A stretch of DNA of 64,000 nt from Minisyncoccota bacterium (lineage in GTDB: Bacteria; Patescibacteriota; Minisyncoccia; JAHIHE01; JAGLIN01). Shown piece after piece: positions 1 to 64,000 of the stretch (positions within the stretch are counted from its first letter, which is position 1; every line of letters starts with the position of its first letter). The notes beneath the pieces are model-generated. The model was not told the origin of the DNA, did not search any database, and worked only from the letters and a program-made list of their open reading frames with translations. The translations under genes were made by a program, and so were the position numbers. The DNA is taken from the NCBI GenBank assembly GCA_041661265.1, contig JBAZUT010000003.1, positions 143,191 to 207,190 of the forward strand, given 5' to 3'.

Positions 1-141
1 TCCGTAAATTTGTTCTTTACTCCGATCGAATTCGTTATAACCATCCTAAGTTTTTCGACAATAGTCGGATTCATGACCGGACTCTATCCCGCAAGACGCG
101 CCTCAAGGCTCAATCCACTGGACGCATTACGATATAAATAA
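1..141 (+). CDS. C-terminal fragment of an FtsX/MacB-like ABC transporter permease; the start lies outside the window
   Basis: Frame 1 translates to ...FTPIEFVITILSFSTIVGFMTGLYPARRASRLNPLDALRYK* and stops at 139-141. This matches the conserved FtsX-family C-terminus (PA.RAs.l.P..aLR). Confidence 0.45.
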   Translation, partial: SVNLFFTPIEFVITILSFSTIVGFMTGLYPARRASRLNPLDALRYK

Positions 142-165
142 ATTATCGTTATAAAACAAAAACAA

Positions 166-567
166 ATGAAAAATTCACCAAAAGTAGCGTTAATCGAAGA
201 TGACATCGATCTCTTGGAAATGTTCAAGTTGAAATTAAAGCTGGAAGGCTTTAACACCGTAACGGCAGAGGACGGCGTTGCGGCCATCAAACTCATCCAA
301 GATGAGATACCGGATGTTATCCTGCTCGACATGCTGCTTCCACTGAAAGACGGATTTGAGGTCCTAAGAACAATCAAGGGATCCGGCGACCGAAAGATCA
401 GATCGATACCCATCATCGTAATAACAAACTTATCAAGCGACGAAGATATCTATGAGGCAAAAAAACTGGGAGCGTCGGAATATCTAGTAAAAGTGGACAT
501 AACTCCCGCTGACGTCATATCGAAAATAACAGATATGCTATACAAAAAAAGTAATAAAAAACGATAG
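166..567 (+). CDS. Stand-alone response regulator receiver (CheY-like REC) protein
   Basis: 133 aa. The motifs KVALIEDD, the DVILLDMLLP phospho-acceptor Asp region and a conserved downstream Lys are present. No output domain follows. Confidence 0.8.
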   Translation: MKNSPKVALIEDDIDLLEMFKLKLKLEGFNTVTAEDGVAAIKLIQDEIPDVILLDMLLPLKDGFEVLRTIKGSGDRKIRSIPIIVITNLSSDEDIYEAKKLGASEYLVKVDITPADVISKITDMLYKKSNKKR

Positions 568-613
568 TACATAAATTATCTGAACATTTAATTTATTATA
601 ATAAAACAAAAAT

Positions 614-1249
614 ATGAAAAAATTTAAAAAAGAAGCGTATATCGAGCAATACGAAAAAAACTTGGCGATCTTCGGGCTGTTCGTCTTCATCGTATTTGGT
701 GTGATCTTCATGACCTTTCTCTTGCCAAGCATATACAATATCAAGAACAACCCGAATACAGCGCCTGATAACAACGCATCCGTATCGACATATAATACGA
801 AGCAGAACCTGAACAGCTATAAGTCCGGTTTAGCATCCGCTAAAAACACAAACTACTCTGAGGCTTTGAGCTTCTTCGAAAGCGCCGTTGAAAAAGAGCC
901 GAATAACATAGAATATCTCACGGAGCTTGCGATGACGCATTATCGCTTAAAAAATTATGATAAGTCAACGGAGATCTACAACAGAATAATAAGCCTTGAA
1001 AAAAATAATGTTTTTGCGTATAATAGTATTGGGAACAATTATTGGATCAAAAAGGATTTCACAAACGCGGAAACATCTTTCAGAAAAGCAATACAGATAG
1101 ATCCATATTCGATCCCAAGTTACAGCAATCTTGCGTTAATGCTGGACGAGCTTGGAAGAAAACAGGAAGCGATAAATGTCTTGAGCCAGGGGCTGGCGGC
1201 CAATGAGAACAACTCAGAACTGAAAATATTACTCAGGATCCTGCAATAA
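614..1249 (+). CDS. TPR-repeat protein with an N-terminal transmembrane anchor
   Basis: A hydrophobic helix LAIFGLFVFIVFGVIFMTFLL is followed by repeated TPR-like units of the form A...Y..A..L. Confidence 0.65.
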   Translation: MKKFKKEAYIEQYEKNLAIFGLFVFIVFGVIFMTFLLPSIYNIKNNPNTAPDNNASVSTYNTKQNLNSYKSGLASAKNTNYSEALSFFESAVEKEPNNIEYLTELAMTHYRLKNYDKSTEIYNRIISLEKNNVFAYNSIGNNYWIKKDFTNAETSFRKAIQIDPYSIPSYSNLALMLDELGRKQEAINVLSQGLAANENNSELKILLRILQ

Positions 1250-1393
1250 CGAATGCAGGCGATTCGCGTGATTAGCGGATAGTCAGAAATACAGCATTCG
1301 TTTCACATGAACGGCCGGCTTGGTCTATAATATTCAATGTTTAAAATTCAAACCAAGAAATAATCACTTTTTTCCGTAATTATCAATACAAAA

Positions 1394-3199
1394 ATGACAA
1401 TTCAAAAAAAACAAATAAAGGCGGATATGCTTTTCGAGATGTCGTGGGAAGTATGCAATAAAGTTGGAGGCATCTTTACGGTTTTGAGCTCCAAGGCGAG
1501 GCACATGAAAGAATACTATGATGATAATTACTTCTTGGTCGGTCCATATATCGCAGAATCTACAAGATCATCCTTCAAGGAAGAGTCTGTACCCGAAATA
1601 TACAAAGACAGCTACAACCAATTAAAGGAAAAGGGGATCATCATCCACTTCGGAACTTGGCTTGTAGAAAGCGAACCTCAAGTTATTCTGGTTGACTACA
1701 GAAACTACTGGTCTGCAGTAAATGAGATCAAAAAAGATATATGGGACAACTACGGTCTTGATTCCTTGAATAGTCCTTATGACTTCAATGAACCGGTCCT
1801 ATGGAGCTGGGCTGTGGGAATATTAATGGAGAACATCATGAAGGTCCATTCGAAAAAGACCATTGTTTTGCATGCTCATGAATGGCTTTCGGGCGGAGCG
1901 ATCCTATATTTGAAGAAGAACAAGATAAACGTTGCAACTGTCTTTACGACGCATGCGACAACTCTTGGCAGGACCATAGCCGGGCACGGAGGCGATCTTT
2001 ATTCGATTCTCGATAAAATAAACCCGAGAGATGAGTCATATAAATATGGCGTGAACGCCAAACACGACCTTGAAAAAATAACCGCGCACGCTGCGGATGT
2101 GTTTTCGACAGTAAGCCAGATCACCGCGCTGGAATCGAAGTATATATTGGAGAAAGATGCCGACGTGCTGCTTCCAAACGGCCTTGATATGTCGAAATTC
2201 CATAGTTTTGAAGAACTGACATTGAAACATAATGCCTATAGAACAAAGCTCAGAGAGTTTGTCTTATATTATTTCTACCCATATTACAATATAGATCTGA
2301 AAAACAGCTTGTTCTTCTTTACGGCCAGCAGATACGAATTTCACAATAAAGGCCTGGACATATTCATCGAATCGCTGGGAAGGCTGAACGATAAACTGAA
2401 AAAGGACAAGAGTAAAAAAACCGTCATTACATTCTTCTGGATACCGGCGTCCATAAACAGCATCCGGCAAGACCTCATCGAAGCAAGAGAATCTTTCCAG
2501 GATCTGAAAGATCTACTCGAGGAAAATCAGGAAGAGATCAAAGAAAATCTGTTATATACGCTATCTTCACAGAAAGAGATCAATGAAAAAAATATTATAG
2601 GCAGCGATTCATCCCTGGAACTTAAAAGGAAGATAATGCAGCTTAGATCAAAAAGCGGGAGAGCGCCAGTGTCAACTCACGAATTGATCGACCCGGATAA
2701 CGATCCGATAATGAAAGCGTTCAAGCAGGCAGGCCTTCTTAACAGCGAAGAAGACAGGGTCAAGGTTATTTTTTATCCCATCTATTTGAGCGGTGCGGAC
2801 GGACTTAGCGATCTGGACTACTATCAGAGCATTCAAGCCTGCCATCTTGGAGTATTCCCTTCTTATTATGAACCCTGGGGCTACACCCCGCTCGAGACCG
2901 CGGCGCTCGGCGTCGGTTCCCTGACAAGCAACTTATCCGGATTTGGACGGTACTTTTATGAAAAATTACACGACATTGAATTGCCGGGCATATATATTCT
3001 TGATATAGAAAAAACCAAAAGGGAGGAAATGATGAATACATTCGTCGATATCCTGTATAACTACACCAATCTGGACAAAAGAGGCAGGATCGACAACAAG
3101 ATCCAGGCAAGAAAGGTAGCCTTTATGGCAGATTGGAAGATATTTGCGGAAAATTATATCGACGCCCACAATATGGCGGTTTCAAAAATCAATAAATAA
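1394..3199 (+). CDS. Glycogen synthase of the GT3 (eukaryote/archaeal) type
   Basis: The N-terminus LFEMSWEVCNKVGGIFTVLSSKA...YFLVGPY matches the GT3 glycogen synthase signature (LFExxWEVxNKVGGIYTV). A 601-aa length is typical of prokaryotic GT3 enzymes. Confidence 0.75.
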   Translation: MTIQKKQIKADMLFEMSWEVCNKVGGIFTVLSSKARHMKEYYDDNYFLVGPYIAESTRSSFKEESVPEIYKDSYNQLKEKGIIIHFGTWLVESEPQVILVDYRNYWSAVNEIKKDIWDNYGLDSLNSPYDFNEPVLWSWAVGILMENIMKVHSKKTIVLHAHEWLSGGAILYLKKNKINVATVFTTHATTLGRTIAGHGGDLYSILDKINPRDESYKYGVNAKHDLEKITAHAADVFSTVSQITALESKYILEKDADVLLPNGLDMSKFHSFEELTLKHNAYRTKLREFVLYYFYPYYNIDLKNSLFFFTASRYEFHNKGLDIFIESLGRLNDKLKKDKSKKTVITFFWIPASINSIRQDLIEARESFQDLKDLLEENQEEIKENLLYTLSSQKEINEKNIIGSDSSLELKRKIMQLRSKSGRAPVSTHELIDPDNDPIMKAFKQAGLLNSEEDRVKVIFYPIYLSGADGLSDLDYYQSIQACHLGVFPSYYEPWGYTPLETAALGVGSLTSNLSGFGRYFYEKLHDIELPGIYILDIEKTKREEMMNTFVDILYNYTNLDKRGRIDNKIQARKVAFMADWKIFAENYIDAHNMAVSKINK

Positions 3200-3213
3200 C
3201 TCACGCACAAAAC

Positions 3214-4155
3214 ATGATCGAGCTTCGAAAGGACTATATACTTGACAGATGGAGCTATATTGCGCTTGATCGGGAAAACAGGCTGAAGCAATTTAAGGAA
3301 AGCGGAGACAGCAAGACGGAGGGCGTTTGCTTCTTTTGCCCGGGAAATGAAAACATGACTCCTCCCGAAATTGGCCGGATCGGTACAGCGGATTCGTGGA
3401 AAATAAGATGGTTTCCAAATAAATTTCCAATTACCGAGAGCAGCGTCCAAAGCAATATCGATTTTGGCAAAAAGTTTTTTACAAAAGGAAACGCATTCGG
3501 ATATCATGAGGTGATCGCGGAGACTGCTGACCACAAAAGACAGCTTTGGGATCTTGATGAATCGGAATTATGCGAACTATTAAAAGTATATGGGTCAAGG
3601 ATCCGTGAATTATCGAAAAAAGATGGAGTTAAATATGTCCAGCTGTTTAAAAATAGCGGAAGCGAAGCGGGAACTTCCATTATACATTCGCATACGCAGA
3701 TAGTAACAACAAGCATGATCCCGGAGTCCGTAGTTGAAAAAATAGCAGCCACAAAAAGATTTGAGTCATGTCCATACTGTGAAATCATAGAGATCGAAAA
3801 GAACAGTGAAAGATTCATATATGAAAACGATGATTTTATTGTTTTTGCGCCATTTGCACCGAGATTCAACTATGAAACATGCATATTTCCGAAGAAACAC
3901 TGCAAGGGAATATCCGATCTGCAAGAAAAAGAATATGCAAATTTGGCTTCCGCATTCAAAAAAATCCTATCAAAACTTGCATTACTGAATGCACCATATA
4001 ATTTCTGCCTGCATCATTCTACGGAAAGCGCAGATCTGCATTTTCACTTTGAAATAATGCCGAGACTGAATAAGTGGGCGGGTTTTGAACTGGCTACTGA
4101 TTCATATGTAATTACAGTGTCACCGGAAAATGCAGCTAAGTTTTTTAAAGAATAA
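3214..4155 (+). CDS. galT: Galactose-1-phosphate uridylyltransferase family (GalT-like HIT nucleotidyltransferase)
   Basis: The zinc-site Cys motif CFFCPGNE and the HSHTQI motif, which corresponds to the GalT H-x-H-x-Q active site, are present. Overall architecture resembles E. coli GalT. Confidence 0.65.
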   Translation: MIELRKDYILDRWSYIALDRENRLKQFKESGDSKTEGVCFFCPGNENMTPPEIGRIGTADSWKIRWFPNKFPITESSVQSNIDFGKKFFTKGNAFGYHEVIAETADHKRQLWDLDESELCELLKVYGSRIRELSKKDGVKYVQLFKNSGSEAGTSIIHSHTQIVTTSMIPESVVEKIAATKRFESCPYCEIIEIEKNSERFIYENDDFIVFAPFAPRFNYETCIFPKKHCKGISDLQEKEYANLASAFKKILSKLALLNAPYNFCLHHSTESADLHFHFEIMPRLNKWAGFELATDSYVITVSPENAAKFFKE

Positions 4156-4159
4156 TCGC

Positions 4160-5179
4160 ATGATGAAAAAACCGCTTATATCATTATCCGACATACCCGA
4201 TGCGATCATGGGGCTTTGTCTTATATTCGGAATCGGCTCGGTTTTCGGATTGCTCGTCTTTGCGTCATTCGAGATCGAGAGGACTAAGGTTTTGGAGGCA
4301 AGAGAATCGACATCTCTCGAAGGTGAATACTTCGGGAATAAATTCATACTGGTTAAAACTCCATATAAAAATTCAACGATAAGCAATCCCGCTTATGTTT
4401 CAGGAATGGCCAATGTCTATGAGGCTAACGTCAGAATAAGGATCAAGGAAGAGGGCAATGTGCTCGCAGACACCTTTCTGACCGCCGAGGGAACAGCGGA
4501 TGATCTGTATGACTATAATGGCGATATCATGTTCTCGTTTCCCGAAAAGCCCAATGGCTCGATAGAGATATTTGAAGAAAATCCGAAAAACGGAAAGGAC
4601 ACCTATAAAGTCATTATTCCGGTAGTGTTCGAGGATCACTCTGAACTGATCAAATGGAATGTTTTCAGCGACAGCGCAAATGGATATAGCTTTGAGCATT
4701 CATCCGAACTGACGGTAATTACAAACTCCGAAAAAGAAACGGTAATCTCACACAAAACACCATACAGACACGCTAATTTGTGCATTAATGAAAAGAATAG
4801 GGACATAAACCTAGATGATATTACTGATTTTTATATGTCGATCGGTTATATGAATGATAATGCCCTGAATTCGATCCGCGCAAGTGAAGACATTGCGGAT
4901 CTGAAAGACGAAGGTTTGGAAGCTACCGAATTTGGAGGAAAAAAAGCATATTACATCGACAACACTGAAAGCGGATGCGGAACTACTGATTATTTCATGG
5001 AGCTTTCCAAAGACGAAACGATTATCATCAAAAGGCAAACAGTTCCGGAATTTTCAAAAAACATCGGATCATATTCATCGCTGAAAAATTCTATCATACC
5101 CGCGAACGACATGATATCGCCCTCAAAAAATGATTATATATTCGATCATATCGTATCGTCCATTCGAAGTATTAATTAA
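4160..5179 (+). CDS. Hypothetical membrane-anchored or secreted protein
   Basis: The ORF shows an N-terminal TM/signal helix (IMGLCLIFGIGSVFGLLVFASF) and no recognisable family. The start was moved to the ATGATG at 4160, just after the galT stop, instead of the overlapping 4130. Confidence 0.4.
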   Translation: MMKKPLISLSDIPDAIMGLCLIFGIGSVFGLLVFASFEIERTKVLEARESTSLEGEYFGNKFILVKTPYKNSTISNPAYVSGMANVYEANVRIRIKEEGNVLADTFLTAEGTADDLYDYNGDIMFSFPEKPNGSIEIFEENPKNGKDTYKVIIPVVFEDHSELIKWNVFSDSANGYSFEHSSELTVITNSEKETVISHKTPYRHANLCINEKNRDINLDDITDFYMSIGYMNDNALNSIRASEDIADLKDEGLEATEFGGKKAYYIDNTESGCGTTDYFMELSKDETIIIKRQTVPEFSKNIGSYSSLKNSIIPANDMISPSKNDYIFDHIVSSIRSIN

Positions 5180-5197
5180 TTTTATACAAACAAATAC

Positions 5198-7030
5198 ATG
5201 CAAATAACGCATGAATACAAAAATACAAAAATAGTCAAAAACACCGATGAAAGCACGGGCCTGATCCTTGGAAATGACATGGGTAATTATTATTATATAG
5301 CCAACCAGGATGAAACAAGATATCAGGGGTTTTTTTATTCCGATTGCAAGAATGTCAGAAATGAATTTATGGTGTATAAGATCATCGATTCGATTAATAT
5401 GATCGATTCCGGGAAATTAACCGAGATCAGAAATGGTTTTTTTGAAGTAAGCCGGAAATATGAGAATGGCATCAGTGAAAAATATTTTTTGCCTAATGGC
5501 CATAATGCACTTTGCATCAAGACAAGCAGAACAAGCAAAGCCGAAATAGTGCTTGATATCAGACATCCCTATGATTCCAGGCTAATGGGAAGATTTTATG
5601 AGATTGAAATCAAAAACGATTGCGCTCTCATAAAATTTACGAAACGCAGGGACCAGAACGAAGACGGACTTGCAGATAAAAAGGAATATTCGCTATATCT
5701 TGCCATTAAAACCGACAAAGAAGAATACAAGAGCATAGGCCAATTCTTTTCAAAATACTATCAAAAAGATCACAAACGCAATTCAACTCCTTGGGACAGG
5801 TTTGTTTACAAAGCCGTTGAAATTGAATTCAGGGAAGCGGTTTTGGCAGTCGGAAGAACCCAGAAGGAAGCCATGGACGAGGTTTTGAGAGTTTACAAGA
5901 ATTTCGACAAATTATATGAAAAACAAGCCGACACTGTGCACAAGAAATTAAAGTTTCCGAAGATAAGCGATGAAGAGATAAAGATGGCATATTTGTGCGC
6001 GCAAAACTCCATTTACACAATGCTTGTTGAGGCTAATATGAAAAAGGGAGCATATGCGGGCCTTCCCTGGTTTTTCCAATTTTGGACCCGAGATGAAGCA
6101 ATATCGCTCTTGGAGATCCATAAATTGAAAGAAGATCTTTCACTTGAGATCATAAACAAGCACATCAGGTCGATCACCGGCGACGGGCAATTGCCAAAAC
6201 AAAGATTCTATGGAGCATCGGAAAATGTGCTGAAAAGCGCAGATTCGCTGGGCTGGCTGATGGATCGAATAAAAAAATTAAATGATGCCAAAAAACTTCC
6301 CGAATACCTTAAACTGGAGATCATAGACACGATCGAGAAGGTCATACCCGACCTGATGCAAAAAAGAACGATCGATGATCTTGCCATCAATTATAACAAC
6401 GAAACCTGGATGGACAGTATCGAAAGATCCGGTCAAAGAATTGAGATACAGGCAGGAAGGCTGAAAATATACAAGACCCTATACGAACTGACTCGGAATG
6501 ATCAATATGAAATACTTGAAAGCGAGTTAAGAAAAAAAGTCCTGAGCAAGTTTTATGAAAATGGCATCCTCCTGGATAGCCCTTCCGATAAAACGGCGAG
6601 GCCGAATGCGTTCATAGCGGCCTATTTATATCCCGAACTGCTGTCAAATGAACAATGGGAAACATGCTTTGATAAACTTCTTGAAAGGTTATATCTTCCG
6701 TGGGGAGGCATCTCCACCGTTGATATAAAAAGCGACATGTTCATCGCCCACGACACGGGAGAGAATAGTTTAAGTTATCACAATGGCAACAGCTGGTATT
6801 GGATAAACAACCTTGTTGCGTTAGTTCTGTATAGGATCAATGCCCATAAATATTCCGAATATATAAACTCGATCATGGAAGCTAACACGAAAGATATCCT
6901 CTATGAAGGCATAGCCGGACATCACAGTGAAGTAAGCAGTGCCGAAAAAAAGACATGCTCCGGATGCAATGCGCAATTATGGAGCAGTGCCATGTATCTC
7001 GAGGTTTTTGACGAAATGCTGAACAGCTGA
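5198..7030 (+). CDS. Glycogen debranching enzyme family (amylo-alpha-1,6-glucosidase, GDE_C domain)
   Basis: The motif GLPWFFQFWTRDEAISLLEI matches the GDE_C signature (PWF..WGRDT.ISL). The C-terminal HNGNSWYW region fits an (alpha/alpha)6 barrel. It is adjacent to the glycogen synthase. Confidence 0.65.
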   Translation: MQITHEYKNTKIVKNTDESTGLILGNDMGNYYYIANQDETRYQGFFYSDCKNVRNEFMVYKIIDSINMIDSGKLTEIRNGFFEVSRKYENGISEKYFLPNGHNALCIKTSRTSKAEIVLDIRHPYDSRLMGRFYEIEIKNDCALIKFTKRRDQNEDGLADKKEYSLYLAIKTDKEEYKSIGQFFSKYYQKDHKRNSTPWDRFVYKAVEIEFREAVLAVGRTQKEAMDEVLRVYKNFDKLYEKQADTVHKKLKFPKISDEEIKMAYLCAQNSIYTMLVEANMKKGAYAGLPWFFQFWTRDEAISLLEIHKLKEDLSLEIINKHIRSITGDGQLPKQRFYGASENVLKSADSLGWLMDRIKKLNDAKKLPEYLKLEIIDTIEKVIPDLMQKRTIDDLAINYNNETWMDSIERSGQRIEIQAGRLKIYKTLYELTRNDQYEILESELRKKVLSKFYENGILLDSPSDKTARPNAFIAAYLYPELLSNEQWETCFDKLLERLYLPWGGISTVDIKSDMFIAHDTGENSLSYHNGNSWYWINNLVALVLYRINAHKYSEYINSIMEANTKDILYEGIAGHHSEVSSAEKKTCSGCNAQLWSSAMYLEVFDEMLNS

Positions 7031-7073
7031 TCATGATATGTTGTTTTTGATATTTTATTTTTAACTTTTTGTT

Positions 7074-8261
7074 ATGGTGATGGCGATGAAAAAAAAGCAT
7101 TATTACAAGGCACTAACCGGCGGACAAGCGGTTGCAGTGGCGATGAAGCAGATAAATCCCGACGTGGTTGCGGCATATCCTATCACTCCGCAAACACCTA
7201 TTATCGAAACATTCGCTCAGTTTGTTGCTGATGGAAAAGTGGACACCGAACTCATAGACGTCGAATCCGAACATAGCGCAATGAGCGCCGTTGTCGGCGC
7301 ATCCGCAGCCGGGACAAGGGCCATGACGGCAACTTCTTCCCAGGGACTTGCACTGATGGCTGAAATCGTTTACATTGCTTCCGGATCAAGACTTCCTATC
7401 GTGATGGCTGTTGCAAATCGGGCGCTTTCGGCTCCGATCAATATTCATTGCGATCACACAGATTCCATGTTCCTGCGAGATGCATCATGGATACAGCTAT
7501 ACAGCGAAAATGCCCAGGAGGCATATGACAACACGCTGATCGCAGTCAGACTTTCGGAACATGATGACGTTCAACTGCCGGTTATGGTCATGCAAGACGG
7601 TTTTATTACTTCTCATAGCGTTCAGAATGTCCTTATATTGGATGACGCCAAGGCAAAAAAATTCATCGGACCGTTCAATTCCCATTCGCCCCTGCTTGAT
7701 ATGAAAAAACCCGTTACCATCGGCCCGCTTGACCTGTTTGACTACTTTTTCGAGCACAAATACCAGCAAGCGGAGGCAATGGAAAAAAGCAAAAAAGTAT
7801 TGAAGCAGATAGACAGCGAATATTACAAAATGACAGGAAGAAAGTATGAATTTATAGAAAAATATAAGACGAATGACGCAGACTATATCATAGTCGTATT
7901 GAGTTCAACCGCAGGAACCGCAAAGGTTGTCGTCGACAATCTCCGAAAGGCAAAAAAGAAAGTCGGACTCATCAAGATAAGGTGCATGAGGCCTTTCCCG
8001 AATAACGAGATCGCCAAAGCGCTCTCGGGCGCCAAGGAAGTTGCCGTATTGGACAGGTCTATATCATTTGGAAACTACAGTCCTGTGTTCACAGAGATCA
8101 GATCTTCACTTTACGAAGTTAAGCGCAAACCAAAGCTTTATAACTACATATACGGCCTTGGAGGCAGAAACATAGGACTAAATGATATCGAGAATGTATA
8201 TAATGATTTGATGAAACACAGAAATAATGATAAAATAAAATACATAGGCTTAAGAAAATAA
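7074..8261 (+). CDS. porA: Pyruvate/2-oxoacid:ferredoxin oxidoreductase alpha subunit (PorA)
   Basis: The segment AAYPITPQTPIIE...VESEHSAMSAVVGASAAGTRAMTATSSQGLALM...RLPIVMAVANRALSAPINI is near-colinear with archaeal PorA (about 395 aa). No porB, porD or porG gene is adjacent. Confidence 0.75.
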   Translation: MVMAMKKKHYYKALTGGQAVAVAMKQINPDVVAAYPITPQTPIIETFAQFVADGKVDTELIDVESEHSAMSAVVGASAAGTRAMTATSSQGLALMAEIVYIASGSRLPIVMAVANRALSAPINIHCDHTDSMFLRDASWIQLYSENAQEAYDNTLIAVRLSEHDDVQLPVMVMQDGFITSHSVQNVLILDDAKAKKFIGPFNSHSPLLDMKKPVTIGPLDLFDYFFEHKYQQAEAMEKSKKVLKQIDSEYYKMTGRKYEFIEKYKTNDADYIIVVLSSTAGTAKVVVDNLRKAKKKVGLIKIRCMRPFPNNEIAKALSGAKEVAVLDRSISFGNYSPVFTEIRSSLYEVKRKPKLYNYIYGLGGRNIGLNDIENVYNDLMKHRNNDKIKYIGLRK

Positions 8262-8269
8262 CGAAAACG

Positions 8270-9232
8270 ATGTATAAAAGCATAAACGATCTGGTAATAG
8301 ATACAAAATCGCTGCAGATACAGGGAGCATCAAGTGTGGCAAAAATTGTCATTGACATCCTTTCAGGCAATAAAGACAATCTGTTGAAAAAATCCAAGAC
8401 TAAAGATGAATTCATCGAAAGCATCAAAGATGTGGCATCAAGGCTGGCATTGGCCGAACCGACGCAAACAATGGCTCAAAATATCCTCGGATCTCTTATT
8501 GTTGAACTTCAGGACGACAAGATCGTAAGTCTCGAAACCTGTGTTTCAGCTTTTGACAAAACACTCAGTGATATTGAGAAAAAGATCATCGAGAACGAAA
8601 AAAGATTCATCGAAAACGGAGTTGCGCTTATAAAAAGTCTCTCCAAAAAAAGCCGCACCGCGAACATTCTGACACACTGCCATTCATCGGGCGTCAGGAA
8701 TGTGCTTAAGGCTGCCAATGACGCCGAAGTTCCCTTTAAGGTCTTCAATACCGAGACGAGGCCGGTTTTCCTCGGCAGAGCGACTGCAAAAAAAATGGTT
8801 GACGAAAATATGGATGTCACAATGATAATCGATAGCGCAGCGCCTTTCGTTATAAGCGGAAAAGCCGGAGATAAATTCAAAACCGATGCAGTTCTCCTGG
8901 GTTGCGACACCATGACGATAAACGGCGACGCAGTGAATAAGATAGGAAGTTATGGCATTTCTCTTTCGGCGTATTTTAATAAAGTTCCTCTGTATATCGT
9001 CACAAGCTTGCTTAAGGCGCGAAAGGGTGTTTATAATATACTGGACATTCCGATGGAGATCAGGCCGTGCAGCGAAGTATGGGATGATGCACCCGCCGGA
9101 CTCAATATAATAAATTTAGGGTTCGATGTCATACCCAGTGAATTTATTACCGGCTACATTACGGAATTCGGCATAATAAAGCCCGGTGACATAAAGAACA
9201 CCATTTCAAGAAATTATCCGAGACTATTGTAA
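8270..9232 (+). CDS. eIF-2B alpha/beta/delta-like family protein (ribose-1,5-bisphosphate isomerase or MtnA-like)
   Basis: 320 aa. The motif GCDTMTINGDAVNKIGSYGISLSAYFNKVPLYIV matches the IF-2B family core (GAD.i..nG.v.NKiGT...A..A..vPfyV). Confidence 0.65.
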   Translation: MYKSINDLVIDTKSLQIQGASSVAKIVIDILSGNKDNLLKKSKTKDEFIESIKDVASRLALAEPTQTMAQNILGSLIVELQDDKIVSLETCVSAFDKTLSDIEKKIIENEKRFIENGVALIKSLSKKSRTANILTHCHSSGVRNVLKAANDAEVPFKVFNTETRPVFLGRATAKKMVDENMDVTMIIDSAAPFVISGKAGDKFKTDAVLLGCDTMTINGDAVNKIGSYGISLSAYFNKVPLYIVTSLLKARKGVYNILDIPMEIRPCSEVWDDAPAGLNIINLGFDVIPSEFITGYITEFGIIKPGDIKNTISRNYPRLL

Positions 9233-9257
9233 ATACCGATTAAGACATTATCTCAAT

Positions 9258-9279
9258 AGTCCTTTTCGGGACTATTTTT
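9258..9279 (+). terminator. Rho-independent terminator candidate downstream of the eIF-2B-like gene
   Basis: Hairpin AGTCC-TTTTCG-GGACT followed by ATTTTTA. Confidence 0.45.
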
Positions 9280-9297
9280 AGAACTATAAAAAGACCT

Positions 9298-9981
9298 ATG
9301 CGAAACAACATTTTCATATTGTCGCTCGGAGGATCATTGATAGTGCCCGGTGAGGTAGATCATGAGTTCCTAAAGGCATTTGTCGCGCTGATCCGCAAAA
9401 AAACGCAAACGGGAAATAGGTTTATTATTGTCTGCGGAGGAGGGGGAGTCAACAAGCTCTATAACCAGGCAGCAACCAAAACAAGAGCAATGACCAACGA
9501 CGAACTGGATTGGATCGGTATTTATGCGACCCGATACAACGCGGAATTCATCAGAATTCTTTTTTCGGACCTGGCCTATGGAAAAGTTGCCGCCAACCCT
9601 CACAAAAAATTCAAAACAAAAAAACCGGTGATCATCGGCGCGGGATATATGCCCGGATGGTCAAGCGATTATGATGCAGTATATCTGGCCAAAACATACG
9701 GCGCAAAAACAGTCGTAAACCTATCCAACATAGATTATGCATATGACAAAGACCCGAAAACATTCCCTGATGCGAAAATAATCGAAAACATAAGCTGGAC
9801 CGATTTCAGAAAAATCGTGGGAAATGAGTGGAAACCGAGAATGAACACGCCCTTCGACCCGATCGCAAGCAAAGAAGCGCAAAAGTTAAAACTTAAAGTG
9901 ATCGTGATGAACGGAAAGAATATCTCAAATCTCGAAAATCTAATTGACGGAAAAGATTTCAAAGGCACTATTGTCTCATAA
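9298..9981 (+). CDS. pyrH: Amino-acid-kinase family protein, archaeal-type UMP kinase (PyrH-like)
   Basis: 227 aa. The motifs ILSLGGSLIVPG and IIVCGGGG, plus a C-terminal layout similar to archaeal UMP kinases, support the call. Confidence 0.55.
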   Translation: MRNNIFILSLGGSLIVPGEVDHEFLKAFVALIRKKTQTGNRFIIVCGGGGVNKLYNQAATKTRAMTNDELDWIGIYATRYNAEFIRILFSDLAYGKVAANPHKKFKTKKPVIIGAGYMPGWSSDYDAVYLAKTYGAKTVVNLSNIDYAYDKDPKTFPDAKIIENISWTDFRKIVGNEWKPRMNTPFDPIASKEAQKLKLKVIVMNGKNISNLENLIDGKDFKGTIVS

Positions 9982-10055
9982 TTGTTGGTTTTTGCCCTGC
10001 ATTGAACTATTCTGAACATATAATATAACGCGCATCCTAGTAAAAATTATCGCAT

Positions 10056-10706
10056 ATGGAACTGTTGTCGCTGGATCTGAACAATAAAGAAAAATATGAT
10101 GACCTTATAAGCAAAGCCGCCTTCTCTTTGAAAAGCGGCAAGGTTTTAGTGTACCCGACAGATACGCTATATGGACTCGGGGCAAACGCCTTTGACGCAA
10201 AAGCGATATTGAATATTTTCAAGATCAAGAGACAAGACCGGAGCAAGCCGATATCAATTATCGCAAGAGATATACCGATGGCAAAAAAAATAGCCTGCAT
10301 AGATTCAAGGGTTGAAAAAATACTGAAGAACATCTGGCCGGGACCGATCACAATAATCCTAAGAAAGAAAGATATAATTCCTCATATACTGACGGCGAAC
10401 GGCGAAACAATAGGAGTGAGAATACCTGCTTTCAAATTCGTAAACGACCTTATGAGCTCGATAGATTTTCCGATCACAGCCACAAGCGCCAACATATCAG
10501 GCGAGAAAAACCTTCTTGCTCCCAAAGATATCTTAAGCAAGTTCTTTCAAGGCGAAAATTGTCCCGATGTTTTTATTGATGCCGGAAAAATTAGAAATCC
10601 GGAGCCTTCAACGATAATTGACCTGACGACTCAAACGCCCAAAATAGTCAGAATAGGCGTTGTCGGTAAAGAAAAAATGCTAGATATTTTTAAGAAATTC
10701 ATTTAG
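10056..10706 (+). CDS. tsaC: L-threonylcarbamoyladenylate synthase (TsaC/YrdC/Sua5 family)
   Basis: The YrdC signature VLVYPTDTLYGLGANAF and ITATSANISGE is present in a 216-aa ORF. Confidence 0.75.
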   Translation: MELLSLDLNNKEKYDDLISKAAFSLKSGKVLVYPTDTLYGLGANAFDAKAILNIFKIKRQDRSKPISIIARDIPMAKKIACIDSRVEKILKNIWPGPITIILRKKDIIPHILTANGETIGVRIPAFKFVNDLMSSIDFPITATSANISGEKNLLAPKDILSKFFQGENCPDVFIDAGKIRNPEPSTIIDLTTQTPKIVRIGVVGKEKMLDIFKKFI

Positions 10707-11902
10707 TGAATATGTCCAATATTTTCGTAGATCACTTTTTAATGCACAGACTGAAACGGGAGATATCGGAGCTATATGCGACTATCACCATCAAGGACTT
10801 TGCATTTTCAATGATGGCGCTTTATGAACCGATTTTCCTGTTCAAACAATTTAATTCGATCTCTGTCGTTTTTTTGTTTTACACGATAGTCTATGGAATG
10901 TATTTTATCTTTCTCCCTCTGGGAAGCAAACTGGCGGCAAGATATGGTTTTGAGCACTGCATGTTTTACAGCATACCATTCGCGATATTTTATTTTTTGA
11001 CATTATCCCAAGTTCCCGGACATAAAGAATTGATCATTCTATCCATATTTCTCGTTACTGCATATAAGATCCTTTTCTGGCCCGCCTATCACGCTGATTT
11101 TGCGCATTATAGCACTTCAGGCTACAGGGGAAGGGCGCTTAGCATGCTATCGTTCGTTTCCACCTTTTCGACGATAATCGGACCAATAATCGGCGGATAT
11201 ATCCTTTCAAGATTCGGATTCGAAGTCCTTTATCTCACAGTATCGATCATAAGCCTTGCGTCAATTATCCCGCTGTTTACTACGAAAGAACAATTTCAAC
11301 CTCACATATTTTCATACAGAAAAGCCCTTGAGCGGATCTTCACTCCCCATGATCACTATAAAAGAAAAGACTTTTGGGCTTATTTCGGCTTTGGAGAAGA
11401 GATCATAGGAGCGGTCGCTTGGCCGATATTCATATTCCTGATAATTGAAAAGTATTACCTTATGGGTATTATCATAGGCATTTCAACTATTGCCCTTTCG
11501 TTTATATCGCTTTACGTCGGAAAACTTTCCGACACACTCGATGTGGGCGGCAGAAAAAAACTGCTCTATTCAGGCGAAGCTCTGAGGTTCATATCTTGGT
11601 TCCTGAGGCCGTTTGCGGCGAATTGGCTCGGTGTCCTGCTCATTGACGTTTTATCTTCAGGTTCGAAGATCGGAATAAATTATCCACTGATGACCTCTGC
11701 CTACAATAAAGGAGACGACCATAAGGGATTTTTGAAATATATGACTTTTTTTGAAATGTCATTGGCAATGGGCAAGATGCTGATCTCATTTTTTGCTTTA
11801 ATTATTACACTCCTATTCGCGGGCTACGACATGTGGCTTAGCCTTTTCTCATTAGCGGGATTCTGGTCCTTATTATTCATTTGTAAATATAAAAAAGCAT
11901 GA
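10706..11902 (+). CDS. Polytopic membrane protein, possibly an MFS-like transporter
   Basis: About 10-12 predicted hydrophobic helices in 398 aa. No sharp family motif was found. Confidence 0.4.
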   Translation: MNMSNIFVDHFLMHRLKREISELYATITIKDFAFSMMALYEPIFLFKQFNSISVVFLFYTIVYGMYFIFLPLGSKLAARYGFEHCMFYSIPFAIFYFLTLSQVPGHKELIILSIFLVTAYKILFWPAYHADFAHYSTSGYRGRALSMLSFVSTFSTIIGPIIGGYILSRFGFEVLYLTVSIISLASIIPLFTTKEQFQPHIFSYRKALERIFTPHDHYKRKDFWAYFGFGEEIIGAVAWPIFIFLIIEKYYLMGIIIGISTIALSFISLYVGKLSDTLDVGGRKKLLYSGEALRFISWFLRPFAANWLGVLLIDVLSSGSKIGINYPLMTSAYNKGDDHKGFLKYMTFFEMSLAMGKMLISFFALIITLLFAGYDMWLSLFSLAGFWSLLFICKYKKA

Positions 11903-12705
11903 CGGACATTCTTCAGTCAATCTTTCTCGGAATCGTGCAGGGGGCTTCGGAATTTCTTCCGATATCAAGTTCCGCTCATCTGATCCTGATACCGAAAATA
12001 TTCAATTGGCAAGACCAAGGCTTGGCTTTTGACGTAGCCTTGCATCTGGGTACGCTGTTTGCAGTTTTGACATATTTTTTCAACGACTGGAAACAGGTGA
12101 TCGCTTCATCGCCGCTATTCAAGATCAATAAATCCCCGAGACTGTTTGATTCCCTGAGATCTGATCCGCTTTTTATTATCATCATTTCAACCATACCCGG
12201 TGCATTATCCGGGATCCTGCTGGAAAAGAATGCAGAATCTGTTTTCAGAAATCCGATCCTGATCGCAGGCACCCTGTTCCTTGGAGGTTTGATATTATTC
12301 TATGCCGATCGAACCGGCAAAAAGAATTCGAACAGCATAACGCTCAAAAAAGGATTAGTGATCGGATGCGCTCAGGCTTTTGCGATCATACCGGGAATAT
12401 CCAGAAGCGGAGTCACCATAGCAGCCGCGCTTATCATGGGATTCGACAGAGTTTCCGCAGCACGATTTTCATTCCTGCTTTCAACACCGATCATCCTGGG
12501 AGCCGGAATAAAAGAACTTCCCGTGCTGATGGAGCGGGGGATCGATGCCGGACTTATTTCAGGGATCGTATTTGCATCACTGAGCGGATATCTTGCCATA
12601 AAATACATGATCAGTTATCTTGCAACGCGGAATTACGACCTATTTGTCGCATACAGGATCATTCTGGCAATATTTATCTTTATTTCATTCATGAACACAC
12701 AATGA
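11899..12705 (+). CDS. uppP: Undecaprenyl-diphosphatase (UppP/BacA)
   Basis: The BacA motifs EFLPISSSAHLIL and GISRSGVTIAAAL are present, with an 8-TM profile. Confidence 0.85.
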   Translation: MTDILQSIFLGIVQGASEFLPISSSAHLILIPKIFNWQDQGLAFDVALHLGTLFAVLTYFFNDWKQVIASSPLFKINKSPRLFDSLRSDPLFIIIISTIPGALSGILLEKNAESVFRNPILIAGTLFLGGLILFYADRTGKKNSNSITLKKGLVIGCAQAFAIIPGISRSGVTIAAALIMGFDRVSAARFSFLLSTPIILGAGIKELPVLMERGIDAGLISGIVFASLSGYLAIKYMISYLATRNYDLFVAYRIILAIFIFISFMNTQ

Positions 12706-12962
12706 ACAAAACCTACATTAACAAGATCGGATGGTTTGCATCATTAATGGCGGTCTTGATGTTTTCATCATACATAGACCAGATACGCCTGAATTTATCC
12801 GGGAATAAAGGTTCGATCATCCTTCCCATTGCCACAACGGTCAATTGCATATCCTGGTCAGCCTATGCAATGCTCAAGGAAAAGAAAGATTGGCCGCTTT
12901 TTGTCTGCAATGCGATAGGAATTGTTTTTGGCGTCATCACTGCCATCACTGCTCTTGTCTAA
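12702..12962 (+). CDS. SemiSWEET (MtN3/PQ-loop) small sugar transporter
   Basis: 86 aa, three TM helices, and a PQ-loop-like pattern KIGWFASLMAVLMFSSYIDQI...ISWSAYAMLKEKKDWPL. The start ATG overlaps the uppP stop (ATGA). This CDS is the in-frame 3' part of the ORF-track entry 12366..12962. Confidence 0.5.
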   Translation: MNKTYINKIGWFASLMAVLMFSSYIDQIRLNLSGNKGSIILPIATTVNCISWSAYAMLKEKKDWPLFVCNAIGIVFGVITAITALV

Positions 12963-13040
12963 GCGATAAAAAAACAGCTCAATCTTCATAATTGATGCCG
13001 TTTTTTTATTCTAAATCCCTTACTATTCGCTTAGCCTTCA

Positions 13041-13436
13041 TCATATTCCTATCTCAAGTTCATCGCGATCCTCCTTGATGCAGGATTTTTTGATCAATTC
13101 GGCAACCAGATGCACTTCTTTATCCGTCTTGAGCCCCAACTCCTGCGGCTTCATCACAAATATTTCGCTTGAAACTGCGCTGTCAAGATCGCTTGAGCCA
13201 AGATGAACTCCTTTTGCTTTTTCAACCTGCACCCGATCTGCAAAATCTCTTATTTTATTGATCACCCTCGACACATTGTCTTCGCCCATCAAATGTTCTA
13301 TATTATGCCTGATGTCGTCGAAATCAATCCTTATCTGATCGCTTCCATTGTCAATCACTATTTCTTTCTCACTAAGAAACTCCATCTCACCTCCACTTGA
13401 TGGATCCGCAAACTCCATGCTGTCTTTGAACTCCAT
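13041..13436 (-). CDS. Hypothetical acidic protein
   Basis: 131-aa ORF with coding-like composition and no recognisable motif. Confidence 0.3.
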   Translation of the reverse strand: MEFKDSMEFADPSSGGEMEFLSEKEIVIDNGSDQIRIDFDDIRHNIEHLMGEDNVSRVINKIRDFADRVQVEKAKGVHLGSSDLDSAVSSEIFVMKPQELGLKTDKEVHLVAELIKKSCIKEDRDELEIGI

Positions 13437-13531
13437 ATATTTGCAACTTATTGATTATTTTGTCTGTGTGCTAAATCCGATGAAATAATAGCATTTTTCT
13501 TCCCAATAATCAAATAAAAAAAGAGTTTATA

Positions 13532-14029
13532 TTATGAATTTATAAACTCCCAGAATATTTTTCTTGCGCGTTCTATGGTCAGATCGGTCATTTTAACACG
13601 TTCTATCTGATCTTTGTTGCGCTTGCCTTTATTATATTCCTCGATCTGTTTATCGTACAAGGGATATTCAGTTTCGCATGTTCTGCCAGTTATCTGATAA
13701 ATCTTATTTTTAAAAATCATCCCCTCCAGCCCATGTTCATCAATCGGCAAAAATAATATAATCGAATCAAGACATACGATCTTCGGTTTTCTGTTGAATG
13801 AACCGAAAATAAACATCTCATCTTCACCGATCTCGTCCGATATTTTTTTTATTTCTGCAGCCGAAAGATCGCCATGACCCAAGAACTCAGCACTCTTCCT
13901 GGCTCTTGATATCAAGCACCAGGACGTATCGTTCATACCATTTTTATTCTGTCCCATTCTCAGACCGAATTTTGTCTTTTTTCTAAAGTGTTTCACAATG
14001 AACTCCAAGCTCAAGATATTCACCTCCAA
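13532..14029 (-). CDS. Hypothetical protein
   Basis: 165-aa ORF preceded by a GGAGGTG Shine-Dalgarno sequence. The true start may be an internal TTG. No family was recognised. Confidence 0.35.
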   Translation of the reverse strand: MEVNILSLEFIVKHFRKKTKFGLRMGQNKNGMNDTSWCLISRARKSAEFLGHGDLSAAEIKKISDEIGEDEMFIFGSFNRKPKIVCLDSIILFLPIDEHGLEGMIFKNKIYQITGRTCETEYPLYDKQIEEYNKGKRNKDQIERVKMTDLTIERARKIFWEFINS

Positions 14030-14129
14030 GGATAAATTTGATAACTAAAACCATTATCAAACAGAGTATCATAGCATATACAGCTTACTATGTCAACCCT
14101 TAGCTCATTCTATGATGAAGTAATTATAA

Positions 14130-14245
14130 AATAATGACCCCAGCTCCGCTACCAGCTTGACTTTACATAACTGGTCCTGTACGGCCAGCGTCGCCGAAGG
14201 CTGACGGCGAGGCGAGTAGGCAAGTACTGGCACCATAATAAAAAG
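14130..14245 (-). ncRNA. GC-rich structured intergenic island; candidate ncRNA or 5' leader element
   Basis: About 115 nt of GC-rich sequence in an AT-rich spacer. It contains the hairpin CGTCGCCGAAGGCTGACG and shares the 16-nt motif TTTATTATGGTGCCAG, read on the minus strand, with the island at 58877-59035. Confidence 0.25.
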
Positions 14246-14256
14246 GGATATCATAT

Positions 14257-14748
14257 TTATTTTCCGATAGTCCCTTCAATAATTACCTTTGCCTCCGCTA
14301 ATGTTATGAACTTTATATTTATCGATGTTTTTTTTGAAAGAATCGGGAATCGTGCCGACTTTGCCTTAAAGTCATCAAATTCTTTCCCTTCTTTCCTTGA
14401 AACAATAAGCACTTCGTTCCTTTTTAGCAGATATGCCAATCTATTGATCTCGGAAGTATCTTCCGTGTGATCTGTGCCAAGGTAGATCCTAATCAGCTCT
14501 TTTTCATTCAAGTCTGTTGCGATCTTTTCGATATCTTCTTCCAGAAGGTCCAAACAGCCCTCTCTTTCTCCTTTTTCATTATATAAAATAGCATTTTCTA
14601 TCACACAGCCTTTTGTTCTGATCATTCCATAGGTCAAACCAAATCTTAACTTCTGGCCCAGATCGAATTTCTTTATTCCAAAGTTTTCCAGAGTTTTTTC
14701 ACCTACGACATTGAACAAATAATTCATTATTTTTTTTCCGATTGTCAC
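14257..14748 (-). CDS. Hypothetical protein
   Basis: 163-aa ORF with no recognisable motif. Confidence 0.35.
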   Translation of the reverse strand: MTIGKKIMNYLFNVVGEKTLENFGIKKFDLGQKLRFGLTYGMIRTKGCVIENAILYNEKGEREGCLDLLEEDIEKIATDLNEKELIRIYLGTDHTEDTSEINRLAYLLKRNEVLIVSRKEGKEFDDFKAKSARFPILSKKTSINIKFITLAEAKVIIEGTIGK

Positions 14749-14933
14749 GATAATCGCTCCTGTTGATCATTGAAAACATTATCAACTAAAGAGTATATCA
14801 TTTAGCTTGCAATATGTCAATATATATAGGGGGCATACCAGCCGAATGGAACAGGCTGCCTAATAGTATTTGCAAGAAAGCTAAGCTTATTGACAAATAC
14901 AGAAAAATGTGATAGTTTCCATGCAGGAGGAAA

Positions 14934-15314
14934 ATGACCGACCAAGATAGAATTAATAATATTGAAGAACTGAAAAAAAATATTCTTGCCGATAAGAATA
15001 TCGATCCCGACAAGCAAAAAGACGCATTACGCGGTCTGGAAAGAACTCATACGGCGCTTTCAAGAACTGACGAATACTACGTAACTCAAAGAAAAATAAA
15101 AAAGATTGAAAGTAAAATGACAACAATATTTTCACTGCTTTTCCTGATAACTTTCTTTGTTTCTGCATGGGGTATTCCGAATGTCATCGCCCGTTCATCC
15201 GACCCGATTTTCTATATAGCAATGATTGCGCTTGTGCTATGGATGACCAGTTCGTCAATTGCGCCAATAATATATAAAATGCAGCAAAAATTATACAAAC
15301 CGAAAAGTGCCTGA
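14934..15314 (+). CDS. Small membrane protein (N-terminal soluble helix plus two C-terminal TM helices)
   Basis: 126 aa. The hydrophobic segments are TTIFSLLFLITFFVSAWGI and IFYIAMIALVLWMTSSSIAPII. Confidence 0.4.
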   Translation: MTDQDRINNIEELKKNILADKNIDPDKQKDALRGLERTHTALSRTDEYYVTQRKIKKIESKMTTIFSLLFLITFFVSAWGIPNVIARSSDPIFYIAMIALVLWMTSSSIAPIIYKMQQKLYKPKSA

Positions 15315-15389
15315 AAGCACTTTTTTTCTAGCCTTAGAATGGTTGACATTTAGCAATAAATATGCTATATTTTTCCACAGAGGTGTTTT

Positions 15390-15788
15390 ATGGCAAAGAC
15401 CAAATTAGAGCTATGTCGCGATCTTGATAGTGTGATAAAAGAAATCGATAAAGGCATAGAAGGACTTCCTGAGGAAACGGGCAGGATAATAAGAAAACGT
15501 CTGGTGGAATCCGTGTATGAAACCGATAAACCTGACGCATATTATCCGACAAGAAATAGAATTATAAACGTGATAATGTATGTACTCACGCTCGTTCTGG
15601 TAATTGAAACGATAGTTATTTATGCTTTGCGTGAATCGCATATGCTGAACGCAGATCATATTGTTTACATATTCGGAGCAACATTTATTTTATTATTTTT
15701 TGTGCCAAACAGTGACAAACTCACAGAAAAAATACTAAGGTCGGATAACTTGACCTTAAGAAAAATATTCATACCGCAAAAAAACTGA
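15390..15788 (+). CDS. Small membrane protein with a topology similar to the preceding gene (possible distant paralog)
   Basis: 132 aa with two C-terminal TM helices. Confidence 0.4.
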   Translation: MAKTKLELCRDLDSVIKEIDKGIEGLPEETGRIIRKRLVESVYETDKPDAYYPTRNRIINVIMYVLTLVLVIETIVIYALRESHMLNADHIVYIFGATFILLFFVPNSDKLTEKILRSDNLTLRKIFIPQKN

Positions 15789-15826
15789 GCCAAAAAAAGC
15801 TCATTTTTTATTATCCGCCAAATTTG

Positions 15827-15910
<84 letters not shown>

Positions 15911-16130
15911 ATGGATAATTCAAAATTTAAATATCAAAATGAAAAGTTATACTTTATTTAAAGGGGAGTTCGATCTGTTTTATCAATATTTTTGATTTTA
16001 ATACTTGCATTTTGCACTTTATGTGGTCCCTTGACATTTTCAAATCATTCTGCCATTCTAAATTTACAATAATTAGCCGGAAATGAAGTCTCAAATGGGT
16101 AACAATATAAGAATATATTAATCTGGCAAT

Positions 16131-16159
16131 TTGTCAATTCATGATATTTATAATATAAT
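16131..16159 (+). promoter_or_regulatory. Sigma70-like promoter upstream of parA that probably yields a leaderless or near-leaderless mRNA
   Basis: TTGTCA, a 17-bp spacer and TATAAT. The -10 element ends 6 nt before the parA ATG. Confidence 0.35.
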
Positions 16160-16165
16160 AAAAAT

Positions 16166-16927
16166 ATGAATATTATATCATTAGTTAACCAAAAAGGAGG
16201 AGTAGGGAAGTCTACGACCACGATGAATTTGGGAGCTTATTTGGTTTTGCATGGAAAAAAAGTCCTGCTCATAGACATGGATTCTCAGGCAAACCTCACC
16301 ACCGGACTGGGCTTCCGTCCGGAAAATCTTGAGAAAAACGTTTATCAGGCCATATCCGGAAAGATAAGACTTGAGGATGCGGTTGTTACAACCTCGCTTC
16401 TTAACCTTGATCTCATTCCCGCGACACCGGACCTTGCCGCAGCAACCATAGAGCTGGTTGAGACTGTTGACAGGGAATATGTTTTTTATAATGCTGTGAA
16501 AGTTATCAGCAGCAAGTATGACTTCGTGCTGATCGATTGCCCTCCCAGTCTCGGGCTTTTGACGGTGAACAGCCTCACGGCTTCGGACAAGATCATAATT
16601 CCGATACAATGCGAATATTATGCACTTGAGGGATTGAAACAGCTGTTGGAATCCATCAATCTCATCAAAGATAATCTCAAAGATAATATACAGATATTGG
16701 GCGCGGTGCTCACCATGTTCGATAAGCGAAACCAGCTGTCGCATCAGGTTGTCAAAGAGGTCAGAAGACATTTTCCCGGACATGTTTTTGATGCGATCAT
16801 ACCTCGAAATGTAGCATTAGCTGAAGCGCCAAGCTTCGGGAAAACGATCCTTCAATACGCCCCCGATAGTTCAGGAGCCAAGGCATACAATTATCTTGCC
16901 AAAGAGGTGATCATTAGAACAACATAA
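16166..16927 (+). CDS. parA: Chromosome partitioning ATPase ParA/Soj
   Basis: The deviant Walker A motif NQKGGVGKSTT is present; the length is 253 aa. Confidence 0.85.
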   Translation: MNIISLVNQKGGVGKSTTTMNLGAYLVLHGKKVLLIDMDSQANLTTGLGFRPENLEKNVYQAISGKIRLEDAVVTTSLLNLDLIPATPDLAAATIELVETVDREYVFYNAVKVISSKYDFVLIDCPPSLGLLTVNSLTASDKIIIPIQCEYYALEGLKQLLESINLIKDNLKDNIQILGAVLTMFDKRNQLSHQVVKEVRRHFPGHVFDAIIPRNVALAEAPSFGKTILQYAPDSSGAKAYNYLAKEVIIRTT

Positions 16928-16938
16928 ACAAAATAAAC

Positions 16939-17817
16939 ATGATGAAAAAAAGCAGCTTGGGAACGGGACTTTCATCTCTGATCCCCAGCAAGATAAACAA
17001 AAATGAAACAGGAAGCGATTCGTCGAAGCATTCTCACGGCCAGGACGAAGTTCTCAAAATACCCATCGAGAATATCGTGCCAAATCCGAATCAGCCCAGA
17101 TATTATTTTGACGAAAACAATCTTAAGGACCTTTCTGAATCCATCAAAGAACATGGCGTGATCCAGCCTATAATCGTAACGAAGATCTCAGATAATAAAT
17201 TCGAGCTTATCGCCGGCGAACGAAGACTCCAAGCGTCCAAATTGTCAGGTCTCAGAGAGATCCCGGCGATCGTAAGAGTGGCCACGAATCAGCAGAAACT
17301 CGAACTTGCTCTTGTCGAAAACATCCAAAGACACGACCTCAATGCCATAGAAGAGGCAAAAGCATATCGCAAGCTTCAGAACGAATTCAATTTGAGTCAG
17401 GATGATGTCGCAAAAAAAACCGGCAAGAACAGATCGACTATTGCGAATATAATCAGACTTCTCGAACTTCCGATCGAGATTCAAAGAGGAATAATTGAAA
17501 GAAAAATCACATCGGGCCATGCTCGGGCCATTTTGGGACTTGATAATCCCGAAAAACAAAGAGCTCTCTATGCCTTAATATTGAAAAACGACCTTACCGT
17601 CAGAGAAGCCGAGAACAAAGTCAGAGAAGTATCAGTTCATGCGCATAAAAGGAAAATCACAGAGAACAAAGATCCGAGGATTCAGGATATCGAGGATAAG
17701 GCCCAGCAGAAACTGGGAACAAAGGTCAAGATCAACAAAAGCGGCCCCACAGGCAGAATATTCATAGATTTTTTTTCAGACGAAGAATTCGACAAAATAG
17801 TGGGATTTATCAGCTGA
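16939..17817 (+). CDS. parB: Chromosome partitioning protein ParB/Spo0J
   Basis: The ParB box IVPNPNQPRYYFDENNLKDLSESIKEHGVIQPIIV and the GERRLQAS motif are present, with an HTH region. Confidence 0.85.
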   Translation: MMKKSSLGTGLSSLIPSKINKNETGSDSSKHSHGQDEVLKIPIENIVPNPNQPRYYFDENNLKDLSESIKEHGVIQPIIVTKISDNKFELIAGERRLQASKLSGLREIPAIVRVATNQQKLELALVENIQRHDLNAIEEAKAYRKLQNEFNLSQDDVAKKTGKNRSTIANIIRLLELPIEIQRGIIERKITSGHARAILGLDNPEKQRALYALILKNDLTVREAENKVREVSVHAHKRKITENKDPRIQDIEDKAQQKLGTKVKINKSGPTGRIFIDFFSDEEFDKIVGFIS

Positions 17818-17900
17818 TATTTTCAAAATCAATTGGCTGAGGAAGTTTAGCTTTATCTGAGTAGGCTTTTTTATTTGACAAAACATATCATAATTTGAGT

Positions 17901-17971
17901 CGGGGTGTAGTATAATGGTAGTACGCGAGCATGGGGTGTTTGTAGCCCGAGTTCGATTCTCGGCACCCCGA
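17901..17971 (+). tRNA. tRNA-Pro (anticodon GGG), provisional
   Basis: CGGGGTG acceptor stem, a short D-arm, an anticodon stem with G-U pairs, loop ATGGGGT (G37), and T-arm CCGAG-TTCGATT-CTCGG. It is 71 nt with no encoded CCA. The anticodon assignment depends on the stem choice. Confidence 0.6.
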
Positions 17972-18008
17972 CTTAGACCATGAGATCTATTTTGGAACTG
18001 GAAAAAAA

Positions 18009-19052
18009 GTGACGATCAAGCATGCAACACATATTCCGCCGAATAACAATGCTCATATGGACCTGCAGATACTATACGAGTTAATTAAAAACGAACCTTC
18101 CTTCAGATTAAAGCAGATCAAAAGAGCTCTGTTTTTTGATGTGATCGAAGATTGGGACCAGGCAACAACGCTGCCAAAGAGCCTCAGGGACGATCTCAAG
18201 GATAAATTTCCAATCTCGATCAAAGCAGAATGCCATGTTTCAAAAGATAATTCAACAACAAAAGCGCTTATCACGCTGGACGACGGAGAAAAGGTCGAAT
18301 CCGTGCTGATGAAGCATGGGGACGGAAGAAACACGGTCTGCCTCTCCTGCGAAGTCGGATGCCCGCTCGGATGCGAATTTTGCGCAACGGGAAAGATGGG
18401 CTTCAAGCGCAATCTTACATATTCCGAGATCATTATGCAGCTCTTATTTTTTGAGCGCCTATTGAAAAAAGAAAAGGGGAGAGTTACAAATGCCGTATTC
18501 ATGGGAATGGGAGAACCTTTTTTGAATTATGATAACGTCATGGAGTCCATACGGACCATGAACAGCGAAGAATGCTTCAACATCGGAGCTCGCCATATCT
18601 CGATCTCCACGGCCGGTTTGACGGACGGGATCGAAAAACTTTCAAAAGAAAAATTACAGGTCAATCTTGCCATTTCATTTCACGCTCCAAATGACGAACT
18701 TAGAAGCCGGCTTATGCCCATAAACAAAAAATATCCGATCGGCGATATCATGGCGGCCGTCAGAAAATATGCGAATGCCACCAAACGGAAAGTCATGTTC
18801 GAATATGTCATGATCAGCGGCGTGAATGACGGCGAAAAAGAAGCGCGGGAACTTTCCAAACTGATGAGACACCGCCTATTCCTCGTCAACCTGATCTCCT
18901 ATAATCCGACCGGCCTATTCAGTCCCTCCGAGGGAGAAGCGATAAAGGTATTCAAAGATATACTTCTGAAAAATGCCGTGAGCGTGACTCAAAGATATAA
19001 ATTCGGCGTCGGAATAGATGCGGCCTGCGGACAACTTGCTTGTAAGAAATAA
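18009..19052 (+). CDS. rlmN: 23S rRNA/tRNA adenine-C2 methyltransferase RlmN (radical SAM)
   Basis: The radical SAM CEVGCPLGCEFCATG motif and conserved MGMGEP are present. The listed start is a GTG; an alternative ATG lies at 18057. Confidence 0.8.
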   Translation: MTIKHATHIPPNNNAHMDLQILYELIKNEPSFRLKQIKRALFFDVIEDWDQATTLPKSLRDDLKDKFPISIKAECHVSKDNSTTKALITLDDGEKVESVLMKHGDGRNTVCLSCEVGCPLGCEFCATGKMGFKRNLTYSEIIMQLLFFERLLKKEKGRVTNAVFMGMGEPFLNYDNVMESIRTMNSEECFNIGARHISISTAGLTDGIEKLSKEKLQVNLAISFHAPNDELRSRLMPINKKYPIGDIMAAVRKYANATKRKVMFEYVMISGVNDGEKEARELSKLMRHRLFLVNLISYNPTGLFSPSEGEAIKVFKDILLKNAVSVTQRYKFGVGIDAACGQLACKK

Positions 19053-19188
19053 ATTAATATGACCGTTTTTTGGCTATAATCACGCATTATTATGACTATT
19101 GACAAACTAATTAAATATGATATCATTAGCTTAATAAATTTTTCCCAGCCTTATATGCGGGGATTTTTAAATGGAATAATAAAACAAA

Positions 19189-19650
19189 ATGGCTAAACAA
19201 TTCATTACGAAAGAAGGATTAGATAATTTAAAGGAAGAATTGAACTATTTGAAAACAACAAAAAGACAAGAAATTGCCAAAAGGATACAAGATGCGAAGG
19301 AGCTCGGAGATCTGAGCGAAAACGCCGAATACTCGGAGGCGAAGGAACAGCAGGCGCTGAACGAGGCAAAAGTATCCGAGATCGAAGAAACTATCAAAAG
19401 CGCAAATGTCATCGACGACAGGCATGCGAAATCAAATGTCGTGCACATCGGATCAACGATAAATGTCAAATGCGGAAAATCCGACCGTACGTTCACAATA
19501 GTCGGTTCAAACGAAGCAAATCCCCTCGAAGGGAAGATATCAAATGAATCGCCGCTGGCAAAGTCTTTTTTGGGACACAAGGCCGGCGACAAGATCACGG
19601 TTGAAACGCCCAAAGGAAAAGTTGTTTACTCGATAATCAGTGTTTCCTAG
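19189..19650 (+). CDS. greA: Transcription elongation factor GreA
   Basis: N-terminal coiled-coil LSENAEYSEAKEQQ and a C-terminal FKBP-like domain; 153 aa. Confidence 0.85.
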   Translation: MAKQFITKEGLDNLKEELNYLKTTKRQEIAKRIQDAKELGDLSENAEYSEAKEQQALNEAKVSEIEETIKSANVIDDRHAKSNVVHIGSTINVKCGKSDRTFTIVGSNEANPLEGKISNESPLAKSFLGHKAGDKITVETPKGKVVYSIISVS

Positions 19651-19667
19651 AAGAGTCCATCTGATAC

Positions 19668-19698
19668 AAAACAGCAGGTTATATAGGCCTGTTTTTTT
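19668..19698 (+). terminator. Rho-independent terminator candidate after greA
   Basis: AAAACAG...CTGTTTT stem followed by TTTTG. Confidence 0.45.
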
Positions 19699-19785
19699 GT
19701 ATCCGGCAACATCATAACATCCATAGGTCAGATTTTTTGACTTTTTTGATCTTGCGGTTATAATTACCAAAAAGGAGGTTGTGAA

Positions 19786-20142
19786 ATGTTATTTGAAGCA
19801 TTAAGGATCGTCGGAGTCATTATCAGGAACATAATCAGCACAAACGATCCATGGCTCTTCTATTTAGGAGTTTTTGCGATCAGTTTCATCATCATGTTGA
19901 TATATATGGCGATCATAGACCTGGCCGAATGGCTTCTTGAAAGCAAGGCATGGTTTTGGATCAGCCTGCTGGGGAAAGGAATAACTCCGGAATATCCCGT
20001 GAAATTTGATAAGATCAGGAACAGGGGATGCTATCCCATAGAAGCAAGCAGCGGTCCTTATCGCACTTCGCTCGTAAAAATAGTCCTGAAAATGGAACTT
20101 GGACACACCACGTCCTATGTCAATGTTTATGCCACGCCTTGA
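19786..20142 (+). CDS. Hypothetical small membrane protein
   Basis: 118 aa with the TM helix YLGVFAISFIIMLIYMAII. Confidence 0.35.
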   Translation: MLFEALRIVGVIIRNIISTNDPWLFYLGVFAISFIIMLIYMAIIDLAEWLLESKAWFWISLLGKGITPEYPVKFDKIRNRGCYPIEASSGPYRTSLVKIVLKMELGHTTSYVNVYATP

Positions 20143-20259
20143 AAACACAAGGCTTATTTTTTTGACTAAATGAGACTAAAATAGTATATTTATTAATAGA
20201 ATATAAGAAAAAAAACGGCATCATTTATGCCGTTAATGTCAAGTTGTTAAATCACAAAA

Positions 20260-22347
20260 ATGATAAATGAAATTAGAGAAGCGCGCATAAATAAGCTAAA
20301 AAACTTGATCGATTTAAAGATCGATCCTTATCCGGCAAGGTCCAAGAGAACGCATGTCATTGCGAACGTTCTCAGAGATTTTGATAATATTCTGAACTCG
20401 AATGAAACGATATATCTTTGCGGAAGAACGAGAACCGTACGAGAGCATGGCGGACTTACATTCATGGACCTCGAGGACGAGAGCGGAAAGATACAGCTTT
20501 TTTTCAAAAAAGACGAGATTGGGGAGGAAAAATACGGATCCATAAACAATCTTGACATCGGAGATTTCATTGAAGCTCATGGCAATGTGTTTACGACAAA
20601 AAAGGGAGAGAAGACGCTCAATGTCCTGGGCTACAAGATCCTCACGAAATCGTTGATGCCGCTTCCGGAAAAATGGCATGGCCTTTCGGACGAGGAAACA
20701 AGATACAGAAAACGATATCTCGACCTGGTCATGAACAAAGATGTAAAACGGCTTTTCGGAACAAGAACGAAATTCGTGAATAATGTCAGGGAATTCTTGA
20801 ACAACAACGGCTATACTGAAGTTGAAACTCCAGTTCTTGAAAGCATTCCGGGCGGAGCGGATGCAGAGCCATTCATTACGCATCATAATAAGCTTGATAT
20901 AAAATTATACCTCAGGATCTCGCTTGAATTGCATCTGAAAAGGCTTATTGTCGGAGGATTTGAAAAGATCTATGAACTTGGAAGGGTTTTCAGGAACGAA
21001 GGGATGAGCACCCAGCATCTGCAGGAATTCACCATGCTTGAATTTTATTGGGCCTATGCGGACTATGAGGATCTGATGAAATTCGTCGAAGAATTCTATG
21101 TCACAGTCATAAAGAAAACATTCGGAACTCTTGAGATCAAATATCAGGGAAAGATCCTGAATTTCAACGCACCGTGGCCAAGATTCGATTACAGACAGAT
21201 CATAATCAAAGAATCAGGCATCGATATCGACAAATATCCGACCAAGGAAGACATGCGGAAGATTTCCCTCGAGAAGGGGATAAAAGTAGATCCGAAAGCG
21301 GGCAGGGGCCGGCTTATTGATCAATTATACAAAAGGCTCGTCAGACCGAAACTTTTCCAGCCATGTTTTCTCATAAACCATCCGCTTGATATTTCACCTC
21401 TGGCGAAGAAAAAAGATGAGGATAAGGACAAGGTCCAGAGATTCCAGGTACTGATCGCCGGCGCTGAGGTCGGCAATGGTTTTTCCGAGCTTAATGATCC
21501 GATAGACCAGAAGGAACGCTTCGAGGCGCAGGCAAGACTCCGCGAAGAGGGCGATGCCGAAGCTCAGATGATGGACGAAGATTTCGTCGAGGCCCTTGAA
21601 TATGGGATGCCGCCAACCGCAGGATTCGGCGTGGGTATCGACAGATTCCTTGCAATACTCATGGACCAGAAAAGCATAAGAGATGTTGTTTTCTTTCCAA
21701 TGATGAGACCGGAACAGAAAGTCGAAAGTGGGAAGTCGAAAGTGGAAAGTAATGTCTCGAACATAAATTTGGGCATTGATTCAACAAAAGCAAAAGACAT
21801 AGTTGATAAATACATAACGGATAAAAATACTAAGCTGCATTCGATCGAAAGCAAGGTGATTATGGAAGGAGTGGCGGAACATCTAAAGCAAGACAAAGAG
21901 AAGTGGGGGATAATCGGGCTTTTGCACGATATAGACTGGGATCAGACGAAAAACAATACGGCTGAACATTGCATAAAATCTTCGGAGATCCTAAGGGCTG
22001 AAGGCGCAAGTGATTTTCTTATCAGTACCATTGAGTCTCATGGATATGGTTGCGTAAAGAATCCAAAATTTAACGGAAAATCCAGATCCACTGACCTTGA
22101 ACATCTTTTGGCTGCGTCGGAAACGCTAACCGGACTGATAGTGGCATCAGCCATCATGCAGCCCGACAAAAAACTTGCAAGCGTAAAGTTAAGCTCTCTC
22201 AAAAAGAAATTTAAAAGCAAGAGTTTCGCCGCGAATTGCAACAGGGAGATCATAAAGGAATGCGAACTCGCCGGAATAAAACTGGATGAATTCCTGGAGA
22301 TTGGATTGGAGGCGCTTCAGGGGATAGGCGGGGAATTGGGAATGTAG
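20260..22347 (+). CDS. lysS: Lysyl-tRNA synthetase (class II) fused to a C-terminal HD-domain phosphohydrolase-like module of about 190 aa
   Basis: The N-terminal anticodon-binding OB fold (GDFIEAHGNVFTTKKGE) and class II motifs (FRNEG, GVGIDR) end near DVVFFPMMRPE. A linker and then H...(25 aa)...GLLHDIDW follow, which is the HD superfamily metal-binding signature. Confidence 0.85.
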   Translation: MINEIREARINKLKNLIDLKIDPYPARSKRTHVIANVLRDFDNILNSNETIYLCGRTRTVREHGGLTFMDLEDESGKIQLFFKKDEIGEEKYGSINNLDIGDFIEAHGNVFTTKKGEKTLNVLGYKILTKSLMPLPEKWHGLSDEETRYRKRYLDLVMNKDVKRLFGTRTKFVNNVREFLNNNGYTEVETPVLESIPGGADAEPFITHHNKLDIKLYLRISLELHLKRLIVGGFEKIYELGRVFRNEGMSTQHLQEFTMLEFYWAYADYEDLMKFVEEFYVTVIKKTFGTLEIKYQGKILNFNAPWPRFDYRQIIIKESGIDIDKYPTKEDMRKISLEKGIKVDPKAGRGRLIDQLYKRLVRPKLFQPCFLINHPLDISPLAKKKDEDKDKVQRFQVLIAGAEVGNGFSELNDPIDQKERFEAQARLREEGDAEAQMMDEDFVEALEYGMPPTAGFGVGIDRFLAILMDQKSIRDVVFFPMMRPEQKVESGKSKVESNVSNINLGIDSTKAKDIVDKYITDKNTKLHSIESKVIMEGVAEHLKQDKEKWGIIGLLHDIDWDQTKNNTAEHCIKSSEILRAEGASDFLISTIESHGYGCVKNPKFNGKSRSTDLEHLLAASETLTGLIVASAIMQPDKKLASVKLSSLKKKFKSKSFAANCNREIIKECELAGIKLDEFLEIGLEALQGIGGELGM

Positions 22348-22371
22348 GGTCTAAATTATAAATATAAAATT

Positions 22372-23679
22372 ATGCTCGACATAAAATTCATCAGAGAAAA
22401 TAAAGATAAAATAGAAAAGGCCGCAACCAGCAAGCATATCAAAATTGATATTGATGCGCTCCTTGCAGTTGATGATGAAAAAAGAAAACTTCAGAAAAAT
22501 ATTGACGATCTTAATACTCAGAGGAACAAGCTTGCGAAGGATGCAAAAACGGGCAAACCTTCTCAGGAACAGATCGAAAAAGGAAGGAAACTTAAAGAAG
22601 AAGCCTTCAAGAATGAAACTGAACTGAAAGAAGTGGACAAGAAATTCCTTGAATTGATGGTAAAGGTTCCAACGATCCCGTCAGAGGACACTCCAACCGG
22701 AAAAGATGACAGTGAAAATGTGGTGGTCCACAAATGGAAAGGGCCTACGAATTTTGACTTCAAGCCGAAAAGCTATCTTGAGCTTGCGTCCGACCTGGAC
22801 CTGCTGGACCTCGAACGTGGAACAAAGGTCGCGGGATATAGAGGATATTACGTAAAGAACGAAGCGGTCCTTCTGCAGATGGGAATGATGATGTTTGCGC
22901 TTACGAAACTTATCGGGAAAGGATTTACTCCGATGATACCTCCGACGCTCATAAAAGAGTTCGCGCTTTTTGGAAGCGGCTATTTCGGAGGAAAGGAATA
23001 TAATCCCGACAGGGACGAGATCTATAAAATTGCAAACGATGAAAAACTTTCGGACGGCACCGTAAAAAAAGAGAATAAATTCCTGGTAGGAACGGCGGAG
23101 CCATCGCTTCTTGCATATTATGCGGACGAGATCCTGGAGGAAAAAGATCTTCCCATCAAGATCTGTGGATTCTCGCAGTGCTATAGGAGCGAGATCGGAA
23201 GCTATGGAAAAGATACGAAAGGCATATATCGCGTACATGAATTTATGAAAGTGGAGCAGATCTGCATCACGAAAGCGGATGCAAAAGAATCCGACAAGTT
23301 GCAGGAAGAGATGATCGGCATCTCAAAAGAACTTCATGAAGATCTCGGTCTTCCATATCGGCAGCTTCAGATCTGCACCGGAGATATGAGCGCAGGGAAA
23401 TACAGACAATACGACCTCGAAGCATGGATGCCTTCGAGAAATGGATACGGGGAAACAGGATCATGCTCAAGTTTTCTGGACTGGCAATCACGCCGGCTCA
23501 ATGTGAAATATAAAAATAAAGACGGTAAGAAAAAATACGTTTATATGCTGAATAACACTGCGCTTCCAAGCGTCAGGCCGATGATCGCGATCATGGAAAA
23601 CTACCAGCAAAAGGACGGCAGCATAGTCGTTCCGGAAGTTCTCAGGAAATTTGTCGGAAAGGACATAATAAAAAAATAA
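22372..23679 (+). CDS. serS: Seryl-tRNA synthetase
   Basis: N-terminal coiled-coil arm and class II catalytic core (FRSEIGSYGKDTKGIYRVHEF, LNNTALP) in a 435-aa ORF. Confidence 0.9.
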   Translation: MLDIKFIRENKDKIEKAATSKHIKIDIDALLAVDDEKRKLQKNIDDLNTQRNKLAKDAKTGKPSQEQIEKGRKLKEEAFKNETELKEVDKKFLELMVKVPTIPSEDTPTGKDDSENVVVHKWKGPTNFDFKPKSYLELASDLDLLDLERGTKVAGYRGYYVKNEAVLLQMGMMMFALTKLIGKGFTPMIPPTLIKEFALFGSGYFGGKEYNPDRDEIYKIANDEKLSDGTVKKENKFLVGTAEPSLLAYYADEILEEKDLPIKICGFSQCYRSEIGSYGKDTKGIYRVHEFMKVEQICITKADAKESDKLQEEMIGISKELHEDLGLPYRQLQICTGDMSAGKYRQYDLEAWMPSRNGYGETGSCSSFLDWQSRRLNVKYKNKDGKKKYVYMLNNTALPSVRPMIAIMENYQQKDGSIVVPEVLRKFVGKDIIKK

Positions 23680-23700
23680 AGCATGACAATTTATGCTTTA
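23677..23700. terminator. Hairpin between the convergent serS and a minus-strand gene (weak bidirectional terminator candidate)
   Basis: AAAGCAT-GACAATTT-ATGCTTT. Confidence 0.3.
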
Positions 23701-24039
23701 TGATATTTCAGCTGCTTCCCTGGAAACAACTTTGTTGTTATATATTTTGAAATATTGCTCATATTTGTAGTGAATGTATAACGCTGTACCCAAATTAACA
23801 TACAAAATATACTCGACAACCCTGCTTCCCAGCCACACATTTTCATAGAAAAAATAATGGTAATTAAGAAGATATACCGCCATTACTGCGTAAGTGGAAA
23901 GATGGAAAAGATACAACGCGTGAGCTTTCCATTTTTGAGAATTTACGGTCCTAAGAAACCACCAGGCGAAAGATGCGCCGAATGTAGATAGTACGAATAT
24001 TCCTGCCCATAGAAGCAATATTATCAACGACCAATCCAT
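23698..24039 (-). CDS. Hypothetical membrane protein
   Basis: 113 aa, aromatic-rich, with 3 TM helices. Confidence 0.4.
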   Translation of the reverse strand: MDWSLIILLLWAGIFVLSTFGASFAWWFLRTVNSQKWKAHALYLFHLSTYAVMAVYLLNYHYFFYENVWLGSRVVEYILYVNLGTALYIHYKYEQYFKIYNNKVVSREAAEIS

Positions 24040-24080
24040 TTTTGTAACCTCCTTTTCTAATATCTAGATTATATTAACAA

Positions 24081-25028
24081 ATGACTGCAAATGTCAACAA
24101 AATCTCGGAAAGAGACGTGCGAATAAACGATTTGAATGTTCACTACAGAACAGCCGGCAACGGAGAACTTGCTGTAATTTTTCTTCATGGATGGGGGATC
24201 GATTCCGAAAGATATACTGAAACCGCAGAATACATGCTTCGCGAAGCCGAAAGCTGCGGCCTCAAGGCTAAAATCATCATTCCCGACCTTCCCGGATTCG
24301 GTAAAAGCGATGAGCCGAGATCGGACTGGAATTTGGATGATTATGTCGAATTCACGGATAAATTCATTGAAACCGCAACCCGAGGAAGAGGTTTTGAACT
24401 TATTAAGAATATAATGAAAAATATTAACTTAAAGAGCCTTGCTTCTGGAGGTCTGACCTCCAGTAAGGAGGTCAGACCTCCAGTGAAAATAATTCTGCTC
24501 GGACACTCGTTCGGCGGAAGAATTGCGATCAAATATGCGGTGAAATATCCGGAGAAGATCGAAAAACTGATATTGACAGGGGCGGCAGGGATCAAACATC
24601 CCCTGAAAGTTAAGCAGAAGGTATTGTCTGTCATGGCGAAAATTGGGAAAAAGATCTTTTCCGTGGCGACACAAACTAAGCTTCCAGTTGGAAGATTAGC
24701 TTCAGCAAGTAAGGATTTATTATACAGGATCGCAAGAGAGAAAGACTATAACTCTGCCAGCCCAAGAATGAAGGAGATCATGAAAAACGTCATCGAGGAA
24801 GATATCGGGCCAATACTGAATCACATAAAAACACCGACTCTTCTTTTGTGGGGAAGAGATGACCACTCAACGCCGCTTTCGGATGGCAACACGATGCACG
24901 AAAGCATTCGGGGTTCTATAATGACGGTTATTGATAATGCGAATCACAGCCTGCCATATCAAAAACCGGAAGATTTTGCAAAAATAGCCATCAGCGCCAT
25001 AAAAAACGAAGCGCAACGCGCTTCTTAA
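24081..25028 (+). CDS. Alpha/beta-fold hydrolase
   Basis: HGWG oxyanion motif, GHSFGG nucleophile elbow, and C-terminal Asp/His. Confidence 0.7.
   Translation: MTANVNKISERDVRINDLNVHYRTAGNGELAVIFLHGWGIDSERYTETAEYMLREAESCGLKAKIIIPDLPGFGKSDEPRSDWNLDDYVEFTDKFIETATRGRGFELIKNIMKNINLKSLASGGLTSSKEVRPPVKIILLGHSFGGRIAIKYAVKYPEKIEKLILTGAAGIKHPLKVKQKVLSVMAKIGKKIFSVATQTKLPVGRLASASKDLLYRIAREKDYNSASPRMKEIMKNVIEEDIGPILNHIKTPTLLLWGRDDHSTPLSDGNTMHESIRGSIMTVIDNANHSLPYQKPEDFAKIAISAIKNEAQRAS
24445..24485. repeat. Palindromic tandem 18-mer inside the hydrolase CDS
   Basis: GGAGGTCTGACCTCCAGT AA GGAGGTCAGACCTCCAGT. Each unit is itself a near-perfect palindrome. It encodes the loop SGGLTSSKEVRPPV. Confidence 0.6.
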
Positions 25029-25176
25029 AAGACTTCGGATAGTATCAAACATGTCATAATCAATCCGACGCCTATGGATATCCCGCCGAATCCCGTTCCG
25101 AAATAAATTATTGTTTTTTCAATTATTTCATTCGTGTTTCTCGCCTCTAAATAAAATTTAATCGGATTTACCTCTA

Positions 25177-26733
25177 ATGTCAAATTTAGTATTCATATTG
25201 ATAATATTATTTGCTTTCAAGATATTCCGCGACATCTTATTTTATCTATGGCTCTGGCAGATAAAAGAATATCGGACGGACAGGATGCTCGCACACCTGA
25301 AAAACGATCACGAAATGAATAAGAACGGAATTATGTATTTGATCGCGTTTATCCTGATGTTATTGCCACAGATTTTCCAAGAAGACTTCCGCGCTCTGCT
25401 GCCGGTCATCATATTATTCTTTGTATTTACAGACTTTTATATCATTAAAGAGATCCGGGACCACGCCTTCAAGCGCCCGGTGCCGACCCTTAAAATCGCG
25501 ACGATCGCGATCGGAACCGTTCTTCTCATAATCATGCTGACATATCCATTCATAGGGAGTGGCATGATCAATGAAGCCGAGATACCTCTTGTCATCTATA
25601 TTCTTTTGCCGTCCATAATTTCTCTGGCCGTATTGCTGATAAATCCATTTTTCGATCTTCAGAAAAAACGTATATTGATACATGCGGCTGCAAAAATGCG
25701 TTCATTGAAAAAAGTGCGGACCATTGGAATAACCGGAAGCTATGGCAAGACCAGTACGAAAGAATTTTTATATTCGATATTAAGCGATAAATACAAGACC
25801 GTTAAAACCGAAGGAAATAATAACACAAACATCGGAGTCGCCTATACGGTTCTGAACAAGGTCGATGACGATTTGGATTTTTTTGTCTGTGAGATGGGCG
25901 CCTATAAGATCGGCGAGATAAAAGAAATCTGCGGGATAGCACGGCCCGAGATCGGCATACTGACCGGAATAAACGAACAGCACGTGGAACTGTTCGGTTC
26001 GTTGGAAAATACGATAAAAGCGAAATTTGAACTCATCGAGTCGCTTCCGGAAAACGGGCTGGCCGTGATTAATGAAAAATTAAAATATCAAAATGATAAA
26101 TTACATTTTAAGGTTAAAAAATCAACATACTTTAGCTTGGCTACAGTAAATAGCATCAGAGTCCATCGCGATTATTCGGAATTTGAATACAAGGGAAAAA
26201 TATTCAGATTGAATCTGCCAGGAAAGCATTATATAGAAAATCTTATGTCTGCTATAATTGTTTCGGAATACCTTGGAATGAATGTTGATGAAATCAGTGA
26301 TTCTATTTCAAGAATAAAGCCAACCGAATATCTGATGAAAAAACTGGAAGGAACTAACGGATCGATTTTCATTGATGACAGCTATAGCGCTAATCCAGAC
26401 GGCGTTTTGGCAGCTCTTGACTATTTATGTGAAGCTTTTCCGGATCACAAAAAAGTCATCGTGTTTCCAGGATTTATCGAATTAGGAGATGAGTCTGACG
26501 ATGCCTACTGTAAATTATTCAAACGAATTTGCGAGGTCTGCCAAACAGCCTATCTCTTAAATAGCCGGATGCGGAATGCGGAATGCGGACATTCTAAAAC
26601 GAAATTCATCTTTGAAAAAGATTTTACGAAGACTGCAGACATGCTAAGAAACATCCTGGATAAAAACACAGTAGTACTATTCGAAAGCAGAGGCGCAGGA
26701 GCAGTGATGCGAAAATTTAAAAACTTAAAATAA
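25177..26733 (+). CDS. murF: UDP-MurNAc-tripeptide:D-Ala-D-Ala ligase (MurF-type Mur ligase) with an N-terminal polytopic membrane domain of about 160 aa
   Basis: Mur ligase P-loop IGITGSYGKTSTKEF plus central and C-terminal domains. The first 160 residues contain 4-5 hydrophobic helices in place of the usual soluble N-domain. Confidence 0.7.
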   Translation: MSNLVFILIILFAFKIFRDILFYLWLWQIKEYRTDRMLAHLKNDHEMNKNGIMYLIAFILMLLPQIFQEDFRALLPVIILFFVFTDFYIIKEIRDHAFKRPVPTLKIATIAIGTVLLIIMLTYPFIGSGMINEAEIPLVIYILLPSIISLAVLLINPFFDLQKKRILIHAAAKMRSLKKVRTIGITGSYGKTSTKEFLYSILSDKYKTVKTEGNNNTNIGVAYTVLNKVDDDLDFFVCEMGAYKIGEIKEICGIARPEIGILTGINEQHVELFGSLENTIKAKFELIESLPENGLAVINEKLKYQNDKLHFKVKKSTYFSLATVNSIRVHRDYSEFEYKGKIFRLNLPGKHYIENLMSAIIVSEYLGMNVDEISDSISRIKPTEYLMKKLEGTNGSIFIDDSYSANPDGVLAALDYLCEAFPDHKKVIVFPGFIELGDESDDAYCKLFKRICEVCQTAYLLNSRMRNAECGHSKTKFIFEKDFTKTADMLRNILDKNTVVLFESRGAGAVMRKFKNLK

Positions 26734-26812
26734 AAAAAGGGATTGTTACAGTTATAATTTTCAATTCTCAATTTACAATTTTAGTTAAATCGTAAACAAT
26801 AACTGGCTAGCC

Positions 26813-28069
26813 ATGTTCAAACGTTTCCAACCTATAGCTGCGGCCCTTGCGCCGAATTATACATTCCGGGATGTTTTGATCGCCATGAAATACGTCTATT
26901 TGCCATGGAAATGGGGATCGTTGAAAAGAGGCAACAACCAAGACAAGCTCGAGCTCGCTTTCAAGGAATTTATGGACGCCAGATATGCGATCAGTTTTGA
27001 CAGCGCAAGATCCGGTTTTTTTGCGATCCTGAAATGTCTCGGAATAGGAGAAAATGACGAGGTGCTTCTGCAGGCATTCACGACAGTTGCGTTGCCGAAT
27101 GCTATAATGTGGTGCAAGGCAACACCGATCTTCGTCGATATTGATGAAAAAACATTCAACATGGATCCGGGTCTTATTGAAAAACATATCACAAGCAAGA
27201 CAAAAGCAATCGTTGTCCAGCACACCTTTGGAAATCCCTCAGATATGGACAGGATCCTGAGCATCGCGAGAAAACACAATCTGCTGATCATTGAAGATTG
27301 CGCTCATTCACTGGGCGCGGAATACAGAGGGAAAAAAACCGGCACATTCGGAAATGCAGCCTTCTTCAGTTTCGGAAGAGATAAAGTGATCTCGGCCGTA
27401 TCCGGCGGAATTGTCATCACCGCAGATTGGAATTTGGGCAGATCGATAACGGATTTCAGAAATAAGCTCCCATACCCATCCGATAAGCATATTTTCAGGC
27501 AATTGCTTCATCCTATGATCACAACGAAATCACTGAAATTATATAATTTCTTCGGAATCGGAAAGTTTATGATGTATGCCATGGCAAAATCCGGCATTCT
27601 GACCAAGGCCTATGATATCAATGAGAAGAAAAACATCATGCCACACGGGTTTCCGGCGAAAATGCCCAATGCTCTTTGCGAGATCGCTCTTCATCAGCTC
27701 AAGCTCGCCGATGAGTTCAACGATCACCGCGCCAAGATCGCCAGCCTATATACTCATAGGCTAAAAGACGAGGGAGAACTTTCACTTCCCGAAACGACGC
27801 ACGGTGCAAAAAATATTTTTCTCTGGTATACGATCCTGACTGAAAACAAAAAACAAACTATTGCCAATGCAAAGCTGTCAAACATATTTCTGGGCGACTG
27901 GTTTCCGGCACCTGTCGGACCCATCGAAGTGGATCTCGAGAGATCCGGATACCGACCCGGAAGCTGTCCCATAGCCGAAAAAGTTAGCTCAAAATGCGTC
28001 AATCTTCCGACGAATAAGAACACGAGCAAAGACGACGCGATCAAGGTCATCAATTCATTAATTCAATAG
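26813..28069 (+). CDS. DegT/DnrJ/EryC1/StrS-family PLP-dependent sugar aminotransferase
   Basis: Fold-type I layout with SFGRDKVIS as the PLP-lysine motif; 418 aa. Confidence 0.7.
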   Translation: MFKRFQPIAAALAPNYTFRDVLIAMKYVYLPWKWGSLKRGNNQDKLELAFKEFMDARYAISFDSARSGFFAILKCLGIGENDEVLLQAFTTVALPNAIMWCKATPIFVDIDEKTFNMDPGLIEKHITSKTKAIVVQHTFGNPSDMDRILSIARKHNLLIIEDCAHSLGAEYRGKKTGTFGNAAFFSFGRDKVISAVSGGIVITADWNLGRSITDFRNKLPYPSDKHIFRQLLHPMITTKSLKLYNFFGIGKFMMYAMAKSGILTKAYDINEKKNIMPHGFPAKMPNALCEIALHQLKLADEFNDHRAKIASLYTHRLKDEGELSLPETTHGAKNIFLWYTILTENKKQTIANAKLSNIFLGDWFPAPVGPIEVDLERSGYRPGSCPIAEKVSSKCVNLPTNKNTSKDDAIKVINSLIQ

Positions 28070-28075
28070 CCAATC

Positions 28076-29104
28076 ATGGAAATAAGAGAAATATCAAACA
28101 AGGAAGAATGGGAAAAATTCATCCTAAACGAAAGTCCCGATACATTCCTGCAAAGCTGGAACTGGGGAGAAATAAACAGGAACACAGGCGATAGGATATG
28201 GAGATTTGGGATCTATGAAGACAATATTCTGCGATCGGCTTTTCTGGTCATCAGAATAAATGCAAAAAGAGGATCCTTCTTGTTCATCCCGCACGGACCG
28301 ATCGAAAATAATTTAAAAATGAAAATTAAAAATGAAAAATTGTGGAACACTTTTTTTGAATATTTGAAACAATTAGGAAAGCGAGAAAGGGTTGATTTTA
28401 TACGAATAAGTCCGATCCTTGAAAATAATGAACAGAATCTCGAGATATTCAAATCCGCCGGGTTCAAAGATGCGCCAATCCACATGATGCATCCGGAGAT
28501 GACCTGGCTTTTGGATATATCTAAAAACGAGGATGAGATCATGAAGGGCATGCGCAAGACGCATCGCAACCTCATAAGAAGAGCTGAAAAAGAAGGCGTA
28601 AAAATAATTCAAGGAACCGATGAAAAATATCTGAAAGCATTCTATGATATACACATGGAAACCGTAAGACGCCATAAATTCGTTCCATTCTCCTTCGACT
28701 ATATACAAAAAGAAGTGGATCTTTTCAAAAAAGACGGACAGGTGTCCATATTTTCGGCGGTTTATAATGAGGAAATTATCTCATCGGCTATAATCGTTTT
28801 TTATGGAAATGAAGCATTCTATCACCATGGCGCTTCTTCCTCGAAATATTATAAGGTTCCTGCGTCATACCTCGTACTCTGGAATGCGATCAAAGAGGCA
28901 AAGGGCAGGGGGTGTACGATATTTAATTTTTATGGCATCGTCGAGAACAAACCCAAGCATCCATGGACAGGGCTTTCGAATTTCAAACAAGGTTTCGGGG
29001 GATATAAAAAAGAATTGGTCCATTGCCAGGACTTTGTTCTGAGAAAAAAATATATCATCAACTATTTCGTTGAACACATGAGAAAGTTGAAACGCGGATA
29101 TTGA
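28076..29104 (+). CDS. FemAB/FemX-family peptidoglycan interpeptide-bridge aminoacyltransferase
   Basis: SWNWGEIN near the N-terminus, FIPHGPI, and a C-terminal YYHHGASS...FNFYGI. The order matches FemX of Weissella viridescens. Confidence 0.65.
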   Translation: MEIREISNKEEWEKFILNESPDTFLQSWNWGEINRNTGDRIWRFGIYEDNILRSAFLVIRINAKRGSFLFIPHGPIENNLKMKIKNEKLWNTFFEYLKQLGKRERVDFIRISPILENNEQNLEIFKSAGFKDAPIHMMHPEMTWLLDISKNEDEIMKGMRKTHRNLIRRAEKEGVKIIQGTDEKYLKAFYDIHMETVRRHKFVPFSFDYIQKEVDLFKKDGQVSIFSAVYNEEIISSAIIVFYGNEAFYHHGASSSKYYKVPASYLVLWNAIKEAKGRGCTIFNFYGIVENKPKHPWTGLSNFKQGFGGYKKELVHCQDFVLRKKYIINYFVEHMRKLKRGY

Positions 29105-29108
29105 TTAT

Positions 29109-30113
29109 TTGAGCTTTAATTTGCCTACTACAATGTTCATATTCAGAAAAAAAAGACGGCCTTCCGGACGGTTCAAAACACCGATCTATCTTAAGAACCG
29201 CAATTTTCACTATTTCAGCAAAAAAAGAAGCACCATCAATTACAAGATGGTATCTGTGTTATTTCTACTTCTCCTTTTTTCCTATTTCTTTTTCTTTTCG
29301 GGATTCTTCAAGATCAAGAACATTGTTATTGAAAATAACGTCAATCTGAAAAAAGGCGATCTGATAAGATCAACCGAGGAAAGCATTTCAATAAAATTGA
29401 TCGGTGTCATCCCCTCGGATAATTTTTTTATTGCAGATGAAAACTCCATAAGATCTTTCCTTGTCGACAGATATCCCATGCTTGAAAAAGTGGAAATAAA
29501 AAAAAGTTCATACAACTCGCTGACCATTGATGTCAAGGAAAAGGGATCGAGGATCATTTGGTGCAGACCGGAAAACTGTTTTTATCTGGACGGGAATTCT
29601 GTCGCGCTTGCGAACGCTAAAGAAGAATTGAAACTGAAAGACAAACCGATCAAGATATTCGAACAAAAAGAGATCGAAGAGGAGATAGGAGATGAACAAC
29701 CGGATAAAGCCGCAAATGCCCCCGAAAAAGCAACCATATCGACTACAGACCCTTCCGCGGAAAACAAACCCGATGAGGCAAAAAGAGAACCTGAAACTGC
29801 AGTTGAAACTCCCATAAACATCGGTGATCGCGTTGCAGATGCCAAGTTCGTCCAATTCCTGGATGATCTCGACAGGTTGATCGCAAAAAAAACCAGCCTG
29901 CAGATCAAATATTACAAAACAAAAGGAGTGGAAACGAGAGAAATTATAGCATACACCGACAAAAATACCCGCTTATATTTCGACTCTTCGGCGAGCCCGG
30001 ACCTGCAAACTGATTATCTGACGTCTTTTTTGAACGAAAGCGTCGATAAAGACAAGATTAGCGCGCTAAAATACATCTATCTCAAATCGGATAATAAAAT
30101 ATTCTACAAATAG
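29109..30113 (+). CDS. FtsQ/DivIB-like cell division protein (TM anchor plus POTRA-like domain) with a low-complexity acidic insert
   Basis: N-terminal TM helix VSVLFLLLLFSYFFFF, then FKIKNIVIENNVNL...LTIDVKEKGSRIIW, which follows the POTRA pattern. Confidence 0.45.
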   Translation: MSFNLPTTMFIFRKKRRPSGRFKTPIYLKNRNFHYFSKKRSTINYKMVSVLFLLLLFSYFFFFSGFFKIKNIVIENNVNLKKGDLIRSTEESISIKLIGVIPSDNFFIADENSIRSFLVDRYPMLEKVEIKKSSYNSLTIDVKEKGSRIIWCRPENCFYLDGNSVALANAKEELKLKDKPIKIFEQKEIEEEIGDEQPDKAANAPEKATISTTDPSAENKPDEAKREPETAVETPINIGDRVADAKFVQFLDDLDRLIAKKTSLQIKYYKTKGVETREIIAYTDKNTRLYFDSSASPDLQTDYLTSFLNESVDKDKISALKYIYLKSDNKIFYK

Positions 30114-30249
30114 CGCGCCAAAGGCTTGTTCCGCGGACATCCAAAGTTAAACTTTCCGATGCCGCACTCCGTTTTGCCGAGACTTGACAGAACTACTTGT
30201 TCATTGATCCGAAAAGATGCAACGCAGGCATTTCAGAAATATGATAAAA

Positions 30250-30278
30250 TTGTTATTTATTGAAATAAATGTTATAAT
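30250..30278 (+). promoter_or_regulatory. Sigma70-like promoter candidate at the head of the 30.3-42 kb plus-strand gene block
   Basis: TTGTTA, a 17-bp spacer and TATAAT, 30 nt upstream of the ATG at 30309. Confidence 0.3.
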
Positions 30279-30308
30279 TAAGCATATATTTTATATATAA
30301 GATCTTCT

Positions 30309-31013
30309 ATGAACGATGATAATATTAAAAAACGGCCAAGCGATTCTTCCGAAGTTACGGATGAGGCAGAAGAAAGTGAACAAAAAAACAGCAGTTCGGA
30401 TGATGCATATTTCAAAGACATTGAAGAATTGGAGAAGGCGAGAAAAGAACGCGAGGACAGAAAGAAAGAAGAACTGGAAAGATTGCGTAAGGAACGTTCC
30501 ATAAAAGGAAAGGAAGATGATGAAAAAGGCACTGAGGGGAAAGAATCATCGAAGGATGGCGCAATAAAAATCGGAGGACAGTCGGTATCAAGGGTCAAAA
30601 AAGAATTTTCAACGGAGAAAAAACTGTTCAGACATAATAAAATGTTCGGTTTCAGCGGTTCCGGAGCCGTAAAAATAGATAGGGCACTAAAGAAAGCCCA
30701 TATCAATACTGACAAAAGAAGGGATCTCATAGATGCTTTGGCAGCATACAATCCGAGCAAGACACTTCTCAAGAAGAGAGATTTCGTGTTGTTTGCGAGA
30801 AAATTCAAGAGTAAAAATTTTTCCGGGTCGCGATTCAAGCAGGCATCAAAGACCCTTGACATCAAAGGCATGAGAAAGGAATTTTCAAAAAGAGACCTGA
30901 ACAAGTTCAGAATGGCCGTAACCGGAGAATCCGATGCGCACAGATACCAGACAAAGACCGAATTCACTAAGGCCGGAAAACCGGACAGAAACGCGCCTAC
31001 AACAAAAAAATGA
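30309..31013 (+). CDS. Lysine/glutamate-rich hypothetical protein
   Basis: 234 aa, highly charged (KEREDRKKEELERLRKER...) with a basic C-terminus. The overlapping minus ORF 30278..31048 is the Ser/Phe/Leu-rich mirror artefact. Confidence 0.45.
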   Translation: MNDDNIKKRPSDSSEVTDEAEESEQKNSSSDDAYFKDIEELEKARKEREDRKKEELERLRKERSIKGKEDDEKGTEGKESSKDGAIKIGGQSVSRVKKEFSTEKKLFRHNKMFGFSGSGAVKIDRALKKAHINTDKRRDLIDALAAYNPSKTLLKKRDFVLFARKFKSKNFSGSRFKQASKTLDIKGMRKEFSKRDLNKFRMAVTGESDAHRYQTKTEFTKAGKPDRNAPTTKK

Positions 31014-31049
31014 TTATTTTTTAAAAGAAATATTGAAACTTCCTCCATA

Positions 31050-31078
31050 TTGACTAAGTTGGGATATTGTGGTATAAT
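31050..31078 (+). promoter_or_regulatory. Near-consensus extended -10 sigma70 promoter for the giant gene
   Basis: TTGACT, a 17-bp spacer and TGgTATAAT. The TATAAT lies inside the ORF-track N-terminus (MWYN...), which argues that the true start is the ATG at 31112. Confidence 0.5.
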
Positions 31079-31111
31079 GAAAAGTCAATATTTACCCCTA
31101 AATTCAAATCT

Positions 31112-34100
31112 ATGGAATTTCGAGGAAATGAAGACCCTAAGAGTTCAGCTGAACAGCTAAAACGTTTTGAAACTGAAAAAGAAAAATTAGAAACCATATA
31201 TGATTATTTGATCAATGGCAAAGACAAAGAGGGAAACGAAATAACCACCAGGGAGGGCAAGAACAGGGCAAAACAAGATAAAAAAGAAATAAAAAGAAAC
31301 ATTACGGAGCTGACAAATAAAATTAATGTTATATCTGCAACTTTGGGCAAGCATCAGGAAGAAAGCTCAACTGATAAAAAAGAAATTGAAGAGCAGGGCG
31401 ACGACAAAGAAACTGGCGCAGAATATTTCGGAAGCAGCATGGAAGATATCAGCTTGGTTGCAAGCACGATATTGGGTGAAACAGATAAAACTGTTGAGAA
31501 ATTGGACTCCAGAGGATCACAAAATATTCAGAAACTGGAAAATGCCAAAGCAACTCAAAAAGAATTGGGTGAAGCGAAAAAGAATGAAGATCAAATCAGC
31601 AGCGAGAGTAAATCTGAAGCTGAAAAACTCAAGAGTAAGCTTTTAGAGCTGACATTTCCGGAAATGGTCGCGGTTGACGGTTTGGACAATCAACAACTGG
31701 AAAACAAATTAAATGAAGTTGAAAATTTTCTTAAAATAAACAAGATCGATGTTGCATTTGAAGAAGATCAGGAGATAAAGTCTGATGTTGAGAAGAAACT
31801 TTCAAAAGCAATGATTGCGATCGGCGCATACAGAAGGGATCTGCTTCAGAAAAAACTGGGTATCGGTGGGATTGGCGACGACACGAAAATGCCGCCGAGT
31901 GAAAAACTTGAAATTCCAAAGCATATCGACTTGGATTTGAAAAATAACGATAATCTTGAAGCACTAAAGCCAATCCTTGAAGAAGGCAACCACCATGAAA
32001 TTGTAGCGGAAATAATGAAAATTGCCGGACTTAAACCGGAAGAATTGCAAAATTTTGATTACCGGATCGAATCAAACAAGGATAAATCGACAGCAGAGAT
32101 AGTATTCAGCAAAAAAGATTCAATGGATAAAGAATTTACGATTGCAATTGACCTGAGCGGCGGAAAAATTGAAAAAATAACTGACGAAGACCGATTGCGC
32201 ATGTTCAATGAATTGACAGATCTCTTTGCCGAAAGAGGAGACCTGATCAAGCAAAGGAGTAACGCCAAAGACAAAGAAGAGATCCGGAGAATCGATGCGG
32301 ATCTTTCTGCGGTTAACTCCAAGCTTGATTCTTTATATAAAAAAATAGACAGGCCGGAAACAATAAGCGCGTTTGATGATTCCGAAAAAGATAAAATAAA
32401 AAAGATCGGAGAAATTCTAAGATCGGCAAGGGTTACCGACAGTTTTGACTATATGTCAGGAACAGGGTCTGCTGATCTCGTTGAAGATACCATCAGAAAA
32501 CGCGGAGGATTCAAACGTCCCGACGATCCCAAAAAAGAACAGCAAGCACCCCAAGAGAATATCAAAATCGGACAAACATATGAGTGCATTAATCCTTATT
32601 TTGATTTTTATAAAAAAGGTGATTATATCAGAATTGCGGAACGACAGAATAATCAGATCAGCCTGATTGAAGTTGACAGTGACGGCAAACAACTGAGCAG
32701 GTCAATCATTTCAGATAATGATTCAGAAATTGATGAATTTTTAAAATGTTTTAAGGAAATCGATCTTGAGCCTAACTCGAGCGTTAATAATAATGAAAAA
32801 ACTATGGAACAAATACCCATCGAACCTATTTCGGGCGCCGAATCTAACGATGATAACTTATCCATCGAACGTTTTGATTTTGAAAATATCAGCGATAAAG
32901 AAGATTTATCAAATCGCCTGTTTGAATTTGGAAAAAAACTCGAAGAAAGCAATCTGCGGACAGAACGCGAGATTTCAACAGATCTTTTGTTGTTTCTACA
33001 AAACAAAAGCTTGGGCCACTTGGAATCTGCAAAAATGCAAATCGACAAGTGCACAAACGAAAATGCAAAAAATAAACTGCAGGAACTCATTGTGAAATGC
33101 GAGGAGATCGTGAAAAATGAACCAAAACCGAAAGAAGACAATAAAGCGGAAAAAACAGAAACTGAAAAATTTGAAGATATAAGAAAGAAATGGAAATGGT
33201 ATGAAAGTGTAATAGATGGATGTGAAAATCACCCAGATTGGAATATTAAAAGAATAATAGAAAATCTTGAATATTTTACTTCTCATCCATTTTTTAAAGA
33301 AGATTTATTGGAATATGGGCTTGACCAGAATGAAAATAATCGTAAAACGGCAGAAAATATTAGAAATGAAGAATTGAATAAATCAATTAAGATGTTTGAG
33401 AAGTGGATAAGTGTTGAAGATGATTTTATGAAAAAAAGCGAAGAAATAAAAAAGACATATAACGAATCTTCTGGCAATAGAAAAAAGGAAGATATAATCA
33501 AATCCTTAAAAGAGAGTTTGGAAAATTTAGACAGCTCTGTTTTGGATGGCACCGAATTGGAAGATAATGACGAGAATAAAAAAACAGGTCTTGCAATTCA
33601 GTCAAATATTTTTAGAAAACTTTTAGAAGAGCTGGAAGGCAAAAAAGAAGAAATTGCAAAAGCGGAGCCAATAAAAGAAGGGGAAGAACAAAAGCAAAGC
33701 AAAGAACAGGAGAATGGAAGTCTTTTAGGCATAAAAATCAAGACAGCCGAGGATGTCGGAAAAATGACCAATGATGAGTTTATGAGCGCGGGAGGCGAAG
33801 CATTTGCAAAATACGAAGAGCTCGAATCCGGCAAAGATTTTGAAACACTGAAGACCACTGATGAGTTTTTGGTGTTTGCCGGATATCTGAATATTCTAAC
33901 CTCTGAACACGACAAGCGGACGAGGGAAGGAAGGATCGAAGTCAAGAAGCATAGGATCGCTTCCAACGAAGAAATTAACGCGCTTGATATGAAGAGCCTG
34001 CAGGAAGAACTGTCCAGAACTGAAATTTATCTGAATTACATAAAGACAAACAAAAGCCAGGAAGACTGGTTCAGTTCGGAGTTCAGTGACTATGGGCTAT

Positions 34101-36793
34101 ATCAGCAAAAACTTGAAAATAGGATAAACGAAATAAACGAAAATCCCAGCGCGAGACCTGCCGAAACTCCAAAGGAAACAACAAACGAAACAGCAGAGAT
34201 CGAAACAATGAGCGATGAAGATATCAAGAAAGAAACCGATACTGATGCTCTTCAGGAAAAGATCGACGAAACCATCGACTACCTGAAAAATACTGAAAAC
34301 ATATCCGAAGAAGACCATTCGAGGCTTTCCGTGTATATAGATAATCTGCAGATCAGGAAAAGCGAATTGGAAAAGATATTGATCAGCAAGGGATACAAAA
34401 AAATAAACGCGGGAATTAAGGATCTGAATAAAAACATGATACAGATCGAACGGACATCCGAAACACAAGAGATTGAAAACATCAAAAATGCAAAAACCGT
34501 AAAAGAGCTGAGCGATGGAATCAGGAATATCGAAGCCAAGGGCTTTGACGGAAAGGATATCGCCAACATCAAGAAACTGAAAGATGTCATGGAGAACATA
34601 TTCTCTCAAATTGCAGATGAGAAAGGCGGAAAGCTCAAGAATGACGTAAACTCGCCGGACTTCAGGAATATAGTAACCGATTCCGCCAAAGACGCTACGG
34701 CAAAATCGTATATCGTGGCGTTATTTGCAGCGATCGAAAATATCAGATCAGAACGCAGAATTGAATTAAACGTCGGAGATAAAATAAGAATGAAAGAAAA
34801 AGACGGACAGGTCCGCGATGGATGGATCGTGACAAAGATCGACGGCAAAAATGCCGAAGTTCAAAACGATAAAAACGGAGAGATTCTTGAAACGACCCTT
34901 GGCGAATTGGCCGGCTGGCAGGACGATAAGCTTATGGAAGAAGCAAAGAGAATAAAGGATAAAGAAGAAGAGATCAAGCTGAGAGAATATGAACTGCAGT
35001 TAAACGGCGGCGAAACAGAAAAGGACGAGAAACTGAATAAGCTGAAAAGCGAGCTGAAAGAATTAAAGGGAGTTAAGACCGGGAAAGATGAGAAAAAGGA
35101 AGGGCCTCAAACCTATGGGGAAATCGTTGAAAACATGAAAAAAATGGGAGAATTCCTTGAAAAAAGAAAAGTTGAACTTTCAAAGATCAATAGCGACGAA
35201 CAAATACAGAAGATCAAGGACAAGGTCAGCAGAGGCGAGAAATTGAGCGAAAAAGAAACCTCACAATACAAATCGATGTTCATGGCAAAAGACGAGGTTA
35301 CGATCTCCGAGATCGGCATATCTGCGATACAGAACGCAGACCTGTACAAGATCGACCTCCCATCCCTATCGCATGAGGAAGCAATGAAAGTTCTGGATCG
35401 GCGCATAAAAGCCAGTAAAGTGGATCTTTTTCTTCATGAGAAATTGAGAAGCTCCATTCGTTCCTGCAACGAAAAAATATCCCAGATGGATGAGGGAAGA
35501 CGTGGGGTATATGGCGCAATCGCAGACGGCATTTTGCGCGCCGCAAAACATATCCCGATCATAAAGAATTATACTTATCCGAATCTCGAAGCAAAAACAG
35601 AGCAGGAAAAGAAAAGAGAAGAAGGCATCAAAGAGGGAGCGACCGTGAGCATAAAAGAGAAAAAAGGTATAAGTGAAAAATGGAAGATCGTGAAAATCGA
35701 AGGTAATAAGGTTATCGTCGAAAAAGAGAACAGGGCCATGAAAGAATTCAAAGAAAAAGATCTGATGAAATGGAACAGCATAACCGAAAAAGGTAAATTC
35801 AAAAAAGGCGACAAGATTAGGGTCATGGTTGACGGCAAGATCGGAACTGATTGGGTCATCGAGAATGTCGAAGACAATAAGATCTTGGCTGCAAACGATA
35901 AAGCCAAAACGGAAAAAACGGTCAAAAAAGAAGATATCGTCAGCATTCAGGAAAAAGCCGCGGACAAGGAAAGCTTTAAGGATCTCCTGAGGGAACTGAA
36001 TGAGTTAAAAAGCAAGGATCTGGATATGACAAATATCAAAGATATGGCAAGTTTTGACAAGACATCAAAAGCATTGAAAACCAAATTCAATGAGATGTCG
36101 CAAAAAACGTCCTATTTTGAGGGTTTGGAAGATAAAGCGAAGAATGACATTGTGAATGTATTCAATATAGACCTTAATTGGTACAATGAATGCGTCAGAA
36201 AGAAAAAGACTGAAGAGAAAATGAAAGATAGGGAGCAGGACAAAAAAGGATTCAACGACAAAGTAGAGCAGCACAAAAATCTTATAAAAAGACTGCCGGA
36301 TGAACTGAAGGATTTCAAGGAAAGCCTTGAAAAGTTCATTGAATTTGCGAGCCAAACATATCATGAAACAAAATATTCAGACGAACCTGCCGACAATGAT
36401 AATGAGAAAGAAGAAAAGACTCTGCTGAAAAAGATGTTCACAGGAAAAGAGATCAGGGCGATCAAGGACAGTGAAGATGCTGATGAATTGATCGAGGCTG
36501 TTGAAAAATTTAAAACGGAGCTTAAACCTCAAATAAAGGATCATAAGGCCATAGAATCATGCTATTTGGTTTTGGACGATCTTGCCAACGACTCCAAGAG
36601 GAACAAAAATATAAGAAAATATACAAGAGATAAAATAAGGGACGAGATAGAAAAAATCGAAGATGACAATGCAAAGAAATACCTTAGAGCGGTTTTGGAG
36701 AAAATCGACGGACTGATCACGTCAAAAAAAGCTGCTGTTGGAGACAAGCCCAAGAAAACATCGAAAAACAAATCCAAAACGCGGAAAAAATAG
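31112..36793 (+). CDS. Giant (about 1,893 aa) charged coiled-coil protein with four KOW/SH3-like small beta modules
   Basis: Continuous ORF rich in K/E/D heptad-like segments. Four related modules of roughly 45 aa sit near 32570 (GDYIRIAERQNNQISLIEV), 34773 (GDKIRMKEKDGQVRDGWIVTKI), 35636 and 35815 (GDKIRVMVDGKIGTDWVIENV). Confidence 0.6.
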   Translation: MEFRGNEDPKSSAEQLKRFETEKEKLETIYDYLINGKDKEGNEITTREGKNRAKQDKKEIKRNITELTNKINVISATLGKHQEESSTDKKEIEEQGDDKETGAEYFGSSMEDISLVASTILGETDKTVEKLDSRGSQNIQKLENAKATQKELGEAKKNEDQISSESKSEAEKLKSKLLELTFPEMVAVDGLDNQQLENKLNEVENFLKINKIDVAFEEDQEIKSDVEKKLSKAMIAIGAYRRDLLQKKLGIGGIGDDTKMPPSEKLEIPKHIDLDLKNNDNLEALKPILEEGNHHEIVAEIMKIAGLKPEELQNFDYRIESNKDKSTAEIVFSKKDSMDKEFTIAIDLSGGKIEKITDEDRLRMFNELTDLFAERGDLIKQRSNAKDKEEIRRIDADLSAVNSKLDSLYKKIDRPETISAFDDSEKDKIKKIGEILRSARVTDSFDYMSGTGSADLVEDTIRKRGGFKRPDDPKKEQQAPQENIKIGQTYECINPYFDFYKKGDYIRIAERQNNQISLIEVDSDGKQLSRSIISDNDSEIDEFLKCFKEIDLEPNSSVNNNEKTMEQIPIEPISGAESNDDNLSIERFDFENISDKEDLSNRLFEFGKKLEESNLRTEREISTDLLLFLQNKSLGHLESAKMQIDKCTNENAKNKLQELIVKCEEIVKNEPKPKEDNKAEKTETEKFEDIRKKWKWYESVIDGCENHPDWNIKRIIENLEYFTSHPFFKEDLLEYGLDQNENNRKTAENIRNEELNKSIKMFEKWISVEDDFMKKSEEIKKTYNESSGNRKKEDIIKSLKESLENLDSSVLDGTELEDNDENKKTGLAIQSNIFRKLLEELEGKKEEIAKAEPIKEGEEQKQSKEQENGSLLGIKIKTAEDVGKMTNDEFMSAGGEAFAKYEELESGKDFETLKTTDEFLVFAGYLNILTSEHDKRTREGRIEVKKHRIASNEEINALDMKSLQEELSRTEIYLNYIKTNKSQEDWFSSEFSDYGLYQQKLENRINEINENPSARPAETPKETTNETAEIETMSDEDIKKETDTDALQEKIDETIDYLKNTENISEEDHSRLSVYIDNLQIRKSELEKILISKGYKKINAGIKDLNKNMIQIERTSETQEIENIKNAKTVKELSDGIRNIEAKGFDGKDIANIKKLKDVMENIFSQIADEKGGKLKNDVNSPDFRNIVTDSAKDATAKSYIVALFAAIENIRSERRIELNVGDKIRMKEKDGQVRDGWIVTKIDGKNAEVQNDKNGEILETTLGELAGWQDDKLMEEAKRIKDKEEEIKLREYELQLNGGETEKDEKLNKLKSELKELKGVKTGKDEKKEGPQTYGEIVENMKKMGEFLEKRKVELSKINSDEQIQKIKDKVSRGEKLSEKETSQYKSMFMAKDEVTISEIGISAIQNADLYKIDLPSLSHEEAMKVLDRRIKASKVDLFLHEKLRSSIRSCNEKISQMDEGRRGVYGAIADGILRAAKHIPIIKNYTYPNLEAKTEQEKKREEGIKEGATVSIKEKKGISEKWKIVKIEGNKVIVEKENRAMKEFKEKDLMKWNSITEKGKFKKGDKIRVMVDGKIGTDWVIENVEDNKILAANDKAKTEKTVKKEDIVSIQEKAADKESFKDLLRELNELKSKDLDMTNIKDMASFDKTSKALKTKFNEMSQKTSYFEGLEDKAKNDIVNVFNIDLNWYNECVRKKKTEEKMKDREQDKKGFNDKVEQHKNLIKRLPDELKDFKESLEKFIEFASQTYHETKYSDEPADNDNEKEEKTLLKKMFTGKEIRAIKDSEDADELIEAVEKFKTELKPQIKDHKAIESCYLVLDDLANDSKRNKNIRKYTRDKIRDEIEKIEDDNAKKYLRAVLEKIDGLITSKKAAVGDKPKKTSKNKSKTRKK

Positions 36794-36820
36794 CCACCAA
36801 ATAATCAATTAACTAAAATT

Positions 36821-37141
36821 ATGAAACTTATAGACGATAAAATGATCGAGGATATAATAGACTCCCTGGGCCTTCGGTTTCTTTCAGTCGAAAAAAGAAA
36901 TGAGATCTTGACTATGACGCTTGAACTTATCAGCAAGAGGGCCAGCATCAGAATAATTGAAAGCTTAAACGACGTCGAAGTCGGAGAGTTCAGCAACATC
37001 CCCAAAAATGAATTTGAAAAAATAGAAGATTTCCTCATTTTAAAGAATCCGAATGCAAAGACCATATTTGAAGAAGAACTTGCAAAGACCAAGAACGATA
37101 TTTTGAGTTCAAAGATTAACTTAAGCAACAATGAACAATAG
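36821..37141 (+). CDS. Hypothetical small protein
   Basis: 106-aa ORF lying between co-oriented genes. No motif was found. Confidence 0.35.
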   Translation: MKLIDDKMIEDIIDSLGLRFLSVEKRNEILTMTLELISKRASIRIIESLNDVEVGEFSNIPKNEFEKIEDFLILKNPNAKTIFEEELAKTKNDILSSKINLSNNEQ

Positions 37142-37313
37142 CGAAAAAATAAAAAAGATCAAAGAGATCTATGGCGCATTTCACGCCAAAATGAGAGATA
37201 TAATAAAACGGCAGTCCGATCTTATCGAGAAAATAGGCAGGCATTCGGATAACAAGAAGATCGAACAGGTCCGGAATAAGATCAGGAATTTATAATTTAT
37301 CATTGTAAAATAT

Positions 37314-38954
37314 ATGGCAAAACCAGAGGATACTCTTGATGAAACGAATATTAATAAGAAGGAGGCGAAAGAGATCGGCGTCGAAAACGAATCAGGCGGG
37401 GAGGTTTTAGCTGTTGAGACCGAAAAAACGAGGGAAGAAACCGACATGGTTACAAGCGGCGAGAGCATGACCGAAAACAGAATTGCCGCCCTGGAAGCGG
37501 AAAGCGATCCAAAAGCAAGTGAATTTCGCGGCGAAGCGGAAACCATCCAAAATGATCGCAGATCCGCGGAATCAACTCGCGACATGGACTTAGATAGACT
37601 TGAAGAAACAAATGAAACCGGGCAGGAAGCTGAATCGATGGATGAAGCAACGATAAAAAAATTATTGACCACCCTTGATTCCGCAAAACTGGATGCCCCG
37701 GAAAAGAAGAGAGTGCTTGATAAATTGATCGCGTCATACGAGAAATTGTACGGCAGCGCGAATGAGGATGAAAGAACCGCGATATTCAAAGAAAATCCTA
37801 CTCTCCGGGAAATTGTCGGATTGATCAATAAGATAGATAACGACATAAAACAAGCAGGTCCGGGAAACGAGCATGACAATGAGCCTGACACGGAAGATGT
37901 GACCGATGAAACAAATGAGAGCCCTGAATCAGGAGCTGATCCGATCAAAGAAAAGATCAAAAACAATGAGATGCTTTCGGTCGAGGAAGAAAAGATCTTG
38001 TTTGATAAATGCGAGAAGATCATTTTAAAGCAAAGGAACGGAGAGGATATAAGCGAGGAAGAGGTCGCCATGGTCATGATGTACCAAGAAGCTGTCGGAA
38101 AGGGCCTTACAGCCAAAGGCGCGGAAGTAAATGAGTCGGTAGATAAAGACGTGGAAGAAATAAATGCATTCAATGAAAAAAGCAAGGAAGAGAAAGACAA
38201 GGATATCAACGAGAGGCTGGAAAAGATCAAAAGCTCGGGAATAGAACTTAGTGATAAAGCTGAAGATGCTGAGGAACATATCAAGGAACTGGAAAAACAG
38301 CTCAAAGACAGATATGACGAATTTACAAAGATGGAAGAAGATATAGAAAAGATCAGAAATACCGAAGGCGTTGACCAGGAGGGTGCGAGAACATTAAAAA
38401 ACACCATTTCTTCACTGAAAAATATATATACGGACAAGCTGCACATAGAATATTATGAATATTGGATCAAATACCTCAAGGGAGGAGTGGAATCCCTGCA
38501 TGACTCCCATGCAAAACATAATATTTCCATGAATCAGCTGGAGACGCTTGGCGGGGACCTTGAAAGCGACCTTGCAAGCATAGAAAAAGGCGAATCGGAA
38601 GTACTTGCGAAATGGGCACAGTTTATAAAAGATCATCCAAAAACTGGACTTGCGCTTATTACCGCCGCCTTAGCCGCCGGAATCTTACTATCTCCATATC
38701 TTGTAAAATTTCTCGGCGCGCCGGAAATTGCAAAGCTTGGCACGGGAGCATTGGCTCCGCTGATGAAGCCGACTATAGCGTTGGGCGCAAAAGCAGTCGG
38801 AAGTCTGGCGTCGATATCAGGTTCCGTGGGTCTCGCAGGCATATTTCTTTTGCTGACGAACAGCGAAAAGATCGATGATGCCATGGAATCGATCTGGGGG
38901 AAGAAGATCCCCAATTGGGCCTCCTGGGGCCTAAAGAAGAAAGGCCAGAAGTAA
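37314..38954 (+). CDS. Acidic coiled-coil protein with a C-terminal multi-helix membrane anchor
   Basis: 546 aa. A D/E-rich body is followed by a hydrophobic C-terminus LALITAALAAGILL...GSVGLAGIFLLL. Confidence 0.5.
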   Translation: MAKPEDTLDETNINKKEAKEIGVENESGGEVLAVETEKTREETDMVTSGESMTENRIAALEAESDPKASEFRGEAETIQNDRRSAESTRDMDLDRLEETNETGQEAESMDEATIKKLLTTLDSAKLDAPEKKRVLDKLIASYEKLYGSANEDERTAIFKENPTLREIVGLINKIDNDIKQAGPGNEHDNEPDTEDVTDETNESPESGADPIKEKIKNNEMLSVEEEKILFDKCEKIILKQRNGEDISEEEVAMVMMYQEAVGKGLTAKGAEVNESVDKDVEEINAFNEKSKEEKDKDINERLEKIKSSGIELSDKAEDAEEHIKELEKQLKDRYDEFTKMEEDIEKIRNTEGVDQEGARTLKNTISSLKNIYTDKLHIEYYEYWIKYLKGGVESLHDSHAKHNISMNQLETLGGDLESDLASIEKGESEVLAKWAQFIKDHPKTGLALITAALAAGILLSPYLVKFLGAPEIAKLGTGALAPLMKPTIALGAKAVGSLASISGSVGLAGIFLLLTNSEKIDDAMESIWGKKIPNWASWGLKKKGQK

Positions 38955-38997
38955 TTTTGACCCCATATTTTAGTTTTGATATACGTAACATAATCCC

Positions 38998-39429
38998 ATG
39001 ACCGAAACAAATCACGAAATGAGCATCAAATCAGAGATCGAGCTTTTGGAAAAGCAATTGCAGGAAAAAAAACAGGCTCTTGAAAAAGGTCCTGCCGGAA
39101 AAAAGGAAGCTGAAATATCGAAAGAAAACGTGAACGAGGCTGAATTGTCAAACGTTCAGACCGCTACGCAAGCGCAGACAAAACCCGCGCTTACGAGCGA
39201 CGAGGACAAAACTGCCGAGATCAGCACGGACATAAGCAAAATAAAGGACCTTGATGTTTCGCGTCAGGTCAAGATCCTAACGACGTTGGCTTTTGAAAAA
39301 GGGATCCAATATAGCATAAAAGTCGCGCGCGGACTGAACAGCCCGTATCTTCTTGATGAACTTCATGATAAACTGGTGGGAGAACTTCACGACGAACTCG
39401 TAAAAAAAGGAAAATTGAAAGAAATATGA
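38998..39429 (+). CDS. Hypothetical coiled-coil protein
   Basis: 143-aa ORF co-oriented with its neighbours. Confidence 0.4.
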   Translation: MTETNHEMSIKSEIELLEKQLQEKKQALEKGPAGKKEAEISKENVNEAELSNVQTATQAQTKPALTSDEDKTAEISTDISKIKDLDVSRQVKILTTLAFEKGIQYSIKVARGLNSPYLLDELHDKLVGELHDELVKKGKLKEI

Positions 39430-39462
39430 TCTTCGATTAACATCTTAGCCTAATCATAATCT

Positions 39463-41928
39463 ATGGAAATCGATTTTATTGATCTGGTCATTACAGTCGG
39501 CATTTTTGATTTTGCCGTGTTGTTTTTTGTTTTTTTTATTTTTTGTTTTTTTGTCTACTTTATCTCAAACTTGAAAAGCTCGGGACAGCTTTCGCGCTCG
39601 CTGAATATGACCGTTCTCCGGATCGCTGTGCCGAAAAACAACCAAAAAGAACAGAAAGAAACAGGCGAAGCGGAAAAGGAAAGTATTTCCATAATGGAAC
39701 ATCTTTTCGCAAGCTTGAGCAATATCAGGGAAGAGTCTATGAAGAAGCTGATCTATGGCCCATTTTATCTTTCTTTCGAGATATCTACGCCGATAGACAG
39801 CAATGAAATTTTTTTCTATGTTTCATGCCCGAAAAAGTTCCAGTCGATAATCGAAAAACAGATACATAGCTTTTATTCAGACGCGGAGATCAAAAAGATC
39901 GACGACTACAATTCATTCGTTCCCAACGGAAAAAGCGCAGGATGCTATTTGAAACTCAAAAAAACCACCGCATTCCCTCTGAAAACATACAGAAGACTCG
40001 AAGCCGATCCGATCTCAAGCATAACCAATGCGCTCAGCAAGATCCCTGTCGGAAAAGGCGCAGCCATACAGATCATAATCAAACCGACAGATAATCTCTG
40101 GCACCAGGAAAGCACTGAGCTCATCAAAGAAATGCAAAAGGGCAGAGGATTCGGCGGAAAAAAACAATCTTCGACCGTAAAAGCGATCGGCGAATTTGCA
40201 AAGATCGCTGCCGGAACAGACTCAAAGAAGGATGAAAAGAAAAAGCAGGAAGAACTTCAGATAAAACTTACATCTTCTCAGGAAGAAACGATGAAAGCCG
40301 TTTCCGAGAAAGCGACTAAGGTCGGATTTATGACCAATATACGGATAGTCACATCAGCTCCTACGCTTGAAGAAGCAAAAATGACGCTGAACGAGATTGA
40401 GAATTCATTCACTCAATTCGGTTCACCGGACCTCAACTCATTCGAGATCAGCGAGCTTGTGGGGGGAAGTCTCAATCAGGCAATATATAATTTTATATTC
40501 AGAAATTTCGACAAGTCGCGGAAGATCATCCTCAACACGGAAGAGCTTGCCAGCATATATCATTTCCCGATCATGTCGACACAGACCCCTCAGGTCAATT
40601 GGCTGAAATCAAAACAGGCGCCGGCGCCGAACAATATCGTCGAAAAGGGATTGATATTGGGGCACAATACATACAGAGGGATCGACACGATCATAAAGAT
40701 CGGACGCGAAGACAGAAGAAGGCACATGTACGTCATCGGACAGACCGGAACCGGAAAGTCGGCTTTCCTCGGCGAACTCATTAAGCAGGATATAAAAAAT
40801 GGCGACGGCATATGTCTTATAGACCCGCATGGCGATCTTGTTGAAGAGGCACTGGGTTCGGTTCCAAAAGACAGAGCTGAGGACGTCGTGCTTTTCGATC
40901 CGTCAAACATGCAGAAGCCGATGGGGTTGAACCTTCTTGAATATGATCCGAATTATCCCGAGCAAAAGACGTTTGTCATCAATGAAATGATCAAGATCTT
41001 CGATAAATTATATGATCTGAAATCCACAGGCGGACCGATGTTCGAGCAATATATGAGAAATGCGATGCTTCTTATCATGGAAGATCCCGCCTCAGGATCC
41101 ACGCTGATCGAAATCTCAAAAGTTCTTGCGGATGCGGAGTTCAGAAAATATAAATTATCGAAATGCAAGAATTATGTCGTCAAGAATTTCTGGCAAAAAG
41201 AAGCTGAAAAGGCCGGCGGGGAAGCGGCTCTTGCGAATATGGTACCCTACATCACAAGCAAGCTGACACAATTCATATCCAACGACACAATGCGACCGAT
41301 CATCGGCCAGCAGAAAAGCTCCATAAATTTCAGAGAAATAATGGATAATCGCAAGATCCTTCTTGTGAACCTTTCAAAGGGAAGGATCGGAGAAATGAAC
41401 GCATATCTTTTGGGACTTGTTATTGTCGGAAAAATACTGGTTTCATCGCTCAGCAGAACCGACATGCCGCAGGAAGAAAGAAAAGATTTCTATCTATATA
41501 TCGACGAGTTCCAGAATTTCACAACCGACAGCATTTCAACCATACTTTCTGAAGCGAGAAAATATCGATTGTGCCTCAACATAGCGCATCAATTCCTCGG
41601 CCAGCTTCCCGAAGAGATCCAAAAGTCCGTATTCGGAAACGTCGGAAGCATAATCTCTTTCAGGATCGGCCCCGAGGACGCCGAATTTATGACAAAACAA
41701 TTCATGCCCGTATTTGATGAACAGGACCTTATCAACATCGACAACTACAACGCCTACGTAAAACTTATGATATCGGGAACCATAAGCAGGGGATTTAATA
41801 TGGCCACATTCCCGCCGCTCAAGACAAATCTCGAGATCGCAAGCGCAATTAAAGAGCTTTCTTCACTTAAATATGGCCGTGATAGAGAAGTTATCGAACG
41901 CGAGATAATACAAAGAACGCTGATCTAG
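39463..41928 (+). CDS. VirD4/TrwB/TraG-family type IV coupling-protein-like P-loop ATPase with an N-terminal TM anchor
   Basis: N-terminal TM helix (VITVGIFDFAVLFFVFFIFCFFVYF). The Walker A block MYVIGQTGTGKSAFLGELIKQDIKNGDGICLIDPHGDLVEE is colinear with the TrwB block ATGTGKSVLLRELAYTGLLRGDRMVIVDPNGD. The Walker B is YLYIDEFQNF (TrwB has FIDELASL). Total length is 821 aa. Confidence 0.65.
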   Translation: MEIDFIDLVITVGIFDFAVLFFVFFIFCFFVYFISNLKSSGQLSRSLNMTVLRIAVPKNNQKEQKETGEAEKESISIMEHLFASLSNIREESMKKLIYGPFYLSFEISTPIDSNEIFFYVSCPKKFQSIIEKQIHSFYSDAEIKKIDDYNSFVPNGKSAGCYLKLKKTTAFPLKTYRRLEADPISSITNALSKIPVGKGAAIQIIIKPTDNLWHQESTELIKEMQKGRGFGGKKQSSTVKAIGEFAKIAAGTDSKKDEKKKQEELQIKLTSSQEETMKAVSEKATKVGFMTNIRIVTSAPTLEEAKMTLNEIENSFTQFGSPDLNSFEISELVGGSLNQAIYNFIFRNFDKSRKIILNTEELASIYHFPIMSTQTPQVNWLKSKQAPAPNNIVEKGLILGHNTYRGIDTIIKIGREDRRRHMYVIGQTGTGKSAFLGELIKQDIKNGDGICLIDPHGDLVEEALGSVPKDRAEDVVLFDPSNMQKPMGLNLLEYDPNYPEQKTFVINEMIKIFDKLYDLKSTGGPMFEQYMRNAMLLIMEDPASGSTLIEISKVLADAEFRKYKLSKCKNYVVKNFWQKEAEKAGGEAALANMVPYITSKLTQFISNDTMRPIIGQQKSSINFREIMDNRKILLVNLSKGRIGEMNAYLLGLVIVGKILVSSLSRTDMPQEERKDFYLYIDEFQNFTTDSISTILSEARKYRLCLNIAHQFLGQLPEEIQKSVFGNVGSIISFRIGPEDAEFMTKQFMPVFDEQDLINIDNYNAYVKLMISGTISRGFNMATFPPLKTNLEIASAIKELSSLKYGRDREVIEREIIQRTLI

Positions 41929-41929
41929 A

Positions 41930-42098
41930 CTAAGAGCCTGTCTGAAAAGTTCATATTTGGCCAAAAACTCATAATTTCGGCTGCAAATCATTCAAAACTC
42001 GTCAGCTTAACATCAGTTAAACCTCCTCATTTTTTATAATTTTCGCTCGAAATCCTGAGTTTTATTGCTCAAAAGAAACTTCTCAGACAGGCTCTAAG
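41930..42098. repeat. Inverted-repeat-flanked element of about 170 bp (MITE-like or long stem)
   Basis: CTAAGAGCCTGTCTGAAAAGTT at 41930-41951 and AACTTCTCAGACAGGCTCTAAG at 42077-42098 form a 20/22 inverted repeat around an AT-rich spacer of about 125 bp. Confidence 0.4.
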
Positions 42099-42180
42099 AT
42101 TTCACTATCACACCCAATAAGCCGTTTTAAAGGCCGGGTATTGCCAATTTGGCTGGAATTGATATAATGTTCTAGTATCT

Positions 42181-42253
42181 GCGGGTGTCGTATAACGGCT
42201 TATTATGCTAGCCTTCCAAGCTGGAGACGTGGGTTCGACTCCCATCACCCGCT
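42181..42253 (+). tRNA. tRNA-Gly (anticodon TCC)
   Basis: GCGGGTG acceptor stem, anticodon stem CTAGC/GCTGG with loop CTTCCAA, T-arm GTGGG-TTCGACT-CCCAT, and discriminator U. Confidence 0.75.
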
Positions 42254-42285
42254 CATCGATAATGAAAAATGCAGCATAAAAAAAC

Positions 42286-44268
42286 TTGATGATATTAAAA
42301 CAAAATATTTACGCGGTCAAGAAAAAAACAAAACAACTAAAATCGTTTTATGCGTTTATGTTGTTTTTTTGTGCCTTTTTCATTTATTCACCTTTTATAT
42401 TTTCCGGATACGCAAAAGCTGACACGCTTAATGACAAAGTTAATTTCCTCGTCGATTCTTCATATGACTCGAATAACCGGTCGAATATCGATACGACACT
42501 GAGAAAGATCAGCAATTACGCTTTTTTTTATGTCGAAAACGAATATTACGATTCCCTTGGATATGCCGAACAGGTTAAATTCGATTCCGACCTTGAAAAT
42601 CTTGCTTCCAGTTTTGATAACACGATATATCCCAGAATGCGCAATATCTTCGGGGATGAATGGAGTCCCGGAATTGACAACATGGAACACATCACAATAC
42701 TTTTCACAAAAACAAAAGAGAATGTCGGCGGTTATTTCAATCCCAACGACGAGTATCCGAAATCAAATGTCGTCGATGACAAAAGCAATGAGAGAGAAAT
42801 GCTCTATCTGAACGCAATTTTTGCAGGCAATGACAGGATAGAAAGTTTTATAGCCCATGAATTTCAGCACATGATAACGTGGTATCATAAAACTAAACTT
42901 AGAAATATCAATGACGACATCTGGCTGAACGAATCCAGATCGGAATATGCATCGACCGCGATAGGATATGATGACGACTATCAGAAAAGCAATCTTCGCG
43001 CCAGAGTCGAGAATTTCATGCAAAATCAGACTGACTCGCTTACGGAATGGCAGAACAAGATCCAGGATTATTCTTCCGTAAATCTCTTTTCTCAATACCT
43101 CGCCGATCATTTCGGAGGCGACACCTTCAGGACTATGATAGGCAATGATACTGCCGGCATCGAAAGCATAAATAAGGCGCTCAGCGAAAATGGCTTCACG
43201 AGCAGTGTTTTTTCCGATATTTTTTCGAATTGGAGCGTGGCCAATTATCTGAACAACAGATATTATCTTGACGGAAAATATGGATACATTAATCCAAATC
43301 TTACATATGACAATTTCCATCTGGCACCGACAAAGACCTATTTTATCGGCAACGACGATATTCCCGTCAGCATATCAGCTTCCATTAAAGACTGGAGTTC
43401 GAGATATTTTGAAATAAAACCGGCCAATAACCTGACGGGCTTGAATATCGAGATAAGCTTTAACGGCGATAATTCGGGTAAATTTGCTGTTCCATATGCG
43501 CTCATGTCCGGAGATGCGGTTGTTTCCGTGAGTAAAGCTATTCTTGACAGGAATCAGGATAATAAAATACTGGTCAAAAACTTCGGAACAGATATCACTT
43601 CCGTCATATTGATGCCGAATAGCCAGAAAAAAACAGAGGGATTCGGGAGCGAGATAGAATCATATTCATTTTCCATTTCCGTTAAGACGATCATCGGAGA
43701 ACTATACCCCGACGGCACAATTCTAAAATCATACAAAAATCCTGAAGTATATCTGATCGAGGACGGAAAGAAGAGGTGGATCACGAGCGCTGCGGCTTTT
43801 ATTTCAAACGGATACAGCTGGAATAACATAACCTATATAAATTCTAACGAACTCGACTTTTTTGAAAGAGGAGAAAATATTTATGCAAAAGACCTGAAAC
43901 CCGACGGCACTCTCATTAAGGGCAGCGGACCGGAGGTTTATATTGTTGAAAACGGAATGAAAAGATGGATAACGACAGCCGGAGTTTTCGTGTCGAGGGG
44001 CTATAAATGGGAAAACATCATAACTGTGTCGGAAAACGAACTCGGTTCATATACAGAAGGTCAGGATATATCTTTCCAGAATCTGAAACCCGACGGCACT
44101 CTCATTAAGGGCAGCGGACCGGAGGTTTATATTGTTGAAAACGGAATGAAAAGATGGATAACGACAGCCGGAGTTTTCGTGTCGAGGGGCTATAAATGGG
44201 AAGAGATCGTCGTGATCCCGGACATAGACTTGAACTCTTATGCGGACGGATTGGATATAGACAGATGA
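42286..44268 (+). CDS. Secreted protein with an HExxH (zincin-like) motif and three C-terminal repeats of about 63 aa
   Basis: Signal/TM helix LKSFYAFMLFFCAFFIYSPFIF. An AHEFQHM motif is present. The three C-terminal repeats (YPDGTILK...VYLIEDGKKRWITS...GYSWNNI) are related to those of the downstream hydrolase. Confidence 0.55.
   Translation: MMILKQNIYAVKKKTKQLKSFYAFMLFFCAFFIYSPFIFSGYAKADTLNDKVNFLVDSSYDSNNRSNIDTTLRKISNYAFFYVENEYYDSLGYAEQVKFDSDLENLASSFDNTIYPRMRNIFGDEWSPGIDNMEHITILFTKTKENVGGYFNPNDEYPKSNVVDDKSNEREMLYLNAIFAGNDRIESFIAHEFQHMITWYHKTKLRNINDDIWLNESRSEYASTAIGYDDDYQKSNLRARVENFMQNQTDSLTEWQNKIQDYSSVNLFSQYLADHFGGDTFRTMIGNDTAGIESINKALSENGFTSSVFSDIFSNWSVANYLNNRYYLDGKYGYINPNLTYDNFHLAPTKTYFIGNDDIPVSISASIKDWSSRYFEIKPANNLTGLNIEISFNGDNSGKFAVPYALMSGDAVVSVSKAILDRNQDNKILVKNFGTDITSVILMPNSQKKTEGFGSEIESYSFSISVKTIIGELYPDGTILKSYKNPEVYLIEDGKKRWITSAAAFISNGYSWNNITYINSNELDFFERGENIYAKDLKPDGTLIKGSGPEVYIVENGMKRWITTAGVFVSRGYKWENIITVSENELGSYTEGQDISFQNLKPDGTLIKGSGPEVYIVENGMKRWITTAGVFVSRGYKWEEIVVIPDIDLNSYADGLDIDR
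43894..44202 (+). repeat. Two 120-nt stretches identical at the nucleotide level (period 189 nt) within the CDS, indicating a recent tandem duplication
   Basis: CTGAAACCCGACGGCACTCTCATTAAGGGCAGCGGACCGGAGGTTTATATTG...GGCTATAAATGGGAA occurs at 43894-44013 and again at 44083-44202. Confidence 0.8.
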
Positions 44269-44354
44269 TCACAAAAGCGGCTTGTTTCTGATGAGCTGTT
44301 TTTTTTATCGATAGCGCCAAACGGAACAATATGCTATAATGTGGTCATAGAAAT

Positions 44355-47300
44355 ATGATTATTACAAAATTAAATTCAAAGAAATTACCCTATTCTGCTA
44401 TTTTATTCCTAGCAGTATTTTTTGCCTTGTTCGAAAACATCGCATATGCATCGAATTCTATCGCGCCTGAAATAATACCCCGATCCGTCTGGGGAGGAAG
44501 CAAAACGACCCCGGATTGGCCAGTTGAATACGGCAATGCGGAAAAATTCGTAATTCACCACACCGCCAGCTCCACTCTCACTCCCGATGCGGACGGAAGC
44601 GGTAAATACACCGACATGGTGGAAAGCATATTCGATTATCACAGCGAAAAAAAAACCTGGTATGACGATGATGGGGAGTATGTCGGATTCGGAGATATAG
44701 GATACAACTACATCATAGATCCGAATGGGAATATTTATGAAGGCCGAGCCGGCGGGAACGGGAGCACCGGCGGACACGTGAAAGGATTCAATGTCGGCAG
44801 CATCGGCATTTCCGTTCTCGGAAGGTATCAAGGATATCTCAATTCCAAGAACGAGAACGTACCATCCCACCCCGTCACGGATTCGATCCTGGATTCTCTG
44901 AAAAATCTGATCGGCTGGCTTGCTTCTGCGAATAACATAGACCTGAACGCTACGACGGAATTCCATGGAAAAAATATAGACGGGATCGTCGGACACAGGG
45001 ACCTTTCGGCAACGATATGCCCGGGAAATGACCTTTATTCAAAACTCAGCGAGATACAGAATTCTGCCGTCATCAAAAAGACGGAATTCGACAAATACGC
45101 CTATCAGATTCCGGGCGACCGGTCGATATACGTCATCGACGAAGGCTATAAGCTGAAATTTAACTCGTTAGGGGAGCTTCCAAGCGGACACAGGAACAAA
45201 AATGTCATAGCCGCTTCCGAAGCTCAATTGGACCTTTTCAGATATAAGGATTCAACGATATATCCCGATGGATCGCTATTGCAGGAATTCGGTTCTAATG
45301 CGGTTTATTATATCGACAAACAGGAGAAAAGACATCTGAATATGAAAGGCGAAGAGTTTTCAAAAATGGGATTCGATAATTCCAAGATCATATACGTTTT
45401 TAAAAGCGATCTGAATATTTACAAAGAGGGGAAAAACATCAAATACGGACCGGACGGAAAATTGGTCAAAGACGCAAGTTCGAAAGTATACCTTATTCAG
45501 AGCGGAAAGAAAAGAGGATTCACCTCGGCAAAGCTTTTCGAGTTCCTCGGATATAGATGGAAGAATATCGAACTAGATGAAAACATCGGTCTTTATCTTG
45601 ATGGAGGCGATATGCTGTATCCGGACAAATCCCTGGTCAAAACCGCCGCCAGTCCCAATGTCTATTTCATTGAAAATAAGCAGAAAAGAAAAATAACCTC
45701 GGATACCCTGTTCAATAAGCTGGGATACAAGACAAAAAATGTGATCACGATCGAAGATGTCGAACTCTCCCATTTTCCGAGCGCAAAAAATATGACATAC
45801 CCCGACGGCACGCTCCTACAGCAAGAGAACAGGCCTTCGGTTTATCTCGTCGCAAATGGCAGTGTCAGGATATTTCCTTCAGCTGAATTATTCCTGAAAC
45901 TCGGATATAAATGGAAGAACGTGACCGCGATCAAGGCAGATGAGTTCAAGAATTATTCCTATGCAGGAAGGGTCCTGCAACCAAATGGGACATTGATCAG
46001 ACCATTGGACGGATCGGACATTTATCTTGTCGACAATGGCACAAAGAGAAAGATATCTTCGGCTTTAATGTTCGAAAAGCTCGGATACAAATGGAACAGC
46101 GTACTCCCGCTTCCACCGGACCAGATCAATGAATATCCTTCCGGAGAGAATTTAAAGTATCCGGATGGAACATTGATCAAAAAGGAAGGATCCGGGATCA
46201 TTTACAGAATCGACGGCGGGAAGATCAGGGAATTCACATCCCAAACGCTTTTCGAAAAGACCGGAAGCAAGTGGACGGATGTCGTGACTCTTCCGGCCAA
46301 TGAATTTGCAGCGTATGCATATGGCGGGATCGTAATGTATCCGAATAAGACTTTGCTCCGGGAAAAGGGAAAGGATGCCATCTATGTCATAAAAGATCAA
46401 AAAGCTTTGGGCATTAAAAGCCTGGCTGAATTCAATAAAGCCGGATATAAATGGAAGGATGTGATTGATCTGCCGAAAGAAGAAATAACCCTGATGATTG
46501 ATCCGGGCAAGGCGTTCCAGAGGGATGCAACACCGCAATACATTCCGGCCAAATCTCCGGCTAAAAGCGCGGATGCATTGACCAGCCAGGAAAAAACCGA
46601 GCCTCCCGCGTCGAACACTTCCGCCAACAAACCGGTTAATCCCGACATAAAGATAGCAATATACTCGATCACGGAAGGAAGTGTAAGGATGACGGCCAAC
46701 GGACCGTATAAAGTGGATCATATGAACGGAGACGGTACTATCCAGAAAACGGAAAAAAGATCCGCGAACGAGCAGACCGAAATAGCATATTTCAATTCCG
46801 CGTCCTATGTAAAATTCACCCCATCAAGCAAAGATACAGTGCTTGAGGTCGTGTCGTATAACGATCCATCCTGGAACAATGCCGTGAATGATAACAGATT
46901 CAGAGGTAATATTATAATCAAATACTCGGATATTTCCGATAAGCTATGGATCGTAAATGAGCTTCCTCTGGAAGATTACGTTAATGGAATAGCCGAAACT
47001 ACGAGCGAAAGCCATAACGAATATCTCAAGGCGTTCAGTATAATTGCAAGAACTTATGCAATGTATTATATTGAAAGGGGAGGCAAGCACATCGGAGAAC
47101 CTTTCCACCTGAAGAACAGCAGAAATGGAAATGGCAATGATCAGTCATATAAGGGATATAATTTCGAGATAAGAGCCGATAAGATAGTTTTGGCAAGCAG
47201 AGAAACTGCGGGAAAAATAATAACCTTTAACGGAAAACCGATTGTAGCGGCGTATTCATCGGATTCGGGCGGCGTTACAAAAAGCGCCTGTGATGTTCTG

Positions 47301-47510
47301 AGCAAAACTTATTGCAACAGCGACTTTTCCTATCTTTCCGGCGGCGCCAATGATCCAGATGGAACCGTTCACGACCGGAACAAGATGGCATCGAGTCATG
47401 GAGCCGGTATGAGTGCGGTGGGAGCCCTCAAGATGGCAGAAAACGGCACCTCCTTGCAGAACATGATCGCGCACTATTACCCTGGAGTTGAAATTATTAA
47501 ATATTATTGA
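44355..47510 (+). CDS. Secreted multidomain peptidoglycan hydrolase: PGRP/Amidase_2, about ten 60-aa repeats, and a SpoIID/LytB domain
   Basis: Signal peptide, then the Amidase_2 core (FVIHHTAS...GYNYIIDPNGNIYEGRAGG...ATICPGN). About ten tandem repeats follow (YPDG[ST]L[IL]..VY[LY]IxNGxKRxIxSxxxFxxLGYKWxNV). The C-terminal SpoIID signature is LEDYVNGIAE...ARTYAMYY...YSSDSGGVT. Confidence 0.75.
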   Translation: MIITKLNSKKLPYSAILFLAVFFALFENIAYASNSIAPEIIPRSVWGGSKTTPDWPVEYGNAEKFVIHHTASSTLTPDADGSGKYTDMVESIFDYHSEKKTWYDDDGEYVGFGDIGYNYIIDPNGNIYEGRAGGNGSTGGHVKGFNVGSIGISVLGRYQGYLNSKNENVPSHPVTDSILDSLKNLIGWLASANNIDLNATTEFHGKNIDGIVGHRDLSATICPGNDLYSKLSEIQNSAVIKKTEFDKYAYQIPGDRSIYVIDEGYKLKFNSLGELPSGHRNKNVIAASEAQLDLFRYKDSTIYPDGSLLQEFGSNAVYYIDKQEKRHLNMKGEEFSKMGFDNSKIIYVFKSDLNIYKEGKNIKYGPDGKLVKDASSKVYLIQSGKKRGFTSAKLFEFLGYRWKNIELDENIGLYLDGGDMLYPDKSLVKTAASPNVYFIENKQKRKITSDTLFNKLGYKTKNVITIEDVELSHFPSAKNMTYPDGTLLQQENRPSVYLVANGSVRIFPSAELFLKLGYKWKNVTAIKADEFKNYSYAGRVLQPNGTLIRPLDGSDIYLVDNGTKRKISSALMFEKLGYKWNSVLPLPPDQINEYPSGENLKYPDGTLIKKEGSGIIYRIDGGKIREFTSQTLFEKTGSKWTDVVTLPANEFAAYAYGGIVMYPNKTLLREKGKDAIYVIKDQKALGIKSLAEFNKAGYKWKDVIDLPKEEITLMIDPGKAFQRDATPQYIPAKSPAKSADALTSQEKTEPPASNTSANKPVNPDIKIAIYSITEGSVRMTANGPYKVDHMNGDGTIQKTEKRSANEQTEIAYFNSASYVKFTPSSKDTVLEVVSYNDPSWNNAVNDNRFRGNIIIKYSDISDKLWIVNELPLEDYVNGIAETTSESHNEYLKAFSIIARTYAMYYIERGGKHIGEPFHLKNSRNGNGNDQSYKGYNFEIRADKIVLASRETAGKIITFNGKPIVAAYSSDSGGVTKSACDVLSKTYCNSDFSYLSGGANDPDGTVHDRNKMASSHGAGMSAVGALKMAENGTSLQNMIAHYYPGVEIIKYY

Positions 47511-47517
47511 TAGTTCA

Positions 47518-47859
47518 ATGGAGCTGAACAAAAAAATATATTTTTCACTGATCGTATTTGCGATCAGTATTGCACAAGAGACCAATGCCACTCTGTCGAC
47601 ATTCGATTTTACTTCTCCAATTGAAAAAACTGACGTCAAAATCATATTGACTGACTTTCTTAAATGGCTGCTTACCGTGGTAGGATCATTCGCTTTTTTA
47701 GCGCTGATCATAGCAGGTATTTCATATATGACATCGATGGGCAATGTTGAAAAGGCTAAAAAGGCGAAAAAATCCGTGCTGTGGATAATCGGCGGACTAG
47801 TATTAATCCTGCTGTCATACTCCATTCTCGTAGTACTGGACAGTATTTTTACCGGTTAA
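47518..47859 (+). CDS. VirB2/TrbC-like pilin-type small protein, paralog 1
   Basis: Signal peptide, then two hydrophobic helices separated by a basic loop: FLKWLLTVVGSFAFLALIIAGISYMTSMGNVEKAKKAKKSVLWIIGGLVLILLSYSILVVL. The start was moved to the ATG at 47518 because 47488 overlaps the upstream gene. Confidence 0.5.
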   Translation: MELNKKIYFSLIVFAISIAQETNATLSTFDFTSPIEKTDVKIILTDFLKWLLTVVGSFAFLALIIAGISYMTSMGNVEKAKKAKKSVLWIIGGLVLILLSYSILVVLDSIFTG

Positions 47860-47877
47860 AAGCAAAATAAATTTAAT

Positions 47878-48216
47878 ATGAGATCAATTACGCATAGGAT
47901 CATATTCGTACTTTTGGTTTTTAGCATCATCGGCGCAGACAATGCACATTGCTTAACCACAACCTATAAACTTCCTCCGACAACATCAACAACGGATTTT
48001 CAGATGTTGCTGGTTAATTTATTACACTGGATGCTTTCCGTGATCGGTCCGATCGCATTGATAATGCTTATCATAGCAGGGATGATGCATATAACATCAG
48101 CAGGAGATCCTCAGAAGGCGGCTTCAGCAAAAAAAGTCTATATGGCCATGGCAGGCCTGATCATTGCGTTATTATCCTATTCAATGCTCGTATTATTAAA
48201 TAATATGTTTACATAA
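47878..48216 (+). CDS. VirB2/TrbC-like pilin-type small protein, paralog 2
   Basis: Same architecture as paralog 1: LLHWMLSVIGPIALIMLIIAGMMHITSAGDPQKAASAKK...LLSYSMLVLL. Confidence 0.5.
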   Translation: MRSITHRIIFVLLVFSIIGADNAHCLTTTYKLPPTTSTTDFQMLLVNLLHWMLSVIGPIALIMLIIAGMMHITSAGDPQKAASAKKVYMAMAGLIIALLSYSMLVLLNNMFT

Positions 48217-48224
48217 TATAAATT

Positions 48225-48584
48225 ATGACAAAAACAAATAACATTATGATTTCTTTAATTTGTCGCATTCTTCCGACGCTTTCAATATTCGCGCTTGTAA
48301 ATACCGCTAATGCAGCAACAACGACCTATAAAGTGACAAACCCGATAGCCACAAGCGATTTTGCAAAAATAGTGGCTAATTTTTTGAAATGGTTTCTTTC
48401 CGTAGCCGGAGCCATTGCGATGATAATGCTTATAGTAGCAGGCATCATGTATATGGGTTCAGCAGGAAATCCTCAGAAGGCGGCTTCAGCGAAAAAAATG
48501 GTGATGATAACACTAGGCGGACTGATATTATCGCTTTTATCATATTCGATCCTGGTAATACTTGATAATATTTTTACAAAATAA
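48225..48584 (+). CDS. VirB2/TrbC-like pilin-type small protein, paralog 3
   Basis: FLKWFLSVAGAIAMIMLIVAGIMYMGSAGNPQKAASAKK...LLSYSILVIL. The 31-nt stretch CAGGAAATCCTCAGAAGGCGGCTTCAGCGAA is shared almost exactly with paralog 2. Confidence 0.5.
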   Translation: MTKTNNIMISLICRILPTLSIFALVNTANAATTTYKVTNPIATSDFAKIVANFLKWFLSVAGAIAMIMLIVAGIMYMGSAGNPQKAASAKKMVMITLGGLILSLLSYSILVILDNIFTK

Positions 48585-48587
48585 CAT

Positions 48588-48953
48588 ATGACAACGATTG
48601 AAAGAAAGGGCGTAAAACTAATTTCCTTCTCCATATATTATTATGCATTTCTGATGGTCTTTCTCATTCAAAAGAAAGCTGAGGCTGCGTCGACGATCAC
48701 GGCAGTCACAAGAAAAATAAAAGTCAGCGACTTTGTGCATCTTATTGAAAACGTTTTTAAGTGGTCGCTCTCCGTTGCGGGAGGAATAGCGCTCATCATG
48801 CTCATAATCGGAGGCATCACATACATGACATCAACCGGAAATGAGCAGAAAGCCATGCAGGCAAAGAAAACATTTTATTGGGCGCTGGGCGGACTCATGC
48901 TACTGATCCTTGCGTATGGAATAGGTTTCGTCATATACGGAATATTCTTTTAA
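48588..48953 (+). CDS. VirB2/TrbC-like pilin-type small protein, paralog 4 (most divergent)
   Basis: FKWSLSVAGGIALIMLIIGGITYMTSTGNEQKAMQAKK...LAYGIGFVIYGIFF. Confidence 0.45.
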   Translation: MTTIERKGVKLISFSIYYYAFLMVFLIQKKAEAASTITAVTRKIKVSDFVHLIENVFKWSLSVAGGIALIMLIIGGITYMTSTGNEQKAMQAKKTFYWALGGLMLLILAYGIGFVIYGIFF

Positions 48954-48973
48954 CGACCTAACGGCTTACTGAA

Positions 48974-49876
48974 ATGCAAAAAAAAGTTTACATTGTTGTC
49001 TTGAACTGGAATGGCCTTAGCGATGCAAGAGAATGTATCTTATCCCTTCAAAAGAATAACTATGCAAATTACGAAATAGTCGTTGTTGATAATGGTTCGA
49101 CTGATAATTCAGCGGCTATTTTAAAAAGGGCATTTCCATATATAACGATCATAGAGAATGGAATAAATTACGGTTTTGCGGGAGGAAACAATATAGGGAT
49201 CGAATATTCGCTAAGACAGGGGGCTGACTATATCCTGCTTCTGAACAATGACACCGCGGTCGAAAGCGCTTTCTTGTCGAAATTAGTGGAAGCGGGGGAT
49301 TCAGACGAAGCGATCGGCCTGGTGGAATCGAAGATATGCTATTACGACGAACCGAAAAAGATCTGGTTTGCCGGAGGAAAGATCGACTGGCTCAAAACAA
49401 AAGGGACTCATATGGGGATCAATGAATTGGACAACGGCCAATATGACAATATCCGCGAGGTTGATTATCTCACCGGGTGCTGTCTTCTCATAAAAAGATC
49501 CGTTTTTGAAAAGATCGGTAAACTCTCGGAAGACTATTTTTTATACTATGAGGACACGGATTTCTGCCTCCGGGCAAGGAACGCCGGATTCAAATGCATT
49601 TATGTTCCGAGTTCAAAGATCTACCATAAAGTTTCAAGATCGACCAAGCCCGGCTCGCCAAGCTATATCTATTACCACACCCGGAACGGATTATATCTTG
49701 CAAAAAAAAACGGCGGCACATTGAACAAGATATTATTGTATCCATTCTGCATATATCTTTTCGTAAAGCAAATATTAAAAATAGCCATTTTCCCCGCGAA
49801 AAGAAACTGGGCATTGGCGGTTCTGAGGGGCGAGAGAGATTTCCTTCTCGGAAAAACAGGTAAATCAGCTCTGTAG
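48974..49876 (+). CDS. Family 2 glycosyltransferase
   Basis: YIVVLNWNG...YEIVVVDNGSTDNS and a DxD-like LLNNDT motif. Confidence 0.75.
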   Translation: MQKKVYIVVLNWNGLSDARECILSLQKNNYANYEIVVVDNGSTDNSAAILKRAFPYITIIENGINYGFAGGNNIGIEYSLRQGADYILLLNNDTAVESAFLSKLVEAGDSDEAIGLVESKICYYDEPKKIWFAGGKIDWLKTKGTHMGINELDNGQYDNIREVDYLTGCCLLIKRSVFEKIGKLSEDYFLYYEDTDFCLRARNAGFKCIYVPSSKIYHKVSRSTKPGSPSYIYYHTRNGLYLAKKNGGTLNKILLYPFCIYLFVKQILKIAIFPAKRNWALAVLRGERDFLLGKTGKSAL

Positions 49877-49935
49877 TCTGAATGCAAAAAAAGACGGCTA
49901 AGAGTCCGGCTTTTTTAATTCTGTCTTATTTCCCG

Positions 49936-50730
49936 CTAAGAGACCAGAAACCTTCCGACAAGATAACCGACGCCAAAAGGCCCTTCGTAACTCAGCTTTT
50001 GAAATTTACTTTCGGAATTGGCAAGCGCGCCCAGAGCTATGATGATCGATCTCAGTCCGCATTCTCCCGCCTCTTCGATCAGGTTCGAATCGATTCTCAA
50101 AATTTCATCCGCTTTGCCGGCTTCCAAAAGTTCAACGATAATGCTGTCGAATTTTTTCCCTGCCGGAGAATATCCCGCCGGCGCATCAGGCGTCAGGCGA
50201 TGCGAAAGATCTCCGCTTGCAACCAAACCCACTTTGCGGTCCGTATTCTGAATAGCTTCATATATCGCTTTTCCGAATTCAAGATGCTTCCCGTAATCAA
50301 GCTCGGAAAATGCGACCGGAACGATCTTCATATCAGAAACATGCTTTGTGAGAAAATAAAGCGGGACCATGCTTCCATGGTCCAAGACGATCTCCCTTGC
50401 CAGTATCTCGGCCGGCACTCCTTTTGCATCAGATATATTTTTAATGCTCATAGCAAGATCGGTATCATTCGCAAATTTCATCGAAATATCATCTGCTCCA
50501 AAATCCAAAAAATCTCCTTCCAGTGTTTCTTGCCCGATTATCGTCATAAAATCCGTCTGATATGGGCCGTGCGGAGATATGACAACGATCGTTTCAAGCC
50601 CGAGATCGCGGACTTCTCTGGCCAGTGTTTTCATGGCCTGCACGGTGGCACTCACCAGCGAAAGATTCTCCCTTCCGATCGATGGGATGATGATGGGCGG
50701 ATGGGGACATATTGCGGCAAATTTCAACAT
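49936..50730 (-). CDS. Memo/LigB-fold protein (candidate AmmeMemoRadiSam system protein B)
   Basis: 264 aa with AAICPHPPIIIP and VVISPHGPYQ His-containing motifs typical of the class III extradiol-dioxygenase/Memo fold. It sits directly downstream of the radical SAM partner. Confidence 0.5.
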   Translation of the reverse strand: MLKFAAICPHPPIIIPSIGRENLSLVSATVQAMKTLAREVRDLGLETIVVISPHGPYQTDFMTIIGQETLEGDFLDFGADDISMKFANDTDLAMSIKNISDAKGVPAEILAREIVLDHGSMVPLYFLTKHVSDMKIVPVAFSELDYGKHLEFGKAIYEAIQNTDRKVGLVASGDLSHRLTPDAPAGYSPAGKKFDSIIVELLEAGKADEILRIDSNLIEEAGECGLRSIIIALGALANSESKFQKLSYEGPFGVGYLVGRFLVS

Positions 50731-50751
50731 AAGCTTTTATTAATGATAAAT

Positions 50752-51801
50752 CTACAGAATAAAGTTTAATTTTTCTTGGCAATTCGGGCACTTTCCGTCT
50801 TTATCGAATCTTTCGATATAATATCCCACCCTCTTGACGCAAAGTTCTGAACATTTGGGACAATAGGTGTTCTCGGTCGTGCCCCCGGGAACGTTTCCCA
50901 AATAGACATATTTCAAACCTGCGTCTTTTCCGATCTTGTATGCTTTTTGAACGGTCTTCAGCGGAGTGTCGGGAAGGTTCTGCAGTTTCCACGATATTTC
51001 CCCTGAGAACGCGCTTAGGTGCCATGGCGTATCGCTTCCAAGCTCATTGAAGATGAATTCGGCTATATTTCCAAGCATTGCACTGTCGTCGGACAGAGTG
51101 GGGATGACCAAAGTGGTGATCTCGACCCACACCCCGAGTTTCTTCATCTTCCTGCAATTATCAAGAATAGGACCAACGCCGGCTCCGCAGCTTTTCTTAT
51201 AGAATTCATCATCGAATGATTTTATATCGACATTTGCGGCATCAAGAAATGGCACGATCAAGTTCAGGGTTTCATCGCTCATATATCCGTTCGTCACCCA
51301 AGTGTTCTTTATACCTTTCTTTTTCGCGATCTTCATCGTATCAAGCGCATATTCAAGAAAGATCGTCGGTTCCGTATATGTATAGGAAATGCTCGGGCAT
51401 TTTGATTTGATCGCCTCCGCAACAATTTCCTCCGGAAGAATATCCTGTCCGACATCAAGCATGCTCTTGTCTTTTTTCACAAGCTGCGATATCTGCCAAT
51501 TCTGGCAATTATCGCAGCGGAGATTGCAGCCAACCGTGGCGACTGACAGCGAGTGAGAACCTGAAAGAAAATGAAAATACGGTTTTTTCTCGATAGGATC
51601 AACGCTTAGCGAGATCACTTTTCCGTAATTAAGCGCAAAAAGCACGCCCTCGATATTCTTTCTCACTCCGCAGATCCCGAACGCGGCAGGCATGACGAGG
51701 CACCTATGCGCGCAGGTGTTGCATCGAACCTTTTTATTTTCAAGTTTTTCGTATAGATATGATTCTTTCATAAACACGGATATTTTATTCAACAAATACA
51801 C
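50752..51801 (-). CDS. PflA-like radical SAM enzyme (AmmeMemoRadiSam system radical SAM protein type)
   Basis: N-terminal Cys cluster CNTCAHRC...FGICGV, canonical CNLRCDNCQNW (CxxxCxxC), and a C-terminal CPKC...CPNC cluster. Confidence 0.6.
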   Translation of the reverse strand: MYLLNKISVFMKESYLYEKLENKKVRCNTCAHRCLVMPAAFGICGVRKNIEGVLFALNYGKVISLSVDPIEKKPYFHFLSGSHSLSVATVGCNLRCDNCQNWQISQLVKKDKSMLDVGQDILPEEIVAEAIKSKCPSISYTYTEPTIFLEYALDTMKIAKKKGIKNTWVTNGYMSDETLNLIVPFLDAANVDIKSFDDEFYKKSCGAGVGPILDNCRKMKKLGVWVEITTLVIPTLSDDSAMLGNIAEFIFNELGSDTPWHLSAFSGEISWKLQNLPDTPLKTVQKAYKIGKDAGLKYVYLGNVPGGTTENTYCPKCSELCVKRVGYYIERFDKDGKCPNCQEKLNFIL

Positions 51802-51905
51802 ACTCGATCAAGATCGTCCATATATTCACATATTAACACCTTTCTTTTTTTAATAGCAAATGATTAATGCACAAAAAAATAAGCCCTTTGAGCTTATAGT
51901 CAATG

Positions 51906-52154
51906 CTATTTATTTTTTAACCGTTCCTCCTTCTCCTGGAGCGCTTTTTCGACATCTTTAATCAGCTTTGTAAATTTTTCTTCTTTGGCGTTATTTTCGT
52001 TGATTATCGATATCACGAACCTTGCGATCGCATAATGATCCACCGTTATTCCTGTCTTTCTTGTAAGTTCCTTGTGCAAGATATCATCGATCTTGTCCGC
52101 GATCTCAAGCACATCGATCTCTACTTCATTTTCTCCTATCAGTGCTTTAAACAT
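51906..52154 (-). CDS. Hypothetical small protein
   Basis: 82-aa ORF with charged helices. Confidence 0.3.
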   Translation of the reverse strand: MFKALIGENEVEIDVLEIADKIDDILHKELTRKTGITVDHYAIARFVISIINENNAKEEKFTKLIKDVEKALQEKEERLKNK

Positions 52155-52234
52155 ATTTCCTCCATACCTCGATTATATGTATTAATGGCAAAAAGTCAAT
52201 TGTCATGATGCATTTTGTCTGATATAATACCAGC

Positions 52235-52783
52235 ATGGAAAAAAGGATTTTTATCGCGATAAACCTGCCCGAAGAGATAATAAGCGGGCTAAAGGCCAAT
52301 GAAAAACGTTGGAAAGGTTTGCATATCAAGTGGACAAACGCCGCAAATATGCACATCACCCTTCAATTCCTGGGAAATGTGAACCGCAAGGATTTTGATG
52401 CCATAATGCTTGCGGTGGGAAAAGCGGTTCCGCAGATAGGACAATTCCATATTACGCTTGACAGGATCGTTCTGGGTCCCAATTCCGGCGAACCAACCAT
52501 GTTCTGGGCAACGCTTCTCATCGACAGCAATTTGCTGAAACTGAAAAGAACGCTGGACGAGAGCCTGAAATCCTACGGATATATGCCGGAAGATCGCAAA
52601 TTCAAACCTCACATTACCCTTGCAAGAGCAAGAGGCAATCAGCTCAAAGGCAGGAAAACCAACATCCAACTGAAGGGAATGAGGTTCAAAGTTGAAAGCA
52701 TTGAGATCATGCAAAGCCAGCTTCATCCGGGAGGTTCAAAATATAAGATCGCACGGAGCTTTAAGTTGGCGAATAATCCATAG
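52235..52783 (+). CDS. thpR: RNA 2',3'-cyclic phosphodiesterase (2H family, ThpR/LigT)
   Basis: Two H-x-T-x motifs (HITLQFLG and HITLARA) with correct spacing; 182 aa. Confidence 0.7.
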   Translation: MEKRIFIAINLPEEIISGLKANEKRWKGLHIKWTNAANMHITLQFLGNVNRKDFDAIMLAVGKAVPQIGQFHITLDRIVLGPNSGEPTMFWATLLIDSNLLKLKRTLDESLKSYGYMPEDRKFKPHITLARARGNQLKGRKTNIQLKGMRFKVESIEIMQSQLHPGGSKYKIARSFKLANNP

Positions 52784-52785
52784 AT

Positions 52786-53574
52786 ATGAACGCGCTATGC
52801 ATGAGAAATATATTGGGCGTTAAAATAAGCAGCATTACTTCCAAAGAAGTTCTTGATGATATCAAGATTTTTTTATTATCCGAAAACCAGCACCATATCA
52901 TCACTCTGAACCCGGAAATGATAGTGGAAGCGCAAAGCAATGACAGTTTCAAAAGTATTATCAATGAAGCAGACCTCTGTGTTGCAGATGGAACCGGCAT
53001 TTTATTGGCAGACAGATTGCTTAACGGAACCACTCTGCCGGAAAGAATAAGAGGCGTGGATCTCATGCTGGCAATTTGCACGCCGGATGTCATCAACAAT
53101 AAAAGAATATATCTTCTTGGAGCGGGGCAGGGGATAGCGAAAAGAACTGCGGAAGTTCTGAAAAAAAAATATCCGCATTTGAATATTGTCGGGGCGGAAG
53201 AAGGAATAGACATTAGAAGTCCAAAGTCCAAAGTCCAAAGTCCAAAAAAATACACGGAACAAAATGCAGAGCTGGTCGAACGGATCGTCAGAGCAAAGCC
53301 AGATATATTATTCGTCGCTTTCGGAGCTCCAAAACAGGAAATATGGATCCATGAGAACATAAAAAAGATCCCAAGCATCAGGCTTGCGATCGGCATCGGA
53401 GGTTCATTTGATTTCATTTCAGGAAGGATATATCGCGCTCCCCGCATTATGCAAAAATTAGGCATGGAATGGCTGTGGAGGCTGGTCCAAGAGCCGAAGA
53501 GATGCAAAAGGATCTATAACGCAACGATAAAATTCGGCTGGATGGTCCTGGAAAAAAAAATAAAAAGCACATAA
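52786..53574 (+). CDS. tagA: WecB/TagA/CpsF-family (GT26) glycosyltransferase
   Basis: ILGVKISSIT...HIITLNPEMIVEA...DLCVADGTGI and a C-terminal GGSFDF...GMEWLWRL. Confidence 0.7.
   Translation: MNALCMRNILGVKISSITSKEVLDDIKIFLLSENQHHIITLNPEMIVEAQSNDSFKSIINEADLCVADGTGILLADRLLNGTTLPERIRGVDLMLAICTPDVINNKRIYLLGAGQGIAKRTAEVLKKKYPHLNIVGAEEGIDIRSPKSKVQSPKKYTEQNAELVERIVRAKPDILFVAFGAPKQEIWIHENIKKIPSIRLAIGIGGSFDFISGRIYRAPRIMQKLGMEWLWRLVQEPKRCKRIYNATIKFGWMVLEKKIKST
53218..53245 (+). repeat. Heptanucleotide tandem repeat (AGTCCAA)x4 inside the tagA-like CDS, followed by an A5 run
   Basis: Read directly from the sequence; it encodes SPKSKVQSPKK. A 9-A homopolymer also occurs at 53161-53169 in the same gene. 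Confidence 0.8.
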
Positions 53575-53609
53575 GTCCGCATGCGCTATGTTTTCTTTCA
53601 TGATACGAT

Positions 53610-54422
53610 CTAGCGCAGCTTTTCATCGATATCTTTTCCGCAATGCGGGCAAATCTTATGCGTTTCGGAATTTTTTTGAACTTGTTCGATAAAACCGGAC
53701 GCGAATATGCCCGCCGGCAACGCGAACATCCCTATCCCGAAAAGAGCCACTATGGCGCCGAAAAATTTGCCGAGCGGAGTAATGGGATAAACATCGCCAT
53801 AACCTATTGTGGCAAGCGTGACGATGCCCCACCACATTGCAGCCGGAATACTTGAGAATTTTTCAGGTTGCGCCTCATGCTCTATGAAGTACATCAGGCT
53901 TGAAGAGATTACTAACGCTATAAAAATCAAAAAGGCCGAAAGAAACAATTCTTCCTTTTTTTCCCTGATTATTTCCTTAAACATTTTGAAAACGGCTGAA
54001 TATCGGCCCAATTTGGCGATCCTGAAAAGTCTTAACAGGCGCAAAACTTTGATTGTTCGAAGGTCCAGAGTTAGAAAAATAGGCAGATAGAACGGCAATA
54101 CCGACAAAAGGTCCGCGACGGCCATCGGCGTCATCGCATATCTCAGCCTGTTTTTAACGTGCTCATTGAAATCCGCTCTGAGATCGCATGTCCAAAGACG
54201 CAGAACATATTCCAGTGTGAAAATAATGATGGAGAATATTTCAAATATATTAAACAATTCCGCGTATTGAAAATGAAAAGGTTCCACCGTTTCAAGGGCT
54301 ACTGCGATTATATTCAAAAAGATCAGCACGGTCATAAAAAATGTGACGGCGCGGCCGTTCGGTCCCGATGCTTCCGTTCCCTCCAATATTTCAAATATTA
54401 TTTTCTGCGTTTCTTTATACAT
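53610..54422 (-). CDS. Voltage-gated K+ channel (6TM Kv-like) with a C-terminal CxxC zinc-ribbon tail
   Basis: S4 helix VLRLLRLFRIAKLGR with Arg every third residue, pore and selectivity filter TLATIGYGDVYP, and C-terminal CPHCGKD. Confidence 0.75.
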   Translation of the reverse strand: MYKETQKIIFEILEGTEASGPNGRAVTFFMTVLIFLNIIAVALETVEPFHFQYAELFNIFEIFSIIIFTLEYVLRLWTCDLRADFNEHVKNRLRYAMTPMAVADLLSVLPFYLPIFLTLDLRTIKVLRLLRLFRIAKLGRYSAVFKMFKEIIREKKEELFLSAFLIFIALVISSSLMYFIEHEAQPEKFSSIPAAMWWGIVTLATIGYGDVYPITPLGKFFGAIVALFGIGMFALPAGIFASGFIEQVQKNSETHKICPHCGKDIDEKLR

Positions 54423-54511
54423 AGTTTTAATTAATTCTTTATATATAACAATAGTTTGGCCGCATGCCGATTTATTTTAAATGCCTGGACAGAACGATCA
54501 TCACCGCCGCC

Positions 54512-54844
54512 TCATTTCTTCGCCTGGATAAACTCTATCGGGGCGCCGTCTTCTTCTATAAATGCGACGATGTTTCCCTCTGAGGGACTGTTCGGCTGAA
54601 TGATCACTTTCTTTCCCTTGATCGCCTCATGGATATCATCAACTTCAAAGGCGATATGCGGAACCATCTTTACGATCTCGGGCAATGGACAGTCCTTTTC
54701 ATATCTCATCCACTCGATCCCATATTCGCTTTTTTCAAAGCCGCAGTGATATAGCTTATAATCCTTCATGTAAACCTCGCCGCTTATCGGCTTATCCGTC
54801 GGTATACCGATGTGGTGATATTTAAGTTTTATTTTTTTGTTCAT
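54512..54844 (-). CDS. VOC (glyoxalase/bleomycin-resistance) family protein
   Basis: 110 aa with HHIGIPT and HIAFEVDD metal-binding-type motifs. Confidence 0.5.
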   Translation of the reverse strand: MNKKIKLKYHHIGIPTDKPISGEVYMKDYKLYHCGFEKSEYGIEWMRYEKDCPLPEIVKMVPHIAFEVDDIHEAIKGKKVIIQPNSPSEGNIVAFIEEDGAPIEFIQAKK

Positions 54845-54890
54845 ATCGTTTTTTTATTATATAAATACGGTCTCGCCCGATGCGCGGAAA

Positions 54891-55469
54891 TTATTTTTCA
54901 ACCCTGAACATTTTGCCATGTCCCGGAATTACATAGTCGGCCAGTTCCAGAATTTTCTTCCGGGAAACGACAAGTTTTTGGATATTCATGTGTTCCGGGT
55001 CGCTATCCGGCCTATTGATATCAATTTCCTGTTTTTCTCCATCCATCCACCAGAAGACATCTCCCGCAACGGCATAAACCCCTTTTTCCGTTCTTACGAT
55101 CAGGGAACAATGCTCTTCCATATGGCCCGGCGTGCGGACCACCTCAAGATCGGTTCCCGGAACAATTCCATTGTGCTTTATGATCGCGTCCTTTTGATAA
55201 ACATAAAGCTCATCGACGATCTTTGCCCCGGAAAATATCCCCGCAAGAAGCGAATGGTCGACGTGTCCATGGGTCAAAAACACAAAGTCTATGTCCGTAA
55301 TTTCCAATTTCTCCCGCTTTAATGCGTTCAACAGTTTTTCCCTGTCAAAGCCGGGATCCGCGACGATGTTTTTTCCGTTTGATCTTATGAGAACGACCGA
55401 AGAATTCGCATTCCATCCGTCAGCCGTCTGTTTTGCATAACCTTCGATCAATATCTTTATTTCAGACAT
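54891..55469 (-). CDS. MBL-fold metallo-hydrolase
   Basis: FLTHGHVDHS (HxHxDH) and downstream His/Asp. Confidence 0.7.
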   Translation of the reverse strand: MSEIKILIEGYAKQTADGWNANSSVVLIRSNGKNIVADPGFDREKLLNALKREKLEITDIDFVFLTHGHVDHSLLAGIFSGAKIVDELYVYQKDAIIKHNGIVPGTDLEVVRTPGHMEEHCSLIVRTEKGVYAVAGDVFWWMDGEKQEIDINRPDSDPEHMNIQKLVVSRKKILELADYVIPGHGKMFRVEK

Positions 55470-55511
55470 GGTATTGAATTATTGTGATATGTTGATTAAG
55501 CATTTTCCAAC

Positions 55512-56405
55512 TTAAGTGAACAGTTTTTTTGTGACTATGAAAGAACCTATCTGTTTTTTGACGATCACCGATTCTATCTGAAAGGGGACGACGCAACCGC
55601 ACCTCGCGCAGTCCGCTTTGCCGCCGATCACACAGGGAAGTTTTCTGTTTCCCATGGGATCCAGGCAAATGACCGCTTTCGGCAAAATGCAATTTGAGGT
55701 GATCCCTGTTGAATTCTTTGACTTCATAAGTTCGAGGATAGGCTTGCTGTTCAATATAAAATTTCCATATTTCTTTTTCAGAACCAGGAGCCTGCCGATG
55801 ATCGCATCCCTCTCGCCCCAGTCCAGCCAAAGATCTTCTTCTATGCCCTTGATCGGCGTATAGAAATCGAAATTTATCCCCTGAATTTTCGCATGCTTCC
55901 ATTCTTCCAGCAGCGACTCGATGCAATTTTGGTTTTTCTTATTCAATACGCATGCGATATTCACATGGATGTCATCCCGGTCTGCGTTCCGTTTGAGCTT
56001 GTCATACGTGTTAACGCCTCTGATCTGCTCATAATATTCTTTCGTGCCGTCAACGGATATATTGAATACGCAGTTATTCCATTTCGGGAGTTCGATCGAA
56101 CCGTTCGTAACCACCATATTGAATGGAAATATTTTGATCCCTTGTTCGACGATCTCCTGCCTCAGCAGCGGTTCTCCGCCCACCCACGACGCATGAATGA
56201 TCGACGGGTTTTTCTTTTTGACTTGCAGAACCCTGCCCAAAAGCTCTTCTCCGGCCAGTTCTTTATCATGGTCCTGCTGAAAAAAATAGCAATGCTTGCA
56301 TCTCAAATTGCATTTATTGGTCACGTCGATCGATATCGCCACAGGAAATTGCGCGCCGGATATCACGTTCTTAATAAAATAGTATCCAAGTTTAGCGTAG
56401 CTCAT
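55512..56405 (-). CDS. Radical SAM protein with a C-terminal SPASM/twitch-like Cys cluster
   Basis: NKCNLRCKHCYF (CxxxCxxC) and a C-terminal C...C...CARCGC cluster. Confidence 0.65.
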   Translation of the reverse strand: MSYAKLGYYFIKNVISGAQFPVAISIDVTNKCNLRCKHCYFFQQDHDKELAGEELLGRVLQVKKKNPSIIHASWVGGEPLLRQEIVEQGIKIFPFNMVVTNGSIELPKWNNCVFNISVDGTKEYYEQIRGVNTYDKLKRNADRDDIHVNIACVLNKKNQNCIESLLEEWKHAKIQGINFDFYTPIKGIEEDLWLDWGERDAIIGRLLVLKKKYGNFILNSKPILELMKSKNSTGITSNCILPKAVICLDPMGNRKLPCVIGGKADCARCGCVVPFQIESVIVKKQIGSFIVTKKLFT

Positions 56406-56683
56406 AAATATTGTGCGGAGTAAAAAGACGGCATTATTTAAAACTTGTCTGATCTAATTTATATCATATCACGGATTTTCTTAAAATCGCAAATTATGCC
56501 GATATTTGATATGATATCGACATAAAGCGCTTTAATTTGGCAGGGAAGGGGAGTTGAGAATATCGCTATCGCCATAAGTTATAGAACACAACAAACACTT
56601 TGCTTCTTTTGCCATCCGGATGTTTTTTGACAAGCCTCGACCTCTTTCTGTATCATGTATATATTGCATTAATAATAAAAAAT

Positions 56684-58237
56684 ATGAATAAAAAAATAAG
56701 GACCAGATTCGCACCAAGCCCGACGGGATATCTGCATATCGGAAGCCTCAGAACCGCTTTTTATAACTATCTTTTCGCAAAACATAATGATGGAGTTTTT
56801 ATCCTCCGGATCGAGGATACGGACAGATCCAGATATGTCGAAGGATCGATAGAAAATCTCATCAAAATACTCAATAATATGGGGCTGAGCTATGAAGAGG
56901 GGGTAACGCTGGACAAGGACGGAAAACTCGCTCATAAGGGCAATTTTGGACCGTATATGCAGTCCCAAAGGCTGGATATTTATAGAAAATACGTAGATGA
57001 ACTGGTAAAAAATGACCACGCATATTATTGCTTCTGCAGTCAAGAGCGTCTCGAACAAATGAGAAAGGATCAGCAAGCAAATAAAATGGCTCCCATGTAT
57101 GACGGGAAATGCAAAAAATTGAGCAAAGACGAGATCAATGCGCTCATCGCAAAAAAAACGCCATATGTCATAAGGATGAAAGTTCCAAGGGAAGGCGTTA
57201 CCGAATTTGAGGATATTATATACGGAAAAATATCGGTTCAGAACAATACTATAGACGATCAGGTGCTCTTGAAATCGGACGGATTTCCGACTTACCACAT
57301 GGCGAACATCGTTGATGATCATCTTATGGAAATCACGCATGTTTTGAGGGCTGAGGAATGGCTTCCGTCAACTCCTAAGCACATTCTGTTATATAAAGCT
57401 ATGGGATGGACACCTCCGATTTTCATACACCTTCCGCTTCTGCTAAATCCAACTGGAGGCAAATTGAGCAAACGCCAGGGAGATGTCTCAGTTGAAAACT
57501 ATCTTGAAAAAGGTTATCTCAAAGAGGCTCTTTTGAACTTCGTTCTTCTTCTGGGATGGAACCCGAAAACAGATGAGGAAGTTTTTTCTCCAGATGAGAT
57601 CATAAAAAGATTCGACGTTTCCGGAATAAACCACACTGGAGCCGTTTTTGATGTGAAAAAACTGGATTGGCTGAATGGGGTCTATATACGCAAGACAGAG
57701 CTGGGTGAATTAACCAAGCTTTGCATTCCATATTTGGTCAAGGCGAATTACATCGACGAAATTAAAAATGAAAAGATAAAAGATCAAAATGATAATTCAA
57801 AATTCAAAATTATAGATACAAACGAGGTAATTGATCTTGATCATTTGAAAAAGATCGTTGCGCTTGAACAGGAAAGGATGAAAATGCTTTCCGAAATAGG
57901 GGAGCTTGTGAAATTTATGTTCCGGGACAAGCTTGAGTATGAAAAAGGACTTCTCGCATGGAAAAAAATGACTCTTGAAAATGCAAAAATCAATCTCGGG
58001 ATCGCCCTTGAGGAATTGGCGAAACTGGACGAATCAGAATTCAGCAGGGAAAATATCGAAAAAAAACTGAGAAGCGCCATGGAAGAGAAAAATATCAAAG
58101 CAGGGGAGATCCTCTGGCCCCTTCGCGCCTCGCTTACGGGACTCCAGGCTTCCCCCGGTCCTTTTGAAGTTGCAGAGGCTCTTGGGAGGAGTAAAACACT
58201 GAAGAGAATAAGCGAAGCCATGGAGAAAATTGGCTAA
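56684..58237 (+). CDS. gltX: Glutamyl-tRNA synthetase
   Basis: RFAPSPTGYLHIGSLRTAFYN (HIGH motif) and KLSKR (KMSKS motif). The start is set at the ATG at 56684, in frame with the ORF-track 56600 start. Confidence 0.9.
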   Translation: MNKKIRTRFAPSPTGYLHIGSLRTAFYNYLFAKHNDGVFILRIEDTDRSRYVEGSIENLIKILNNMGLSYEEGVTLDKDGKLAHKGNFGPYMQSQRLDIYRKYVDELVKNDHAYYCFCSQERLEQMRKDQQANKMAPMYDGKCKKLSKDEINALIAKKTPYVIRMKVPREGVTEFEDIIYGKISVQNNTIDDQVLLKSDGFPTYHMANIVDDHLMEITHVLRAEEWLPSTPKHILLYKAMGWTPPIFIHLPLLLNPTGGKLSKRQGDVSVENYLEKGYLKEALLNFVLLLGWNPKTDEEVFSPDEIIKRFDVSGINHTGAVFDVKKLDWLNGVYIRKTELGELTKLCIPYLVKANYIDEIKNEKIKDQNDNSKFKIIDTNEVIDLDHLKKIVALEQERMKMLSEIGELVKFMFRDKLEYEKGLLAWKKMTLENAKINLGIALEELAKLDESEFSRENIEKKLRSAMEEKNIKAGEILWPLRASLTGLQASPGPFEVAEALGRSKTLKRISEAMEKIG

Positions 58238-58288
58238 TCGATCTTCATAATCATTCCAGGGAGCGATCTTCGAATGAGCTGCAATATC

Positions 58289-58308
58289 AATAAAAAAACT
58301 TCAGAATT
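58289..58308 (-). terminator. Rho-independent terminator of the minus-strand gene 58332..58844; it may also serve gltX
   Basis: CTTCAGA-ATTATT-TCTGAAG. On the minus strand the hairpin is followed by TTTTTTTA. Confidence 0.5.
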
Positions 58309-58331
58309 ATTTCTGAAGCATGTAGCATTAT

Positions 58332-58844
58332 TTAATCTCCCGTTTTTCTTTTGATCACATTTATGAGCGCCGGATATTTGCCTGTCGTTTCATTGACATA
58401 TTTCTTAGCATCTCGGACGCTGCCAAATTCTTTTATTATAGCGCCTCCTTCGGGATGAAATCCCAGATAAACGATTACGAGATGCCGATATACCTCGTCT
58501 TCCTGGTCCAAGTTTGTGAAAGACAGGATATCTCCATATTGCATGACAACTTCATTATTAAGCTGAAGCTCGAATTGTACAGACAAATAAAATTCGACGT
58601 TAACGTTTATAGAATTATTTGCAGAATTGTTTATGCGGGAATAATATACGTGATATTCCCTGGCATCTGCCCTATAAAATTCTACTTTCTTTTTTTCAAC
58701 TTGCTTCTGCGCGACATCTGCGCAAGATTGTTCGTTCTGAACTGCGGAAATCCCGATCAATACGCCAGCCGCGAGAGCCAGTACGATCAGCAATAACACA
58801 ATTAGATTTCTCATAACCACATCTCCTCGCCGTCTTAATTTCAT
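58332..58844 (-). CDS. Hypothetical secreted or membrane-anchored protein
   Basis: N-terminal signal/TM helix NLIVLLLIVLALAAGVLIGIS. Confidence 0.4.
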   Translation of the reverse strand: MKLRRRGDVVMRNLIVLLLIVLALAAGVLIGISAVQNEQSCADVAQKQVEKKKVEFYRADAREYHVYYSRINNSANNSINVNVEFYLSVQFELQLNNEVVMQYGDILSFTNLDQEDEVYRHLVIVYLGFHPEGGAIIKEFGSVRDAKKYVNETTGKYPALINVIKRKTGD

Positions 58845-58876
58845 TTTGATGGCATCAAGAACGACAATATACTCTA

Positions 58877-59035
58877 CCCTATATCTTTATTATGGTGCCA
58901 GAAAACCCCGTGGCTTTCCACGGGGATGAATGGCTTATGAAAGATAGTCTCGGCGGAGCCGAAACTGATCATAAAAAACCCACCCAGATACTCCGTTGCT
59001 TGCAGCGGAGTTGGGTTCATTTTTGTAAATATTCG
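58877..59035 (+). ncRNA. GC-rich structured intergenic island; candidate sRNA or leader
   Basis: The 16-nt motif TTTATTATGGTGCCAG is followed by a perfect 8-bp hairpin CCCCGTGG-CTTT-CCACGGGG and then a second hairpin AACCCA..CTCCG-loop-CGGAG.TGGGTT followed by CATTTTTG, which is terminator-like. Confidence 0.3.
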
Positions 59036-59105
59036 AACGGGTCCATTAGATAGACATCGGGATATGTGTTATAATTAAAGCAATTCCATATATCATGAAT
59101 TAAAA

Positions 59106-60431
59106 ATGCTGAAAATAAACAAGAAGGTAACAATAGCCGTTTGTATGTTTTTAATAACGTCTTTTATTGTGACGCCTTTTTATGCCATAGAAGCGGATGT
59201 TGTCGATGAGATAGAAAGCCAGATCAAGGAAAAAAGCGATCAGATAAAAAACCTGGAAAATCAAGCTGCGGAATATAAGGATGTCATAAAAGACCTTCAA
59301 ATGAAACAACAAAGCTTGGATAATGAGATCGAGCTTTTAGATGCGCAGATCGCACAGCTCAATATCGAGATCCAAACGACGCAATCTCAGATCGATCAGG
59401 CCAATCTTGAGATCAATAATCTGCTCATAAGGATCCAGATCAAAGAGGAGGAGATCGGAAAGGAAAAAGAGATACTGCGAAGCCTTCTTCGAAAAATAAA
59501 CGAGTACGACGGAGAGTCTGCTTTCGAGATCCTTCTGAAAACCGAACAATTCTCTGATTTCATAAATCAATCTAATTACGTAGATAAGGTCGGGGAAAAG
59601 ATAAAAAGCACGCTGGACTCGCTGAAACTGATCAAAGGAGAGCTCGAGCAGGAAAAAGCAAATCTGGAAAGCAAGAAAAAAACGCTTGAAGATCTTAATA
59701 AGAAATTAACCGGACAAAAAGATGCCGCCAATTTGCAAAAACAATCGAAAGAAGATCTGCTGACTGACACCAAGGGAAAAGAAAATAAGTATCAAGATCT
59801 CCTGTTCAATGTAAAAAATCAAAAAAATTCGATCTTGGGCGACATCAATAAGCTGAAACGGGAGATGGAGACCGAGATCGCAAGGATCGCAGCGCTTGCT
59901 GAAAGACCCTCGGAAAATCTTGCATCTACGAGCTGGTATTTCACTCAGAACAACCCGAATTGGAAAGACAATACGATAGGATTTTCGGATTCCACCATAG
60001 ATGATTATGGGTGCGCTATTGCGGCAGTCGCGATGGTCTTCAAGTACTATGGCATTGACATAGATCCGGGAAGGCTCGCCAAACAGCCCATATTCTATTA
60101 CGACCTCATCGTCTGGCCGAAGCAATGGAGATATCTGGATCTGGTGAAAAATTCGGGCCACAAATCGGGCGGCCTGAACGAGGATGACTGGAATGTGGTG
60201 GACCGGGAGATCGCAAGCGGCCATCCGGTGATCGTTTTCATCAAAGCGCGGGGAAATGCCGGACATTATGTCGTGATCCACAGTAAAGACAGCAAGGGTT
60301 ATGTAGTACACGACCCCATGACCTGGAACAATCAATCCGGAGCGAATATCTATCTCTCAACCACAAGAAAATATCTGGAATCCATTTATAAGGGGAAAAC
60401 CGTAATAGATCAATACATCATTTATCATTGA
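59106..60431 (+). CDS. Signal-anchored coiled-coil protein with a C-terminal C39-like (Peptidase_C39_2/BtrH-like) cysteine peptidase domain
   Basis: N-terminal TM helix and long heptad coiled coils. The C-terminus has DDYGCAIAAVAMVFKYYGI (Cys nucleophile context) and GHYVVIHS...VHDP (His/Asp). Confidence 0.5.
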   Translation: MLKINKKVTIAVCMFLITSFIVTPFYAIEADVVDEIESQIKEKSDQIKNLENQAAEYKDVIKDLQMKQQSLDNEIELLDAQIAQLNIEIQTTQSQIDQANLEINNLLIRIQIKEEEIGKEKEILRSLLRKINEYDGESAFEILLKTEQFSDFINQSNYVDKVGEKIKSTLDSLKLIKGELEQEKANLESKKKTLEDLNKKLTGQKDAANLQKQSKEDLLTDTKGKENKYQDLLFNVKNQKNSILGDINKLKREMETEIARIAALAERPSENLASTSWYFTQNNPNWKDNTIGFSDSTIDDYGCAIAAVAMVFKYYGIDIDPGRLAKQPIFYYDLIVWPKQWRYLDLVKNSGHKSGGLNEDDWNVVDREIASGHPVIVFIKARGNAGHYVVIHSKDSKGYVVHDPMTWNNQSGANIYLSTTRKYLESIYKGKTVIDQYIIYH

Positions 60432-60440
60432 TCTTAATCT

Positions 60441-60959
60441 ATGGAACTCATACAAGAAATCTGCGATAAGGATATCGGGGAAAAGGGCAATGTGAATGAT
60501 GTCCGCTACAAGATCCGCAGGGCTGTTAGAGCTGTCATATTCAACGATCGAAACGAGATCACGATTCTGAATGTCACAAAAAATAATTACCACAAACTTC
60601 CGGGCGGAGGCATTGAAAAAGATGAGACCGTATTGAATGCTCTCAATCGCGAAATACTTGAAGAGACGGGATGCGAAGCAAAAATAACAGGAGATGTCGG
60701 CGTCATTCTTGAATGCAGAAATAAATTCGAACTGATGCAAATTTCATATTGCTACGCGGCAAAACTTGTGAAAAAATTAAATGATCCGTCATTTACCGAT
60801 AAAGAGGTGCACGAAGGATTCAAGCTGGAATGGATGAAGGTCGATGAGGCGCTGCGGACATTTAAAAGCGACAAACCGATGACATATGAAGGCAGATTTG
60901 TTCAGAAAAGAGATATTGCGTTATTGTCTTCAGTGAACAACGATCGGCCCGCCGCATAA
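60441..60959 (+). CDS. NUDIX hydrolase
   Basis: Nudix box GGGIEKDETVLNALNREILEETG. Confidence 0.75.
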   Translation: MELIQEICDKDIGEKGNVNDVRYKIRRAVRAVIFNDRNEITILNVTKNNYHKLPGGGIEKDETVLNALNREILEETGCEAKITGDVGVILECRNKFELMQISYCYAAKLVKKLNDPSFTDKEVHEGFKLEWMKVDEALRTFKSDKPMTYEGRFVQKRDIALLSSVNNDRPAA

Positions 60960-61481
60960 AATAATATTTTTAAAAAAGAAAAGGGGACAGTTGTCCTTTT
61001 TTTAATACATATGTCGCACGCGATCTTCCGGCGCTGCATGTTTTTCCTTGTAAAAAATACGGCATAAATGGGGATGAACCGACTAAGTTTTAACGGCAAT
61101 TACGATGATATCATAAACAATCGTTTCGCAAGCCATGAATTCTGCGTAATGAAAAAAACCAAAAATTAACGGCCGAAATATTTCTTAAATAAAATAATTA
61201 TAAATTTTACATAGCAGACAATGGCTATATTATATATCAAAAAATATTATAACATTTGAACATCATGCATATATATAATATGGGTTATATCGATCTGAGC
61301 AAATCAATTAAAATCGCTTTGTTTATATACAAAGCAAAAAACACTCTTTCAACGTCGCAAAAGCTACCTTGTGCGACACTGCACAAATCATTTTTAAAAG
61401 CGCTTTCGCGCCTGAAACTTAGCCTTATTCTCGTATTCATCTTTCAATATTCATCTTGGTACTTTCATTATACTCCCTCTC

Positions 61482-61667
61482 CTAACACTTGTCAAGAGGG
61501 GCTGTGCATAACTGCTTACGGCAAGAATATTTTTCTTTGTCACGATTATAAATCTCGAAGACAGTCGGTCTTTTTATCCCGAATATCTTGGCCAGTTCAC
61601 CATAAGAACATCCTTTGTTTCTCATTTCTACCAGCCTTTTGTTTCTTTTAGTTTGTGGTTTTGACAT
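61482..61667 (-). CDS. Small HTH DNA-binding protein (sigma70 region 4 / LuxR-like helix-turn-helix)
   Basis: 61 aa. The segment RNKGCSYGELAKIFGIKRPTVFEIY looks like a helix-turn-helix. It lies adjacent to the integrase. Confidence 0.4.
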   Translation of the reverse strand: MSKPQTKRNKRLVEMRNKGCSYGELAKIFGIKRPTVFEIYNRDKEKYSCRKQLCTAPLDKC

Positions 61668-61726
61668 ATTATTATTGTTAATGTTCTTATCTATATGTTA
61701 GGTGATATTTTCGCAATTGTCAACAC

Positions 61727-62617
61727 CTACACATATTTGCGCGCCGTCTTTTCCATCTCTTTATCGTTAAACTGCAGATAATCGAGCGCGGCGCGCGGGT
61801 TATTCCTCGAATGTCCCAAGATTCTCATAATCTCTACTATGTTACCCCCTAAATCTAAAATGTGGTGAGCTTTTGAGTGCCTGAGGCTATGTGGGCTTAC
61901 TTTCTTCTTTAAGTTTGCACTAGAGGCCATTTCTTTGATCCAGCGCTGAACGGATCGTGTGGTGAGCCTTATTCCCCGGCCTTTTATTCCGGCCATGAAT
62001 AAATGTTCTCTTTGGTTCATGCATAGTCTGATTCCGAGATACTGCATTAAATGCCTATGCGTTTCAGGAGACCAGAATATCCACCTCATGCGATTGCCCT
62101 TTTTGGTTCTTATGAACGCCTTAGGTTCGTTCTCTATGTCGGCGATGTTAAGATCGCATAACTCTGAAACTCTGATCCCCGTTTCCCATAATAGCCTCAA
62201 GATGATCCGTTTTTCGAGTGTGAAAAATTCTGACCTCGTGACTGTGTTTTCCATTTTCTGGTATTCTTCAAAAGTGATGTGACAATGAGGCCGAGGCATA
62301 AACTTTGGCGCGCGGATAATGAACGGATCAATGCATTTTATCCCCTGTCTCCTGTAAAAATCAAAGAAGTTTTTAATTACTATGGTTGCATATGCGACGT
62401 TCGCAATGGCGTATTTGTTTTTCATCATCTGCTGAAATTTAATTATATCCGTTATGCCAATTTCAGATATTATCTTTTTCACAAGTCCATTAAATCTTTC
62501 CAAATGTACGCGATACGTTACTGAGGCTTTGGCTGTGTAAGACCCTTTCCATGACAGATAATCTTCAATTTCTTTCTGTATCATACAAAATGCCACCCCT
62601 TCTATGCCCGCCGTCAA
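61727..62617 (-). CDS. Tyrosine recombinase / phage-type integrase
   Basis: SAM-like N-domain and a C-terminal catalytic domain with R...HSLRHS...LGHS...Y arrangement; 296 aa. Confidence 0.75.
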   Translation of the reverse strand: MTAGIEGVAFCMIQKEIEDYLSWKGSYTAKASVTYRVHLERFNGLVKKIISEIGITDIIKFQQMMKNKYAIANVAYATIVIKNFFDFYRRQGIKCIDPFIIRAPKFMPRPHCHITFEEYQKMENTVTRSEFFTLEKRIILRLLWETGIRVSELCDLNIADIENEPKAFIRTKKGNRMRWIFWSPETHRHLMQYLGIRLCMNQREHLFMAGIKGRGIRLTTRSVQRWIKEMASSANLKKKVSPHSLRHSKAHHILDLGGNIVEIMRILGHSRNNPRAALDYLQFNDKEMEKTARKYV

Positions 62618-62866
62618 GCGAGCATTTCCAGAGTGGCGATAAGATTATACCACGATTCACGTGTAGTTGGAAACGCCTATTTGACGGCAGTCCTTCCGGA
62701 CCCGACCTTTCGGTCATAGGCTGTTAAATAATTAGTTGTGTGTTCTTAAAAATATTCTTAGAGATTATTTGTTACTTTGCACCGTATCAGATTTAAATAT
62801 ATCTGTCAACAGCAATGTCCACAGGCACGAAAAAACAGACGGGTGAAGTCTGTCTTTTCTGAGATA

Positions 62867-63061
62867 TTATCTTCCTCCATTAATTACAGATCCTACGTCA
62901 TAGCCGTATTTTTTAAGGATCTCAGTCCCAACATAAATTGCGCATCCGACAAGGATTGATGCTGCGCCTTTGATGAAGTCTGTCTGGATCATTCCGACTC
63001 CGACTGTGACAAAGACGGTCGCTGCGGTTGAAAGAATCCCACTTGCTGTTGTCTGTTCCAT
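62867..63061 (-). CDS. Small two-TM membrane protein (holin-like?)
   Basis: 64 aa with two hydrophobic helices, a GxxxG-like spacing and a charged C-terminus. Confidence 0.3.
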   Translation of the reverse strand: MEQTTASGILSTAATVFVTVGVGMIQTDFIKGAASILVGCAIYVGTEILKKYGYDVGSVINGGR

Positions 63062-63256
63062 TTTTTTAAATTAAATGATTAATTGAATGATACTTATATC
63101 AGCTTTAATCTTTCCGTTGCTTATAGAGCCTCCTATTGCTTCATTTGTTGGCTTATTTAAGCCTTTTTATGATATTGCGCCTTATCCGTGAAATAATACT
63201 TTTGGGCACGATGATGTGTCTCATTTGTCTCAAAAGTTTTATTACTTCGTTTGCGG

Positions 63257-63868
63257 TCATAAATTCAGAAAGTTTTTCCATTGAAGCGCAGTTGCTCCTC
63301 TGATAATTAAGTAACCTGTCGGATCGCAAAGCACCGGATCACCGAACTTTTTATAGTGGCCGGTAATTTCGGCCAGCGCTTGCTCGTTCGCGATTGAGAA
63401 CCCGATTCTCGTTTCTTCGTCTACAAGGTACTGATTTTTTTCTTTGTCGATTTTTAGTTTGAGCATGGTTTTATTGTTAGGATTAATTTGATCTATTAAT
63501 GTCCAAAGCGAAAACATATTTGATAAATATTCTTCCCCGAAATATCCGAAGCCCTTTTCTCCCCAACCTGTACCCCACGAATTAATGAACTTTATATACT
63601 TCTTGCCGTTGATGAATTTAGCCCCTACAAGATACACCGCATGACCCCATTCGATATTTACTGGAGGCTTGACAAAGGCTGTTTGCCAGCCGGCGTTATC
63701 TCCGTTAAATCCGGAAACGCACCCGTTGTTGTCTCGAATGACTTGAGCGATAGAATCAATAGAAAAAGGTATGACTGAAGCGTAACTTTTGGCTTTATAG
63801 ATCAAAGCCTCACTATCCCCTGCCATGAATTCTCTCATATACGCCTCTGTGGGGGGTTTTCCGTCCAT
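63257..63868 (-). CDS. Papain-family (C1-like) cysteine peptidase
   Basis: NNGCVSGF (Cys nucleophile), GHAVYLVG (His) and NSWGTGWGEKGFGYF, which matches the NSWGxxWGxxGY papain hallmark. Confidence 0.55.
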   Translation of the reverse strand: MDGKPPTEAYMREFMAGDSEALIYKAKSYASVIPFSIDSIAQVIRDNNGCVSGFNGDNAGWQTAFVKPPVNIEWGHAVYLVGAKFINGKKYIKFINSWGTGWGEKGFGYFGEEYLSNMFSLWTLIDQINPNNKTMLKLKIDKEKNQYLVDEETRIGFSIANEQALAEITGHYKKFGDPVLCDPTGYLIIRGATALQWKNFLNL

Positions 63869-64000
63869 ATACGACGGTACATCAAGTTCGGTATTTACGC
63901 CCAGCGCGGTTAATAATTTGCCTCCTAGTCTTATTTCCGCCCCTCCATTCGGGCTGAATATTCTTTGATAAATATCTTTGGCGGATAGATCAGTGAAATT

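Follow-up and report, generated by a model that had tools for sequence, protein, structure and literature searches.

Patescibacteria are rich in VirD4-type ATPases whose genes lie away from those of a type IV secretion system (T4SS). A recent survey counted 5,713 such homologues in 2,918 of 3,035 Patescibacteria genomes, found just 148 of the 5,713 near virB4, and raised the possibility of exaptation (Quinonero-Coronel et al. 2025, PMC12102498). Most Patescibacteria possess a true VirB4, and the survey detected it in 2,417 genomes, as against the 2,918 that hold homologues of type IV coupling proteins (T4CPs). Our starting observation, many VirD4-type homologues unlinked to virB4, is therefore the same as one already made in that work. 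The survey does not describe the N-terminal domain, the conserved operon or the two paralogous lineages discussed below, and domain architecture, operon and essentiality link all appear to be undescribed so far. In 'Ca. Southlakia epibionticum' ML1, the T4SS gene cluster SEML1_0006-0019 is essential and was reported to contain no recognisable coupling protein. Which ATPase, then, might feed such a system?

The window, by which we mean the whole 64-kb stretch of DNA analysed, encodes one ATPase of this kind. Its open reading frame (39463..41928, + strand) runs from ATG to stop, was confirmed as real, and specifies an 821-aa membrane-anchored protein composed of a transmembrane (TM) helix, a VirB4-N-domain-like DUF8128 region and a T4CP-like motor. 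Hydropathy marks a strongly hydrophobic segment at aa 1-40 and the AF2 model a helix at aa 14-47; we place the TM helix, the only one in the protein, by our own reading at about aa 8-35 (39484..39567, +). Acidic residues precede the helix and Lys/Arg residues follow it, so the rest of the ATPase should be cytoplasmic (predicted N-out/C-in). Walker A (GQTGTGKS, aa 426-433; 40738..40761, +) and Walker B (YIDEFQNF, aa 679-686; 41497..41520, +) were compared among 60 homologues: G426 to K432, D681, E682, F683, Q684 and N685 are invariant, and S433 is nearly so. To judge from these motifs, the motor is catalytically intact.

How close is this motor to that of a coupling protein? The first-pass annotation had noted a Walker A region close to TrwB, and the likeness is genuine: a phmmer search of the PDB with the single sequence aligns aa 413-462 with TrwB (1e9r/1gl6; E 8e-6), and the family profile finds TrwB at E 2e-7. 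The motor (40651..41928, +), which includes an all-helical insertion at ~aa 498-615 and a helical C-terminal tail, also matches the NCBIfam VirD4-like CD1115 model at 5e-11 over aa 398-741, with 42 bits against a curated equivalog cut-off of 250. A local Pfam scan, which the annotation had proposed as a check, was mixed. TrwB_AAD_bind scored 26.3, over its cut-off of 20.5, across 47 residues of the P-loop region only; TraG-D_C scored 20.2, under its cut-off of 22; T4SS-DNA_transf, FtsK_SpoIIIE, Ftsk_gamma and FtsK_4TM gave no match. Relatives of the ATPase pass the T4SS-DNA_transf and TraG-D_C cut-offs, and it is in relatives only, not in the ATPase itself, that Pfam matches the all-alpha-domain part. 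The ATPase does not have the HerA combination of HAS-barrel N-domain, HerA motor and NurA partner. The AF2 model of the motor domain is of moderate confidence only, with pLDDT of 42-56 over aa 680-770.

The protein thus has the P-loop domain of a T4CP, with Walker A and B and a sequence relationship to coupling proteins. Its overall plan departs from theirs. The Walker B motif and TM anchor that had been read as coupling-protein architecture are both present, but the anchor does not directly precede the motor: a 350-aa extra domain intervenes, and Walker A lies at ~aa 430 rather than at ~aa 130 as in TrwB. Compared with VirD4, TrwB, TraD and DotL, the patescibacterial ATPase has one TM helix and this additional VirB4-like domain before the motor, and its gene is chromosomal, highly conserved and without a relaxase or an adjacent T4SS. 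The earlier statement that neither VirB4 nor a relaxase is visible holds: no scanned ORF of at least 100 aa in the window matched a VirB4 or relaxase profile, and neither was found in the 10 kb to its left.

What precedes the motor? The N-terminal domain (aa 44-396; 39592..40650, +) belongs to Pfam DUF8128 (PF26449) and is folded like the N-terminal domain of TrwK/VirB4. Precomputed annotation assigns PF26449, PF10412 and PF01935 to the 100%-identical database protein (P0001) and to 119 relatives, and the ATPase follows the pattern of the Pfam family, in which ~820 aa comprise PF26449 at the N-terminus and, after it, a DUF87/TrwB-like P-loop domain. The fold hit lists of the N-domain contained no T4CPs, no HerA and no lone VirB4 C-terminal domain. 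What is matched is thus the N-domain of VirB4, and at the fold level the ATPase carries an N-terminal domain of VirB4 type. Kinship to TrwK at the level of sequence was rejected. An hhalign comparison of the family with TrwK gave 10.8% probability and aligned the P-loop only, and the N-domain likeness is therefore structural only. VirB4 sequence profiles (CagE_TrbE_VirB, AAA_10, P-loop_TraG, TcpF and the TIGR VirB4/TraC models) do not match the ATPase, and its comparison with TcpF of a Bacillus plasmid, a protein that scores 8e-85 on AAA_10, is not significant (E 0.52). The N-terminal region of a distant match aligned through its motor only (P0246) was likewise discarded as kin of the N-domain, hhalign having matched only the linker EELASxFHFP. 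VirB4-family ATPases such as TrwK of R388 share overall length and Walker A position (~aa 450 of 823 in TrwK) with the ATPase; the Walker A position was missed by the first-pass annotation. Unlike them, the ATPase has its own TM helix and no VirB3, VirB6 or VirB8 neighbours. In the published R388 structure, the N-terminal domain of VirB4 reportedly docks that ATPase on VirB3 and on the tails of VirB8 at the inner membrane.

Distant homologues supply a T4SS setting. The B. subtilis plasmid NRS6116_2 (NZ_OX419581.1) encodes a 913-aa 'DUF87' protein that aligns with aa 94-814 of the ATPase at 25% identity (E 2e-42). The homology is full-length and includes the N-domain, and the alignment begins without the TM region of the patescibacterial protein. 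Directly after the 913-aa gene lies a 'replication-relaxation' (relaxase-like) gene, and next come TcpD, TcpE and TcpF/VirB4; the plasmid annotation lists no further coupling protein. A haloarchaeal plasmid has the two halves of the ATPase as neighbouring ORFs, and their cluster also encodes a pilin and another ATPase. In T4SS modules of monoderms and archaea, distant full-length homologues therefore hold the place of the coupling protein, and it is these plasmid relatives, not the patescibacterial gene, that share a locus with a relaxase and/or VirB4. Unlike the chromosomal patescibacterial ATPase, the Bacillus and haloarchaeal homologues are plasmid-borne, lie inside T4SS or conjugation-like modules, and lack the DUF5663 and 143-aa partners described next.

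The ATPase closes a run of same-strand genes. Before the run lies its best promoter-like site (31050..31078, +; 11/12, TG-extended, a consensus match only). The first gene (31067..36793, +) encodes a K/E-rich protein of 1908 aa, ~40% charged, that lacks TM segments and whose N-terminus does not resemble a signal peptide. A large, fast-evolving ORF holds its position in the three relatives inspected, and jackhmmer found no homologues in related loci. We rejected the idea that this protein is a split-off version of the disordered tails of Saccharimonadia members; the conserved tail motif GE[IV][FY][IV]D..G is missing from the window, and jackhmmer recovered no homologues. There follow an acidic 106-aa DUF5663 protein (36821..37141, +), an acidic 546-aa protein that looks coiled-coil-like by eye and has two C-terminal TM segments (37314..38954, +), and an acidic, soluble 143-aa protein of no known family (38998..39429, +). 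The neighbours of the ATPase are soluble acidic proteins, among which DUF5663 is the sole family assignment; sequence searches of Pfam, NCBIfam and the PDB returned nothing for the 143-aa family or DUF5663.

Downstream, a tRNA-Gly(TCC) gene (42181..42254, +), with a promoter-like site of its own (42141-42168; 11/12, again by consensus match), divides the ATPase operon from two genes (42286..47510, +) for proteins with a hydrophobic segment at the N-terminus, one of 660 aa with an HEFQH motif and one of 1051 aa with Amidase_2, repeats and SpoIID. Beyond them, four VirB2-like T4SS pilin genes form an array (47488..48953, +; PF18895/TrbC; 38-54% pairwise identity), also missed by the first-pass annotation. 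The array starts 5.5 kb downstream of the ATPase, and wall hydrolases and pilins together are found 0.4-5.5 kb downstream of it.

Which of these neighbours are constant? Among 83 loci, a homologue of ~145 aa related to the 143-aa partner lies directly upstream of the ATPase in 78, at a median gap of 51 bp, and DUF5663 is upstream in 65, mostly right before the 143-aa gene. The 546-aa gene is a lineage-specific insert between these two, with homologues in only five loci. The 660-aa and 1051-aa genes are linked to the ATPase in close relatives only (6-8 of the 83 loci), and pilin genes are close to it in only four. No second VirB4/T4CP-like ATPase occurs within +/-10 kb in the 83 loci, bar an incomplete second copy of 472 aa where one contig starts and, in another locus, a 59-aa fragment. 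The ATPase family itself comprises 5,848 clusters at 50% identity (E<1e-30), and its best 120 database matches are 54-93% identical to the ATPase and, where named, come from Paceibacteria/Parcubacteria, Moranbacteria or Patescibacteria. This very large patescibacterial family is apparently inherited vertically and is nearly universal in the phylum; in our judgement, its sequences appear strongly conserved for those of a coupling protein.

A likely counterpart has been examined genetically. P0307, a protein that carries DUF8128, is 40% identical to the ATPase over aa 21-818, and the synteny of its locus is that of SEML1_0138-0146 in S. epibionticum. By this synteny, traced through a related species, SEML1_0142 is likely the counterpart of our ATPase. 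This 1019-aa protein is annotated as a TraM-recognition-domain ATPase whose P-loop domain covers aa 381-800 (Wang et al. 2023, PMC10633639). Tn-seq scored SEML1_0142 as essential (ES/ES/ES) in this one species tested, and the 139-aa gene upstream of it as GD/ES/ES. Like the ATPase locus, SEML1_0142 has a small gene upstream, at a distance of 12 bp; unlike the ATPase, it ends in a disordered tail. The small upstream gene of Saccharibacteria (123 aa) was tried as a member of the 143-aa family and rejected for want of detectable homology. The survey calls the S. epibionticum t4cp non-essential (PMC12102498). That description fits SEML1_0293 (NE/NE/NE) and not SEML1_0142, and it is likely that two paralogues have been confused in the literature.

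What does the ATPase do? With about even confidence, we regard it as the substrate-feeding coupling motor of a relaxase-less patescibacterial T4SS. Anchored by its single N-terminal TM helix, with the remainder facing the cytoplasm, the protein would form a membrane-docked, ATP-driven ring, an oligomeric state suggested by its relatives. The two small acidic operon proteins, DUF5663 and the 143-aa protein, would probably be adaptors that present substrate to the ring, much as IcmS/IcmW or CagZ do. The ring would then pass the substrate, more probably a protein than relaxase-piloted DNA, to a channel in the membrane, most likely that of a pilin-bearing, relaxase-less T4SS encoded elsewhere in the genome, and if the ATPase feeds that system it would be the coupling ATPase reported as unrecognisable. 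The first-pass annotation had suggested that the protein may serve protein secretion or DNA uptake and not classical conjugation, an interpretation that is partly supported.

In weighing the T4SS reading, we counted the pilin array and wall hydrolases close downstream as a local hint in its favour. Counted against it were the rarity of T4SS gene linkage (pilins in 4/83 loci, VirB4 in 0/83), the larger number of genomes with T4CP homologues than with VirB4, conserved partners without a T4SS identity and the lack of homology between the Saccharibacteria upstream gene and the 143-aa family. The high conservation, the orthology of SEML1_0142 by synteny rather than by its sequence, the moderate AF2 confidence for the motor and the P-loop-only TrwB_AAD_bind match were also entered on that side.

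Does the ATPase need a T4SS at all? It is possible, if somewhat unlikely, that ATPase and operon partners form an autonomous, exapted translocase, an essential machine that has ceased to work with a T4SS and whose task might be the export or remodelling of particular cytoplasmic proteins, or the handling of DNA at the membrane. Such a machine would account for a conserved operon of its own, almost never adjacent to T4SS genes, and for high conservation together with an essential likely counterpart. The excess of T4CP homologues over VirB4 and the exaptation raised by the 2025 survey (PMC12102498) are in keeping with it. The nearest plasmid homologue of the motor domain points the same way: it lies among CHAT/TPR genes on a Bradyrhizobium plasmid with no T4SS there, so this motor type is employed outside T4SSs. 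Against it, the operon has no conserved partner that forms a channel, and TM segments occur only in the lineage-specific 546-aa protein. The VirB4-type N-domain and the plasmid homologues indicate a T4SS setting, and genomes without VirB4 could reflect incomplete metagenome-assembled genomes.

A VirB4 N-domain and an active motor in one protein also mean that the ATPase may itself drive pilin assembly, as a single combined ATPase that replaces VirB4 and assembles the VirB2-like pilins encoded downstream. The N-domain fold, the TrwK-like length and Walker A position, and the presence of pilins and wall hydrolases near an ATPase with no VirB4 in 74 kb (window plus left 10 kb) would fit. We nevertheless judge this improbable: pilins are so rarely adjacent, the tRNA gene and a separate promoter-like site split the two gene sets, VirB4 profiles are unmatched, a true VirB4 exists in most Patescibacteria genomes, and S. 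epibionticum has both SEML1_0142 and a separate essential VirB4 (SEML1_0008). Very improbable is an FtsK-type function in segregating chromosomes or dividing the cell, to which membership of the FtsK-HerA superfamily, an essential likely counterpart and an FtsQ gene ~8 kb upstream on the same strand (28 of the 47 loci with enough flank) might point. The ATPase has no FtsK_SpoIIIE match and no gamma domain, the DUF8128 gene of S. epibionticum is not near FtsQ, and ftsK is also annotated in TM7x; replacement of FtsK is rejected, since S. epibionticum encodes a canonical FtsK (SEML1_0096) that is both complete and essential, and since closeness to FtsQ is a lineage-specific trait. An ordinary coupling protein belonging to some integrated conjugative element, for which the T4CP-like motor and a tyrosine recombinase gene (61727-62617) could be cited, is effectively refuted by housekeeping flanks with synteny kept across classes, by uniform GC content, by the missing relaxase and VirB4, and by the 20 kb, with an aminoacyl-tRNA synthetase and other core genes, that separate the recombinase from the ATPase.

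The DUF8128 family bears on the relation between the two T4SS ATPase families. We consider it unlikely that DUF8128 ATPases are a distinct third lineage beside VirB4 and VirD4, in which a coupling-type motor retains a docking domain of VirB4 type, either as an intermediate surviving from the time when VirB4 and VirD4 split or as an ancient fusion. Such a lineage would form an essential, vertically inherited core machine of Patescibacteria that selects and energises T4SS cargo together with its two adaptors or acts as a self-sufficient single-ATPase translocon. Our comparison also flags a likely paralogue mix-up over the essentiality of the S. epibionticum 't4cp'. No coupling protein has been recognised in the sole patescibacterial T4SS studied genetically, and the DUF8128 family offers a concrete candidate: nearly universal, probably essential, and equipped with both the motor of a coupling protein type and a docking domain like that of VirB4. 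Its two conserved small partners are possible handles for fishing out the substrates.

The open reading frame at 39463-41928 (+) is real, running 821 codons from ATG to stop, and its translation contains both motifs picked out in the first-pass annotation, Walker A (GQTGTGKS, aa 426-433) and Walker B (YIDEFQNF, aa 679-686). Because K432 of Walker A and D681/E682 of Walker B are invariant across 60 homologues, the protein looks like an active ATPase. The N-terminal membrane anchor was likewise recovered: hydropathy marks a strongly hydrophobic segment at aa 1-40, the AF2 model has a helix at 14-47, and we place the transmembrane (TM) helix at about aa 8-35. Acidic residues precede this stretch and K/R residues follow it; therefore, most of the protein should be cytoplasmic.

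What kind of motor does it carry? When all PDB sequences were searched by phmmer, TrwB (1e9r, 1gl6) was matched at E 8e-6 over aa 413-462, and a 60-sequence family profile detected TrwB at 2e-7 and DotL at 4.5e-4. The reported resemblance to TrwB is statistically real, though short. For the motor domain (about aa 397-790), Pfam returned DUF87 (5.8e-10) and TrwB_AAD_bind (4e-6, above cut-off and confined to the P-loop region), whereas TraG-D_C (5.8e-4) fell just under cut-off. In NCBIfam the VirD4-like CD1115 family came first (5e-11, aa 398-741), with TraD models next. Neither library produced a match of the target to FtsK_SpoIIIE, CagE_TrbE_VirB, AAA_10 or the VirB4/TraC/TcpF models. T4SS-DNA_transf, TrwB_AAD_bind and TraG-D_C are all matched more strongly by relatives than by the target itself. 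A tblastn search of plasmids with the motor yielded 262 records (26-34% identity, about 90% of the domain covered), whose annotations name a T4SS DNA-binding, TraM-recognition or DUF87 protein. The closest, at 34% identity, lies on Bradyrhizobium sp. 131 plasmid p131_1 (locus L005, 7053-9179) and has an unrelated N-terminal region. It is surrounded by genes for CHAT-domain and TPR proteins, no T4SS is present, and the setting resembles that of a conflict system, indicating that the same motor type is also employed outside T4SSs.

The preceding domain (aa 44-396, Pfam DUF8128) has the TrwK/VirB4 N-terminal-domain fold. Since the VirB4 C-terminal domain alone, T4CPs (type IV coupling proteins) and HerA were all absent from the hit lists for this fold, the match is to the VirB4 N-terminal domain. 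In hhalign, the family P-loop falls opposite TrwB residues 116-177 of 507, and opposite TrwK residues 446-479 of 823 at only 10.8% probability. The layout is a TM helix, a VirB4-type N-domain and a coupling-type motor. The protein is a T4CP-like ATPase of differing architecture, in a huge family that has so far borne only DUF labels.

The target matches over 5,200 clusters built at 90% identity. The best 120 of these share 54-93% identity with it along almost the whole length, one being 100% identical over 94%, and, where names are given, they are Paceibacteria/Parcubacteria, Moranbacteria or Patescibacteria. An exhaustive search returned 5,848 clusters at 50% identity (E<1e-30), and species-representative genomes hold at least 552 relatives. 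We kept 80 of those loci, most titled as Patescibacteria groups (Parcubacteria/Paceibacterota, Moraniibacteriota); we take titles such as Bdellovibrionales, Micavibrio or Bathyarchaeia to be mislabelled bins. Four longer relatives (P0157, P0172, P0174 and P0307), whose close kin bear names pointing to Saccharimonadia and Microgenomates, carry disordered P/A/S/Q-rich tails of about 200-1200 aa ending in a conserved motif, GE[IV][FY][IV]D..G, which is not found in the window.

The gene has two conserved partners. Of 83 related loci, 78 carry a same-strand homologue of the 143-aa gene (38998-39429, + in the window) immediately ahead of the ATPase, with a median gap of 51 bp, and 65 carry a DUF5663 gene (36821-37141, + in the window; median distance 582 bp). 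Here the two are separated by the gene for a 546-aa acidic protein that has two TM segments at its C-terminal end. Where the flank was long enough (47 loci), FtsQ was encoded about 8 kb upstream in 28. No second T4CP/VirB4-like ATPase was found within 10 kb in the 83 loci, barring two incomplete cases, a 59-aa fragment in one locus and, in another, 472 aa of a second copy where the contig begins. The first-pass annotation saw no VirB4 or relaxase, and neither profile was matched by the scanned window ORFs of at least 100 aa.

The same-strand run is headed by a 1908-aa K/E-rich protein (31067-36793, +). Roughly 40% of its residues are charged, it lacks both a TM segment and a signal-peptide-like N-terminus, and translation probably begins at the ATG 15 codons beyond the TTG given as its start. 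It matched nothing in Pfam or NCBIfam, and jackhmmer found no homologues in the 83 loci; three relatives inspected have large ORFs (715-1136 aa) in its position. The top promoter-like sites, by consensus match only, lie just ahead of this gene and just ahead of tRNA-Gly(TCC). The tRNA and its 11-of-12 site (42141-42254, +) immediately follow the ATPase, pointing to separate transcription of the hydrolase and pilin genes beyond. These encode a 660-aa protein (42286-44268, +) with a hydrophobic N-terminal segment and a zincin-like HEFQH motif (aa 191), a 1051-aa Amidase_2 + repeats + SpoIID/LytB wall hydrolase (44355-47510, +) sharing its C-terminal repeats, and four tandem VirB2-like T4SS pilins (PF18895/TrbC; 47488-48953, +; 112-123 aa each, 38-54% pairwise identity). 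The hydrolase might serve the pilin array as a counterpart of VirB1; it is conserved in close relatives only, and an Amidase_2/SpoIID hydrolase is close to the ATPase in 8 of the 83 loci. Such arrays are known from Patescibacteria, usually close to virB4, which was not found in this window. The remaining genes are housekeeping (aminoacyl-tRNA synthetases, Mur ligase, FemAB, FtsQ, ParAB, PFOR, GreA). One of them, a 695-aa class II aminoacyl-tRNA synthetase (20260-22347, +; tRNA-synt_2 and OB anticodon-binding domain), is extended at its C-terminus by an HD domain. A 295-aa ORF (49882-50769, +) antisense to a LigB/Memo-family gene (49936-50730, -) is almost certainly spurious, and several other long antisense ORFs in K/E-rich genes look like artefacts.

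Plasmids of Bacillus and haloarchaea encode relatives of the N-domain that can be recognised by sequence. One is a 913-aa 'DUF87' protein of B. subtilis plasmid NRS6116_2, whose alignment spans target aa 94-814 (E 2e-42). The next gene belongs to the 'replication-relaxation family', and after it come TcpD, TcpE and TcpF/VirB4 (854 aa; AAA_10 at 8e-85, NCBIfam TcpF at 7.5e-124). The target shows no significant similarity to this TcpF (E 0.52), and no further coupling protein is among the plasmid's annotations. On Halorussus limi plasmid NZ_CP096663.1 (locus L091, 10539-14682), the DUF8128-like domain is its own 376-aa ORF overlapping the ATPase start. This is the target's architecture in split form, and the archaeal T4SS-like module around it also encodes a pilin and another 'TraM recognition' ATPase, of 1092 aa. 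From these contexts, the family stands where the coupling protein would, and not where VirB4 would, in the T4SS modules of monoderms and archaea.

Is the family essential? The epibiont 'Ca. Southlakia epibionticum' has two T4CP-like genes (Wang et al. 2023, PMC10633639, Tables S1, S2). SEML1_0142 (1019 aa, 'TraM recognition domain', P-loop domain aa 381-800), a core, Patescibacteria-enriched family, is ES/ES/ES in Tn-seq at P0/P1/P2; SEML1_0293 (921 aa, PF10412 + PF12696 + PF01935) is NE/NE/NE. SEML1_0141 (139 aa), 12 bp upstream of SEML1_0142, is GD/ES/ES with zero insertions at T0-T2, and SEML1_0140 (117 aa) is NE/GD/GD (PMC10633639). P0307, a 1036-aa saccharibacterial relative with DUF8128, is 40% identical to target aa 21-818, and its locus runs YifB(-), small gene, ATPase, 193-aa gene (-), CLIPPER/DUF11 gene (-), GyrB, GyrA. 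The same order recurs at SEML1_0138-SEML1_0146, including an identical 193-aa gene, and on this synteny we assign SEML1_0142 to the family; with the published Tn-seq calls, the family is probably essential in S. epibionticum. The T4SS of this organism lacks a recognisable coupling protein, according to Wang et al. (PMC10633639).

The core of the observation is already a published phylum-wide pattern: Quinonero-Coronel et al. (2025, PMC12102498) counted 5,713 VirD4-type homologues, spread over 2,918 of 3,035 Patescibacteria genomes, with just 148 close to virB4. They also found relaxases to be almost absent, described VirB2-like pilin arrays and raised exaptation of the t4cp as a possibility. 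That survey states that the S. epibionticum t4cp is non-essential, which fits SEML1_0293, whereas SEML1_0142 is called essential (PMC10633639 Table S1). We found no mention of DUF8128 or DUF5663 in the literature, nor any account of these proteins having a VirB4-like N-domain; the fold of that domain, the operon and the connection with essentiality seem to be new. The first-pass observation was confirmed, and its interpretation is partly supported.

What might such a protein do? It is chromosomally inherited and anchored in the membrane, combines a VirB4-type N-domain with an intact coupling-type motor, has two small, acidic and conserved partners, and is homologous to the coupling-position genes of T4SS modules. 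By analogy with T4CPs, VirB4 and FtsK, it may assemble as a membrane-docked, ATP-driven ring. In the R388 structure, the VirB4 N-terminal domain reportedly binds VirB3 and VirB8 tails, and the N-domain here would dock the target onto inner-membrane T4SS components. The 143-aa and DUF5663 proteins could be adaptors or regulators, as are IcmS/IcmW and CagZ, and the ring would pass cargo into a patescibacterial T4SS encoded elsewhere.

The main rival is that the family is an autonomous, exapted machine. Two things favour it: the gene is almost never linked to T4SS genes, and T4CP homologues are more widely distributed than VirB4. Substitution for VirB4 in assembling nearby pilins is less likely, since pilins lie close to the ATPase in only 4 of the 83 loci and S. 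epibionticum has a separate VirB4 (SEML1_0008, in the essential cluster SEML1_0006-0019 adjoining dnaA; PMC10633639). An FtsK-like role in division is also less likely, given the canonical essential FtsK (SEML1_0096) of that organism (PMC10633639). So is an ICE-borne coupling protein: a tyrosine recombinase gene (Phage_integrase; 61727-62617, -) lies 20 kb downstream, with core genes between and no sign that it bounds a mobile element with the ATPase. For a coupling-type ATPase that feeds a T4SS, the reading we favour, the cargo would more likely be protein than relaxase-bound DNA.

Follow-up and report, generated by a model that had tools for sequence, protein, structure and literature searches.

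A predicted two-enzyme peptidoglycan hydrolase with EccB-like repeats from a Patescibacterium

Much of bacterial diversity is made up of Patescibacteria but, to our knowledge, next to nothing has been established about the building, remodelling and breaching of cell walls in this group. A stretch of 64,000 nucleotides from such an ultra-small bacterium of the CPR (hereafter, the window) carries a gene whose 1,051-aa product appears to combine two wall-cutting domains with a long array of repeats. What would this protein cut, in which order, and in whose wall? The features bearing on these questions are listed below.

39463..41928, + strand: membrane-anchored VirD4/TraD-like (T4CP-type) ATPase gene, upstream (domain match and synteny)
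42181..42254, + strand: tRNA-Gly(UCC), between the ATPase and M30 genes
42289..44268 (ORF 42286..44268), + strand: secreted M30 (lugdulysin/hyicolysin-type) zinc metallopeptidase with a PPC-like beta-sandwich and three EccB-like repeats (profile, AlphaFold2 model, Foldseek)
44355..47510, + strand: amidase-repeats-SpoIID/LytB hydrolase gene (1,051-aa ORF confirmed)
44355..44453, + strand: putative N-terminal signal peptide/membrane anchor, aa 1-33 (hydropathy scan and sequence)
44538..45029, + strand: Amidase_2/PGRP-type N-acetylmuramoyl-L-alanine amidase, aa 62-225 (Pfam match, PGRP structure alignment)
45120..45245, + strand: degenerate partial repeat, aa ~256-297 (repeat HMM, iE 1e-4, model positions 14-56)
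45258..46514, + strand: seven tandem EccB-like repeats of ~60 aa, aa 302-720 (repeat HMM, AlphaFold2 model, Foldseek)
46515..46661, + strand: P/S/T/A/K-rich low-complexity linker, aa 721-769 (read from the translation)
46662..47507, + strand: SpoIID/LytB lytic-transglycosylase-type region, aa 770-1051, Pfam core aa 862-958 (Pfam, NCBIfam, structure alignment)
47518-47859, 47878-48216, 48225-48584 and 48588-48953 (array 47518..48953), + strand: four VirB2-like pilin genes (Pfam T4SS_pilin/TrbC, NCBIfam Mbov_0395 pilin-like, PF18895)
48974..49876, + strand: GT2 glycosyltransferase, rhamnosyltransferase-like (domain match and synteny)

Two catalytic domains on one chain

The hydrolase is encoded by a single + strand ORF and is identical to a protein found in public assemblies (P0001); the amidase-repeat-SpoIID family to which it belongs is annotated as 'amidase' only. 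A hydropathy scan and inspection of the N-terminus revealed a K-rich n-region and a hydrophobic stretch (aa 11-33) followed by AYA|S, suggesting that the protein is secreted through the Sec pathway.

In a Pfam scan, PF01510 (Amidase_2; gathering score 26) scored 64.1 bits at aa 62-225 (E=2e-17), and the same domain is found in 120 of the 120 homologues listed. Alignment to the PGRP structures 4z8i and 4zxm, the former of the amidase type, predicts H68, H214 and C222 as zinc ligands and Y117 and T220 as catalytic residues. In the alignment, the motifs 'VIHHTA', 'DIGYNY' and 'GHRDLSATICPGN' fall on positions used for catalysis or substrate binding in amidase-type PGRPs. Y117 and H214 are conserved in all 43 family members compared and H68 in 42, while C222 is found in 32/43, the remaining cases apparently reflecting a one-column shift in the alignment. 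Zinc ligands are absent from non-lytic PGRPs (PMC2837410). The N-terminal domain is predicted to cleave the MurNAc-L-Ala bond.

The C-terminal region matches PF08486 (SpoIID) over aa 862-958 (46.5 bits versus 23, E=6e-12) and scores 105.5 bits with the NCBIfam model TIGR02669 (SpoIID_LytB), whose cut-off is 83.3. Matches of the hydrolase to SpoIID structures were obtained with phmmer at 3e-18 (4rwr) and 1e-11 (5i1t/5txu). Residue E881 lies opposite E77 of chain 5i1t in the alignment, a position equivalent to E101 in full-length Clostridioides difficile SpoIID and to E88 in Bacillus subtilis; this catalytic Glu is invariant (43/43 family members). The sequence YSSDSGG occupies aa 967-973, and 'YSSDSGGVT' aligns with 'FSTSNGRTE' of B. 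anthracis SpoIID. The protein was rejected as an orthologue of the sporulation SpoIID, since it scores 82 bits with the equivalog model TIGR02870, which requires 234.75.

These data support a bifunctional peptidoglycan hydrolase in which an Amidase_2/PGRP-type amidase, active by its residues, is joined to a lytic transglycosylase domain of the SpoIID/LytB type. A preliminary description of the locus, made by reading the sequence, had proposed just such a secreted two-enzyme hydrolase, encoded by one ORF and carrying an Amidase_2/PGRP domain with zinc ligands and a CPGN motif and a SpoIID/LytB domain with YSSDSGGVT. It had also suggested Pfam scans for PF01510 and PF08486. Both domains exceed curated cut-offs and have their catalytic residues aligned with solved structures, and the SpoIID segment is no chance motif match.

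The same description had placed removal of stem peptides before glycan cutting, an order that agrees with published biochemistry: SpoIID alone, which acts through E101, is inactive on intact peptidoglycan and requires prior amidase action, and restriction of the lytic transglycosylase activity to denuded glycan is established for the B. subtilis and C. difficile proteins (PMC6221140). By analogy, the SpoIID domain of the hydrolase may be limited to denuded glycan as well.

The repeat array and its relationship to EccB

A repeat HMM resolved the region between the two domains into seven full copies of about 57-62 aa each and one degenerate partial copy, the latter having a counterpart at the equivalent position in most close homologues; the initial count of about ten was too high. 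All of the 120 homologues listed contain 3-8 copies, and a search of 1.84 billion proteins with a repeat profile built from homologues retrieved 8,647 cluster representatives (E<=1e-3), so that the array reflects more than chance similarity. In the window, the repeat HMM found no repeat-bearing ORF besides the hydrolase and the HExxH protein encoded upstream. The latter does contain HEFQH and the three copies ascribed to it (aa 474-660, nt 43705-44265). Elsewhere, the repeat occurs fused to S8, M23, glucosaminidase, SNase, CAP, fn3, cohesin and other domains. Its presence on many unrelated secreted enzymes points to a general module for anchoring to the wall or surface, with the wall as its presumptive ligand.

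No Pfam model covers the ~60-aa repeat. Wall-binding families (CW_binding_2, SH3b, PG_binding, LysM, SLH, LGFP, choline-binding) gave no match at E<=1 in the repeat region, where the sole Pfam match was a sub-threshold one to SH3_retrovirus (E 0.018, aa 304-350). The view that the repeat belongs to no known wall-binding family therefore holds as far as Pfam is concerned, but a relative can be recognised in the repeat domains of EccB. In an AlphaFold2 model of a di-repeat (pLDDT 95.4), three strands are followed in each unit by one helix, another strand, a second, short helix and a linking strand, E-E-E-H-E-H(-E). When this model was compared with the PDB using Foldseek, the best 10 matches were all EccB repeat domains (EccB1/3/5; E 1e-3 to 6e-2, prob 0.72-1.0), and the EccB match was seen again with the repeats in the separate model of the upstream protein (E~1e-5). 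The modelled fold agrees with the published description of the EccB repeat as a tandem unit of ~55 aa that combines two helices with a 4-stranded sheet (PMC4769845). At the sequence level, PF05108 (T7SS_ESX1_EccB) matches two of 64 repeat-bearing relatives at E<=1e-4 (best 1.7e-7), and two further relatives at E~2-4e-3 inside the repeats (model positions 190-249 and 413-460, corresponding to EccB R2/R4); wherever a score was shown, these matches lie below the gathering score. The hydrolase itself gave no PF05108 match at E<=1 in the Pfam scan, and profile searches of the repeat against PDB sequences gave none either, so the EccB link comes mainly from predicted structure. On this basis, the repeat resembles EccB repeat domains R1-R4 of type VII secretion systems. 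A role as a component of an ESX/T7SS membrane complex was rejected, since the repeats form a plain tandem array inside secreted enzymes and the 64-kb window contains no ESX genes. The di-repeat fold is also seen in phage proteins.

The middle module thus defines a very large, previously undescribed repeat family (thousands of clusters), common to proteases, nucleases and other wall hydrolases. It bears both on general surface display in CPR bacteria and on the proposed wall anchoring of EccB, which is a hypothesis in the literature (PMC4769845). Should the repeat bind wall material, functional evidence on the role of the periplasmic repeats in mycobacterial EccB would be available for the first time.

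Gene neighbourhood and the target wall

The HExxH protein encoded upstream of the hydrolase is an M30 (lugdulysin-type) zinc protease. Its gluzincin motif HEFQH...WLNE aligns with HEYQH...WLNE of PDB 7bb8 (profile E=2e-20), and its AlphaFold2 model (pLDDT 88) retrieved 7bb8/7bb9 in Foldseek with E~7e-17 and TM 0.60-0.67 on the target; Pfam PF10460 gave weak matches in two of 53 members. On the other side, the pilin array begins 8 nt past the hydrolase stop codon. No terminator-like site was found on the + strand between the M30, hydrolase and pilin genes, and the three components are probably co-expressed in this sublineage.

The neighbour kept across the whole repeat-bearing family is the GT2/wall-glycopolymer cluster downstream: a GT2 gene lies within 3 kb of the hydrolase gene in 14/16 close loci and 19/24 distant ones, although gene order in CPR genomes, which are small, compact and highly syntenic, can reflect inheritance and not function. 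The distant loci run on into GT4, Wzy_C, LytR_cpsA_psr and S41 peptidase genes. Other wall genes in the window encode a Mur ligase, FemAB, FtsQ-POTRA and WecG/TagA. It is this association with wall-polymer and peptidoglycan genes that leads us to favour the cell's own wall as the target. We consider it probable, with moderate confidence, that the hydrolase is a wall-associated, single-chain autolysin acting first as amidase and then as lytic transglycosylase. The zinc amidase (Amidase_2/PGRP fold) would strip stem peptides at the MurNAc-L-Ala bond, and the SpoIID/LytB domain would then cut the bare strands into anhydro-disaccharides. The seven EccB-like modules and the degenerate one may form a stalk that spaces the two active sites and tethers the enzyme to peptidoglycan or a wall-linked glycopolymer. 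In the producer, a Paceibacteria-type Patescibacterium, the substrate would most likely be its own sacculus, cut for wall turnover, cell separation or the making of openings, and the M30 protease with the same anchor and the four VirB2-like pilins would probably be made along with the hydrolase. Against this reading, the immediate neighbours in the sublineage, namely pilins and a secreted protease, would suit a more specialised role.

Such a role might be that of a dedicated secretion- or pilus-apparatus enzyme, a stand-in for VirB1/PrgK that opens the wall locally, together with the M30 protease, for a VirB2-like pilus or a T4SS-like machine. Apart from the tight, terminator-free arrangement of the M30, hydrolase and pilin genes, this idea draws on the close relatives, of which 14/16 have a pilin gene no more than 0.7 kb downstream and 6/13 have the VirD4/TraD-like ATPase upstream. 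It is also in line with the suggestion that other wall hydrolases substitute for VirB1, a homologue of which is missing from most VirB2-bearing Patescibacteria; in Ca. Southlakia epibionticum, essential peptidase and lysozyme genes adjoining virB4 have been suggested to do so (PMC12102498). The same work names neither an amidase nor SpoIID as a substitute. Among distant repeat-bearing relatives, however, a pilin gene within 0.7 kb is found in 0/24, none being detected by iterative search in flanks of up to 10 kb, and the ATPase in 0/16; adjoining pilins and M30 protease were seen only in the window's closer relatives, and the distant hydrolase genes adjoin GT2/wall-polymer genes instead. VirB4, VirB3, VirB6 and VirB8 were not detected in the 64-kb window. 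The ATPase is similar to abundant orphan T4CP homologues that are seldom near virB4, and a promoter-like site (42141-42168), just upstream of tRNA-Gly(UCC), splits its gene from the M30-hydrolase-pilin block. Finally, the Amidase_2 and SpoIID folds are unlike those of VirB1/PrgK (SLT, CHAP). The role in apparatus insertion put forward in the preliminary description thus survives as a lineage-specific possibility but does not extend to the family, and we regard it as unlikely. Membership of the VirB1/PrgK type of hydrolase was rejected, as only Amidase_2 and SpoIID were detected, with no SLT/GH23 or CHAP domain, and the pilin linkage is not family-wide.

Still less probable, in our judgement, is a host-directed weapon whose repeat stalk would reach and bind a host wall for digestion, with the M30 protease, for access or nutrients. 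Patescibacteria live largely as epibionts that depend on a host (PMC12102498), the 7-8 modules of the stalk could hold the catalytic domains away from the cell, the repeat is also found on scavenging-type exoenzymes (nuclease, subtilases, M23), the partner protease is of the type of lugdulysin, a secreted staphylococcal protease, and phage proteins share the di-repeat fold. The family-wide synteny with genes for the cell's own wall polymers and peptidoglycan speaks against such a function. So does the spread of one conserved repeat family over CPR lineages that are very diverse and presumably differ greatly in their hosts, which is hard to reconcile with host-specific recognition. Neither a toxin/immunity pair nor a delivery signal was seen. 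That one of the two 'enzymes' is a mere binding module, PGRP-like or SpoIID-like, leaving a single-activity hydrolase or an adhesin, is very improbable: non-lytic PGRPs exist (PMC2837410) and the SpoIID equivalog score is low, but every zinc ligand and catalytic residue of lytic PGRPs is present and conserved, the catalytic Glu of SpoIID does not vary and the domain-level SpoIID_LytB model is exceeded.

Returning to the autolysin, a broader proposal can be advanced tentatively: that the EccB-like repeat is the principal, as yet unrecognised anchor to the wall or wall glycopolymer in Patescibacteria, a counterpart of SLH, LysM or CWB2 on thousands of secreted enzymes, and that the hydrolase is either the core autolysin of the lineage or the missing VirB1-equivalent by which VirB2-like pili get through the wall. 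Its position between a protease with a matching anchor and a VirB2-like pilin array makes it, in the window's sublineage, a concrete candidate for the 'missing VirB1' of the 2025 survey of Patescibacteria T4SSs.

Comparison with known systems

The two-step chemistry predicted here is that of the SpoIIP and SpoIID relay of the DMP/engulfment machinery in endospore formers, with a homologous SpoIID domain and the catalytic Glu kept. The hydrolase would be a fused equivalent of this relay, with both steps on one chain, whereas sporulation employs two proteins held by SpoIIM; its amidase is of the Amidase_2/PGRP type and not of the SpoIIP type, and the zinc-binding Cys/His turn of C. difficile SpoIID is not evident in the aligned region. 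The producer is a non-sporulating Patescibacterium, and the family would fuse both steps of the relay in organisms that never sporulate. The amidase...SpoIID pair is kept across several CPR classes, the middle module being replaced in other lineages by N_BRCA1_IG (Ig-like), 8x LGFP or PA14.

VirB1, PrgK and TraG (pIP501) are likewise multi-domain peptidoglycan hydrolases encoded beside T4SS genes, as the hydrolase adjoins VirB2-like pilins and a T4CP-like ATPase. Their catalytic folds (SLT/CHAP/LytM) are unrelated to Amidase_2 and SpoIID, however, and the hydrolase has no VirB4 nearby, its linkage to T4SS genes being confined to one sublineage.

With mycobacterial EccB R1-R4, the repeats share tandem units of ~55-60 aa, a small beta-sheet with two helices and a location outside the membrane. 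In EccB, four repeats surround a central core domain in a membrane component of a secretion machine, whereas in the hydrolase family 3-8 of them stand in plain tandem inside enzymes. EccB repeats are weakly similar to the phage lysin subunit PlyCB, which was absent among the best 50 PDB matches of the di-repeat model in Foldseek.

In overall order, the hydrolase is matched by staphylococcal Atl (AtlA/AtlE), in which a signal peptide, a PGRP-fold amidase, wall-binding repeats and a C-terminal glycan-cleaving enzyme follow one another and which acts on the cell's own wall in cell separation (PMC2837410). Atl, which is split proteolytically into two enzymes, differs in that its C-terminal enzyme is a glucosaminidase (a hydrolase) and not a SpoIID lytic transglycosylase, and in that its repeats belong to a different family from the EccB-like ones.

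The hydrolase and its active sites

The hydrolase gene is an uninterrupted ORF, and public assemblies contain the identical protein (the public protein P0001; also a Logan contig). The preliminary description had placed an Amidase_2 and a SpoIID domain in this one polypeptide, and both scored above their Pfam cut-offs; the NCBIfam SpoIID_LytB domain model was likewise above its own (105.5 vs 83.3 bits).

44355-47510, plus strand: hydrolase, 1,051 aa
aa 62-225: Amidase_2 (Pfam E=2e-17, 64.1 bits against a gathering score of 26)
aa 862-958: SpoIID (Pfam E=6e-12, 46.5 bits against 23)

A sporulation SpoIID orthologue was ruled out by the equivalog model TIGR02870 (82 bits against 234.75). The N-terminus, with its lysine-rich start, hydrophobic residues 11-33 and AYA|S motif, is read by us as a putative Sec signal peptide or anchor. 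PF25989, which precomputed annotation lists for two homologues, did not reappear when these were scanned against Pfam directly.

Amidase residues were placed by alignment to the amidase-type PGRP structures 4z8i/4zxm (E~5e-13). The first zinc histidine, H68, lies in VIHHTA and the catalytic tyrosine, Y117, in DIGYNY, while H214 (the second histidine), threonine T220 and the cysteine ligand C222 all fall within GHRDLSATICPGN. Across 43 aligned family members, H68 is kept in 42 and Y117 and H214 in all 43; C222 is found in 32 of the 43, the remainder looking like a one-column alignment shift. The zinc ligands distinguish the hydrolase's amidase from non-lytic PGRPs, from which they are absent (PMC2837410). 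The SpoIID region could be aligned with solved SpoIID structures (4rwr, 3e-18; 5i1t/5txu, ~1e-11). By residue count, E881 in GIAETT falls opposite E77 of chain 5i1t, which corresponds to the catalytic E101 of the Clostridioides difficile protein (PMC6221140), and E881 is invariant (43/43); YSSDSGGVT lies opposite FSTSNGRTE of Bacillus anthracis SpoIID. Taken with the domain scans, these alignments to solved structures and the conservation across the family argue that the motifs noticed initially are not chance matches.

The 60-residue repeat and its likely relation to EccB

An HMM built from the copies between the two catalytic domains delineated seven full units (aa 302-720, ~57-62 aa each) and one degenerate partial unit (aa ~256-297, iE 1e-4), fewer than the "about ten" first estimated. 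The same HMM recovered the three copies already recognized in the upstream HExxH protein, at aa 474-660, and found none in the other ORFs of the window. Copies number 3 to 8 in all 120 full-length homologues listed. Neither the Pfam nor the NCBIfam library has a model covering the repeat, and CW_binding_2, SH3b, PG_binding, LysM and SLH were rejected as its family because none of them matched at E<=1. The impression that the repeat belongs to no known wall-binding family was therefore borne out as regards Pfam, but structural modelling revealed a resemblance to the repeats of EccB.

An AlphaFold2 model of repeats 4-5 (63-sequence alignment; pLDDT 95.4, pTM 0.79) shows each unit as three strands, a helix, a strand, a short helix and a linking strand. 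When this di-repeat (two-unit) model was compared with the PDB using Foldseek, ranks 1-10 were occupied by EccB of ESX-1, ESX-3 and ESX-5 (E 1e-3 to 6e-2, probability 0.72-1.0), followed by a non-significant match to the wall-binding domain of the LysIME-EF1 endolysin (E 0.3). An independent model of the three-repeat upstream protein also matched EccB (E~1e-5 to 1e-4, probability 1.0). The periplasmic part of EccB1 consists of four repeat domains, each a four-stranded sheet with two helices, that are weakly similar to PlyCB, a phage-lysin wall-binding subunit; wall binding by EccB itself is a proposal, still unproven (PMC4769845). PlyCB was absent from the top 50 PDB matches and was rejected as a direct structural match, so that its relation to the repeat comes from the literature. 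In sequence searches, PF05108, the Pfam model for EccB, matched 2 of 64 other proteins with the repeat (best E 1.7e-7); in two more, sub-threshold matches covering model positions 190-249 and 413-460, which are EccB repeats R2 and R4, fell within the repeat arrays. HMMER profiles searched against PDB chains did not reach EccB (best E 0.26 for the di-repeat and 1.4 for a broad single-repeat profile), making homology between the two kinds of repeat likely rather than proven.

Among viral structure predictions, the di-repeat model matched two actinophage proteins in BFVD, A0A1I9SA71 of Rhodococcus phage Weasels2 (E=4e-10) and A0A345MGB2 of Streptomyces phage LukeCage (E 2e-6). Both are small (~100-115 aa), uncharacterised and covered almost end to end (TM ~0.6), indicating that phages of EccB-bearing hosts also use the repeat fold. 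Weak matches to the C-termini of some phage lysins were seen as well.

The HExxH protein that shares the repeat (42289-44268, plus strand) belongs to a conserved family without Pfam domains, annotated as hypothetical. A profile of this family matched PDB entry 7bb8 (E=2e-20), with HEFQH...WLNE opposite HEYQH...WLNE, and the AlphaFold2 model of the protein (pLDDT 88.3) resembles lugdulysin, an M30 zinc metallopeptidase of Staphylococcus lugdunensis (E~7e-17). In the model the M30 domain is followed by a PPC/collagen-binding-like beta-sandwich and then by the three repeats. A 189-bp tandem duplication inside the gene (43846-44208; 174 nt at 86% identity) gave rise to the second and third units, whose first 40 residues are identical. 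The duplication is recent, indicating that repeat number is still changing. Tandem Repeats Finder returned nothing on the DNA; apart from this one duplication, which find_repeats picked up, the repeats are, at the protein level, old and diverged.

Spread of the repeat and exchange of modules

The gene family is already in the databases, auto-annotated under the plain NCBI name "N-acetylmuramoyl-L-alanine amidase", and its full-length architecture is common in Patescibacteria (Paceibacteria/Parcubacteria, Portnoy-, Terry-, Azam-, Yanofskybacteria and others). A word-indexed homologue search with the repeat profile yielded 2 fragments only; when the profile was run exhaustively against 1.84 billion representatives, 8,647 proteins matched at E<=1e-3, 3,910 of them at E<=1e-10. 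Architectures were surveyed in the 139 top matches of the exhaustive search that were absent from the first homologue search: 24 were amidase-SpoIID proteins, and 99 were built differently, typically with about four repeats at the C-terminus behind an N-terminal domain. Partners identified by Pfam in 64 of these proteins include subtilase S8, Peptidase_M23, glucosaminidase, a staphylococcal-type nuclease, CAP, fn3, cohesin, CARDB and LGFP, among others. Being common to so many unrelated secreted enzymes, the repeat looks like a general-purpose domain for anchoring proteins to the wall or surface. One related locus (L032) holds five repeat-bearing ORFs within 20 kb, and in two others (L024, L038) the hydrolase gene is closely preceded by one for a two-repeat protein of >1,500 aa.

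More distant relatives keep the Amidase_2 front and the SpoIID back and exchange the middle.

Middle regions of distant relatives (loci L056-L058, L062, L067, L073 and L079)
Peregrinibacteria, Peribacteria, Microgenomates: N_BRCA1_IG Ig-like, with or without CARDB
"Actinomycetes" MAGs: eight LGFP repeats
Wirthbacteria protein: two PA14 domains, with EccB-like repeats after SpoIID

Modular wall hydrolases are classically built in this way, with the catalytic pair fixed and the middle interchangeable; the same plan here supports a binding or spacer role for the repeats.

Genomic neighbourhood and function

The hydrolase lies in the following surroundings; the rest of the window is housekeeping.

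25177-30113 and 52786-53574: cell-envelope set (Mur ligase, DegT aminotransferase, FemAB-family peptidyltransferase and FtsQ-type POTRA protein, further upstream; WecG/TagA)
31067-36793: K/E-rich ORF, 1,908 aa, first in the local gene order
42141-42254: tRNA-Gly(UCC) together with a promoter-like site (TTGCCA-16-TATAAT, upstream TG)
47518-48953: four VirB2-like pilin genes (113, 112, 119 and 121 aa), the first 8 nt past the hydrolase stop
49936-50730, minus strand: Memo/AmmeMemoRadiSam system protein B homologue, 264 aa
50752-51801, minus strand: AmmeMemoRadiSam radical SAM enzyme (319 bits vs 220)
59106-60431: 441-aa protein with a C-terminal Peptidase_C39-like domain and an N-terminal coiled-coil-like region

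Where the 1,908-aa ORF (K 14.6%, E 13.4%) lies, AT skew (0.28-0.42) and GC skew are both unusually high; the ORF lacks a TM segment and has no Pfam or NCBIfam match and no homologue in 85 related loci. It is followed by two unknown ORFs, a membrane-anchored VirD4/TraD-like ATPase, the tRNA, the M30 protease and the hydrolase. The ORF of the first pilin (47488-47859) overlaps the 3' end of the hydrolase; VirB2-like pilin arrays of 2-11 are known in Patescibacteria (PMC12102498). Beyond the pilins lie a rhamnosyltransferase-like GT2, the AmmeMemoRadiSam pair, LigT and WecG/TagA. A plus-strand ORF at 49882-50769 (295 aa) has no family match, overlaps the Memo-like gene and is probably a shadow ORF. 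No obvious ABC exporter linked to the C39-like protein was found in the window. The envelope set suggests an organism whose peptidoglycan has an interpeptide bridge and whose wall carries a linked glycopolymer.

By consensus matching, the strongest promoter-like candidate (42141-42168) falls between the ATPase gene and the tRNA, and the run of M30, hydrolase and pilin genes is not interrupted by any terminator-like sequence on the plus strand; the tRNA may head an M30-hydrolase-pilin transcription unit. An extended -10-like TGcTATAAT at 44332-44340, 15 nt before the hydrolase ATG with no obvious Shine-Dalgarno between, hints at an internal promoter whose transcript would have a very short leader.

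Neighbours of the hydrolase in close and distant relatives (drawn from 85 related loci)
GT2 within 3 kb downstream: close 14/16; distant repeat-bearing 19/24
Pilin gene within 0.7 kb downstream: close 14/16; distant 0/24 (iterative search included)
M30 protease upstream: close 11/15; distant 0/22
ATPase within 6 kb upstream: close 6/13; distant 0/16

Directly 3' of the hydrolase, distant loci carry GT2, GT4, Wzy_C, GT2, LytR_cpsA_psr, GT2 and an S41/CtpB-like peptidase, a run that is a wall-glycopolymer cluster. With GT2 downstream in most close and distant loci alike, the family-wide partner is cell-envelope biosynthesis, to which the link with pilin and protease genes was added later and in one lineage.

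The best-supported reading is that the hydrolase would work as a single-chain relay, amidase first and SpoIID second, with the repeats presumably tethering it to the wall. SpoIID alone is inactive on intact peptidoglycan and needs prior amidase action (PMC6221140), so the fusion makes functional sense, and the order of cutting anticipated in the preliminary description would agree with this biochemistry. Instead of peptidoglycan, the repeats might, speculatively, bind a wall glycopolymer, given that PlyCB is reported to bind polyrhamnose, a wall carbohydrate (bioRxiv 10.1101/2021.03.19.436156), and that a rhamnosyltransferase-like GT2/LCP cluster is the conserved neighbour.

The earlier suggestion that the enzyme serves apparatus insertion remains attractive for this sublineage, where the pilin genes adjoin it in most close relatives: according to a 2025 survey, most Patescibacteria with VirB2-like pilins are without a VirB1 homologue, and substitution by other hydrolases was suggested (PMC12102498). 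The survey mentions neither amidase nor SpoIID, and it counts orphan T4CP homologues in the thousands, rarely near virB4. A complete T4SS was rejected for the window, which has a VirD4/TraD-like ATPase and no VirB4/B3/B6/B8, and distant family members are without any T4SS neighbour. A host-directed role of the hydrolase is conceivable for an epibiont but less likely. That one of its domains is non-catalytic is unlikely, the active sites of both being conserved.

Our literature search found no paper linking SpoIID with Patescibacteria/CPR. The more interesting by-product of the analysis is a very large family of presumed anchoring repeats, probably related to EccB. As for the hydrolase itself, its predicted features are those of a modular bifunctional autolysin whose domain layout mirrors that of staphylococcal Atl, in which a signal peptide, a PGRP-fold amidase, wall-binding repeats and a glycan hydrolase are combined for daughter-cell separation (PMC2837410).

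Follow-up and report, generated by a model that had tools for sequence, protein, structure and literature searches.

A chromosomal array of four VirB2/TrbC-like pilin homologues flanked by cell wall hydrolase and glycosyltransferase genes in a Candidatus Paceibacterota genome

Four tandem genes encode PF18895 family pilin homologues

Four genes lying in tandem on the + strand of a chromosome from a Candidatus Paceibacterota MAG, designated pil1 to pil4, encode paralogous VirB2/TrbC-like pilin homologues of the Patescibacteria T4SS family PF18895. Old tandem duplications at a single chromosomal site gave rise to the copies, and each paralog is maintained by purifying selection, with a conserved N-terminal segment of its own. 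With a probability of roughly 0.6, we read pil1 to pil4 as VirB2-like pilins of a Patescibacteria T4SS, that is, as old duplicated and selected copies that would be exported and polymerized by analogy with VirB2. The analysis covered a stretch of 64,000 nucleotides (the window), across which chromosomal housekeeping genes are present around the array.

The genes pil1 (positions 47518 to 47859; 113 aa), pil2 (47878 to 48216; 112 aa), pil3 (48225 to 48584; 119 aa), and pil4 (48588 to 48953; 121 aa) are separated by 18, 8, and 3 nt, respectively, and gene calling done independently for three public contigs returned the identical four genes. The first-pass annotation had described four consecutive paralogs with a shared core, and this description was borne out by the gene boundaries, which are exactly those it gave, and by a pairwise amino acid identity of 37 to 54%, with 23 invariant columns. 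For pil1, we prefer the ATG start at 47518; the alternative TTG at 47488, which yields a 123-aa JGI call, falls within the 3' end of the amidase gene. When a profile built from relatives was compared with 491 six-frame open reading frames, exactly pil1 to pil4 were recovered as family members in the window.

All four proteins score above the gathering threshold of PF18895 (T4SS_pilin; 26.6 bits), at 33.3, 30.9, 30.6, and 40.4 bits for pil1 to pil4, which upholds the earlier assignment to VirB2/TrbC-like pilins. The parallel comparison with PF04956 (TrbC/VirB2) that had been proposed was less decisive: pil3 (25.2 bits; E = 1.9e-5), pil1 (22.7 bits), and pil4 (17.5 bits) fall under the gathering score of 27.9 bits, with E values for the array's pilins spanning 1.9e-5 to 4.9e-3, and pil2 is not listed. 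Among the aligned relatives, PF18895 matched 56 of 56 sequences, and 30 of the 56 matched TrbC at E <= 1e-3 (best, 8.3e-8). The only NCBIfam model with matches from all four pilins is NF045849 (Mbov_0395 family pilin-like conjugal transfer protein; E = 9e-10 to 4.3e-5), whose alignment spans the whole hairpin (profile positions 8 to 79 of 80); the scores of 38.1, 23.1, 28.2, and 33.2 bits for pil1 to pil4 all lie below its cut-off of 40 bits. A profile search of PDB sequences with the pilins gave no pilin match.

Predicted topology of the pilins

Hydropathy analysis of each pilin revealed an N-terminal hydrophobic segment followed by two hydrophobic segments of ~25 residues each and a C terminus that is hydrophobic and not charged. 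The loop between the hydrophobic helices is basic and has the form G(N/D)xxKAxxAKK. In the AlphaFold2 model of pil3, helices occupy residues 5 to 30, 44 to 77, and 83 to 118, with a pLDDT of ~90 for the hairpin; this helical hairpin matches thousands of unrelated structures, and no pilin in the PDB was matched significantly by fold. Signal peptide cleavage was assigned by the (-3,-1) rule together with comparison of sequences. Each of the 21 aligned paralogs and orthologs has A, T, or V at -3 and A, C, or S at -1, and presequence length varies from 14 to 34 aa in these sequences, whereas the predicted mature part is constant at 86 to 89 aa. In the presequence of the pilins, a (-3,-1) signal peptidase motif is conserved, at which cleavage is predicted, and the predicted mature part consists of a polar, Thr/Ser-rich N-terminal segment and a two-helix hydrophobic hairpin with the conserved basic loop. 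The topology given in the first-pass annotation, with a signal peptide, two helices, and a short basic loop, is supported by hydropathy, the structural model, and the cleavage rule.

Neighboring genes and the secretion system reading

Upstream of the array, the gene for a 1,051-aa peptidoglycan hydrolase (44355 to 47510, + strand) ends 7 nt before pil1. This protein combines Amidase_2 and SpoIID domains (Pfam E = 2.1e-17 and 5.7e-12, respectively), is predicted to be secreted or membrane anchored, with an N-terminal hydrophobic segment of its own for export (residues 11 to 33), and may be a functional analogue of VirB1. On the other side lies a family 2 glycosyltransferase (GT2) gene (48974 to 49876, + strand; PF00535 E = 2.5e-22). 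In the related loci, the pilin gene or genes invariably have the hydrolase gene as their immediate upstream neighbor (L004 to L007 and L010) and the GT2 gene as their immediate downstream neighbor (L004 to L007, L009, and L010). The hydrolase gene is preceded by a gene for a secreted protein of 660 aa that contains an HExxH motif (42286 to 44268, + strand), which has ~60-aa repeats in common with the hydrolase and is syntenic in L004 and L010. The best promoter-like site of the region (42141 to 42168) lies ahead of this gene, which is probably the first of the transcription unit, and no + strand terminator-like site was detected from that site to position 50200.

Two genes upstream of the array is an 821-aa VirD4/TrwB-like (T4CP-like) P-loop ATPase (39463 to 41928, + strand) with an N-terminal TM segment, DUF8128, and matches to DUF87, TrwB_AAD_bind, and TraG-D_C. 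Its match to the NCBIfam VirD4-like CD1115 model (E = 5.3e-11) is below the cut-off, and its profile found TrwB (1.3e-7) and DotL (5e-4) in the PDB. Identification of this ATPase as VirB4 was rejected, as all NCBIfam and PDB profile matches are to VirD4, TraD, TrwB, and DotL, without a VirB4 among them. Orthologs of the ATPase also occur in two Moranbacteria-like contigs of more distant relatives (L012 and L013) at loci without pilins, and we therefore rejected it as an obligate pilin partner; because its adjacency to pilins is lineage specific, we treat it as context only. The peptidoglycan hydrolase and coupling ATPase previously reported near the array were both confirmed. The VirD4-like protein is the sole T4SS-type ATPase in the window, and no homologues of VirB4, VirB6, or VirB3/PrgI were recognized among the open reading frames scanned in the window, which reaches 47 kb beyond the array on its upstream side and 15 kb on its downstream side.

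By analogy with VirB2, TraA, and TrbC, we infer that pil1 to pil4 form a pilus. Each precursor would be exported by Sec and cleaved by signal peptidase I, and the mature pilin would wait in the membrane, folded into a helical hairpin. The pilins would then be extracted and polymerized by a T4SS whose VirB4 core would be encoded elsewhere in the genome. In the filament, the conserved basic loop may line the lumen or the lipid face, and the N-terminal segments, which are specific to each paralog, may lie on the surface. The upstream hydrolase could breach the cell wall in the manner of VirB1, and with four stable subunit types, host cells could be contacted through a single mixed filament or through alternative ones. 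In reviews, a pilus built by a Patescibacteria T4SS is presented as no more than a possibility, and what the Saccharibacteria T4SS does is called completely unknown (PMC12857230, PMC11665869).

The same neighborhood can be read differently. The proteins could be VirB2 homologues by descent that build no extended pilus and instead act as membrane hairpins in a short envelope channel or in a VirB4-independent envelope-remodeling module with the hydrolases and GT2, a reading that we consider possible though rather unlikely. It draws on the tight, conserved synteny of the pilins between the amidase/SpoIID and GT2 genes, with gaps of 3 to 20 nt, on the one strong promoter-like site with no + strand terminator-like site after it up to 50200, and on a window without VirB4. 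Patescibacteria are, moreover, described as monoderm, and Gram-positive T4SSs are generally without pili (PMC10633639, PMC12857230). However, the family ties of pil1 to pil4 are to polymerizing pilins, the homologous Saccharibacteria arrays lie inside a T4SS cluster (PMC10633639), and adjacency by itself does not tie the pilins functionally to the hydrolase or GT2. Much more doubtful is a variant in which the pilins of this Paceibacteria lineage, the co-transcribed hydrolases, and GT2 would be a self-contained surface filament module without a VirB4 core, possibly with the DUF8128 ATPase; the four subunits, possibly glycosylated at their Thr/Ser-rich N termini, would make up one heteropolymeric host contact filament.

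Divergence of the paralogs and the pil2/pil3 tract

Returning to the reading of pil1 to pil4 as T4SS pilins, the paralogs and their orthologs fall into four orthology clades with bootstrap supports of 98% (pil1), 100% (pil2), 91% (pil3), and 99% (pil4). Ortholog dN/dS ratios of 0.09 to 0.28 across paralogs (0.10 to 0.12 for pil1, 0.28 for pil2, and 0.09 to 0.16 for pil4) indicate purifying selection. The fastest evolving paralog, pil2, is the sister of pil3, from which it is separated by a dS of ~1.0; it is an extra copy confined to four-gene arrays, with orthologs in only L007 and L008 among the related loci compared. Paralog divergence peaks in the mature N-terminal segment, where identity is 0.63 within ortholog groups versus 0.24 between paralogs; the corresponding values for the loop are 0.78 and 0.61. 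The site between the amidase and GT2 genes holds one pilin gene in L010, three in L004, L005, L006, and L009, and four in the window and L007. Across all related loci fetched, arrays of three, four, and six pilin genes were seen, the six-gene PF18895 family arrays being those of two Saccharibacteria loci (L014 and L015). This one-, three-, and four-copy series and the stable ortholog groups suggest that the copies are long-lived specialized subunits and not rapidly shuffled variants.

The first-pass annotation had also noted a near-identical stretch in pil2 and pil3 and taken the paralogs to be partly homogenized by gene conversion. The stretch itself was confirmed by nucleotide alignment: a loop-coding tract of pil2 (48101 to 48135, + strand; containing AGDPQKAASAKK) and its counterpart in pil3 (48463 to 48497, + strand; containing AGNPQKAASAKK) agree at 34 of 35 nt, and no comparable match arose in 100 shuffles. 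Such a tract could mark a variable-subunit array kept partly homogeneous by conversion between paralogs, with antigenic or host range variation as in the VirB2 paralogs of Bartonella and Anaplasma. Two further observations speak for this reading, which we regard as very improbable; both come from codon alignments in which five other genomes were represented by orthologs. The longest identity run on polymorphic sites of pil2 and pil3 gave a P value of 0.0026 (~0.016 corrected for six pairs), although this test ignores that constraint varies along the gene, and both tracts have CAG AAG where the orthologs have CAA AAA. The run test restricted to synonymous codons was not significant (P = 0.16). 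Over the codons of the tract, pil2 and pil3 agree at 37 of 39 nt in this genome, but also at 34 of 39 nt within L007 and at 33 to 35 of 39 nt when pil2-type and pil3-type genes of different genomes are compared. Because the tract is equally conserved between genomes, its similarity reflects a conserved loop, and recent gene conversion was rejected as unsupported. The dS of ~1.0, the clade support of 91 to 100%, and the dN/dS ratios likewise argue for stable, old, differentiated copies and against shuffling.

A holin/antiholin or other lysis-type identity, in which small multihelix hydrophobic proteins would release the adjoining N-acetylmuramoyl-L-alanine amidase, is effectively refuted: apart from a very weak Pfam match of pil3 to Hol_Tox (E = 0.075), neither Pfam nor PHROGs gave a meaningful holin family match, the outcome that the first-pass annotation had named as contrary to its reading (the best PHROGs matches being to families of unknown function, at E >= 0.0025), the amidase has its own export signal, the array lies on a housekeeping chromosome in synteny kept across diverged genomes, an IMG/VR pattern scan with a narrower alignment found no pilin relatives in viral contigs, and the proteins combine uncharged, hydrophobic C termini with a conserved presequence that is predicted to be cleavable. 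The same narrower alignment recovered two Saccharibacteria loci and no others from GTDB genomes; because just these two were recovered, the pattern scans say little on distribution.

Relation to known pilin systems

The array had been called unusual, which did not hold. A survey found 441 VirB2 arrays of 2 to 11 genes each in 383 Patescibacteria assemblies, most abundantly in Microgenomatia and Saccharimonadia, with a mean identity of 25% and a maximum of 54% (Quinonero-Coronel et al. 2025, PMC12102498). In Southlakia epibionticum ML1, a six-gene pilin array is essential (Wang et al. 2023, PMC10633639; PMC12857230). In view of these reports, and of the three-, four-, and six-gene arrays in related loci, the array is largely ordinary and of an arrangement already described in hundreds of Patescibacteria genomes, and the published picture is unchanged. 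It resembles the published arrays in PF18895 family, size, presequence and hairpin topology, tandem diverged copies, chromosomal location, and phylum, and its 37 to 54% identity places it at the similar end of their range. It differs in belonging to the class Paceibacteria and in lying between Amidase_2/SpoIID and GT2 genes, two genes downstream of a VirD4-like ATPase, with no recognizable virB4 adjacent; such pilins are typically, though not always, encoded close to virB4 and further T4SS core genes, as in 1,135 of 1,948 assemblies (PMC12102498). What the locus adds is the four supported clades under purifying selection, the variation between one, three, and four copies at one site, the N-terminal divergence peak, and the lack of support for gene conversion.

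Among more distant systems, the classical pilins VirB2 (Agrobacterium T-pilin), TrbC (RP4), and TraA (F) are alike in their long signal peptide, hydrophobic hairpin, and short basic loop. Mature conjugative pilins have ~70 to 80 aa, similar to the predicted mature length here. In contrast to the classical cases, profile similarity is weak though consistent (PF04956 subthreshold), the host is monoderm, and no virB operon surrounds the genes. The Mbov_0395 family of Mycoplasma ICEs offers a conjugation system of a wall-less monoderm with a whole-hairpin match, but the best score here (38.1 against 40 bits) is below the cut-off and there is no ICE context. The VirB2 paralogs of Bartonella and Anaplasma phagocytophilum, as cited in PMC12102498, are likewise tandem and diverged and are thought to vary an exposed surface; those organisms, however, are diderm pathogens of eukaryotes with immune-driven variation, whereas the paralogs here are old, orthologous, and under purifying selection, which argues for fixed specialization and not rapid variation.

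Patescibacteria are host dependent and account for a large part of the bacterial diversity that is uncultured, and their T4SS with its pilin array is essential in the one species tested. The present locus shows that such an array can stand apart from virB4 and beside cell wall hydrolase genes, which provides context for the proposed Patescibacteria pilus.

Four tandem genes encode T4SS pilin-like proteins

The four-gene array described in the first-pass annotation was recovered at exactly the same coordinates, as plus-strand open reading frames (ORFs) at 47518-47859 (pil1, 113 aa), 47878-48216 (pil2, 112 aa), 48225-48584 (pil3, 119 aa), and 48588-48953 (pil4, 121 aa), separated by 18, 8, and 3 nt. 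Gene calls were identical on three independent public contigs, and, of the 491 ORFs in a six-frame translation of the window, a profile HMM built from relatives picked out exactly these four. The products share 37-54% pairwise amino acid identity, with pil2 and pil3 the closest pair. Hydropathy analysis revealed an N-terminal hydrophobic segment, a polar stretch of ~20 residues, and two hydrophobic segments of ~25 residues joined by a G(N/D)xxKAxxAKK-type loop. An AlphaFold2 model of pil3, computed from an alignment of 56 sequences, placed helices at residues 5-30, 44-77, and 83-118 (mean pLDDT, 77.9; hairpin, ~90). All 21 aligned paralogs and orthologs had A, T, or V at position -3 and A, C, or S at position -1; the presequence was poorly conserved and variable in length, and the predicted mature part was constant at 86-89 aa. 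Together, these features provide good comparative evidence for a predicted cleavable Sec signal peptide.

All four proteins exceeded the gathering score of PF18895 (T4SS_pilin; 26.6 bits) with 30.6-40.4 bits, and three matched PF04956 (TrbC/VirB2) at E values of 1.9e-5 to 4.9e-3, all short of that family's cut-off, bearing out the original reading as VirB2/TrbC-like pilins. Among relatives, PF18895 was matched by 56/56 and TrbC, at E <= 1e-3, by 30/56. The sole NCBIfam match was to NF045849, a Mycoplasma ICE pilin-like family, just under its cut-off. At locus L011, in a more distant Patescibacteria genome (GCA_029260905.1), single genes of the PF18895 family stand at 4840-5643 (minus strand) and 10001-10378 (plus strand), adjoining hrcA-grpE-dnaK-dnaJ and clpB genes, and one encodes a 267-aa protein; the family is therefore not confined to T4SS-like or hydrolase contexts.

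For this family, public database annotations cannot be relied on. NCBI lists pil1-pil4 (WC788_03670 to WC788_03685, from a Candidatus Paceibacterota MAG) as hypothetical proteins. JGI starts pil1 at a TTG at 47488, within the end of the amidase gene (giving a gene at 47488-47859), shortens pil2 to 100 aa, and gives relatives names such as "glucose uptake protein GlcU," "CaiB-like acyl-CoA transferase," and "cytochrome bd quinol oxidase subunit 2."

Genomic setting and possible secretion machinery

The window is ordinary chromosome, containing genes for aminoacyl-tRNA synthetases, a Mur ligase, FemAB, FtsQ, glycogen metabolism, BacA, and Sua5. Directly upstream of pil1, with a gap of 7 nt, lies the gene for an Amidase_2 and SpoIID peptidoglycan hydrolase (44355-47510, plus strand; 1051 aa) with its own N-terminal export segment, preceded by that for a secreted 660-aa HExxH protein (42286-44268, plus strand); a GT2 glycosyltransferase gene (48974-49876, plus strand) directly follows pil4. 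Of the sigma-70-like sites in the region, the best (42141-42168, plus strand; TTGCCA, 16-nt spacer, TATAAT, upstream TG; 11/12 matches) lies just 5' of the HExxH gene, and no plus-strand terminator-like site was found after it up to 50200, which suggests a single predicted transcription unit comprising the HExxH gene, the hydrolase gene, pil1-pil4, and the GT2 gene. The HExxH protein and the hydrolase share a ~60-aa repeat (PDGTLIK..VY.I.NG.KR.I..), present in three copies per protein under a strict pattern, two of those in the HExxH protein being nearly identical. The repeat matched no Pfam family and might serve to bind the cell wall or a host. The GT2 gene is always 3' of the pilin gene(s), in the window and in six related loci (L004-L007, L009, and L010), and the predicted mature pilin N termini are Thr/Ser-rich (ATTTYK, LTTTYKLPPTTSTT, ASTITAVT); pilin glycosylation is a possibility.

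Further upstream, a P-loop ATPase of 821 aa (39463-41928, plus strand) has a TM segment at its N terminus and a DUF8128 domain; its P-loop domain matches DUF87, TrwB_AAD_bind, and TraG-D_C. Its NCBIfam matches were to VirD4-like and TraD families, all sub-cut-off, and a 24-sequence profile searched against the PDB retrieved TrwB (1.3e-7), DotL (5e-4), and HerA, with no match to VirB4. More than 5000 homologues exist, with 55-75% identity across Paceibacteria and Moranbacteria, and a frequent NCBI name for them is [quoted passage not shown] These matches and names make the term "coupling ATPase," used in the first-pass annotation, reasonable, and a VirB4 pilus-assembly motor was rejected. Directly upstream is a run of five K/E-rich ORFs (30309-39429, plus strand; 234, 1908, 106, 546, and 143 aa), none reaching a Pfam gathering score; only the 546-aa protein has TM segments, with two or three hydrophobic stretches toward the C terminus. 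Two more distant, Moranbacteria-like contigs (L012 and L013) retain the ATPase ortholog and its upstream genes, with no pilins downstream; the positional equivalents before the ATPase encode large unannotated proteins, a ~110-aa DUF5663 protein, and a ~170-aa protein. This arrangement suggests an ATPase module conserved across Patescibacteria.

PF18895 membership, topology, and the conserved signal-peptidase motif are properties of all four pilins. We propose that the precursors would be exported by Sec and then cleaved, that the mature pilins would be stored in the membrane as hairpins, and that a T4SS encoded elsewhere would extract and polymerize them, with the basic loop facing the lumen, the paralog-specific N termini exposed at the surface, and the Amidase_2/SpoIID hydrolase in a VirB1-like role. 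VirB4, VirB6, and VirB3 were not recognized within the window; Paceibacteria virB4 is usually near dnaA/dnaN in a published survey (PMC12102498), so virB4 may lie elsewhere in the MAG. The main rival holds that the pilins reside in the membrane without a pilus and have a role tied to the putatively co-transcribed envelope enzymes; the predicted transcription unit is consistent with it, the T4SS-pilin family assignment favors the filament, and we consider this rival rather unlikely.

The paralogs are old and individually conserved

At the amidase/SpoIID-GT2 site, one pilin is present in L010, three (pil1-, pil3-, and pil4-type) in L004, L005, L006, and L009, and four in the window and L007; L008, a partial contig, carries a pil2-type gene. 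A neighbor-joining tree of 51 proteins resolved pil1-pil4 orthology clades with bootstrap values of 98, 100, 91, and 99%, respectively, and weakly placed pil2 as sister to pil3 (51%). Identity within ortholog groups versus between paralogs was 0.63 versus 0.24 for the mature N-terminal segment and 0.72-0.78 versus ~0.6 for TM1 and for the loop. The genes are under purifying selection, and each paralog keeps a stable character of its own (ortholog dN/dS, 0.09-0.16 for pil1, pil3, and pil4 and 0.28 for pil2; dS of pil2 versus pil3, ~1.0). Together, the tree, the rates, and the identities indicate that the copies are old and each individually conserved. Paralog divergence is maximal in the mature N-terminal segment, which in a filament of the VirB2 type would lie at the surface.

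The first-pass annotation had also taken a near-identical tract in pil2 and pil3 as a sign of gene conversion. The tract is real (48101-48135 versus 48463-48497; 34/35 positions), and in the window the 13 loop codons of these genes are identical at 37/39 nt, against 62% for the whole gene. However, the same codons agree at 35/39 nt between L008 pil2 and either window or L009 pil3, at 34/39 nt between the L007 paralogs, and at 33/39 nt between window pil2 and L009 pil3. Since paralogs are just as similar across genomes, the tract gives no support to recent homogenization. A polymorphic-site run test gave a P value of 0.0026, ignoring uneven constraint along the gene; limited to synonymous codons, it gave 0.16. 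The sole genome-specific signal in the tract is a pair of synonymous states, CAG AAG, shared by pil2 and pil3. The tract most plausibly represents the protein's most constrained stretch, inherited from the pil2/pil3 duplication, and gene-conversion-driven variation of the array is very improbable. That the proteins are holins is scarcely credible: searches of pil1-pil4 against Pfam and PHROGs gave no match to a holin family.

Comparison with published arrays

Using the PF04956 and PF18895 models on 3,035 Patescibacteria genomes, Quinonero-Coronel et al. reported 441 pilin arrays of 2-11 genes across 383 assemblies; identity averaged 25% and reached 54% at most (PMC12102498). In S. epibionticum, a pilin series within the T4SS cluster is essential, as described by Wang et al. 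(PMC10633639), and a 2025 review considers Patescibacteria systems unique among monoderms in their potential for conjugative pili (PMC12857230). In light of these published arrays, the window array is a further example of a known phenomenon; the original observation was correct and its main interpretation right, but neither the claimed unusualness nor the homogenization holds. Two Saccharibacteria loci recovered from GTDB genomes (L014, 9800-12237; L015, 9235-11936) each contained six consecutive ORFs with E values of 1e-13 to 1e-22 against the pilin profile, in agreement with the published six-gene arrays of that class.
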